This document shows positions 1 through 36,858 of a DNA stretch of 36,858 bases, in pieces (the first letter of the stretch is position 1; the number at the start of each line of letters is the position of its first letter). The notes under the pieces are model-generated. The model had not been told where the DNA came from. It worked only from the letters and a program-made list of their open reading frames with translations, and made no database searches. Source of the stretch: Actinomycetes bacterium (GTDB taxonomy: Bacteria; Actinomycetota; Actinomycetes; S36-B12; UBA5976); the NCBI GenBank assembly GCA_046086025.1, contig JBJSWT010000046.1, positions 1 through 36,858 of the forward strand, read 5' to 3'. Position numbers and translations under genes: made by a program.

Positions 1-399
1 TTTAGCAACATGTTCTTCAACAAAACTTCCCATCATAAAAACTGTTGAAGTTATTAGTGATTTAACTTCAAATATGTTTTGATTATTTTTTGTGATTTCA
101 ACTTGAATTTTAGACTGAACCTTAGGTATTTCAACTACAATAAATATATTATTTGCATCCTCTAAGTTCCATGTTTCAATAATTTCAAATGGATTAGACA
201 CCATTGCTGATATATTTGCAGCAAGCTCAAGTTCTAAAATTTTTTGAATTTTAATACTAGAATTTTCTTTCAAAAATTCATAACTTATGACTTTTAAATC
301 ATTAAATCTTTGTTTTTGAAAAGAATCATTTTGAATGACCGATTTTAATTGATTCAATTCAAGATTGCTTTCAAAGTTTTGCATCAAAGGTAAAGCCAT
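1..399 (-). CDS. Partial ORF running off the left edge; hypothetical protein, possibly DUF2505/SRPBCC-like
   Basis: Not in the ORF track. My translation from ATG at 399 is open for 133 codons (MALPLMQNFES...FEIIETWNL...VEIPKVQSKI...MMGSFVEEHVAK). CAAAGT lies 6 nt upstream. The family resemblance is weak. Confidence 0.6.
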   Translation of the reverse strand, partial: MALPLMQNFESNLELNQLKSVIQNDSFQKQRFNDLKVISYEFLKENSSIKIQKILELELAANISAMVSNPFEIIETWNLEDANNIFIVVEIPKVQSKIQVEITKNNQNIFEVKSLITSTVFMMGSFVEEHVAK

Positions 400-438
400 A
401 TAGACACTTTGCCAGATATAACTGATATGTTTTACTTT

Positions 439-1287
439 ATGTCTGCATTTTTAGCACTTATCTCGAGTTTGATGTGGGGAACTGCAGATTTTTTTGGCGG
501 TTTTGTAAGTAAAAAAATTTCTGCAGTCAAAGTATTAGTTTTGTCTTATCCAGCTGGATTTTTCTTTTTACTTGTTTATGCTTTTATGTTGCCCGGAACT
601 ATTTCTGATCAAGCAATTTATTTGGGTCTTATAGCGGGAGTAGTTGGAATTTTGGCGATGGGATTTTTGTATGTCGCACTTGCCATAGGACCAATGGGGG
701 TTATGAGTCCGGTAACTGCAGCAGCTTCAACAATGATTCCAATAATTGCAGGCATATTTTTTGGAGAAAATTTAACTTGGCTTGCTTGGATTGGTATTGC
801 TTTAGCAATTATTTCTGTTTTCTTGGTAAGTCTTGAAACTTCACCAACCGGAAGTAAATTAATTGTTAGTGGAAAGGGTTTAGCTTTAGCAATACTTTCA
901 GGACTATTAATAGGTACATTTCTTTCGATTGTTGGTTTTTCTTCTGAAGCAAATGGAATGTGGACTTTAGTAATTGCAAGAGCTACTTCTTCTGTTTTAG
1001 TCATTATTTTCTTCTTTGCCAAAATTAAAGAAAAACTAAAAACCGGATATGACTCAAAAATGTTGGCTCTAGTTTTAATATCAGGGGCATTAGATGCAAG
1101 CGCTAATGCAGTTTTTGTAATTGCGGCTTATCAAGGAACTGTTTCAATAAATGCAGTTATTGCCTCTTTATACCCAGCTGCAACAGTGATTTTGGCTGCA
1201 GCATTTTTGGGTGAAAAACTAAGATTAATTCAATATCTTGGAATTAGTTTTGCATTTATAGCCGCAGGAATATTGTCGTTAGTTTAA
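439..1287 (+). CDS. EamA/DMT family transporter
   Basis: About 10 TM helices in two repeats; WGTADFFGG, GPMGVMSPV and SLYPAATVILA...LGEKL motifs. The track start is TTG 409, but ATG 439 is more likely. Confidence 0.9.
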   Translation: MSAFLALISSLMWGTADFFGGFVSKKISAVKVLVLSYPAGFFFLLVYAFMLPGTISDQAIYLGLIAGVVGILAMGFLYVALAIGPMGVMSPVTAAASTMIPIIAGIFFGENLTWLAWIGIALAIISVFLVSLETSPTGSKLIVSGKGLALAILSGLLIGTFLSIVGFSSEANGMWTLVIARATSSVLVIIFFFAKIKEKLKTGYDSKMLALVLISGALDASANAVFVIAAYQGTVSINAVIASLYPAATVILAAAFLGEKLRLIQYLGISFAFIAAGILSLV

Positions 1288-1370
1288 ATTCAGACATACC
1301 AAATTAGGTACTTACTTTGATTTATTAATTTAAATTATTTAAAACATCTTTTATTATTGGATAATTAAAG

Positions 1371-2210
1371 GTGGTTCGTATGAGTTACCAAAGTCCGAAT
1401 TTAGCAAGATCATTATTTCGGACTAAACCTGTGCCAAATTCAAAACAAGATCGAATCTTAGGTGCCCTTATGGGATCTGCGATTGGTGATGTGATGGGTA
1501 GTTGTTTACAAGGAAAAAGTAATGAAGAAATTATTAATCTTTATGGAGCAAAAGGCATCACTGCTCCTCCTCACGATTCATTAGTAAGCCATAACTTTCA
1601 ATTGGTTTTATTTGCTATTGATGCATTAATTCTTAGTGCAAGACGAAGTAAAAAATTGAGTATTCCTGAAATTTCAAACTGTCTACTTAAAGCAAGCAAT
1701 GAATGGAATTATGTTGTGAATAATCCTAAATTATTTCACGAGGAAAAAGAAAATTTAAACAATATTTGTTCTAATTTTATGAAGAATCATCCTTTATGGA
1801 AAGTAAAGAGAAGAAATCAAAACTACTTAACAACTTTGAAAGCAAATCAAATTGTTCCTTTAGCAATAGCTCTTTTCCTATTTGCGAATGAAAGGACTTC
1901 GCGAGAAGTAATAAAAGAATTAAACAAAAAACTTGGTTTTCCTGAAATAGATTTACAAGTATCAAATGTCTTAAATCTTTTTGGCGAAAGAGTTGAAGCC
2001 TCTAAAGAAGTAATTTTTCACAGCATGGAGGAGTTCAGAATAAAAATCAATAACTCCAAATATCCAGCACTAGAAGGTTTAATAGGTGGTTTTGAACAAG
2101 GAGCACATTATGGAATCAAAGGTTTTAAAAATCTGTGGTATTTAAGAATTGATGCTATTAATCTAATTGAACAAATGGGTTGGCAAGTTGGACGATTCTT
2201 TGGTATTTAG
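1371..2210 (+). CDS. ADP-ribosylglycohydrolase (DraG/ARH)-like protein with degenerate active site
   Basis: N-terminal DRILGALMGSAIGDVMG and C-terminal GAHYG...W match the family. The TDD and DxDT metal-binding motifs are missing. Confidence 0.65.
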   Translation: MVRMSYQSPNLARSLFRTKPVPNSKQDRILGALMGSAIGDVMGSCLQGKSNEEIINLYGAKGITAPPHDSLVSHNFQLVLFAIDALILSARRSKKLSIPEISNCLLKASNEWNYVVNNPKLFHEEKENLNNICSNFMKNHPLWKVKRRNQNYLTTLKANQIVPLAIALFLFANERTSREVIKELNKKLGFPEIDLQVSNVLNLFGERVEASKEVIFHSMEEFRIKINNSKYPALEGLIGGFEQGAHYGIKGFKNLWYLRIDAINLIEQMGWQVGRFFGI

Positions 2211-2950
2211 TTAGTTTGAATAAACAAATAGATTGCAGCAATTGCTGCAATAATCAAAATAATAAGTCTAAAAATCGAAGCATCTAATTTTTGAGCTATT
2301 CTTCCTCCCAAAACTCCTCCAATAATTGAACCAAGAGCTACGGCAAGTGCAAATTTCCAAACAACCAAACCTGAAAGAATGAAAATAAAAGCTGCTATGG
2401 CATTACCAGCTCCAGATCCAAGATTTTTTAAACCATTTGCTTGCTGAATATTTGCTAATCCTGCTAAACCATAAATTGCTAAAAGAATCACCCCAGTGCC
2501 AGCTCCAAAGTAGCCCACATAAATACCTGAAACAATAAAATCTGGAATAACTAATTTAAGAGATACATTTTTACTTTGTTTAGGAAATAATTTGGAAACA
2601 AATGGCGGAATTGCCACTAATAAACCAGCAGTACCAATCAAGAATGGCACAATAAATTCAAAATTCTTTTCTGGTAAACGAAGTAATAGCAAAGCACCAA
2701 AAAAAGAAAACAACGGCATAAAAATTATAGAAAGAAGTGCTAATTTTTTGTTTTCTAGTAATAATTTTCTATAAGTCCAACTTCCAGCAAGAGATCCTGG
2801 AAAAACTCCTACCGCAGCAGTTACGTTTGCAACTAGAGGTGAAAGCCCTAGCGCTACAAGAGTTGGAAAAACAATTAGAGTTCCACCACCTGCAACGACA
2901 TTTAAGAAGCCACTTGCCATTCCTGCAAAAAGTGCAAGCAATAATTCCAT
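2207..2950 (-). CDS. TauE/SafE (TSUP) family permease
   Basis: GFLNVVAGGGTL and GIYVGYFGAGTG repeats. The likely ATG at 2950 overlaps the bioY stop (TAATG); the track start is 2971. Confidence 0.88.
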   Translation of the reverse strand: MELLLALFAGMASGFLNVVAGGGTLIVFPTLVALGLSPLVANVTAAVGVFPGSLAGSWTYRKLLLENKKLALLSIIFMPLFSFFGALLLLRLPEKNFEFIVPFLIGTAGLLVAIPPFVSKLFPKQSKNVSLKLVIPDFIVSGIYVGYFGAGTGVILLAIYGLAGLANIQQANGLKNLGSGAGNAIAAFIFILSGLVVWKFALAVALGSIIGGVLGGRIAQKLDASIFRLIILIIAAIAAIYLFIQTN

Positions 2951-3528
2951 TACTTTTTGATTAGTTTCCAAGTAACTGGAAGTAAAGAAGCAGCCAGTAG
3001 CGCTTTTACGATATCGCCCAGGACAAAAGGTAATACTCCTTTTGAAATTCCATAAGCTAAACCATTACCTGTATAGAAAGCTAACCAAGTAGCACCAAAG
3101 AAATAGATTAGAAAAGTTCCTAGAAAGAAACCAACAAATACGTTAATAAATTTACGGGTCGATAACTGTTTTGCTACGAGTCCAACCACATAACTTGAAA
3201 CTAAAAATGCAAATAGGTAACCAGCAGTGGCACCAAAAAGTGCTTCAACTCCACCCTTATCGGATGCTAAAACTGGAAAACCAATTGCTGCAATAAGTAG
3301 GTAAATAAATTGCGCCATGGTTGACTTATATGGACCAATTGCTGCTGCGCCAAACAAAATTGCAAAAGTTTGCAGCGTCATTGGTACAGGTGTAAAAGGA
3401 AGGGGAATAACAACTTGGGCACTTATGATCGTTAAAAGAGTCAAAGCACCAACTTGAACGTAAGTAGAGCTCTTGGATTTTTCCCAAATTGAATCGATTA
3501 CATATGGTGAAGAAATAGTTGTGCTCAA
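2950..3528 (-). CDS. bioY: Biotin transporter BioY (ECF S-component)
   Basis: PFTPVPMTLQT, GATAGYL and PFVLGDIVK motifs; AAAGGA upstream of a TTG start. Confidence 0.93.
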   Translation of the reverse strand: MSTTISSPYVIDSIWEKSKSSTYVQVGALTLLTIISAQVVIPLPFTPVPMTLQTFAILFGAAAIGPYKSTMAQFIYLLIAAIGFPVLASDKGGVEALFGATAGYLFAFLVSSYVVGLVAKQLSTRKFINVFVGFFLGTFLIYFFGATWLAFYTGNGLAYGISKGVLPFVLGDIVKALLAASLLPVTWKLIKK

Positions 3529-3556
3529 AATAAATCCTTTTCTAGGTGACTAGATG

Positions 3557-4495
3557 TTACCAATTAACTTCACTTCGATACGGGGGATTGGCCCCTTGTC
3601 TTGAACAAGTTATTCCTGCAGCATGAGCACAATTTTGAAGCACAACTTCTAATTCAGTATTTTTCAAGGACTTTAACTTTTCAACTGAAGTTATACCTTT
3701 TTCAATTAATTGTGCAAGAAAAGCTGCCGAAAAAGTGTCACCAGCACCAATTGTGTCTATTACTGCAACATCTTTGGCTAATATTTCAAATTCATTTTTT
3801 TCTTTTGTTAATACCCAAGCACCATCTTTTCCTTTGGTAATAATTACAATTTCAGTTCCATTATCTATAAGCTTTTCTGCATGAGTTTTGAAGTTTTTAG
3901 ATTCATATATCCATTCAAAATCTTCATCACTTGCTTTAACAATATGTGATATTGAACAAAGTCTTTTAGCTCGATTCCTTACATCATTTGTCTTTTGTCC
4001 ATCCAAAGGATGTCTGATATTTGGATCAAAACTTAGTAATAAATTAGTTTCTTTACCTAAGTTGCTAAACCATTTCTCAACTACAGATGCACCAGGTTCT
4101 ACATAAGAAGTTAGGGAACCTAAATGGACAAATTTGAAATCACTTTCATCAAAATCTAGTTCTTTACTAGTCCACCCGAAATCAGAGGCGCCAATCAAAT
4201 TAGCTTCATATTTTGCTGATCTATCGTTTTGAATAAATGCTTTTATAACTGTTGAAGGTTCATCCCCAATTACCCCAATACTTAAATCCACATTTTCATT
4301 TTCTAAGTATTTTCTAATAATTTTGCCAAATTCATCTGTTGAGGTTCTAGATTTCATGAATGTATTTACGCCTAGTCTTGATAAGGCAACGGCAGTGTTT
4401 GCAGGAGATCCACCCACAATATTTTGAACTTCTCCATTGGGTGAGTGAACTACATCAATTAAGGCTTCACCGATGACAAGGATTTTAGAAGTCAT
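3557..4495 (-). CDS. PfkB family carbohydrate kinase (fructokinase-like)
   Basis: GEALID, GGSPANTA, SFDPNIR, KASDED and DTIGAGDTF motifs. Confidence 0.9.
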   Translation of the reverse strand: MTSKILVIGEALIDVVHSPNGEVQNIVGGSPANTAVALSRLGVNTFMKSRTSTDEFGKIIRKYLENENVDLSIGVIGDEPSTVIKAFIQNDRSAKYEANLIGASDFGWTSKELDFDESDFKFVHLGSLTSYVEPGASVVEKWFSNLGKETNLLLSFDPNIRHPLDGQKTNDVRNRAKRLCSISHIVKASDEDFEWIYESKNFKTHAEKLIDNGTEIVIITKGKDGAWVLTKEKNEFEILAKDVAVIDTIGAGDTFSAAFLAQLIEKGITSVEKLKSLKNTELEVVLQNCAHAAGITCSRQGANPPYRSEVNW

Positions 4496-4521
4496 TATTT
4501 AATTATATTTAAATTAAATAA

Positions 4522-5340
4522 TTAACGTCTACGTACTTTTTGCACTACTTTATAAATTGCCACCAACAGCGCAAGTAAAAGTACCCAAGGAAGAATTAGG
4601 CCAAATATAGATGTCAGATTGATTACAAAATTAAGCATCGCATAGAAACCCTTTTCAAGGCCTTGGACAAATCCAATTGGTTTTATGGTGTTTAGATATT
4701 CGGGAAGATACATGGAAACATATATTGCAGACATATCTACCTGTTGACTCAAATATTTCATTTGCGCATTTAATGAATCTAATTCTGCTTGTCTTTCAGC
4801 TAATGCACTTTCTGCTGCTATCAAATCTGATGCATTTGTTGCACTTGAAATTAATTCCTTAAAACGCGTAATAGAAGTTTCAAGTGATGAAATTCTTGCT
4901 TCAAGATCTACTTTTTGCATCGTTACATCAGAACTTGAAAGTGAATAATTTTCAACTTCTCCTACAGTTCTTAATTTTTCGACAGTATTTTCTAATTGAT
5001 CTGCAGGCACTCTGATAGTTAAATTAGCACCGTTAATCTCGTTTGTTCCTGGATTTTTATATATAGAAGAATCATCAACTTGTCCATTAAATTCTTTTGC
5101 AATGGAAGTTGCGTTATCTACTGCTTTTTGAATATCTTTAACGCGAAAAGAAAGGGAAGCTGTTTTAATTACTGCCCTAGTATCAGGTGCAGTTGCCATT
5201 TTATTATCCATTGCAATTTCAGCACCTGGCATTGGCATAGAACCTGAACTCATACTTGAAGAATCCGTGGTAGATACACCACATGCAGTTAAGGCAAATG
5301 TCACAAAAAATATCGCGAAAATACTGATTCGTTTATTCAA
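4522..5340 (-). CDS. DUF4349 family lipoprotein
   Basis: Lipobox ALTAC; VIKTASL, ANLTIRVPA and DVT..VDLEAR coiled coil; C-terminal TM helix followed by RRR. Confidence 0.85.
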   Translation of the reverse strand: MNKRISIFAIFFVTFALTACGVSTTDSSSMSSGSMPMPGAEIAMDNKMATAPDTRAVIKTASLSFRVKDIQKAVDNATSIAKEFNGQVDDSSIYKNPGTNEINGANLTIRVPADQLENTVEKLRTVGEVENYSLSSSDVTMQKVDLEARISSLETSITRFKELISSATNASDLIAAESALAERQAELDSLNAQMKYLSQQVDMSAIYVSMYLPEYLNTIKPIGFVQGLEKGFYAMLNFVINLTSIFGLILPWVLLLALLVAIYKVVQKVRRR

Positions 5341-5449
5341 ATTAAACTCCCGTGATTTAATTTAATACTTTCATTTATTTGGTTTTTATGCAATTTTCAC
5401 ACGATAACAATCGTTTAACTTTTAGATTTCTTTTATATAACTTTAAGAA

Positions 5450-5478
5450 TTGAACCCTTAAGGGTTTAACTATATGAT
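5450..5478 (+). promoter_or_regulatory. Sigma-A type promoter for glpD overlapped by a perfect palindrome
   Basis: TTGAAC (5450-5455), 17 nt spacer, TATGAT (5473-5478). The palindrome AACCCTTAAGGGTT spans 5453-5466. Confidence 0.55.
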
Positions 5479-5512
5479 TTACTTATATAAATCGATAAAA
5501 TGTGAGGCTTAC

Positions 5513-7060
5513 TTGGAATCAAGACAGCATCACTTAAATAACCTCAAAGATAAAAATTTTCAAGTTGCAATTGTTGGTGCAGGAATAAATGGCGCTGTTT
5601 CTGCTGCGGCACTAGCCGCAGGGGGAGTAAAAGTTGCCTTGATTGACCGAGGCGATTTTGCTGGAGTCACAAGTCAAGAATCTTCCAATATGGTTTGGGG
5701 CGGAATTAAATATTTACAAACCTATGAAATTCCTTTGGTGTGGAATTTATGTGGTTCAAGAAATCATTTATTAGATGCTTTTCCAAATCGAATCAAAGCA
5801 ATTTCTTTTTTAGCTGCAATTGGTCCAACAGCACCATTTGGAAGATTTTTAGGAGCATTGGGAACAATTCTTTATTGGGTTTTAGGAAGATTTAAAACTA
5901 AACCACCTAAAGTTTATTCTCCAGAAGAAACTTCTGAAGTCGAAAATTTAATAAATTCAAATGGTTTAAAAGGAGCAGTTCGATACGACGATGCGCTTTT
6001 AATTGATAATGATGCAAGATTTGTTTGGGATTTTGTCAAAAACGCTAAAGACCACGGTGCAATTACTGCAAATTATGTTTCAATGCAGGATGCCAAGAAT
6101 GAAGATGGAAAATGGAAATTATTTTTAAAGGATGAATTATCTAGCGATGAATTTCAAATTAAAGCAGACGTTGTAATAAATGCAGGTGGACCTTTTGGAA
6201 AAGATTTAACTTCTAAATTTCACGATCAAACTTTGCACCAATTAGCTTTATCAAAAGGTATTCATTTAGTTGTTCCTAAGTTAACAACTAATAATCGTGT
6301 GCTGGCTTTTTTTGATGATAAAGGAAGATTATTTTACGTAATTCCGATGCAAGATAGAAGCGTAATTGGGACAACAGATACCCGAGTAGAAAATCCGGTC
6401 AGTGAAGTTACCGATGAAGATAGGGATTTTGTTTTGGAGCAAGCAAATCGTTGTTTAAATCTGGTTAAACCTTTGACTAAAGATGACATTATTTCAGAAA
6501 GATGCGGAGTAAGACCTTTAGTTGTAAAAGGTAAAAAAGATGTATCAAAAATTGAATGGACAGCATTGTCTAGAAAACATGAAATTGAAGTTAATAAGAA
6601 AACTAAAATTATTACAATTTTTGGTGGCAAGTTAACAGATTGCGTTAACGTTGGTGAAGAAATAGTTGACTATGTGCGAAAACTTGGAATTTCAATTCCC
6701 AAAGTTAAAAAGTGGTACGGCGAAGATGATCAAAAAATATTCAAAACATTTGAAACAGACTTTAAGCAACTAATTGGAATATCTGAAAATGATATTGAAG
6801 TTATAGCACCTGCAATTTGGAGAAGACACGGAAATGAATCTTTTAAAATATTGGAGATTATGAAACAAGATCCTCAAAATCGAGTAAGAATTTTTCCTGA
6901 TCTTGATCTAACTTATGCAGAAACTCTTTTTATTGCTCAAAATGAAATGGTGCAAATGCCTGAGGATATCTGGAGAAGAAGAACCGCGATTTCATTATTG
7001 AGAACAAAAGAAGAAATGGCACAGAACCCTTTAATTCAGCGAATAAATTCCTTAATTTAA
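5513..7060 (+). CDS. glpD: FAD-dependent glycerol-3-phosphate dehydrogenase/oxidase family protein
   Basis: GAGING FAD motif, TSQESS..VWGGIKYL, SKGIHLV, IGTTD, GVRPL and GGKLT. TTG 5513 after GAGG is preferred because the track ATG at 5474 lies inside the predicted -10 box. Confidence 0.85.
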   Translation: MESRQHHLNNLKDKNFQVAIVGAGINGAVSAAALAAGGVKVALIDRGDFAGVTSQESSNMVWGGIKYLQTYEIPLVWNLCGSRNHLLDAFPNRIKAISFLAAIGPTAPFGRFLGALGTILYWVLGRFKTKPPKVYSPEETSEVENLINSNGLKGAVRYDDALLIDNDARFVWDFVKNAKDHGAITANYVSMQDAKNEDGKWKLFLKDELSSDEFQIKADVVINAGGPFGKDLTSKFHDQTLHQLALSKGIHLVVPKLTTNNRVLAFFDDKGRLFYVIPMQDRSVIGTTDTRVENPVSEVTDEDRDFVLEQANRCLNLVKPLTKDDIISERCGVRPLVVKGKKDVSKIEWTALSRKHEIEVNKKTKIITIFGGKLTDCVNVGEEIVDYVRKLGISIPKVKKWYGEDDQKIFKTFETDFKQLIGISENDIEVIAPAIWRRHGNESFKILEIMKQDPQNRVRIFPDLDLTYAETLFIAQNEMVQMPEDIWRRRTAISLLRTKEEMAQNPLIQRINSLI

Positions 7061-7107
7061 GTATTGGGTGTAAATTTCTAATCTAAAGAGCGTAGTCTTG
7101 GATAACT

Positions 7108-7503
7108 ATGACAAACATTGACTGGCAATTACTAAGAAGCCAAGCGAAGATAGCTCAGCAAAATGCCTATGCAAGTTATTCAAATTTTCCAGTAGGAGCA
7201 GCTGCATTAGTTGATGATGGCAGAGTTGTCACAGGTTGCAATGTAGAAAATGCATCATATGGTTTAACTCTTTGTGCTGAATGTGGTTTAGTTTCTCAAC
7301 TTGCATTAACTGGTGGGGGAAGACTAGTCGCATTTTCTTGTGTTGGTCCTGAACCAGGAATTTTGTTACCTTGTGGAAGATGTAGACAATTACTTCAAGA
7401 ACACGGTGGAAGTGATTTATTAATTGATCACAATGATGGTCCAAAAAAACTAAGTGCACTTCTTCCAGATGCTTTTGATGGAAGTAACTTACATAAAAAA
7501 TGA
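7108..7503 (+). CDS. cdd: Cytidine deaminase (homotetrameric type)
   Basis: YSNFPVGAA, GCNVEN, CAE and PCGRCRQ zinc motifs. Confidence 0.95.
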   Translation: MTNIDWQLLRSQAKIAQQNAYASYSNFPVGAAALVDDGRVVTGCNVENASYGLTLCAECGLVSQLALTGGGRLVAFSCVGPEPGILLPCGRCRQLLQEHGGSDLLIDHNDGPKKLSALLPDAFDGSNLHKK

Positions 7504-8243
7504 ATTCACCATTAGGGATAATTGCTGGTACTGGTTTTTATTCACTTTCTCCACTGGAAAATAGTGAAGTTAAAGTTATTGAAACTAAGTACGGTTCTGC
7601 TCAGGTAACTGAAGGAACTTGGCATGGGCGTAAAACTTATTTTTTAACAAGACATGGAGTAAAACATTCAGTTCCGCCTCATAAAATAAATTATCGAGCA
7701 AATATTCAAGCATTATGTGACTTGGGTGTTGAAGAAGTTTTAGCAGTAAATGTATGCGGTGGTTTAGATAAAACAGTTCCAGTTGGTGGATTTCAAGTTG
7801 TAGATGACTTTATTGACTTTACAAAAAATAGAACTTTAACTTTCTTTGATGGCGAAGAAGGTGTTAATCATGTTGATATGAATGAACCTTATGCTCAAAA
7901 CTTAAGAAAAGTCTTACTACAGGCTGGTAAAAATTTGAATATTCAAATTTCTGATGGTGGAATCTACGGAGGTTTTGAAGGTCCAAGGTTTGAAACTAAA
8001 GCTGAAATTCAAATGGCAAAACAATTTGGCGTAACAATGGTGGGAATGACTGGAGTTCCAGAAGTTGTCTTAGCAGTAGAAAAAGGTTTGCAATATGCAG
8101 CCATTTGTATTGTGGCAAATCCTGGTGCTGGATTAAGTGAGGACATAATCACTATGGAAGATGTTCAAAAAGTGGTATCAGATTCAGCAAAGACAGTTGT
8201 AAAAATTCTAGATGAAGCAACAAAAATATTGGCAGAAAAATAA
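7500..8243 (+). CDS. mtnP: MTAP-family phosphorylase, probably methylthioinosine (6-oxopurine) type
   Basis: GIIAGTG, RHG..H..PPH.INYRANI, EGPRFETKAE and VGMT motifs. The base-specificity position reads VANPGAG (Asn) rather than TDYD. Confidence 0.85.
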   Translation: MNSPLGIIAGTGFYSLSPLENSEVKVIETKYGSAQVTEGTWHGRKTYFLTRHGVKHSVPPHKINYRANIQALCDLGVEEVLAVNVCGGLDKTVPVGGFQVVDDFIDFTKNRTLTFFDGEEGVNHVDMNEPYAQNLRKVLLQAGKNLNIQISDGGIYGGFEGPRFETKAEIQMAKQFGVTMVGMTGVPEVVLAVEKGLQYAAICIVANPGAGLSEDIITMEDVQKVVSDSAKTVVKILDEATKILAEK

Positions 8244-9551
8244 ATGAGTCAAAAAGCAGATTTAATCCTCCACAACGTTCAAATAGCACTAACAGTAAAT
8301 CAAAAATCTGAAGTTTTAAAAAATGTAAGTATTTTAATTAAAGATAAAAAAATTACAAATATTATCTCTTCGGAACAAATTAATTTAGTTGAGTTTGAAA
8401 AAATTATTGACTGTTCCCATCATTTAGTTATGCCAGGTTTAATAAACACGCACACTCATACCCCCATGGTTCTTTTAAGAGGAATTGCAGAAGATGTTGA
8501 TTTGCAAGGATTCTTAGAAAAAGTTTGGGCTGAAGAAGCAAGAATTATGAATGAAAAGGGAACATACATAGGTGCAAAATTAGGTGCTTTAGAAGCACTC
8601 TTAGGAGGTACTACTTGCACTTTAGATATGTATTTGCATCCACACATGGCACACAAAGGAGCAGTTGAAGTTGGTTTAAGACATGCAATCGGTCCAGTAT
8701 TTTTTGATTTTGAAGGACCAGATGGATTGGATTGGGATAAAAGAATTGAATACTTAAAAAATTGGAAAAAAGTAATTGATGAAATAGGTGGAGCCTTTAT
8801 TCCATTAGTTGCACAACCTCATTCAACTTATACAGTTTCGCCAGAAAATTTAGCTCAAGTTGCAAAAATTTCGCAAGAAATCGGAGCAATTTTTAACACC
8901 CATATTTCAGAAAACCAAAAAGAAAATGATGATGTTTATGGTAAATATCAAAAGTCACCTACAAAAGTGCTTGCTGATATTAATGCCCTTGATAATGCAG
9001 TTTTTGCTCACGCTGTGAAATTAAATGACGAAGACCGAGAAATAGTTAAGAAGAATCAAGTTAGTTTATGTCATTGCCCTGGATCAAATTTAAAATTAGC
9101 AAGTGGTGCTTTCGAATGGAAAAAAGCTATAGATAAAGGAATTAATGTTTCACTAGGCACAGATGGTTGTTCTTCAAGTAACGATTTAGACATGTTCAAT
9201 GTAATGAGACAAGCTGCAAATTTAGCAAAATTAATTAATGAAGATCCATCAGTTGTTTCAGTTTCTGAAGTAGTAAGAGCTGCCACAATTAACGGCGCAA
9301 AAACTTTAGGTTTAGAAGATCGAATTGGAAGTATTGAAATTGGCAAAGAAGCAGATTTAATTGTTTTGGATTTAGATCAGCCCCATTTAGTGCCAGTGGG
9401 TGATCCTCACGCTTTGATTGTTTATGCAGCAGGAAGAGCTGATGTCGTGCATGTTTTGGTAGCAGGAGATCCTGTCATCGTGGATAGAGTTCCAACCAAA
9501 GTTGATAAAGATTTCATAATTAAAGAAGCAAGAAATCACATCGCAAAATGA
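8244..9551 (+). CDS. mtaD: MtaD-like 5'-methylthioadenosine/5'-deoxyadenosine deaminase (amidohydrolase)
   Basis: PGLINTHTH..M.LLRG, HISE, HCPGSNLKLASG and LGTDG..S.NDLDM motifs; directly follows the MTAP-family gene. Confidence 0.8.
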   Translation: MSQKADLILHNVQIALTVNQKSEVLKNVSILIKDKKITNIISSEQINLVEFEKIIDCSHHLVMPGLINTHTHTPMVLLRGIAEDVDLQGFLEKVWAEEARIMNEKGTYIGAKLGALEALLGGTTCTLDMYLHPHMAHKGAVEVGLRHAIGPVFFDFEGPDGLDWDKRIEYLKNWKKVIDEIGGAFIPLVAQPHSTYTVSPENLAQVAKISQEIGAIFNTHISENQKENDDVYGKYQKSPTKVLADINALDNAVFAHAVKLNDEDREIVKKNQVSLCHCPGSNLKLASGAFEWKKAIDKGINVSLGTDGCSSSNDLDMFNVMRQAANLAKLINEDPSVVSVSEVVRAATINGAKTLGLEDRIGSIEIGKEADLIVLDLDQPHLVPVGDPHALIVYAAGRADVVHVLVAGDPVIVDRVPTKVDKDFIIKEARNHIAK

Positions 9552-10300
9552 AAAAGTTCCAGAATAAAACAGCATTAGTTACCGGGGCTACATCTGGACT
9601 TGGTAAAGAAATTTCTTTAGAGTTAGCTCAAAATGGAGCAAATATTGTTATTCATTTCAATAAAAATCAAAAAGAAGCAGAACTTTTAGCAAAAGAAATA
9701 AATTCCTTTGGAGTTAAAAGCTATTTAATTCAAGAAGATTTTTCTAACGGTGATCTAGACGAAGTTTGTGGAAAATTTATTCAAAAAATAACAACTAATT
9801 TCAAACAAATAAATTATTTAATAAATAACGCAGCAGATCAATCATTAGATCCAACTGATCCAATGGATGAAACCATATTAAATTCGATCATGATGACAAA
9901 TGTTTTTGCACCTCAAGCATTGGTTAAAGCTTGTCTTGATCAATTTCCAGAAAATTCAGCAATTGTGAACATAACTTCAATTGAAGCAAATTTTCCTTTT
10001 CCAAATCATTCTTTATATGCAGCAAGCAAAGCTGCTCTTACCCGTTACACAGAACTTGCATCTATTGAGTTAGCAGAAAGAAAAATTAGATGTAATGCAG
10101 TTGCTCCCGGTCTTATTTATCGCGATGGTTTAGAAAAGTCTTGGCCAGAAGGACTAAAAAAATGGATCGAAAAAGCTCCGATTAAAAGACCAGTTACAGC
10201 AAGTGAAGTTGCAAAAACTGTTTCTTTTCTTTTAAGTGATGATGCATCTGGGATAACAGGAGTTTCTGTTACCGTTGATGGTGGTTGGAGCGTGGCATGA
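9548..10300 (+). CDS. Classical short-chain dehydrogenase/reductase, substrate unknown
   Basis: TGATSGLG, NNA, YAASK, NAVAPG and VDGG motifs. Confidence 0.9.
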   Translation: MKKFQNKTALVTGATSGLGKEISLELAQNGANIVIHFNKNQKEAELLAKEINSFGVKSYLIQEDFSNGDLDEVCGKFIQKITTNFKQINYLINNAADQSLDPTDPMDETILNSIMMTNVFAPQALVKACLDQFPENSAIVNITSIEANFPFPNHSLYAASKAALTRYTELASIELAERKIRCNAVAPGLIYRDGLEKSWPEGLKKWIEKAPIKRPVTASEVAKTVSFLLSDDASGITGVSVTVDGGWSVA

Positions 10301-11565
10301 ATTTTCAAGATTTGATTTACACCAAACGTGATGGTGGAGTTTTAAGTGAAGAACAAATTAGATGGTTCATTGATAAATTCACTAAGAATGAAATTCCAGA
10401 TGAACAAGCTGGATCTTTTCTTATGGCAGTTTTCTTTCGAGGTTTAAATAAAGAAGAACTAAATGTTTGGACAGATGCCATGATAAAAAGTGGCGAAAAA
10501 TTAGATTTATCAAAGGTAGGAAAACCAACTGTTGATAAACATTCCACAGGTGGAGTGGGAGATAAAATTTCACTTCCTCTTTGTCCTCTTGTTGCTTCTT
10601 TTGGTGCAGCAGTTCCTCAATTATCTGGCAGAGGTTTAGGAACTTTTGGTGGAACATTAGACAAAATGGAATCAGTTTCTGGTTTTAATATTTCACTATC
10701 AAATGAACAAATGATAAATCAATTAAAAAATGTTGGAGTTTTTATAACAGCAGCGGGAGTTGGACTCGCTCCAGCTGATAGAAAAATGTATTCATTTAGA
10801 GATGTAATAGGCGCAGTTGAATGTATTCCACTAATTGCATCCTCAATTATGAGTAAAAAAATAGCCGAAGGAACACAAAGTTTAGTTCTAGATGTAAAAG
10901 CCGGACGTGGTGCTTTTATGAAAGATTTTGCCAAGGCAAAACAATTGGCAGAAACAATGGTAGAAATCGGAAATAATGCGGGAGTAAAAACGGTTGCTTT
11001 AATTACTCAAATGGAAACACCTCTTGGAAATGCTGTGGGAAATGCATTAGAGGTAAGTGAATCAATTGATGTGTTAAATGGAAAAGGTCCAAGTGATGTT
11101 ATTGAAATAACATTGGCATTAGCAAAAGAAATGTTAACTCTTGCAGGAATTGATAAAGATCCTGCAGAAGGATTAAAAAATGGATCTGCGTTTAATGTTT
11201 GGAAAAATATGATTAAAGCTCAAGGTGGAAATCCTGAAGCAGAAATTCCTATGGCAAATAAAAAAGAATTTATTTTGGCAAATAAAAGTGGTTACATAAC
11301 TGATTTAAATGCCTATTCAATTGGATTATCTGCCTGGAGATTAGGTGCAGGAAGAGCTAAAAAGGAAGACGCTGTTTCAAAAACAGCTGGAATAATGTGT
11401 TTAGCAAAAGAAGGTGATTTTGTTGAAAAAGATCAACCAGTTTTGGAATTACATATAGATGATGAAACTCGAACCAATTCTGCAAAAGATGCTTTAGTTA
11501 ATGCTTTTGAAATAGGTCCTGAGCCTAAAGAAAAAAGAAAAATTGTCCTAGAACGTATCTCTTGA
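10297..11565 (+). CDS. deoA: Thymidine/pyrimidine-nucleoside phosphorylase
   Basis: DKHSTGGVGDK, SGRGLG..GGT, RD and ASSIMSKK motifs. ATG 10297 overlaps the SDR stop (ATGA); the track start is TTG 10285. Confidence 0.95.
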   Translation: MNFQDLIYTKRDGGVLSEEQIRWFIDKFTKNEIPDEQAGSFLMAVFFRGLNKEELNVWTDAMIKSGEKLDLSKVGKPTVDKHSTGGVGDKISLPLCPLVASFGAAVPQLSGRGLGTFGGTLDKMESVSGFNISLSNEQMINQLKNVGVFITAAGVGLAPADRKMYSFRDVIGAVECIPLIASSIMSKKIAEGTQSLVLDVKAGRGAFMKDFAKAKQLAETMVEIGNNAGVKTVALITQMETPLGNAVGNALEVSESIDVLNGKGPSDVIEITLALAKEMLTLAGIDKDPAEGLKNGSAFNVWKNMIKAQGGNPEAEIPMANKKEFILANKSGYITDLNAYSIGLSAWRLGAGRAKKEDAVSKTAGIMCLAKEGDFVEKDQPVLELHIDDETRTNSAKDALVNAFEIGPEPKEKRKIVLERIS

Positions 11566-11660
11566 AACTCTTGTTAACACTAGTAACATTTGTTTCATAA
11601 CGCTTTTATCACGTAATTGAATTCACCTAGATATATAGAAAAAAATTAACCTTCGTAGCG

Positions 11661-11695
11661 TAGGGTTTAAGCATCAGTCGTATTTTGCAACTGAT
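11661..11695 (+). promoter_or_regulatory. Putative -10 element and 5' leader hairpin of the ABC transporter operon
   Basis: TAGGGT at 11661-11666 is followed by an ATCAGT...ACTGAT inverted repeat. AAGGAG precedes ATG 11741. Confidence 0.4.
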
Positions 11696-11740
11696 TCAAA
11701 AAGTTCCCACAAGGAATGACAACAAAAGGAGCAATACTAA

Positions 11741-12814
11741 ATGCAACGTATGCGCACGTTGGCAGGAATTTCAATTCTTGCTTTAGTACTAGCAGCATGC
11801 AGTAGCGGAGCATCAGACACAGCAGCAGAAGGTGGCATGGAAGAAACCACCGCAGCAGTTGCTGATGATTCAAACTGCGCAGCAGCTGAAAGTTTCTGTG
11901 TTGGTCTTGTAACTGACATTGGCAAGGTTGATGACAAATCATTCAACCAATCTGCACATGAAGGTGCAATGGCAGCAGCAGCTGAAGTTGGCGGTTTCTA
12001 TAAATATATTGAAACAACTGACACCAAAGACTATGCAGCAAACATGAAGCAATTCACCGATAAGTCTTACGACGTAATTGTTACCGTCGGATTCTTAATG
12101 GCAGAAGCAACAGTTGTTGCAGCAAAAGAAAATCCAAACACTAAATTTATTGGTGTAGATCAATTCCAAGGCGAAGAAGTTGCAAACGTAACAGGTTTGA
12201 TTTTCCCTGAAGATCAAGCTGGTTATGCAGCAGGTTACTTAGCAGGATTACTAACCAAAACAAATAAACTTGGTCAAGTTCTAGGTCTAGAAATTGCACC
12301 AGTTCAAAAATTTGCTAAAGGTTTTGAAGCAGGCGCAAAAGCAGCTAACGCAAATGTAAGCGTTACAACTGTTTACCATCCACCTGCAGATAATGGTTTC
12401 GCTGATCCTGTATGGGGTGCAGCAGAAGCTAAGAAGCAATTGTCACAAGGTGCCGACATTATTTTCGGTGCTGGTGGTGGAACCGGTAACGGTGCACTAA
12501 TTGAAATTGCTAAAGCTGAAGGTGCAGGAACTTCAATCTTTTGTATCGGTGTTGACACTGATCAATGGGGAACAGTTCCAGAAGCACAACCATGCTTAGT
12601 TACATCAGCAATGAAAGGTTTAACTGAAGGAACTTCAGACCTAGTAAAAGCTGTATTTGATGGAACCATCAAAGGTGGAAACTTCTTAGGAACCACCGGT
12701 TTAGCTGACTACCATGATTTAGCATCAGCAGTTCCTGCAGATGTTCAATCAAAGGTTGCTGAAGTTGTAGCTGGATTAAAAGACGGCTCAATTCAAACTG
12801 GTGTGACTCTCTAG
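11741..12814 (+). CDS. BMP/PnrA family nucleoside-binding lipoprotein of an ABC transporter
   Basis: Lipobox LAAC; DDKSFNQSA, GVD, IGVDTDQ and TSAMK motifs. Confidence 0.92.
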   Translation: MQRMRTLAGISILALVLAACSSGASDTAAEGGMEETTAAVADDSNCAAAESFCVGLVTDIGKVDDKSFNQSAHEGAMAAAAEVGGFYKYIETTDTKDYAANMKQFTDKSYDVIVTVGFLMAEATVVAAKENPNTKFIGVDQFQGEEVANVTGLIFPEDQAGYAAGYLAGLLTKTNKLGQVLGLEIAPVQKFAKGFEAGAKAANANVSVTTVYHPPADNGFADPVWGAAEAKKQLSQGADIIFGAGGGTGNGALIEIAKAEGAGTSIFCIGVDTDQWGTVPEAQPCLVTSAMKGLTEGTSDLVKAVFDGTIKGGNFLGTTGLADYHDLASAVPADVQSKVAEVVAGLKDGSIQTGVTL

Positions 12815-12842
12815 TCAAAACAGTTAATTAGCGACAGAATGT

Positions 12843-12875
12843 AAGTGGGACGCAAGATTTCCTTGCGTCCCACTT
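12843..12875 (+). terminator. Intra-operon 14-bp stem-loop (partial terminator or mRNA stabiliser)
   Basis: Perfect inverted repeat AAGTGGGACGCAAG-ATTTC-CTTGCGTCCCACTT followed by TCTT, between the binding protein and first permease genes. Confidence 0.8.
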
Positions 12876-12902
12876 TCTTAAGTTAAGAACGGAATTTTTT
12901 AA

Positions 12903-13997
12903 TTGAGTCTGGAACAAAAAGAAAAAAAATCAGATAAATTTTCTTTCTTTGTAAAAAATCAATCAATAGTTGTTCCAATAGTTGCATTAATTGTTGCTTT
13001 TTTACTTGGTGCAATTCTTATTGCATTTCAAGGTGTAAATCCCATAACTGCCTATAGATCTATCTTTTCAGAGGCTTGGTTTGACTCAGATGGATTATTA
13101 AGAACTTTTCAAAAAACTACTCCATTAGTTCTTGCAGGTTTAGCAGTTACAGTTGCGTTAAGAATTGGATTATTTAATATAGGTGCACAAGGTCAGTTGA
13201 TCTCTGCAGCACTTGCTGCAGCACTTGCAGGAATTTATTTTTCTAATTTGCCAGCAATATTGCATGTTTTTGTTTCACTATTAAGTGGAGTAATTGTTGG
13301 CGCTTTGTGGGCTGCAATTGCTGGTGTTTTAAAAGCCTATAGAGGAGTTCACGAAGTAATTTCAACAATCATGCTAAATAGCATTGCAATTGGAATTTTA
13401 GATTACTTAGTAAGTAATCCATTTAAAGAACCAGATCAAGCTCTGCAAAGAACCAAAAAAATTGCTGAAACTGCAATGCTTCCTAATTTCGGATTTATTC
13501 CTTTAGGCTTTATCTTTGCAATTGCTGTCACCTTACTTATTTCATGGTTTTTAAATAAAACCACGGCTGGATTTAGATTCAATACTGTTGGAAAAAATAA
13601 GTTTGCTGCAGTTTATGCGGGCATAAATACTAAGTTGATGATCATTACAGGAATGCTTTTAAGTGGTGGCTTAGCAGGTTTAGGTGGAGCAATTGAAACT
13701 CTTGGAATTACTTACCGATTTGAACCAGCATTTAATGCTGGACTTGGATTTGATGGCATAACTATTGCACTTCTTGCTAGAGCTAATCCTTTAGCCACAA
13801 TTCCTGCAGCAGTTTTAGTAGGAACATTAAGAGCAGGTGCTGCCTCACTGCAATTTGAAACCGGTATCGAACCTGAAATCGTTGATGTTTTGCTAGCAAT
13901 AACTCTACTTCTAGTTTCAGCACCAATTTTGGCAAAATTCTTGTTTAAAAATAAAGCTCAAAAGAATGCCAATGTAACAAGTGGATGGGGAAGTTAA
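12903..13997 (+). CDS. Nucleoside ABC transporter permease (NupB/NupP-like)
   Basis: GLFNIGAQGQ, HEVISTIMLN and GFDGITIALL motifs. Confidence 0.92.
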   Translation: MSLEQKEKKSDKFSFFVKNQSIVVPIVALIVAFLLGAILIAFQGVNPITAYRSIFSEAWFDSDGLLRTFQKTTPLVLAGLAVTVALRIGLFNIGAQGQLISAALAAALAGIYFSNLPAILHVFVSLLSGVIVGALWAAIAGVLKAYRGVHEVISTIMLNSIAIGILDYLVSNPFKEPDQALQRTKKIAETAMLPNFGFIPLGFIFAIAVTLLISWFLNKTTAGFRFNTVGKNKFAAVYAGINTKLMIITGMLLSGGLAGLGGAIETLGITYRFEPAFNAGLGFDGITIALLARANPLATIPAAVLVGTLRAGAASLQFETGIEPEIVDVLLAITLLLVSAPILAKFLFKNKAQKNANVTSGWGS

Positions 13998-13999
13998 TA

Positions 14000-14989
14000 A
14001 TGGATTTTATAAGAGAAAATAAAAAACCAATTATTACTTTAATTTTAGTAGCCATTGTTGCTTACACTTTTTACTTTTTAGATGAAATAAAAACAACATC
14101 TGTCTTAGTTTTCGGTTGGGGATATGCAGTTCCCTTAGTTCTTGCTGCAATGGTTGGAATTATTGGTGAAAGAACAGGTGTTGTAAATATTGGCATCGAA
14201 GGTCAAATGTTGATGGCAGCATTTGCTAGTTTCTTTGGCTCAGTTTTTACAGGAAATATTTATCTTGGAATTTTGATTGGTATTTCAGCTGGTTTGTTAA
14301 TGGGAGCATTTTTAGCTGTAGCTGCTGTTAAATGGGAAATGGATCAAATAATTGCTGGCGTTGTCATAAATATTGTCGCTGCAGGTTTAACATCATTTTT
14401 TTACGCTCAAGGAAAAACTCTTCCAGATTTAATGCCTGTTGTTTCAATTCCTTTGCTTAGTCAAATTCCATTAATTGGACCTGTGTTTTTTAGAAATGGT
14501 TTATTTGCACTTTCCACACTATTTATAGTTGCCGCTGTTTATTATGGATTATTTAAAACAAGATGGGGCTTAAGAAGTAGAGCAGTTGGAGAATATCCAA
14601 GTGCTGCAGATGCAGCAGGAATAAATGTCACAAGGATTCGCATGCTAAACGTAACTTTTGCAGGAGCTTTAGCAGGTTGTGCCGGTGCATTTTTAGCACT
14701 TGAAGCAGCTGGAACTTTTGCTAGAGGAATTACTGCTGGCCGAGGATTTTTAGCATTAGCCATCATGATTTTTGGTGCTTGGAATCCACTCGGAGCACTT
14801 GCCGCAGCATTGTTTTTTGGTTTATCAACAGCAATTGCAAGTCAATTACAAGCAGATGAAGTAATAAATATTCCTCAACAATTTGTTAATTTGCTCCCAT
14901 TTGTAATGACACTTGTTGTTTTAGCGATCGCAGTAGGAAGAGTAAGACCGCCTGCGGCAGCTGGTCAGCCTTACACAAAGGAAGGCTAG
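14000..14989 (+). CDS. Nucleoside ABC transporter permease (NupC/NupQ-like)
   Basis: ERTGVVNIGIEGQM, GLRSRAVGE.P.AA, GRGFLALA and P.A.G.PY motifs. The track start is 13985; ATG 14000 is more likely. Confidence 0.92.
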   Translation: MDFIRENKKPIITLILVAIVAYTFYFLDEIKTTSVLVFGWGYAVPLVLAAMVGIIGERTGVVNIGIEGQMLMAAFASFFGSVFTGNIYLGILIGISAGLLMGAFLAVAAVKWEMDQIIAGVVINIVAAGLTSFFYAQGKTLPDLMPVVSIPLLSQIPLIGPVFFRNGLFALSTLFIVAAVYYGLFKTRWGLRSRAVGEYPSAADAAGINVTRIRMLNVTFAGALAGCAGAFLALEAAGTFARGITAGRGFLALAIMIFGAWNPLGALAAALFFGLSTAIASQLQADEVINIPQQFVNLLPFVMTLVVLAIAVGRVRPPAAAGQPYTKEG

Positions 14990-14995
14990 TTCAAA

Positions 14996-16507
14996 TTGAA
15001 TCAGCCACTAATTGAAGCAAAAAACTTAGTCAAAAAATTTCCTGGAGTTTTGGCAAACGATAACGTCTCTTTAACTTTAAATAAAGGTGAAATAGTTGCT
15101 TTGCTTGGTGAAAATGGTGCAGGAAAATCAACTTTAGTAAAAATGATTTATGGCCTTTATGGTGCAGATGAAGGTGAATTATTTATAAAAGGTGAAAAAG
15201 TAAATATGAAATCACCAGCTGATGCGATAGCTCGAGGTATTGGCATGGTGCACCAACACTTTCAATTAGTACCAGTTATGAGTGTTGCAGAAAATATTGC
15301 ACTAGGTGCAGAAAAAACTAGGGGAATTAATTTTGATTTAGAGGCAGCAGAAAAAGAAGTTGCACAGTTATCCAAAGATTATGGCTTAGAAGTTGATCCA
15401 ACTGCCCGAATCGAAGATTTACCTGTTGGCATGCAACAAAGAGTTGAGATTTTGAAAATGCTTTATAGAAAAGCCGATATTTTAATTATGGATGAACCAA
15501 CAGCTGTTTTGACTCCGCAAGAAACTGATGAATTGTTAAAAACAATGAAAAGTTTTGCGGAAAAAGGTGTGGGTGTAATTTTTATTACCCATAAATTACG
15601 CGAAGTTTTAGCAGTTGCAGATCGTGTTGTGGTTTTAAGAAATGGAAAAGTTGTAGGAACCACGGAACCAAAAAACACAGATCAAGAAGGACTTGCAACC
15701 ATGATGGTTGGAAGAAGTGTTGTTTTAGATGTTCAAAAATCAGTTGCTAAACCAAATGATGTGATCTTAAAAGTAAGTAATTTAAATGTCACAGATGATA
15801 GAAAATTACTTGCAGTAAAAGATTTATCTCTTGAAGTTAGAGCTGGTGAAATTCTTGGGATAGCAGGAGTTGAAGGAAATGGGCAAAGAGAATTAGTTCA
15901 AGCAATAACTGGCTTAAGAAAAATTGATTCAGGAACAGTTCTAATAAACAACGTGGATGCCACGAAATTAAGCCCTCATAAAATTCATGAATTAGGTGTT
16001 GCACATGTTCCTGAAGATAGAGAAAAAGATGGATTAGTTGCTGGATATTCGATTGCTGATAATTCTGTTTTAAACAGATTTGATGAAAAAGAATTCTCAA
16101 AAGCAGGAGTTAGACAATTTGGGGCAATTAGAGCTTTAGCAAAGAAATTAGTGGAAAAATTTGATGTAAGAACACCTTCAATTGATACTTCTGCCGGATC
16201 TTTATCCGGTGGTAATAAACAAAAATTAGTTATCGCAAGAGAACTAATTTGGAATCCAAAACTATTAATTGCTGCTCAACCTACCCGTGGAGTAGATGTT
16301 GGTTCCATTGAATTTATTCATAACCAAATAGTGGCAGCAAGAGACTCAGGATCGGCTGTTTTGTTAGTTTCTGCAGAACTAGATGAAGTTTTAGGTTTAG
16401 CAGATCGAGTAGCAGTTATGTATGCAGGAAAAATTGTTAAAATATTAGATGAAAAAGATGCTGAAAGAAATAAAGTAGGAAGATTAATGGCCGGCGGAGA
16501 CGCCTAA
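14996..16507 (+). CDS. Nucleoside ABC transporter ATP-binding protein (CUT2 family, two NBDs)
   Basis: GENGAGKST, DEPT, LSGGNKQK and QPTRGVD motifs. Confidence 0.95.
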   Translation: MNQPLIEAKNLVKKFPGVLANDNVSLTLNKGEIVALLGENGAGKSTLVKMIYGLYGADEGELFIKGEKVNMKSPADAIARGIGMVHQHFQLVPVMSVAENIALGAEKTRGINFDLEAAEKEVAQLSKDYGLEVDPTARIEDLPVGMQQRVEILKMLYRKADILIMDEPTAVLTPQETDELLKTMKSFAEKGVGVIFITHKLREVLAVADRVVVLRNGKVVGTTEPKNTDQEGLATMMVGRSVVLDVQKSVAKPNDVILKVSNLNVTDDRKLLAVKDLSLEVRAGEILGIAGVEGNGQRELVQAITGLRKIDSGTVLINNVDATKLSPHKIHELGVAHVPEDREKDGLVAGYSIADNSVLNRFDEKEFSKAGVRQFGAIRALAKKLVEKFDVRTPSIDTSAGSLSGGNKQKLVIARELIWNPKLLIAAQPTRGVDVGSIEFIHNQIVAARDSGSAVLLVSAELDEVLGLADRVAVMYAGKIVKILDEKDAERNKVGRLMAGGDA

Positions 16508-16510
16508 ATA

Positions 16511-17617
16511 ATGGATGAAAAATTAACTTTTGAAGTTCTAAAAACTGTTCCAAAAGTACTTCTTCACGATCATTTAGATGGGGGAGTAAGACCAAGCACT
16601 GTTGCTGATTTAGCAATTAAAAATGGTTATAAAGATTTACCAACTACTGATCCAGTTGAATTAGCGAAATGGTTTAGACAAGCTTGCGATTCAGGTTCGT
16701 TAGAAAAATATTTAGAAACTTTTGTTCACACCGTGGGGGTGATGCAAACTGTTGAAAGCATAAAAAGAGTGGCCTTTGAAGCAGGTGAAGATTTAGCAAA
16801 TGATGGTGTTGTTTATGCAGAAATAAGATTTGCACCAGAACTTCACCAAAATAATGGATTAACACTAGATCAAGTAGTTGAAGCAGTTATCTCTGGATTT
16901 AATCAGGCTGAATTGCAAATGAGAAGTCAAGGAAAGCCAATAGTTATAAGAGCACTATTAACTGCGATGAGAACTGCAGCAAGATCTAGTGAAATTGCTG
17001 AATTAGCAGTTAAGTGGAGAGAAAAAGGTGTGGTTGGTTTTGATATCGCAGGCAAAGAAGCAGGTTTTCCACCAACTAGGCATTTAGATGCATTCGATGC
17101 TGTAAGAAGAGCAAATTTTCATATGACAATTCATGCTGGTGAAGCTTTTGGTTTACCTTCAATATGGGAAGCTGTACAAATTTGTGGCACTGATCGCTTA
17201 GGTCATGGAGTAAGAATTGTTGATGATTTAAGTTTTCAATCAAATGGTGAAATTAAATTAGGTGAATTATCTGCATACGTAAGAGATAAAAGAGTACCTT
17301 TGGAACTTTGTCCCTCATCAAATATTCAAACCGGTGCTGCCAAAAGCATTAAAGAACATCCCATTGGCGTTTTAACTAAATTAGGTTTTCGAGCCACAGT
17401 TAATACTGATAATCGTTTAATGTCTGATACATCTATGACTAAAGAAATGTATTTGTTAGTAACGGAACTAGATTTTACTTTAAAACAGTTACAATGGCTT
17501 AGTGTAAATGCCATGAAAAGTGCATTTATCCCTTTTGATCAAAGACTAAAATTGATTAATGAAACAATAAAACCAAAATATGCTCAAATTGCTAAAGATT
17601 TAAGTATTTCTTTTTAA
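16511..17617 (+). CDS. add: Adenosine deaminase
   Basis: [27 protein letters not shown] and NTDN motifs. Confidence 0.95.
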
Positions 17618-18459
17618 AATCCTCTAGGGTGCCAAACAGTTTTAGTTTCTAAAAATGATTTTATTCTGGTTAAGTCATCAATTTTAGAGTTTGGTCTAAT
17701 TACTCTTTTTAGGTTGCTTGCACAATCTTTTTCTAAACTTAAAGCTAGTTTTCTATCAATTACTCCAGTTAAATCAAAAGCATTTACATCTAAATGTGTT
17801 GCAAGCCATGGTGCTATTTCTTCATAGTCACCCGTCAAAATATTTACAACTCCTGCAGGAACATCACTTGTTGCAATAACTTCAGAAAGTGTTATTGCGG
17901 TTAATGGTTGAGTTTTTGAAGCGATCACGATGCAAGTATTTCCACTTAGAATAATTGATCCAATAGTTTTCACTAAATTAAGTAGAGGTTGTTCCTTGCC
18001 ACTAACTGCAGCAACTACGCCAGTTGGTTCAGGAACTGAAAAATCAAAGAAAGGACCAGCAACTGGATTGTTTGAACCTGTAACCATGGCAAGTTTGTCA
18101 GTCCAACCTGCAAACCAAACCATTTTGTCTATGGCATCTTGAACTTCCATTTTTACTTGAGATTTATTTTTATTCCATAACGAAAGTTCTTCTACAAATT
18201 GGTCAAATCTTCCTTGCATCATTTCAGATATTCGATAAAGAACTTGACCTCTGTTGTAAGCAGTTGCTTCTGACCATTTACTAAAAGCACTTCGTGCAGC
18301 AACAACAGCATCGCGGGCATCTTTTCTTGAGCCAAGAGCTACGTTTGCTACAAAGTTTTTATTCTTATCGAAAACTTCATAAGTTCTACCTGATTCAGAT
18401 CTAGGAAATGCTCCACCTATAAATAATTTGGCAGTTCTTTTAACGTCTAAATTAGTCAT
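17614..18459 (-). CDS. Truncated aldehyde dehydrogenase (Rossmann domain only, ALDH16 C-terminal-like)
   Basis: 281 aa with the N-terminal ALDH fold ([14 protein letters not shown]), jumping to KTVWHP. There is no ELGG motif or catalytic Cys. Confidence 0.85.
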
Positions 18460-19895
18460 TATTTTCCTGCCTTTAAATAAGGTTCTAAACCGTGACGGCC
18501 ACCTTCTCGGCCATAACCAGATTCTTTATAACCACCAAAAGGACTTGTTGGATCAAATTTATTAAAGGTATTTGCCCAAATAACACCTGCTCTTAATCTG
18601 TGAGCTACTTCTAGAATTCGGGAACCTTTTTCTGTCCAAATTCCAGCACTTAAACCATATGGAGTGTTATTTGCTTTTTCAATTGCTTCATCAGGAGTTC
18701 TAAAAGTTAGAACACTTAAAACTGGTCCAAATATTTCTTCACGAGCAATTCGATGAGATAAAGAAACATTTGTAAATACAGTTGGTGCAAACCAAAATCC
18801 TTTATTTGGAATTTCACAAGGAGCAGACCATATTTGAGCCCCTTCTTTAGTTCCAGATTCTGCTAGTTCTTTAATTTTTTGTAATTGACCTGAAGAATTA
18901 ATTGCTCCTACATCAGTATTTTTATCTAAAGGATCTCCAAGTCTTAAAGTTTTCATTCGTTGATACAGCAGATCTAGGAAATTATCAGCAATTGATTCTT
19001 GTAACAATAATCTTGAACCAGCGCAACAAACATGTCCTTGATTAAAAAATATTCCGTTGACCACACCTTCAACTGCTTGGTCCATTGCAGCATCATCAAA
19101 AATTATGTTGGCAGCTTTTCCACCTAATTCAAGTGTTACTTTTTTATTAGTTCCTGCAACACTTTGAGCAATTAGTCTTCCAACTTCGGTGGAGCCCGTG
19201 AATGCAATTTTGTCTATATCTGGATGGTCAACTAAATATTTACCAGTTTCACCAGCGCCAGTAACAATATTTACAACTCCGTCTGGAAGTTCTGCCTGTT
19301 GGCAAATTTCTGCAAATAAAAGTGCAGTTAGAGGTGTAGTTTCTGAAGGTTTTAAAACGACTGTGTTTCCGGCGGCAAGTGCGGGAGCAATTTTCCATGA
19401 AAGCATAAGTAATGGAAAGTTCCAAGGAATAATTTGTCCAGCAACACCAAGTGGGGAGGGATTTTTTCCTAAACCAGCATGATCTAATTTGTCAGCCCAA
19501 CCTGCATAGTGAAAGAAATGTGCTGCAACTAAAGGAATATCAATATCTCTACTTTCCCTGATTGGTTTTCCGTTGTTCATTGATTCTAAAACGGCTAATT
19601 CGCGAGATCTTTCTTGAATAATTCTTGCTAAACGAAATAAATATTTTCCTCTTTGACTACCGGTCAACTTAGACCAAGTTCTAAAAACTTTTCTTGCTGA
19701 TCTAACTGCCAAATCGACATCTTGTTGACTAGCTTCAATAATTTCAGCTAAAACTTCTTCAGTTGCAGGATTTATTGTTTTATAAGTTTTACCACCGATT
19801 GATTTAATAAATTTTCCGCCAATAAATAGTTGATAATTATTTTTTAAATCAACTATTTTTGTTGATTCAGGAGCAGGTGCATATTCAAAAACCAT
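18459..19895 (-). CDS. Aldehyde dehydrogenase, probably oxidising acetaldehyde from DeoC
   Basis: PWNFP, KPSE, FTGST, LELGGK, FNQGHVCCAG, EEIFGP and FGGYKESG motifs. Confidence 0.93.
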   Translation of the reverse strand: MVFEYAPAPESTKIVDLKNNYQLFIGGKFIKSIGGKTYKTINPATEEVLAEIIEASQQDVDLAVRSARKVFRTWSKLTGSQRGKYLFRLARIIQERSRELAVLESMNNGKPIRESRDIDIPLVAAHFFHYAGWADKLDHAGLGKNPSPLGVAGQIIPWNFPLLMLSWKIAPALAAGNTVVLKPSETTPLTALLFAEICQQAELPDGVVNIVTGAGETGKYLVDHPDIDKIAFTGSTEVGRLIAQSVAGTNKKVTLELGGKAANIIFDDAAMDQAVEGVVNGIFFNQGHVCCAGSRLLLQESIADNFLDLLYQRMKTLRLGDPLDKNTDVGAINSSGQLQKIKELAESGTKEGAQIWSAPCEIPNKGFWFAPTVFTNVSLSHRIAREEIFGPVLSVLTFRTPDEAIEKANNTPYGLSAGIWTEKGSRILEVAHRLRAGVIWANTFNKFDPTSPFGGYKESGYGREGGRHGLEPYLKAGK

Positions 19896-19896
19896 A

Positions 19897-20859
19897 TTAA
19901 TCTACCGTCACATAATCTGGTCCAGAATAAGAACCAGTTTTTAGTTTTTGTCTTTGCATTAAAAGATCATTCAATAAACTCGAAGCACCAAATCTAAATA
20001 AATCTGGAGTAAGCCATCTATCGCCCAAAGTTTCTTTTACTAAAACTAAATATTTCATTGCATCTTTAGTAGTTTTAATTCCTCCAGCAGGTTTCATGCC
20101 AATAATTTTTCCGGTAGCTCTTTCAAATTCATTTATTGCTTGAAGCATCACAAGTGTTACAGGCAAAGTTGCTGCAGGTTGAACTTTTCCAGTTGATGTT
20201 TTTATAAAGTCAGCACCCGCAAGCATTGCAATCCAAGAAGCTTTTTTTATGTTGTCGTAAGTTTTTAATTCACCAGTCTCAAGAATTACTTTTAAATGAG
20301 CACTTTTACATGCTTCTTTGATGGTAAGAATTTGTTCATAAATATCAAAGAATCTTCCCTCATGAAATGCTCCACGATCGATAACCATGTCGATTTCATC
20401 TGCTCCTTGAGAAACAGCATCATTTGTATCTTGTAATTTTGCAGCTAAAGAAACTCTTCCTGCAGGAAATCCTGTTGCAACAGCTGCAACCTTAATATTT
20501 GTGCCAGTTAAGTTTTCTTTTGCAATTGATACTAAATCACTATAAACACAAACCGCTGCAACACTTGGAACAGAATTATCTAATGGATCTGGTCTTCTTG
20601 CTTTTGCACAAAGAGTTTTAACTTTGCCTTTTGTGTCCATTCCTTCAAGTGTTGTTAAATCAATCATTCGAATTGAAAGATCAATTCCTTCTTTTTTTGC
20701 AGTGGTTTTAATTGATCTAGTTGCTAATTTGGCAGCTCTTTCTTCAACGCCCACTTTGTCAACACCGGAAAGCCCATTTAGAAATTTTTTCAGAGACTCT
20801 TCATTTTTTGTCGCATCACTTAGAAGGCTGGGAAGTTGCGTTAAGTAATTAGTGCTCAC
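19897..20859 (-). CDS. deoC: Deoxyribose-phosphate aldolase (long type)
   Basis: IDLTTL, ADEIDMV, KVILETGEL, FIKTSTGK, KPAGG and RFGASSL motifs; TACGCT-N6-GTG leaderless start. Confidence 0.96.
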   Translation of the reverse strand: MSTNYLTQLPSLLSDATKNEESLKKFLNGLSGVDKVGVEERAAKLATRSIKTTAKKEGIDLSIRMIDLTTLEGMDTKGKVKTLCAKARRPDPLDNSVPSVAAVCVYSDLVSIAKENLTGTNIKVAAVATGFPAGRVSLAAKLQDTNDAVSQGADEIDMVIDRGAFHEGRFFDIYEQILTIKEACKSAHLKVILETGELKTYDNIKKASWIAMLAGADFIKTSTGKVQPAATLPVTLVMLQAINEFERATGKIIGMKPAGGIKTTKDAMKYLVLVKETLGDRWLTPDLFRFGASSLLNDLLMQRQKLKTGSYSGPDYVTVD

Positions 20860-20888
20860 AGCCCTAGCGTATCCAATGGCTTATTTAG

Positions 20889-22520
20889 TCAGTATTTGCT
20901 GAGTAATTCTTGCATTTTTTCGGCTAGTTTATTAATTCTTTGGTTAGCTTTTTCTAAATTAATATCAACATCTCCTGCAGAAGTAAATACTTCTAAATAA
21001 CACTTTAATTTAGGTTCAGTGCCACTTGGGCGAATTATCATTCTTCCATTATTGAAAGTTAAGCGAACTCCAGAAGAAGCAGGAAGATTATCTATACCTT
21101 TATTCATATCCTCAACTTTTTCAATTACAAATTCATCTATTTCTTTTGGAGCATTAGTTGTCAATTTGATTGTTATATCTTTTGCTTTTTCAACCGAATC
21201 AAACCTAAAACTTACCTGTTTGGTTACATGTACTCCGTAGTCTTCATAAATTTCATTCAAAATATCTGTTGCTTCTAAGTTTTGTCTTTTTAGATATGAA
21301 AATAATTCGACTAGTAAAAGTGCTGTTGCCACACCATCTTTATCTTTGACAAATTCTGGATCTACACAATAGCCAATTGCTTCTTCATAACCAAAAATTA
21401 AATTTTCAATATGACCCATCCATTTAACACCGGTAAGAGTGGTAGTTCCAGTTAATAAATTATTTTTAGCCATTTTTGGCACTAAGGAACTTGAAACAAT
21501 TGAAGCTGCAATTTTTCCAGATAATTTCTTATTTTCTAATTCTGCTTTTTTTAATATCCACCAAGTGATTAGATAACCAATTTCATCTCCAGTTAAAACC
21601 TTCCAATTTCCTTTATCTTTAACTGCTAAAGCACACCTGTCGGCATCTGGATCATTTGCAATTGCGATATCGGCATTTTTTGATTTTGCAAGAGCAAGCA
21701 ATAAATCCATTGCTCCCTTTTCTTCAGGATTTGGAAAAGAAACGGTGGGAAAATCTGGATTTGGTTTAGTTTGTTCCAAAACATCAAATGATTTAGAAAA
21801 TCCTACTTTTTTCATACATCTATCAAATGTTTCTTGACCAACGCCATGCATAGGAGTATAAGCAACTTTTAAATCGCCATATTTATTTGAGATAACTTGA
21901 GATATTCTTTCGACATATTCCTCAACTAGATCAATTTGATTGTAATTATTTGACTTTTTAATTTCATCTGCAAAAGGAGCAAGTTTTATTAAGGATGCAA
22001 TTTCTTTATCCATGGGAGGAATAATTCCTGCACCAAATTCATCATAAACTTTGTAACCATTATCTAAAGGAGGATTATGCGATGCAGTAATCATGACACC
22101 GGCATCTGCTTTAATGTGTCTTACTCCAAAAGCTAAAACTGGAGTAGGAATTTTTGTAGGTAATTTATAAACTTCAAGACCTAAGCTTGCAGCAACTTGG
22201 CAAACATCATGTGCAAATTCATCAGACATATGTCTTGCATCATTACCAACAATTAATTTAGGTTTTTTATTTGGATATTTTTTGATTAAGTATTGGCATA
22301 ATCCATAAGTGGCTCTTATAACAACTGCTCTATTCATTCTGGATTGACCAGGACCAATTTCTGCTCTTAAGCCGGCAGTGCCAAACTCTAAGTCGCCTGA
22401 AAATATTTTGTTTAATTCAACTAAATTGTTATCTTCTATTAATTTTAAAATTATATTTTTAGTATTTGCATCAGGATCATGTTCTGCCCAGGATTTAGCT
22501 AAATGAATAACATCTGACAT
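20889..22520 (-). CDS. Alpha-D-phosphohexomutase family enzyme, probably acting as phosphopentomutase
   Basis: FGTAGLR, TASHNP, DPDADR, GYEE and RPSGTEPK motifs; located between PNP and deoC. Confidence 0.9.
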   Translation of the reverse strand: MSDVIHLAKSWAEHDPDANTKNIILKLIEDNNLVELNKIFSGDLEFGTAGLRAEIGPGQSRMNRAVVIRATYGLCQYLIKKYPNKKPKLIVGNDARHMSDEFAHDVCQVAASLGLEVYKLPTKIPTPVLAFGVRHIKADAGVMITASHNPPLDNGYKVYDEFGAGIIPPMDKEIASLIKLAPFADEIKKSNNYNQIDLVEEYVERISQVISNKYGDLKVAYTPMHGVGQETFDRCMKKVGFSKSFDVLEQTKPNPDFPTVSFPNPEEKGAMDLLLALAKSKNADIAIANDPDADRCALAVKDKGNWKVLTGDEIGYLITWWILKKAELENKKLSGKIAASIVSSSLVPKMAKNNLLTGTTTLTGVKWMGHIENLIFGYEEAIGYCVDPEFVKDKDGVATALLLVELFSYLKRQNLEATDILNEIYEDYGVHVTKQVSFRFDSVEKAKDITIKLTTNAPKEIDEFVIEKVEDMNKGIDNLPASSGVRLTFNNGRMIIRPSGTEPKLKCYLEVFTSAGDVDINLEKANQRINKLAEKMQELLSKY

Positions 22521-23318
22521 TTAAATTTTTTCAATTACTTTCTTTAATAAATTACCCATTTTTGTAGCAGAAGCTAAACCTGCAGCTAACACTTCTTCGT
22601 GATTTAATCTTTCTTTAGTTAAGCCAGCACCAGGATTTGTAACTAACGAAATTCCCAAAACTTCAGCATTAGCTTCTCTTGCCGCAATTGCTTCAAGGGC
22701 TGTTGACATCCCAACCATGTCGCCACCAATTTTAATTGCCATTTGTACTTCAGCTGGAGTTTCATATTGGGGTCCATGAAATTGAACATAAACACCTTCA
22801 TTTAATGAAGGTTCAATTTCTTTAGCAATATTTCTTAATCTTTGCGAATAAACTTCACTAACATCTAAGAATCTTGCTCCAATTAATGGAGTTGCTCCAG
22901 TTAAATTTATGTGATCTTTTATGAGAACTGGGGTTCCAGGTTTCCATTCCAATCGAAGTCCACCGCAAGCATTAGTCAAAATTACAGTTTTAACTCCATG
23001 ATTTATTGCAGTTCTAACTGCATGAACTACTGCAGGTACACCTTTTCCTTCGTAATAATGGGTTCTACCCATTTGGACCAAAACATTTTTATTGCCAATT
23101 TTTACACTTCTTAATTTTCCGCTATGGCCTTCAACTGAAGGGGCAGAAAATCCTGGCAGTTTTGAAACTGAAATTTCAAATTGCGCTTTCCCTAAAGCAT
23201 CTGCAGCTGGTGTCCAGCCAGAACCTAATACAACAAGGACCTCATGATTTGAAACATTTGTTAACTTAGTTAACTCTTGTGCAGATTGTTTAGCTAATTC
23301 ATAAGGATCTTGGCTCAC
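22521..23318 (-). CDS. punA: Purine-nucleoside phosphorylase (trimeric, inosine/guanosine type)
   Basis: VLGSG, GRTHYYEG, GPQYETPAE, VGMST and VTN motifs; TAGCGT-N6-GTG leaderless start. Confidence 0.94.
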   Translation of the reverse strand: MSQDPYELAKQSAQELTKLTNVSNHEVLVVLGSGWTPAADALGKAQFEISVSKLPGFSAPSVEGHSGKLRSVKIGNKNVLVQMGRTHYYEGKGVPAVVHAVRTAINHGVKTVILTNACGGLRLEWKPGTPVLIKDHINLTGATPLIGARFLDVSEVYSQRLRNIAKEIEPSLNEGVYVQFHGPQYETPAEVQMAIKIGGDMVGMSTALEAIAAREANAEVLGISLVTNPGAGLTKERLNHEEVLAAGLASATKMGNLLKKVIEKI

Positions 23319-23368
23319 ATAGTCACGCTACTACAACTAATTCTTTTAATAAATGTTGTAGATACTTA

Positions 23369-24165
<797 letters not shown>

Positions 24166-25197
24166 TTACTTTAACTCCATCTTGTGTAGTTGTCTTATTT
24201 TTTCTTTAATTCTTTCAATACTTGGGACTACTGTTTGTTCCAATACTGGAGTAACTGGTAGAGGTACATCATAGGCAGCAATTCTTTGTACTGGTGCTTT
24301 TAGTTTGGAGAAACAGTTTTGTGAAATTAAGGCAGCAACTTCAGCTCCCCAGCCACCTGTAAAAGTATCCTCGTGGGCTATTAAAGCTTTACCTGTTTTA
24401 TTTACTGACTCATAAATAGTTTTGGTGTCTAGGGGAAGTAAAGAAACTGGATCTATAACTTCACATTCGATTCCTTCAATTTTAAGTTCTTCTGCAGCTG
24501 CAAGACATCTGTATAAAGTTAAATGAGTTGAAATTATTGTCAGAGAATTTCCATCTCTTTTTTTCAGTGCTTTTCCAATGGGAAATAAATACTCTTCTTC
24601 AGGAACTTCAGCAGTTAAATCCATACCACCTGCAGATTCTCTACCTTTACTTCCATAAAGCAACTTATGTTCAAAGACAATTACTGGATCATCATCTCTG
24701 ATGGCACTTTTCATGATGCCTTTTGCAACATATGCATCAGAAGGGCAAACTACTTTTAAACCAGGAACATGTATGAAATAACTTTCTGGAGATTGACCAT
24801 GTTGGGCACCTCTATTAGCAGTGCCAACAGGGCAGCGAAGGGTCAAAGGTACTTTTAATTTTCCACCCGACATATATCTCATCTTTGCTGCTTGGTTAAC
24901 AATTTCATCCATACATTCAAAAATAAAATCTGAATATTGTAAATCTGGAATAGGTCTCATTCCCATTAATGCAGCACCCACAGATGTTCCAATAATTGCT
25001 TTTTCACTAATTGGGGTATCAATAATTCTTTCGTGGCCAAATTTTTCAGGTAATCCTAAATAAACTCCAAAAGCACCACCAAAACCACCAGGAATTCCAA
25101 TATCTTCACCAATGAGAAATACATTTTCATCTCTTTGCATTTCTTCTGCAATTGCTTCTCTTATTGCTTCACCAATTCCAATTCTTCGTGTGGTCAT
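24166..25197 (-). CDS. ThDP-dependent dehydrogenase E1 beta subunit (AcoB/PdhB-like)
   Basis: GEDI, DTPISE, NQAAK, AQH.QS, PGLKVV and FEHK motifs. Confidence 0.92.
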   Translation of the reverse strand: MTTRRIGIGEAIREAIAEEMQRDENVFLIGEDIGIPGGFGGAFGVYLGLPEKFGHERIIDTPISEKAIIGTSVGAALMGMRPIPDLQYSDFIFECMDEIVNQAAKMRYMSGGKLKVPLTLRCPVGTANRGAQHGQSPESYFIHVPGLKVVCPSDAYVAKGIMKSAIRDDDPVIVFEHKLLYGSKGRESAGGMDLTAEVPEEEYLFPIGKALKKRDGNSLTIISTHLTLYRCLAAAEELKIEGIECEVIDPVSLLPLDTKTIYESVNKTGKALIAHEDTFTGGWGAEVAALISQNCFSKLKAPVQRIAAYDVPLPVTPVLEQTVVPSIERIKEKIRQLHKMELK

Positions 25198-26213
25198 TAT
25201 TTTTGAACCTCAGTTGGTGAACTCATGTCTGAGGCATACGCATCAATAAAGGCATCTTCAGCTTTTGGAAATGGTGATTGTTGCGCAAATACCACTGCAT
25301 CATCAATTTCTTCTTGAATATTCTTAACAATTAATGCAAAAGCTTCATTATCAATTAAGTTATTTTCGATAAGGGAATCTTTCATCCGATCTATGGGATC
25401 AAGTGTTCTCCAGTAGTCTTCCTCTTCTTTAGTTCTATATTTTTTAGCGTCACCTCTGCTGTGACCTGCAAAGCGATATGTTTTAGCTTCAATCAAGATC
25501 GGTCCTGAACCATTTGCAATGGCATCTCTTGCTTCTTTCACCGCTAAATAAACTTCAACCACATTCATGCCATCAACAATTTTTGAAGTCATGCCATAAC
25601 TACCTACTCTGTCAGCCACATTTTCCACAAGAGTGGTTTTGTTATAAGCAGTTGAGGCACCGTAAATATTGTTTTCGCACACATAAATAATTGGTAATTT
25701 TTGAATTGCTGCAAGATTTAATCCCTCATGAAACGCACCTTCATTTGTGGCACCTTCACCAAAAAAACATGCAGCAACTTGTTTAGTGTTTTTCATTTTG
25801 AAAGCTAAACCAACTCCAGTAACAATGCTTACTCCACCTGCCACAATTGCAATTGCTGGAAGCATTCCAACTTCAGGATCACCCAGATGCATGGATCCAC
25901 CTTTTCCTTTACAGCATCCAGTTTCTTTGCCATAAAGTTCTGCCATTGCAGAACGCATCGAAACACCTTTTGCGATGGCGTGTCCATGTGGTCGATGAGT
26001 TGAAGTAATCCAATCTGTTTTATTTAATGCTGTGCAAACACCAACAGCAACTGCTTCTTGGCCTTGGTATTGATGAATTGTTCCAGGAAGTTCACCTTTT
26101 AAAAATAATTGATAAACTTTATCTTCAAATTTTCTAAGTCTTATAACGTCTGTGAAAAGAGAAATTAATAATTCTTTGTCTAAATTATTTAAATTAATGG
26201 ATCTTTCAACCAT
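25197..26213 (-). CDS. ThDP-dependent dehydrogenase E1 alpha subunit (AcoA/PdhA-like)
   Basis: GQEA, STHRPHGH, GKGGSMH, GEG...ENN ThDP motif and TYRFAGHS. Confidence 0.92.
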   Translation of the reverse strand: MVERSINLNNLDKELLISLFTDVIRLRKFEDKVYQLFLKGELPGTIHQYQGQEAVAVGVCTALNKTDWITSTHRPHGHAIAKGVSMRSAMAELYGKETGCCKGKGGSMHLGDPEVGMLPAIAIVAGGVSIVTGVGLAFKMKNTKQVAACFFGEGATNEGAFHEGLNLAAIQKLPIIYVCENNIYGASTAYNKTTLVENVADRVGSYGMTSKIVDGMNVVEVYLAVKEARDAIANGSGPILIEAKTYRFAGHSRGDAKKYRTKEEEDYWRTLDPIDRMKDSLIENNLIDNEAFALIVKNIQEEIDDAVVFAQQSPFPKAEDAFIDAYASDMSSPTEVQK

Positions 26214-27109
26214 TATTTTGCTTTCCCATTTGATCCATAAAGGTGAATAAATTTTTTAACATTTCTTTTTATTCCAACTTTTCCTTGCTCTAAGAAATCT
26301 TTTTCTTTATGTGAACCTACAATATCGTGAATAAATGGTTCAGGTTCTAAACCTAAAACATACTTTCTAACTTCATTAAAAAAGTCAGTTTTCAACCTTG
26401 TGCCGACATTAAATTTTGAGACTCCATTTTCAATAGATGATTTTATTTGATCATCTGGAAAACCCGTTCCACCATGAACAGCAATGGGAATATCAACTTG
26501 TTTCTTAATCTCTTTTAATCTTTCAATATTAATATTTGCACTACCTTTGGTTAATAGATGCACATTGCCAATAGCAACTGCCAAACAATCGATTCCTGTT
26601 TCTTCAACAAATTGTTTTGCTTCAAGAGGATCTGTCATATAAGAATGGGCGTCTACTATTTCACCTCCAAGATAATCAGGCAAACTTCCAAATTCAGCTT
26701 CAACTTCCACATTATTTTTATGAGATTCTTCAACTAATTTTTTAACTGCTTTTTTAGCATCTTCAACTGGCCATCTATGACTATCAATCATGACCGTATT
26801 AAATCCAACTTCAATTCCTTTTAAGGCTTGCTCTAGCGTGTGAGTTTCATTAAGTAAAAAAGCAACTGGTACTGAACATTTTTCTAACATGGCTTTTCCA
26901 CTTGCACCCAAGAAGGAAATACCTGTTTTATTTAGCCAATTGTCTTCCAACATTGTGGCCCCAAAGCCCATGATGATGGGAGATTTTTCTTCTTCAGCAG
27001 TTTCTAAAATGGCTTCAAACGAATAACTATCCCAGCTTTCAAAATATCCAACTGCATATTTATTTTTTGCAGCATCGTTTAGAAGAGTTGACATTGAAAC
27101 TAAAGTCAT
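26213..27109 (-). CDS. Class II fructose/tagatose-bisphosphate aldolase family protein with atypical active site
   Basis: VMID, VEAEFG, TDP.EA, LAVAIGNVH, VHGGTG and KFNVGT motifs are present. The HLDH motif is replaced by LLNE. Confidence 0.88.
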   Translation of the reverse strand: MTLVSMSTLLNDAAKNKYAVGYFESWDSYSFEAILETAEEEKSPIIMGFGATMLEDNWLNKTGISFLGASGKAMLEKCSVPVAFLLNETHTLEQALKGIEVGFNTVMIDSHRWPVEDAKKAVKKLVEESHKNNVEVEAEFGSLPDYLGGEIVDAHSYMTDPLEAKQFVEETGIDCLAVAIGNVHLLTKGSANINIERLKEIKKQVDIPIAVHGGTGFPDDQIKSSIENGVSKFNVGTRLKTDFFNEVRKYVLGLEPEPFIHDIVGSHKEKDFLEQGKVGIKRNVKKFIHLYGSNGKAK

Positions 27110-27110
27110 A

Positions 27111-28094
27111 TCAATTAATAACTTTCAACTTTTGCATTTCTACTTGAGCTTTTGATCTACTAAAAAGGGTTGTGTTACAGCCTAATCCTTGGCAAACAGA
27201 TGCTCCTAAGACTGCTCCAAATTTTAAAGATTCAGTTAAAGGCCAAGATTCACTTATTCCTATAGCCATACCTGCAGTAAAAGCATCTCCTGCACCTGAA
27301 CCGTCAACAAAATCAATTTCGTAAGGTTCTATTCGAAAAAATTCTTTTGAATCTCTATATATGACGCCATTAGTTCCACAAGTAATTGCAGCAGCATTTA
27401 CACCCCAATCTAGAAAACATTTAGATTGCTCTTGGGGATTTTCAATTCCAGTAAGAACTTCTGCTTCGTCATCATTGGGAAAGAAATAATCTACATATGG
27501 TAGGACATCTTGAACTTTTTCAACTAGTTTAGTTTCATCACTTGAAATCGCGATATCTAAAATAATTGTGTAATTTTGTTTCTTTAAATTTTTTAGCAAT
27601 TGAGCTAATTCCTTTGATTCAATCTTAGGCATCAATAAATATCCACCAAGAATAAAGATTTTAGAATCGTTTGTGAATAAGTAATTATTTATTCCACTTT
27701 CTAAATTAGCTACATTAAAATCTGCATTTGCTCCAAAATAATGGATATATCTACGATCTTGATTTTGAACAGGAATAATTATTGTTTGTGAAGTGGAAGA
27801 ATTTTGAGATTTAAAAATTGCATTTGTATTGATGTGCTCATTTATTAAAGAATCAATTAAATTTTTTCCCATGGAATCATTTCCAACCATGCCGATGATT
27901 CCTGTTTTTTTGCCTAAACGAGAAAGTGCAATTGCGGTATTAGCAGCACAACCTCCAACTTGATGAATTGGTTCACCCATTTTTAAAAGCTCACCTTCGT
28001 GAGGCAGTCGAGATAAAGGTGGTAAAAAAATGTCAGAAACAATAATTCCGGCACAAATAATTTCTAGATTTTTTTGGCCAGAATCTGATTGCAT
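27111..28094 (-). CDS. PfkB family carbohydrate kinase
   Basis: GGCAANTA, FFPNDDEA and DGSGAGDAF motifs. The track TTG start at 28130 coincides with the -35 box, so ATG 28094 is preferred. Confidence 0.9.
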   Translation of the reverse strand: MQSDSGQKNLEIICAGIIVSDIFLPPLSRLPHEGELLKMGEPIHQVGGCAANTAIALSRLGKKTGIIGMVGNDSMGKNLIDSLINEHINTNAIFKSQNSSTSQTIIIPVQNQDRRYIHYFGANADFNVANLESGINNYLFTNDSKIFILGGYLLMPKIESKELAQLLKNLKKQNYTIILDIAISSDETKLVEKVQDVLPYVDYFFPNDDEAEVLTGIENPQEQSKCFLDWGVNAAAITCGTNGVIYRDSKEFFRIEPYEIDFVDGSGAGDAFTAGMAIGISESWPLTESLKFGAVLGASVCQGLGCNTTLFSRSKAQVEMQKLKVIN

Positions 28095-28130
28095 TTCATC
28101 ACTATAGAAGTTTTTAACAAGTAAGGTCAA
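28095..28130 (-). promoter_or_regulatory. Leaderless sigma-A promoter of the six-gene sugar operon
   Basis: On the minus strand: TTGACC-N18-TATAGT-N6-ATG. Confidence 0.7.
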
Positions 28131-28289
28131 TTAAAAAACAGCGCTTTTGGTAAAGATACAAAATTGAGATTTGGCCTTTATTTGAGTGTTATGAAATGTT
28201 TATGGGTTTGTGATAATCGCAATTTTCCCCACAGTTTTCGACTCACCTAGAGACTAAAAGTGGGACTTTGCTCTATATAAATAGAATGA

Positions 28290-29732
<1,443 letters not shown>

Positions 29733-29747
29733 AAGTATTTATTAATT

Positions 29748-29781
29748 AATTAAGGGCCAGAATTTCTTCTGGCCCTTAATT
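29748..29781. terminator. Bidirectional intrinsic terminator between guaB1 and the NCS2 permease
   Basis: Perfect 15-bp inverted repeat AATTAAGGGCCAGAA-TTTC-TTCTGGCCCTTAATT followed by a T run, between convergent genes. Confidence 0.88.
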
Positions 29782-29805
29782 TTTACCCTAGGTAAATAAC
29801 GACTT

Positions 29806-31245
29806 TTAGGAAAGCCAATTGTTTAGTGGGTATGATGCGAAATAAATTACGAAGGCAATTGCAGATGCCCATAGCAATGGGTGAATCTGTTTTGATTTGC
29901 CAGTCGCAAGTTTTAGCAACACATGTGTCACAAATCCTGCACCAATACCTACTGCAATTGAGTATGTAAATGGCATCAAGATAATTGTCAAAAATGCTGG
30001 AAGAGCAATTGTTATATCGCTCCAATCAATATCTTTGATTTGTGTCATCATTAAGAATCCAACAATTAATAATGCTGGAGTTGCAGCTTCGTAAGGAACC
30101 AAAGCAACAAGTGGTGAAAGGAAAGTTGTTAACAAAAATGCAATACCAGTAACAACACTTGCTAAACCAGTTCTTGCACCTTCTCCCACACCTGAAGCAG
30201 ATTCAATGTAAGAAGTATTTGAAGAAATACCACTTGCACCACCTGCCATAGCTGCAATTGAATCCACTAACAAAATACGATCTGCACCTTCAACGTTGCC
30301 GCTTCTATCTGTTAATCCTGCTTCTGCACCAATAGCAGTCATTGTGCCCATGGTGTCAAAGAAGTCAGTAATTAAAAGAGTGAAGACTAACAACACAGCA
30401 GTTACTAAACCTGCAGTTGCAAATCCACCAAATAAATCAAAACGTCCTAACAAACTAAAGTCAGGTGTGGCAATTATGGAACTTGGAATTGCCGGAACGT
30501 TAAGGTTCCATCCACTTGGATTTACTTTGTCTGGAGCAGTAAATAAAGGTCCAATTTTAAATACGGATTCAAGAATTACTGCAAGCACTGTTGCAGCAAT
30601 AACTCCTATTAAAATTGCTCCTTTTGTTTTTGTGGAATACAAGATTGCAATCAAGATCAGACCAAAGATAAATACCACAACTGGCCAACCAACGAGATTG
30701 CCTCCGGCACCTAATTCAACTGGAACTGGTCCAGATTGAGTTCTGCGCACAAATCCTGCATCCACCAAGCCAATAAGCGCGATGAATAAACCAATACCAA
30801 CAGAGATAGCTAGTTTTAATTGAGTTGGTACTGCTTTAAATACAGCAACACGAAAACCAGTAAGAACTAGAACGGTGATGATGATGCCTTCAAGCACCAC
30901 TAATCCCATTACTTGTTCCCATGGCATGTAATTTGCTGCAAGTCTTGCCACGAATGCGTTGATGCCTAACCCAGTTGCAAGAGCAAGTGGGAAATTAGCA
31001 ACAGCACCCATCAATATGGTTAAAATTCCAGCAACTAAAGCAGTTGCAGCTGCAATTGCTGGAAGATTAGGTGCATCTCCGCCACCTAAGAACTTTCCAT
31101 TCACATCTTGAGTAAATCCAAGAATGAGTGGATTAAGTACCACAATGTAGGCCATCGTTAAGAAGGTCACAAGACCTCCACGAATTTCTTGGCCGACACT
31201 GGATTTTCTTTGCTTTATTTTGAAATAACCCGCTAATGTTGCCAC
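29806..31245 (-). CDS. NCS2 / AzgA-PbuG type purine base permease
   Basis: TMAYIVVLNP, FFDTMGT and SSNTSYIES..G..GARTGL motifs. GTG 31245 follows GGAGG; the track start is 31317. Confidence 0.92.
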   Translation of the reverse strand: MATLAGYFKIKQRKSSVGQEIRGGLVTFLTMAYIVVLNPLILGFTQDVNGKFLGGGDAPNLPAIAAATALVAGILTILMGAVANFPLALATGLGINAFVARLAANYMPWEQVMGLVVLEGIIITVLVLTGFRVAVFKAVPTQLKLAISVGIGLFIALIGLVDAGFVRRTQSGPVPVELGAGGNLVGWPVVVFIFGLILIAILYSTKTKGAILIGVIAATVLAVILESVFKIGPLFTAPDKVNPSGWNLNVPAIPSSIIATPDFSLLGRFDLFGGFATAGLVTAVLLVFTLLITDFFDTMGTMTAIGAEAGLTDRSGNVEGADRILLVDSIAAMAGGASGISSNTSYIESASGVGEGARTGLASVVTGIAFLLTTFLSPLVALVPYEAATPALLIVGFLMMTQIKDIDWSDITIALPAFLTIILMPFTYSIAVGIGAGFVTHVLLKLATGKSKQIHPLLWASAIAFVIYFASYPLNNWLS

Positions 31246-31246
31246 T

Positions 31247-31311
31247 AGTGTTTTTTTCCTCCCCTGTATTACTTGCGCATCAAGTAATAAGGCAAAGGAT
31301 TCCAGAACACT
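31247..31311 (-). promoter_or_regulatory. Structured 5' leader of the permease with the SD inside a hairpin
   Basis: Core stem TATTACTTG-ATGCG-CAAGTAATA, extended by CCT/AGG, TCCTTT/GGAGGA and AGTGTT/AACACT. Confidence 0.55.
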
Positions 31312-31357
31312 GGACACTTTGGACCTAGGACACTCTTAGGTATTTGTTAAAAATTTG

Positions 31358-31978
31358 TTACAGGCTAAAAACTTTTCCAAATTCTAGACTCTCTGTTTTT
31401 TCTGTGACAGAAGTGAAAACAGAACCTCCTTCGGAAAGTCCTAATAATCCAAATCCTTGCTCGCGATAGCCCTTGGTCCAAGAAGGCCAAGTTCCAGAAA
31501 AGTGAGCAAGCACAATTTGCTCTTTCAATAGATTCAAACCTGGGCCTAAATCTTGCCCACTAGGCATGATTACTTTCTTACCAAACAACATCGCCCCAGC
31601 ACTAGAACCCATGATTACAGATCCATTTTCTATAGCTGTTCTTAATGAATCTTCTGCTTTGGTATTAATAAAAGCTTTAGTTAATCGACTTGGAGTGCCA
31701 CCTGCAAAGTAAATACTTTGTGCATTTTCCAATTCTTTTAGATTTGAAGAATATAAATCTTCATGACTTAAAATATTACTTTTTTTAGTTTTAATTCCGA
31801 TAGAAGTAAAATAGTTTTTTGCAGTTTCATATGCTAAATCTTGAGTTGGAAAAGGAGCGGTTACTATAACTAAAATTTCAGAATTTGAATCAGTTCTTAA
31901 ACTTAATGCTTTTAAGTCTGCTTCTTTGTAATAATCACTAAATTCATTGCCACCAGAAGCAAGAACCCAACTACTCAT
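31358..31978 (-). CDS. Peptidase S51 family (PepE/cyanophycinase-like, class I GATase fold)
   Basis: IYFAGG, GSSAGAM nucleophile elbow and AHF motifs. Confidence 0.8.
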   Translation of the reverse strand: MSSWVLASGGNEFSDYYKEADLKALSLRTDSNSEILVIVTAPFPTQDLAYETAKNYFTSIGIKTKKSNILSHEDLYSSNLKELENAQSIYFAGGTPSRLTKAFINTKAEDSLRTAIENGSVIMGSSAGAMLFGKKVIMPSGQDLGPGLNLLKEQIVLAHFSGTWPSWTKGYREQGFGLLGLSEGGSVFTSVTEKTESLEFGKVFSL

Positions 31979-31979
31979 G

Positions 31980-32624
31980 TTATGAAGTTTTTCTATCTAA
32001 ATACCAAGTTCTAAATCCAGCCACAATTGAACCAATAATAAAGAAAGCAGCTATTGAATAAGCGGCATTTCTAACCGCAGGAATAGTTGCTGCATAAAAA
32101 CCAGTCAAAGTAATTCCCACACCCCAACTGATTGCTCCCACAAAATTGCTGGAGAGGAATTTGTAATAATTCATTCGCCCAATACCAGCTACAGCAGGAA
32201 TTATTACTCTGGCCCAAGGCATATATCTTGCAACCACAACTGCCCACCAGCCATATTTTTTATAGAAGTTTTCAGTTTTCTTAATTGCTTTTTGAGTTCT
32301 AGGTCCACCACGTTTATCAAGATAAGGTCTTCCATAATGTCTTCCTAAAATAAAGCCAACTTGATCTCCTAAAAATGCAGCAATTCCAACTCCAGTAACC
32401 AATATCGCAATATTTATATTGCTGGAACTTGCTGCCACAATTCCTGCTGCAAAAAGTAAAGAATCCCCTGTGACAAATGGCACAAAAGCACCTACAAAAA
32501 AACCAGTTCCTACAAAAACTAATCCCCAGACCACTACATAAAAAATAAACGGACCAAATACATCTAGCCAATTATTTAATTGACCATCAAGGGCTGCTTG
32601 TGGCAATACTAAATTGTTCAACAT
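31980..32624 (-). CDS. DedA family membrane protein
   Basis: GDSLLFAAG, GDQVGF.LGR and ARYMPWAR motifs. Confidence 0.92.
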   Translation of the reverse strand: MLNNLVLPQAALDGQLNNWLDVFGPFIFYVVVWGLVFVGTGFFVGAFVPFVTGDSLLFAAGIVAASSSNINIAILVTGVGIAAFLGDQVGFILGRHYGRPYLDKRGGPRTQKAIKKTENFYKKYGWWAVVVARYMPWARVIIPAVAGIGRMNYYKFLSSNFVGAISWGVGITLTGFYAATIPAVRNAAYSIAAFFIIGSIVAGFRTWYLDRKTS

Positions 32625-32689
32625 ATGTTTTCAAGCATATTTGATTAATTCAACAAGTGCATTAAGAGATAAATCACTAGAATAAAAAA

Positions 32690-33313
32690 GTGAAACCACA
32701 AGCAGTACTTTTTGATTTAGATGGAACTTTAGTTAATTCCAAGCCAGCAGTGGAGCGAGCCTGGATACAGCTTGCTTTAGAAGCAGAAATCCCTTTCGAA
32801 AAAATGGTGGGGTTACATGGAATTCCAGCGGAGCAATCCTTAAGACAACTTCTTCCAGATCGTGATGAAAAAGAAATAATTAAATGGGTAGAAAGAATTG
32901 AATATTTAGAAACCAGTGATACCAATGGAGTTACTGCCATTGATGGCGCAATTGAGTTACTTAAAAAACTCGATGAACAAAAAATCTCTTGGACTATTGT
33001 TACTTCTTGCACAATTCCACTTGCACTTTCTCGAGTTAAAGCTGCAGGAATTCCTTTCCCAGAAAATTCAGTAACTTTCAATGATGTGGAAAAAGGAAAA
33101 CCATTTCCTCATCCTTTTTTACTTGGTGCTAAAAGATTAGGAATAAATCCAAATAATTGTGTAGTTGTTGAGGACGCTCCTGCAGGAGTTATTGCTGGAA
33201 AAGCTGCAGGTTGCACTGTGGCAGCAGTTTTAACTTCGCATCAAAAACATGAATTAGCACTTGCCGATCATCATTTAGAACATTTAGAAGAATTGCTACC
33301 AATTATTTTTTAA
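32690..33313 (+). CDS. HAD-IA family hydrolase (sugar phosphatase-like)
   Basis: FDLDGTL, IVTS, GKP.P and VEDAPAG motifs; TAGAAT-N6-GTG start. Confidence 0.9.
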   Translation: MKPQAVLFDLDGTLVNSKPAVERAWIQLALEAEIPFEKMVGLHGIPAEQSLRQLLPDRDEKEIIKWVERIEYLETSDTNGVTAIDGAIELLKKLDEQKISWTIVTSCTIPLALSRVKAAGIPFPENSVTFNDVEKGKPFPHPFLLGAKRLGINPNNCVVVEDAPAGVIAGKAAGCTVAAVLTSHQKHELALADHHLEHLEELLPIIF

Positions 33314-33315
33314 AG

Positions 33316-33387
33316 TGCCCCCGGCGTGAGTCGAACACGCGCGCATGCCTTCGGAGGGCAACGCTCTATCCACTGAGCTACGGGGGC
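33316..33387 (-). tRNA. tRNA-Arg (anticodon CCG)
   Basis: GCCCCCG/CGGGGGC acceptor stem, GCTC/GAGC D-stem, loop CTCCGAA and T-arm GCGTG-TTCGACT-CACGC. CCA is not encoded. Confidence 0.93.
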
Positions 33388-33407
33388 AAAATTTAAAACC
33401 TAAATTT

Positions 33408-33698
33408 TTAATTTAGGTTTAATACCCGCCGTCGAATTCTTTTTTCTGCAACAAAGCTCATCACAGGAACTGTTCCTGCTAATAAAACAAGTAAAGTTTG
33501 TCCCCAAGTTAAATTCGCTTTTCTTGAAATATCAAATCCCACAACTAAATAAACCATGTAAACAATTCCGTGCAATTGGGCAAACCAAGGAATTTCTGGT
33601 CCTAATGTGTATTTCACAATTATTTCTATTGTGAACAAAATTAAAATCACACCAGCAAGATAGGCCACAAAGCTATATCTTTTAAGCGACTTATCCAT
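33408..33698 (-). CDS. DUF3817 family small membrane protein
   Basis: HG..Y.VYL and LAGTVP..SFVAE motifs. Confidence 0.85.
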   Translation of the reverse strand: MDKSLKRYSFVAYLAGVILILFTIEIIVKYTLGPEIPWFAQLHGIVYMVYLVVGFDISRKANLTWGQTLLVLLAGTVPVMSFVAEKRIRRRVLNLN

Positions 33699-33968
33699 TT
33701 ATCTGGTTCCTTTCTTTAATTGTCCAATACTAACTAAATATTCATCCTTGAAAAATCGATACCAGAACCAAGCAAGGGCAACAGCAAAGAAGATCCATTG
33801 AAATGCATAAAAAGTGCTTTGCAAATTGATAACTGTTTCACCAGTTACTTGGTCAACTCTTTCTCGTCTGATCCATTGCCACAGACCTAGTCTTAGACAA
33901 AAAAGTATTCCAATAATGGTTGCAAGATGAAAAAGGAACCATTTTTTCTTAAATGCGATTTTCCACAT
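33699..33968 (-). CDS. Conserved actinobacterial small membrane protein (LG.WQW.R / Y..QW..F), partner of DUF3817
   Basis: Two TM helices. ATG 33968 follows TACTCT-N7; the track start is TTG 33989. Confidence 0.7.
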   Translation of the reverse strand: MWKIAFKKKWFLFHLATIIGILFCLRLGLWQWIRRERVDQVTGETVINLQSTFYAFQWIFFAVALAWFWYRFFKDEYLVSIGQLKKGTR

Positions 33969-34025
33969 ATAAATAAGAGTATGGCGCAAACAATTTTTTA
34001 ACTAGCACCTGCCTACGATTAGAAC

Positions 34026-35684
34026 ATGACTCCAGAAGAACTGAGTAATTTAATTAAAAGTGCTGTTGAGTCACTTATTTCTGCTCAAAAGATAGAAAAA
34101 ATAGATTTACCTGAAATCAAGATTGAAAGACCAAAAAGTAAAGATCATGGAGACTTTGCTAGCAATATTGCTTTAGCGTTAAGTAAACCTGTTGGTAAAA
34201 ATCCCAGAGAAGTGGCAACACTGCTAATTGAAGAATTAAGTAAAGAAAAAAGTATTAAAAAAATAGAAATCGCAGGTCCTGGTTTTTTAAATTTCACACT
34301 TGATACAGCAAGTCTTGGTGAACTTGCTCGAATAATTGTTGAAAAATCTAGTGAATTTGGGAAAACAGAAACTTTAAAAAATCAAACCATCAATGTGGAA
34401 TTTATAAGTGCAAATCCCACAGGACCTCTTCATTTAGGTCACACTCGCTGGGCTGCAGTAGGAGATGCCATTGCTCGAGTTCTAGCGGCAAGTGGAGCAA
34501 AAGTAGTTAGAGAATTTTATATAAATGATCGCGGTATTCAATTAGATAAATTTGGGGAATCACTTTTTGCAGCAGCGAACGATTTAGCTGTTCCAGAAGA
34601 TGGTTATCACGGAAAGTATGTCAAAGAGATAGCTGATGAAATTATTAAAGAACATCCTGAATATTTGAAACAAAGTAAACACGAGCAAATAGTTTCATTC
34701 AGAGAAGCAGGGTATAAAAAACAATTAAAACAACAACAAGATGTTTTAGATAATTTTAGAACTCATTTTGATGTGTGGTATTCAGAAAGATCTCTACATG
34801 AATCAAATGCAGTGGAAAAAGGATTAGAAAAACTTAAACAACATGGGCATGTGTTTGAAAAAGATGGTGCTTTATGGCTTAGAACTACAGATTTCTTTGA
34901 TGATAAAGATCGAGTTTTAATAAAAGCAGATGGTGAATATACCTATTTTGCTTCAGACACTGCATATTACGTAGATAAAAGAAATAGAGGATATGACGTA
35001 AATATTTATCTATTAGGGGCAGATCATCATGGCTATGTAAATCGTTTAAGAGCAGTAGCAGCATGCGCAGGAGATGATCCTGATAAAAATATTGAAGTAT
35101 TAATAGGTCAATTAGTAAAGATGTATAAAAATGGTCAAGAAGTAAGACTCAGTAAACGCGCAGGAAACATGATCACTTTAGAAGATTTAGTTGAAGAAGT
35201 AGGAGTAGATGCTGCAAGGTATTCACTAATTAGATATCCAGTTGATACTCCTCTTACATTAGAAATTGATTTATTAACATCTCACACAAATGACAATCCA
35301 GTTTTCTATGTTCAATACGCCCATGCACGCATTAGTTCTGTGTTAAAAACAGCTAAAGAAAAAAACTTAAATTGGTTAGATAATAAATTTAAACCTGAAG
35401 TTTTAACTACGAGTCAAGAAACAGATTTATTAACAGCTTTAAGTGAATTTCCAAGAATTGTCACAACTGCGGCCCAACTTCGCCAACCTCACAGAGTTGC
35501 AAGATATCTTGAAGAGCTAGCAACTTTTTATCACTCTTTTTATGCTGCATGTCGAGTGCTTCCTCAAGTCGATGAAACACCAACAGATGAAACCTTTGCC
35601 CGATTGATGTTGTGTGATGCAACCAGGCAGGTTTTAGCAAATGGATTGGATTTATTAGGGGTAAGTTCCCCACAAAGAATGTAA
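34026..35684 (+). CDS. argS: Arginine--tRNA ligase
   Basis: EFISANPTGPLHLGH, GADHHGY, SKRAG and NPVFYVQYAHAR motifs; C-terminal Met; TACGAT-N6-ATG start. Confidence 0.98.
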   Translation: MTPEELSNLIKSAVESLISAQKIEKIDLPEIKIERPKSKDHGDFASNIALALSKPVGKNPREVATLLIEELSKEKSIKKIEIAGPGFLNFTLDTASLGELARIIVEKSSEFGKTETLKNQTINVEFISANPTGPLHLGHTRWAAVGDAIARVLAASGAKVVREFYINDRGIQLDKFGESLFAAANDLAVPEDGYHGKYVKEIADEIIKEHPEYLKQSKHEQIVSFREAGYKKQLKQQQDVLDNFRTHFDVWYSERSLHESNAVEKGLEKLKQHGHVFEKDGALWLRTTDFFDDKDRVLIKADGEYTYFASDTAYYVDKRNRGYDVNIYLLGADHHGYVNRLRAVAACAGDDPDKNIEVLIGQLVKMYKNGQEVRLSKRAGNMITLEDLVEEVGVDAARYSLIRYPVDTPLTLEIDLLTSHTNDNPVFYVQYAHARISSVLKTAKEKNLNWLDNKFKPEVLTTSQETDLLTALSEFPRIVTTAAQLRQPHRVARYLEELATFYHSFYAACRVLPQVDETPTDETFARLMLCDATRQVLANGLDLLGVSSPQRM

Positions 35685-35737
35685 TAAATAGAGAGTCCTA
35701 GTTCCAAAATTAACCCAGGTAGTTTAGGGTCTAATTT

Positions 35738-36703
35738 ATGACAAAACTTAAAACCCTATTCGCAAGTGCAATCTCAATTGCTTTAACAGTTTCTCTTGGT
35801 GCAACTGCATCAATGGCAAATGATGGAGCAAGTCCACTTTCTGGATTACCAGGTGGAGCAGGAAATCCTGTTGTCATGGTCAAAATTGACAACGTTAGAC
35901 CTGCAAGACCTCACGTAAATATTTCTAAAGCTGATTTAGTTTACGTAGAACAAGTAGAAGGTGGCTTAACCAGAATTGCTGCTATGTATAACTCAAACTT
36001 TCCATCAAAAGTTGGTCCAGTTAGATCAGCACGTATTTCTGATTTAGAAATCTTAAAGCAATTTGATAAACCAGGATTTGCTTATTCTGGTGCAAACAAA
36101 GCACTACTTCCAAAAATTGCCAAAGAACCTCTAGTTAGATTTGGTCCAAGTTTAAATGGAGCAAAATATTCCAGAGATTCCTCAAAACGTATTCCACATA
36201 ACTTGATTTTGAACTTGTCAGCAACTGTTAAAGCTGCTAAATCAAAATTAGGTGTTGCAAAAGATATTGGTTTGGTTTTTTCTGAAACTGCACCAGCAGG
36301 TGGAAAAGCAACTTCAACTTTCAAAGCTTCCTGGCCAGCATCAAGTGTGAGCGGTAAGTGGAATGGTGATGGTTGGGCAATTGCATTAGATAATTCACCA
36401 CAAAAAGACAGAGCAACTGGAAAAGCAGTTGTTGCTAAAACTGTTGTTGTGCAATTAGTAACTCAAACTGCATCTGGTCAAGGTGACAAATTTGGTGGAA
36501 GAACTCCAAAGATTCAAACCATCGGATCAGGTAAAGCATTTATTTTGCGTGATGGACAACGCTATGACGCTCAATGGTCAAGACCATCTGGTGGCGCTGG
36601 CACATCTTTCACCGTAAATGGCGAAGTTGTTCCATTTGATATTGGTCAAGTTTGGGTTTTACTTGTGCCAAATGATTCAAAAGGAAAATATTCGTTTAAA
36701 TAA
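35738..36703 (+). CDS. Secreted DUF3048 (YerB-like) protein
   Basis: Signal peptide; VKIDN...ARP, AD.VY...VEGG.TR, GPVRSAR and PHNL motifs. Confidence 0.88.
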   Translation: MTKLKTLFASAISIALTVSLGATASMANDGASPLSGLPGGAGNPVVMVKIDNVRPARPHVNISKADLVYVEQVEGGLTRIAAMYNSNFPSKVGPVRSARISDLEILKQFDKPGFAYSGANKALLPKIAKEPLVRFGPSLNGAKYSRDSSKRIPHNLILNLSATVKAAKSKLGVAKDIGLVFSETAPAGGKATSTFKASWPASSVSGKWNGDGWAIALDNSPQKDRATGKAVVAKTVVVQLVTQTASGQGDKFGGRTPKIQTIGSGKAFILRDGQRYDAQWSRPSGGAGTSFTVNGEVVPFDIGQVWVLLVPNDSKGKYSFK

Positions 36704-36724
36704 TTAACGAAGTTCACACCTTTA

Positions 36725-36779
36725 TGGGTGGGAAATCTTTGTGTTCGGTTAATCTTGAACATAAGAGATTTCCCACCCA
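36725..36779. other. Long intergenic hairpin (about 24 bp)
   Basis: TGGGTGGGAAATCT/AGATTTCCCACCCA perfect 14 bp, plus TTGTGTTCGG/TTGAACATAA, one bulge and a 6-nt loop. Confidence 0.75.
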
Positions 36780-36799
36780 AACTAATTTTTAGGATAAAA

Positions 36800-36858
36800 A
36801 TGTCAGATTCCAAAGCTTTGGATATCAACGAAATCTCTACTCATATTTGGCCTAAAAA
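36800..36858 (+). CDS. lysA: Start of the next gene, probably diaminopimelate decarboxylase (truncated by window edge)
   Basis: AGGA then ATG 36800 gives MSDSKALDINEISTHIWPK, resembling the D.N.L...VWP N-terminus of actinobacterial LysA. It also fits the usual argS-lysA order. Only 19 codons are visible. Confidence 0.5.
   Translation, partial: MSDSKALDINEISTHIWPK

Follow-up and report, generated by a model that had tools for sequence, protein, structure and literature searches.

An aldolase-fold protein with Asn-Glu in place of the catalytic Asp-His pair is co-inherited with sugar kinase and E1/lipoyl genes in a putative pentose cassette

Introduction

In the class II aldolase of E. coli, the zinc ligands are His110, His226 and His264, Glu174 is the glutamate of the buried metal site, and Glu182 is the mobile-loop glutamate that deprotonates DHAP. 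The identities and roles of Asp109, His110, Glu174 and Glu182 are given in a review, according to which Asp109 acts on the C4 hydroxyl (PMC11194214). The 36,858-nucleotide stretch of actinobacterial DNA analyzed here, which we call the window, encodes a protein of the same family in which the Asp-His pair reads Asn-Glu (hereafter the NE protein), and its gene lies between those of a sugar kinase and a ThDP-dependent E1. What reaction might such a protein carry out, and why would it be encoded beside a ThDP enzyme?

Results

The NE protein has a class II aldolase fold and an altered active site

The gene and its two altered sites are located as follows:

26213..27109, minus strand: NE-type class II aldolase-fold protein (P0001, 298 aa), from the ORF translation, PF01116 and an AF2 model
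26846..26851, minus strand: codons of Asn87-Glu88, where canonical enzymes have the catalytic Asp and a zinc-ligand His; located by alignment, codons checked
27038..27040, minus strand: codon of Glu24, the Asn of the canonical AFN motif; codon checked, acidic in all NE-clade members examined

The reading frame starts with ATG, and its translation contains the motifs GYFESWD, VPVAFLLNETH, EAEFGSLPDYLGGE, AIGNVH, AVHGGTG and SKFNVGT. The Pfam family PF01116 spans the protein from end to end (1.3e-65; 222 bits versus a cut-off of 25.5). In a phmmer comparison with PDB chains, VPVAFLLNETHTLE aligned without a gap to vpvaiHLDHGssfe of the Bacillus anthracis FBA 3q94; therefore, Asn87 and Glu88 stand at the positions homologous to the canonical Asp and His. 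Of the three histidines that bind zinc in class II aldolases, the first is Glu88 in the NE protein, and the others are present as H184 and H212. The AFN motif reads YFE, with Glu24 as its third residue, and the protein has E139, H212-G-G-T-G and K232/N234, corresponding to the buried-metal Glu and the DHAP phosphate/ketone site. The initial annotation had proposed an Asp-His to Asn-Glu exchange in a class II aldolase homolog, and the gap-free alignment, the codons, the modeled fold and the homolog counts given below all agree with it; its description of the remaining two metal histidines and KFN as kept, and of AFN as changed to YFE, was reproduced in the translation of 26213-27109.

An AlphaFold2 model (pLDDT 95.6, pTM 0.93) recovered the expected class II aldolase fold, superposing on 3q94_A with TM 0.88/0.91, and YdjI (6ofu) and SqiA (8q57-8q5a) were among its best structural matches. 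Model confidence was lowest in the catalytic-loop region (pLDDT 83 and 81 in the blocks covering residues 141-160). Canonical enzymes carry the proton-abstracting Glu on this mobile loop; the NE loop (residues 142-158) varies in length and sequence across the clade, and no conserved acid was found in it. Matches in the ESM Atlas came solely from 'class II FBA family' clusters. No NCBIfam aldolase model reached its curated cut-off with the NE protein: the best, TIGR01859, scored 207.6 against 343.05, and the cbbA subfamily model scored 186.6 against 215.6.

NE-type proteins form one clade with a conserved phosphate and metal site

Among the best 150 representatives at 50% identity plus the query, the Asp-His site reads N-E in 64 sequences, D-H in 83 and S-K in 1, and is gapped in 3. 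In a tree of 48 NE and 85 DH sequences, the NE type is one side of a single branch, with 1 change (SH-like 97). The split persisted after removal of columns 24, 87 and 88 (28/32 sequences, SH-aLRT 81), and neither tree placed a canonical Asp-His sequence inside the NE clade. Judged from the sequences, the change from Asp-His to Asn-Glu is beyond chance, and the suggestion that NE-type homologs form one clade held in both trees. The motif pattern left 3 of 30 loci unclassified (L082, L099 and L101), and L082 was assigned to the NE type through L111. Plasmid records gave 113 matches, all below 40% identity and, among the matches listed, of the canonical type. No match at E<=1e-85 turned up in a 301-genome sample from the phylum to which an Acidobacteriota MAG belongs.

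Only three positions are at least 80% conserved in the NE clade with a residue different from the canonical majority: D87N, H88E and N24E/D. N87, E88, H184 and H212 are present in 86/86 cassette copies (the cassette is described below). Position 24 is acidic in all 48 full-length NE representatives (E in 40, D in 8) and in 85 of the 86 cassette copies, with one gapped, where the scan pattern that found 80 of the 86 copies included this position. Canonical sequences mostly have Asn there, yet 16/81 have D or E. Both clades conserve H184, H212, K232, N234 and E137. Conservation of E139 is weaker in the NE clade (34 E and 9 Q among 48), and conservation of the Gly after the metal His and of the catalytic-loop motif is lost in the NE alignment. 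On these alignments, the NE protein is a protein that keeps the parts holding a metal-bound 1-phospho-2-keto-3-hydroxy enediolate, namely two His, Glu137/139, HGG[TS]G and K-x-N. Both the clade alignment and the 86 cassette copies thus bear out the view of the initial annotation that a DHAP-type phosphate/metal site is kept although the Asp is lost. Its interpretation is supported in part, and the proposed loss of aldol cleavage and metal binding by Glu/His/His stand as predictions.

The NE gene belongs to a kinase and E1/lipoyl operon

The neighboring genes of the operon are the following:

27111..28130, minus strand: pfkB-family sugar kinase, the first gene of the operon; best solved relative E. 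coli YdjH
25197..26213, minus strand: ThDP-dependent E1 alpha subunit (PF00676), whose start overlaps the NE stop by 1 nt
24166..25197, minus strand: E1 beta subunit (PF02779/PF02780)
23914..24165, minus strand: stand-alone lipoyl carrier of 83 aa with the ETDKA lipoyl-lysine motif (PF00364)
23369..23914, minus strand: cupin D-lyxose isomerase of the YdaE/TsLI type, by its match to TsLI 7NZO
17614..23318, minus strand: purine nucleoside phosphorylase, PGM-type pentomutase, DeoC, aldehyde dehydrogenase and a half-length aldehyde dehydrogenase ORF, in the same tightly spaced operon

The kinase matches YdjH at 2.5e-29; against the IolC model (5.5e-38), it reaches 131 bits, far under the cut-off of 300. 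The nearest solved relative of E1 alpha is a PDH E1 alpha (2e-55). By the usual ThDP and lipoyl motif definitions, the ThDP-binding region of E1 alpha is intact (a G-E-G...E-N-N stretch). E1 beta carries AQHGQ, with the catalytic His intact (the role of H128beta in E1 beta is described in PMC2663715). The operon has no dedicated E2 acyltransferase core, only the 83-aa lipoyl protein, and the genome encodes E2 cores at other loci.

The cupin matches the D-lyxose-specific TsLI (7NZO, 1.7e-66) and 2Y0O (7e-64). If residues 1-24 of the PDB chain are counted as a tag, it has Arg at the position aligned to R175, which is the specificity residue of TsLI according to PMC8378251. The match to 7NZO together with this Arg suggests a pentulose substrate. 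In an Rfam search, the sole hit within the window was a tRNA, and no riboswitch was found ahead of the operon.

The cassette is conserved across lineages

The conserved cassette consists of a YdjH-like pfkB (or FGGY) kinase, the NE protein, E1 alpha and beta, a lipoyl carrier or E2, and the D-lyxose isomerase; the genes at 17614..23318 are lineage-specific and lie outside this portable unit. All cassette parts are small soluble proteins. The pfkB gene is directly upstream of the NE gene in 51 of the 64 loci with at least 300 bp of upstream sequence, and E1 alpha was found at 53 of the 61 loci with at least 300 bp downstream. Fifteen loci offer at least 3 kb upstream and at least 5 kb downstream; they contain pfkB and E2/lipoyl in 15 cases each, E1 alpha and E1 beta in 14 each, and the cupin in 11. 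A natural pfkB-NE fusion of 639 aa (P0274) also occurs. Unlike P0274, the extended reading frames that precede pfkB or NE in high-GC loci were rejected as fusions.

The module is also present in four genomes of another actinobacterial family (coded f31) and in one high-GC relative, in versions with a different kinase family and fused domains. In one lineage, an FGGY kinase replaces pfkB; its nearest solved relative is LsrK (2.3e-36), versus 1.3e-32 for gluconate kinase. Some cassettes encode a full E2, others have the lipoyl domain fused to E1 alpha, and loss of the E2 catalytic domain has recurred: the window and 5 other loci have a lipoyl-only carrier, and 7/7 short carriers tested consist of lipoyl and E3-binding domains only. 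Some peat-soil cassettes contain an Aldolase_II-SDR fusion (4 of 16 large loci). In the same genus as the window, a canonical D-H aldolase lies near a kinase and an E1/E2.

The linkage to E1/lipoyl persists through these changes of gene order, domain fusion and kinase family. Orthologs of the cassette E1 alpha (at least 64% identity) occur in 5 of 41 relatives, which are exactly the 5 that have the NE protein, and in 0 of the 36 others. The NE protein is therefore inherited together with the kinase and E1/lipoyl genes, and the locus counts and co-occurrence extend the suggested link between NE homologs and E1/lipoyl genes to distant lineages.

The cassette enzymes are not housekeeping enzymes. 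The genome (93% complete) carries its own PFK, a PF00274 (class I) aldolase candidate, transketolase and AceE fragments, and the NE protein is its only PF01116 match. A housekeeping FBA role was rejected because of the PF00274 candidate and PFK elsewhere and the presence of NE in just 4/19 genomes of the genus. A housekeeping PDH role was likewise rejected: AceE lies elsewhere, cassette-bearing genomes possess their own AceE and E2, and the cassette E1 alpha is confined to NE-bearing relatives. The genome also has a GlxK-type glycerate kinase, which would suit a glycerate product without being discriminating evidence.

Discussion

A putative route from pentose to acyl-CoA

Every component of the cassette belongs to a known family, and our literature searches, which covered sources other than subscription journals and supplements, found no description of the combination or its chemistry. 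The cassette points to a sugar-breakdown route that has not yet been described. We tentatively favor, with rather less than even confidence, a model in which the NE protein acts by enediolate chemistry on the ketose 1-phosphate made by the kinase, without the Asp-dependent retro-aldol step, and E1/lipoyl cleaves the product; its substrate is probably D-xylulose 1-phosphate. With the same reservation, we regard the cassette as a portable sugar module of five functions in which the NE protein is the enzyme coupled to the kinase.

In this model, the cupin would convert D-lyxose to D-xylulose, and the YdjH-like kinase would yield a ketose 1-phosphate, most likely D-xylulose 1-phosphate, the phosphorylated position being a prediction. 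The NE protein would remove the C3 proton to form a C2-C3 enediolate, skip the classical Asp-driven step and release a rearranged or eliminated carbonyl compound. E1 with its ThDP would then cut a C-C bond and charge the lipoyl arm with an acyl group (probably acetyl) to be passed on to CoA. The loss of the E2 domain agrees with an acetyl-type acyl group, one within the range of a housekeeping E2.

The chemistry that we would prefer in detail, by analogy with methylglyoxal synthase, is the loss of the C1 phosphate from the enediolate, to which we assign about one third of the weight of the overall model. Phosphate loss would give 1-deoxy-2,3-pentodiulose, a pyruvate-like methyl diketone, which a PDH-like E1 might split into acetyl-lipoyl and a C3 acid (glycerate). 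1-Deoxy-2,3-pentodiulose is DPD, the AI-2 precursor. More ambitiously, an NE eliminase making DPD or its phosphate would allow a pentose to yield acetyl-CoA plus a C3 acid with no aldolase, transketolase or phosphoketolase chemistry, the products of E1 being acetyl-lipoyl and glycerate or 3-phosphoglycerate; we consider this route rather improbable as a whole. The phosphate-binding residues of the NE protein are unchanged, which counts against phosphate elimination, and such phosphate-site geometry is thought to disfavor that reaction in related enzymes. We know of no E1 alpha/beta complex that cleaves an alpha-diketone, the nearest precedent being acetoin cleavage. The alternatives at the NE step would be 3-epimerization, 2,3-keto isomerization or 3,4-dehydration; thus, the epimerase and isomerase activities raised in the initial annotation are only some of the possible reactions.

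Does the NE protein remain an aldolase?

The most serious competitor, which we judge possible but less probable than the enediolate model, is that the NE protein is still a retro-aldolase, with the base moved to Glu24 and a Glu/His/His metal site (perhaps Mn, Fe, Co or Mg). In this reading, D-xylulose 1-phosphate would be cleaved into DHAP and glycolaldehyde, and E1/lipoyl would remove the C2 aldehyde or some product further downstream. From the alignments, Glu24 could stand in for the missing Asp as the retro-aldol base: the acid is invariant in the clade, the DHAP-site residues are retained, and the canonical sequences with D or E at position 24 indicate that an aldolase can have an acid there. 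The 3S,4R configuration of D-xylulose 1-phosphate is one that the class II aldolase family handles, and this agreement also favors cleavage. Pairing of a kinase with an aldolase is the norm of the family, as YdjH/YdjI illustrates. The aldehyde-oxidizing enzymes in the window operon and some soil cassettes, that is, the window aldehyde dehydrogenases and the Aldolase_II-SDR fusions, would suit an aldehyde-releasing step, and the canonical D-H aldolase near a kinase and E1/E2 in the same genus makes E1 proximity alone compatible with aldolase chemistry. However, retro-aldol cleavage leaves the co-inherited E1/lipoyl genes without a precedented job, because aldehydes are normally oxidized by aldehyde dehydrogenases. 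The NE clade does not conserve the loop that bears the proton-abstracting Glu in canonical enzymes, and confidence in the AlphaFold2 model is lowest there. Moreover, although the canonical ketose 1-phosphate aldolases YdjI and SqiA are top structural matches, no Asp-His sequence falls in the NE clade, and the strict invariance of N-E suggests a change of mechanism rather than of specificity.

It is also conceivable, but unlikely, that E1/E2 is a conventional pyruvate or branched-chain dehydrogenase whose place in the operon is incidental, leaving the NE protein, kinase and isomerase as a three-step lyxose pathway. The scores of E1 alpha and beta are about the same against PDH as against branched-chain enzymes, and the canonical aldolase of the same genus is near E1/E2 as well. 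A chance neighbor is hard to reconcile with a linkage that survives gene-order change, domain fusion and a kinase-family swap, with co-occurrence in 5/5 versus 0/36 relatives, and with the AceE and E2 that cassette-bearing genomes already have.

We give slightly less credit still to a Claisen or retro-Claisen transfer between an acyl-DHAP-like diketone phosphate and the dihydrolipoyl thiol, for which the C4 base would be unneeded. LsrF performs a comparable acyl transfer with CoA, many cassettes lack an E2 catalytic domain so that another enzyme must load or unload the lipoyl group, and the FGGY kinase of one lineage is closest to the AI-2 kinase LsrK among solved structures. Such a transfer leaves no role for E1 and requires an oxidized sugar, whereas the core cassette has no dehydrogenase, and the margin of LsrK over gluconate kinase is small. 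Finally, it is very improbable that the NE protein serves glycolysis as the fructose-bisphosphate aldolase of the cell, or that it is an inactive or regulatory subunit of the GatZ/KbaZ kind: the NE protein is the sole PF01116 match of the genome, but its sporadic presence in the genus, the PF00274 candidate and PFK elsewhere, the catabolic operon setting and, for a dead protein, the strictly conserved putative metal and phosphate ligands all argue against it.

Implications

Very abundant freshwater bacteria (Nanopelagicales) carry the cassette, as do many metagenome contigs from soil, peat and lakes. NE proteins are automatically annotated as 'fructose-bisphosphate aldolase class II', so central carbon metabolism is misread in these genomes. 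If E1 cleaves a sugar-derived carbonyl compound as in the enediolate model, the known reactions of both the 2-oxo-acid-dehydrogenase-type complexes and the class II aldolase scaffold would be extended, and the cassette would offer a compact module from C5 to C2-CoA and C3 for pathway engineering. If the eliminase route were true, it would provide the first 2-oxo-acid-dehydrogenase-type complex acting on a sugar-derived diketone and a new function of the PF01116 fold, and the route would be widespread among freshwater acI Actinobacteria as well as bacteria of soil and peat.

Comparison with known systems

The NE protein has the same fold as the class II type B FBP/TBP aldolases (EC 4.1.2.13 and 4.1.2.40; B. 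anthracis Fba 3q94, AgaY 1gvf), with 30-38% identity. Shared between them are two of the three metal His, the buried-metal Glu, HGG[ST]G and K-x-N. The NE protein differs in Asp to Asn, His to Glu and Asn to Glu, in insertions at residues 55-59 and 263-271, and in the loss of the Gly after the second metal His and of the catalytic-loop motif.

E. coli YdjH/YdjI and the sulfofructose enzymes SqiK/SqiA combine a pfkB kinase with a PF01116 enzyme, as the cassette does with its kinase gene directly upstream. YdjI is described as a PF01116 aldolase for a ketose 1-phosphate, partnered with the kinase YdjH, in PMC9602453. Unlike the function proposed for NE, YdjI and SqiA are taken to be true aldolases on the strength of PDB entry names and of PMC9602453 and PMC11194214. 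Neither pair has an E1/lipoyl partner. IolB/IolC/IolJ share the same three families and the same logic (cupin isomerase, pfkB kinase, PF01116 enzyme), but the cupin of the cassette is of the D-lyxose isomerase family rather than the IolB family. In myo-inositol catabolism, IolB, IolC and IolJ are followed by IolA, whereas the cassette ends in E1/lipoyl.

For single steps, precedents of other kinds exist. MtnB (methylthioribulose-1-phosphate dehydratase) and methylglyoxal synthase are enediolate-forming or aldolase-related enzymes that act on a ketose 1-phosphate or DHAP and eliminate water or phosphate instead of cleaving C3-C4. LsrK, LsrG and LsrF convert a C5 diketone phosphate to a C3 phosphate and acetyl-CoA. 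These enzymes have other folds (MtnB is PF00596) and no sequence relationship to the NE protein; the analogy is mechanistic only. AcoABC and PDH-type complexes join E1_dh, a transketolase-like beta subunit and a lipoyl domain as the cassette does, and acetoin cleavage by AcoABC is a precedent for an E1 that cuts a carbonyl compound other than an acid. In contrast to AcoABC and PDH, the cassette E1 is always paired with a sugar kinase and an aldolase-like protein, and its E2 catalytic domain is often absent or its lipoyl domain fused to E1 alpha.

An Asn-Glu variant of the class II aldolase active site

The gene at 26213-27109 on the minus strand is a single open reading frame with an ATG start, and its 298-aa product (the NE protein) matches PF01116 across the entire profile (1.3e-65, Pfam), while none of the NCBIfam class II aldolase models scores it above its curated threshold (best TIGR01859, 207.6 versus 343 bits). 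Its top phmmer match among all PDB chains is Bacillus anthracis Fba (3q94, 2.3e-49), and the segment VPVAFLLNETHTLE aligns without gaps to vpvaiHLDHGssfe of that enzyme. The part of a 2024 review dealing with E. coli FbaA assigns protonation and deprotonation of the C4 oxygen to Asp109 and describes His110 as a rigid zinc ligand (PMC11194214); in the alignment these positions are Asn87 and Glu88. The family motif A-F-N reads Y-F-E in the translation, giving Glu24. The other ligands, H184 (AIGNVH184) and H212 (VH212GGTG), are retained, as are the DHAP site K232-F-N234 and E137-A-E139. AlphaFold2, supplied with 43 NE-type sequences, gave a confident model (pLDDT 95.6, pTM 0.93, lowest confidence at residues 141-160) with the class II aldolase fold, superposing best on 3q94 (TM 0.88/0.91) and next on SqiA sulfofructose-phosphate aldolases, AgaY and YdjI. 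Since alignment, retained ligands and superposed model agree, the exchange of Asp-His for Asn-Glu proposed from the sequence is confirmed, and the altered A-F-N motif and the persistence of two metal histidines and KFN were likewise read correctly. The half of the site that binds the enediolate is thus present in the NE protein, while the canonical Asp and one His are missing.

NE-type proteins form a monophyletic subfamily

HMMER, run over the full set of 1.84 billion cluster representatives, found 5087 matches at E ≤ 0.001; the best 150 of these plus the query comprised 64 N-E, 83 canonical D-H, 1 S-K and 3 gapped sequences. FastTree, given 133 full-length rows, set the 48 NE rows apart from all others by a single branch (SH-like 97), with one change of state between NE and D-H, and IQ-TREE, run on a random 28 NE and 32 D-H rows minus columns 24, 87 and 88, again required one change (SH-aLRT 81). 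NE-type homologs are therefore a clade, as had been suspected, and constitute a distinct PF01116 subfamily. Only three positions separate the clade sharply, namely N24 to E/D, D87 to N and H88 to E; position 24 is E in 40 and D in 8 of the 48 NE sequences, and is D or E in 16 of 81 canonical ones. Further marks of the clade are insertions at residues 55-59 and 263-271 and the loss of the Gly after the second metal His, and no conserved acid was found in its alignment in the loop homologous to the E. coli Glu182 loop.

Operon and genomic setting

The NE gene is the second of eleven close-packed minus-strand genes, the first six of which are spaced by -1 to 1 nt.

Genes of the operon
27111-28130, minus strand, pfkB kinase (Pfam/NCBIfam)
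26213-27109, minus strand, NE protein (PF01116)
25197-26213, minus strand, E1 alpha
minus strand, E1 beta
23914-24165, minus strand, lipoyl protein, 83 aa, ETDKA
minus strand, cupin
minus strand, purine nucleoside phosphorylase
minus strand, PGM-type mutase
minus strand, DeoC
minus strand, aldehyde dehydrogenase
17614-18459, minus strand, half-length aldehyde dehydrogenase ORF, 281 aa

The 281-aa ORF directly follows the full-length gene, covers just the N-terminal half of an aldehyde dehydrogenase (positions 6-232 of 461 in the Pfam profile) and ends where a convergent adenosine deaminase gene ends; the same half-length gene also occurs at loci L001, L002 and L115. Upstream, on the opposite strand, lie nucleoside deaminases, phosphorylases and a Bmp-type ABC transporter. 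Positions 1-17617 and 28290-31317 form a nucleoside-scavenging island around the operon, containing cytidine deaminase, two PNP/UDP-family phosphorylases, an amidohydrolase, an SDR, pyrimidine nucleoside phosphorylase, a Bmp/PnrA ABC transporter, adenosine deaminase, a xanthine/uracil-family permease, a GuaB1-type GMP reductase (841 bits versus a cut-off of 549) and a second pfkB kinase (3557-4495).

The nearest genome records are Nanopelagicales-type Actinomycetes MAGs. The source genome (1.3 Mb, 93% complete) yielded no second PF01116 gene; it encodes PFK, a PF00274 class I aldolase candidate, transketolase, AceE fragments at contig ends and two E2 cores. Because PFK and the class I candidate are encoded elsewhere, we rejected the NE protein as the glycolytic aldolase, and because of the AceE fragments and E2 cores, we rejected the operon's E1 as a housekeeping PDH.

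Linkage to kinase and E1/lipoyl genes

NE-type proteins occur in five of 41 relatives, four of the same genus (G000, G006, G008, G013) and one of another genus (G024, 48% identity), and exactly these five carry E1 alpha matches of at least 64% identity, the next best among the 41 being 46%. When 401 genomes of the phylum were searched with an NE profile, the 30 best loci comprised 5 NE-type, 23 D-H type and 2 left unclassified; the five came from the genome that contains the window and from four genomes in another actinobacterial family (f31). The NE gene abuts E1 genes in all five of the f31 and G024 loci: at three of them E1 alpha carries a fused lipoyl domain and the neighbours include an FGGY kinase and a Lyx_isomer cupin, a further one encodes a full E2, and in G024 E1 alpha and beta are fused. 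Among 301 genomes sampled from the phylum to which an Acidobacteriota MAG belongs, no NE-type match appeared.

Metagenomes scanned with a peptide pattern specific to NE gave 80 loci (42-99% identity), which were then scored with the window's own proteins. E1 alpha was present in 53 of the 61 loci whose sequence extends 300 bp or more downstream of the NE gene, and pfkB in 51 of the 64 that extend as far upstream. Fifteen loci reach 3 kb or more upstream and 5 kb or more downstream, and contain pfkB (15), E1 alpha (14), E1 beta (14), lipoyl/E2 (15) and cupin (11). Within the sequence available per locus, eight of the 61 had no E1 alpha; gene order at two of them (L127, L132) places E1 past the contig end, and L130 has none within 4.8 kb downstream. 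The pfkB-NE pair and E1 genes are retained through changes of order (pfkB-NE-E1a-E1b-E2-cupin; cupin-E1a-E1b-E2-pfkB-NE; NE-E1a-E1b-E2-...-pfkB-cupin), and a natural 639-aa pfkB-NE fusion (cluster of 11 sequences) keeps GYFESWD and LLNETH. N87, E88, H184 and H212 are kept in all 86 copies of this cassette, whereas the conservation of E24 and W26 is not independent, because both belonged to the search pattern for 80 of the 86. The E1/lipoyl linkage thus recurs well beyond the window, tying the NE protein functionally to a ketose kinase and an E1/lipoyl system.

Some neighbourhoods differ. In f31 (L109 6179-13658; L110 3379-17578), where FGGY replaces pfkB, the surroundings include several URO-D-like proteins, a fucose-isomerase-like protein, DUF4432 and sugar ABC permeases, with a second, canonical PF01116 gene at L110 5044-6081. 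The NE-E1 pair of the high-GC relative G024 (L113, contig C2, 13492-19861) adjoins a methyltransferase, an aminoglycoside-N-acetyltransferase-like protein, a MaoC/SDR protein and a 543-aa protein without Pfam match, a different setting that is possibly biosynthetic. Other genomes of the genus (L196, G017:C43, 8604-15537; also G003, G008, G012) have a canonical HLDHCP PF01116 aldolase clustered with a HAD hydrolase, a Dak1/Dak2 kinase, fused E1 alpha-beta (730 aa) and E2 (416 aa), near RpiB, xylose-isomerase-like TIM barrels, DhaK/DhaL and a GFO/IDH/MocA oxidoreductase; this second kinase, PF01116 and E1/E2 arrangement possibly serves tetrose or erythrulose metabolism.

Partner proteins

The window cupin matches Thermofilum D-lyxose isomerase 7NZO (1.7e-66) and B. 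subtilis YdaE (7e-64). The Thermofilum enzyme is described as owing its D-lyxose/D-xylulose specificity to Arg175 (PMC8378251), and the equivalent residue of the cupin is Arg, provided that the PDB chain begins with a 24-residue tag. Among solved structures, E1 alpha comes closest to human PDH E1 alpha (2e-55), and E1 beta scores roughly equally against PDH and branched-chain enzymes; the ThDP region of E1 alpha and the beta-subunit His, whose role as H128beta is treated in part of PMC2663715, are intact. The ThDP stretch reads G-E-G in the window (25197-26213, minus strand) and G024 (L113), and G-D-G in f31 copies. The f31 FGGY kinase is nearest to AI-2 kinase LsrK (2.3e-36), with gluconate and glycerol kinases only slightly behind.

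The lipoyl carrier takes three forms: a full E2 in 21 of 39 judgeable loci (lipoyl, E3-binding and catalytic domains in 3 of 3 tested), a short form with lipoyl and E3-binding domains and no catalytic domain (7 of 7 tested), and a lipoyl domain alone or fused to the E1 alpha N-terminus. Loss of the E2 catalytic domain is repeated (L135, L138, L140, L146, L154, L157, L167; L109-L111; window 23914-24165). An invariant L-x-Q-T-x-D-E lies near the N-terminus of all 11 aligned lipoyl domains across stand-alone, E1-fused and E2 forms, in an alignment of cassette domains.

Some soil and peat cassettes add Aldolase_II-SDR fusions and SorC regulators. On peat and bog contigs, fusions of Aldolase_II (PF00596) and short-chain dehydrogenase of ~690 aa lie in or beside the cassette with SorC-type regulators (L140 7830-9905; L153 9253-11346; L154 8360-10351; L175 14102-16231); they resemble RhaEW rhamnulose-phosphate aldolase/lactaldehyde dehydrogenase fusions.

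Discussion

Overall, the NE protein is a new functional variant in a known fold and belongs to a conserved catabolic cassette that is apparently undescribed: the literature searched, which included few subscription journals, gave no description of either. The initial annotation is partly supported: the clade is confirmed by both trees, and the E1 linkage by relatives, phylum and metagenomes; the loss of aldolase activity that it suggested is a hypothesis.

We tentatively propose, at somewhat less than an even chance, that the NE protein acts on a ketose 1-phosphate through an enediolate without Asp-driven retro-aldol cleavage, and that E1 cuts the product. The substrate would most likely be D-xylulose 1-phosphate, and not xylulose 5-phosphate, because the latter needs no special pathway. 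E1 is the sole other bond-breaking enzyme of the cassette, and E1-type enzymes cleave beside a carbonyl. On the simplest division of labour, the NE protein would use the metal-bound enediolate for another purpose and leave the cut to E1. That the E2 core was lost more than once points to an acyl group accepted by housekeeping E2s, that is, acetyl, and hence to a methyl ketone as E1 substrate. In the detailed chemistry, which we consider improbable as it stands, the C1 phosphate would leave the enediolate to give 1-deoxy-2,3-pentodiulose; a glycerate kinase gene in the source genome would serve the C3 product.

The main alternative, somewhat less likely, is that Glu24 has replaced Asp as the base, the NE protein remaining an aldolase that would yield DHAP and glycolaldehyde. 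The invariant acid at position 24 of the clade, its recurrence in canonical sequences and the aldehyde dehydrogenases in the vicinity are in keeping with this reading, which leaves without explanation both the obligatory E1 and the lack of D-H sequences within the NE clade. Lipoyl-directed acyl transfer by the NE protein, coincidental sharing of an operon with E1/E2, and a housekeeping or dead protein are minor alternatives.

The best solved relative of the window pfkB kinase is E. coli YdjH (2.5e-29), which, in its primary paper, reportedly phosphorylates at C1. According to a citing paper, YdjH and YdjI favour long-chain sugars that terminate in a carboxylate (PMC9602453). The partner of YdjH is YdjI, a PF01116 aldolase, and the window kinase is likewise paired with a PF01116 protein.
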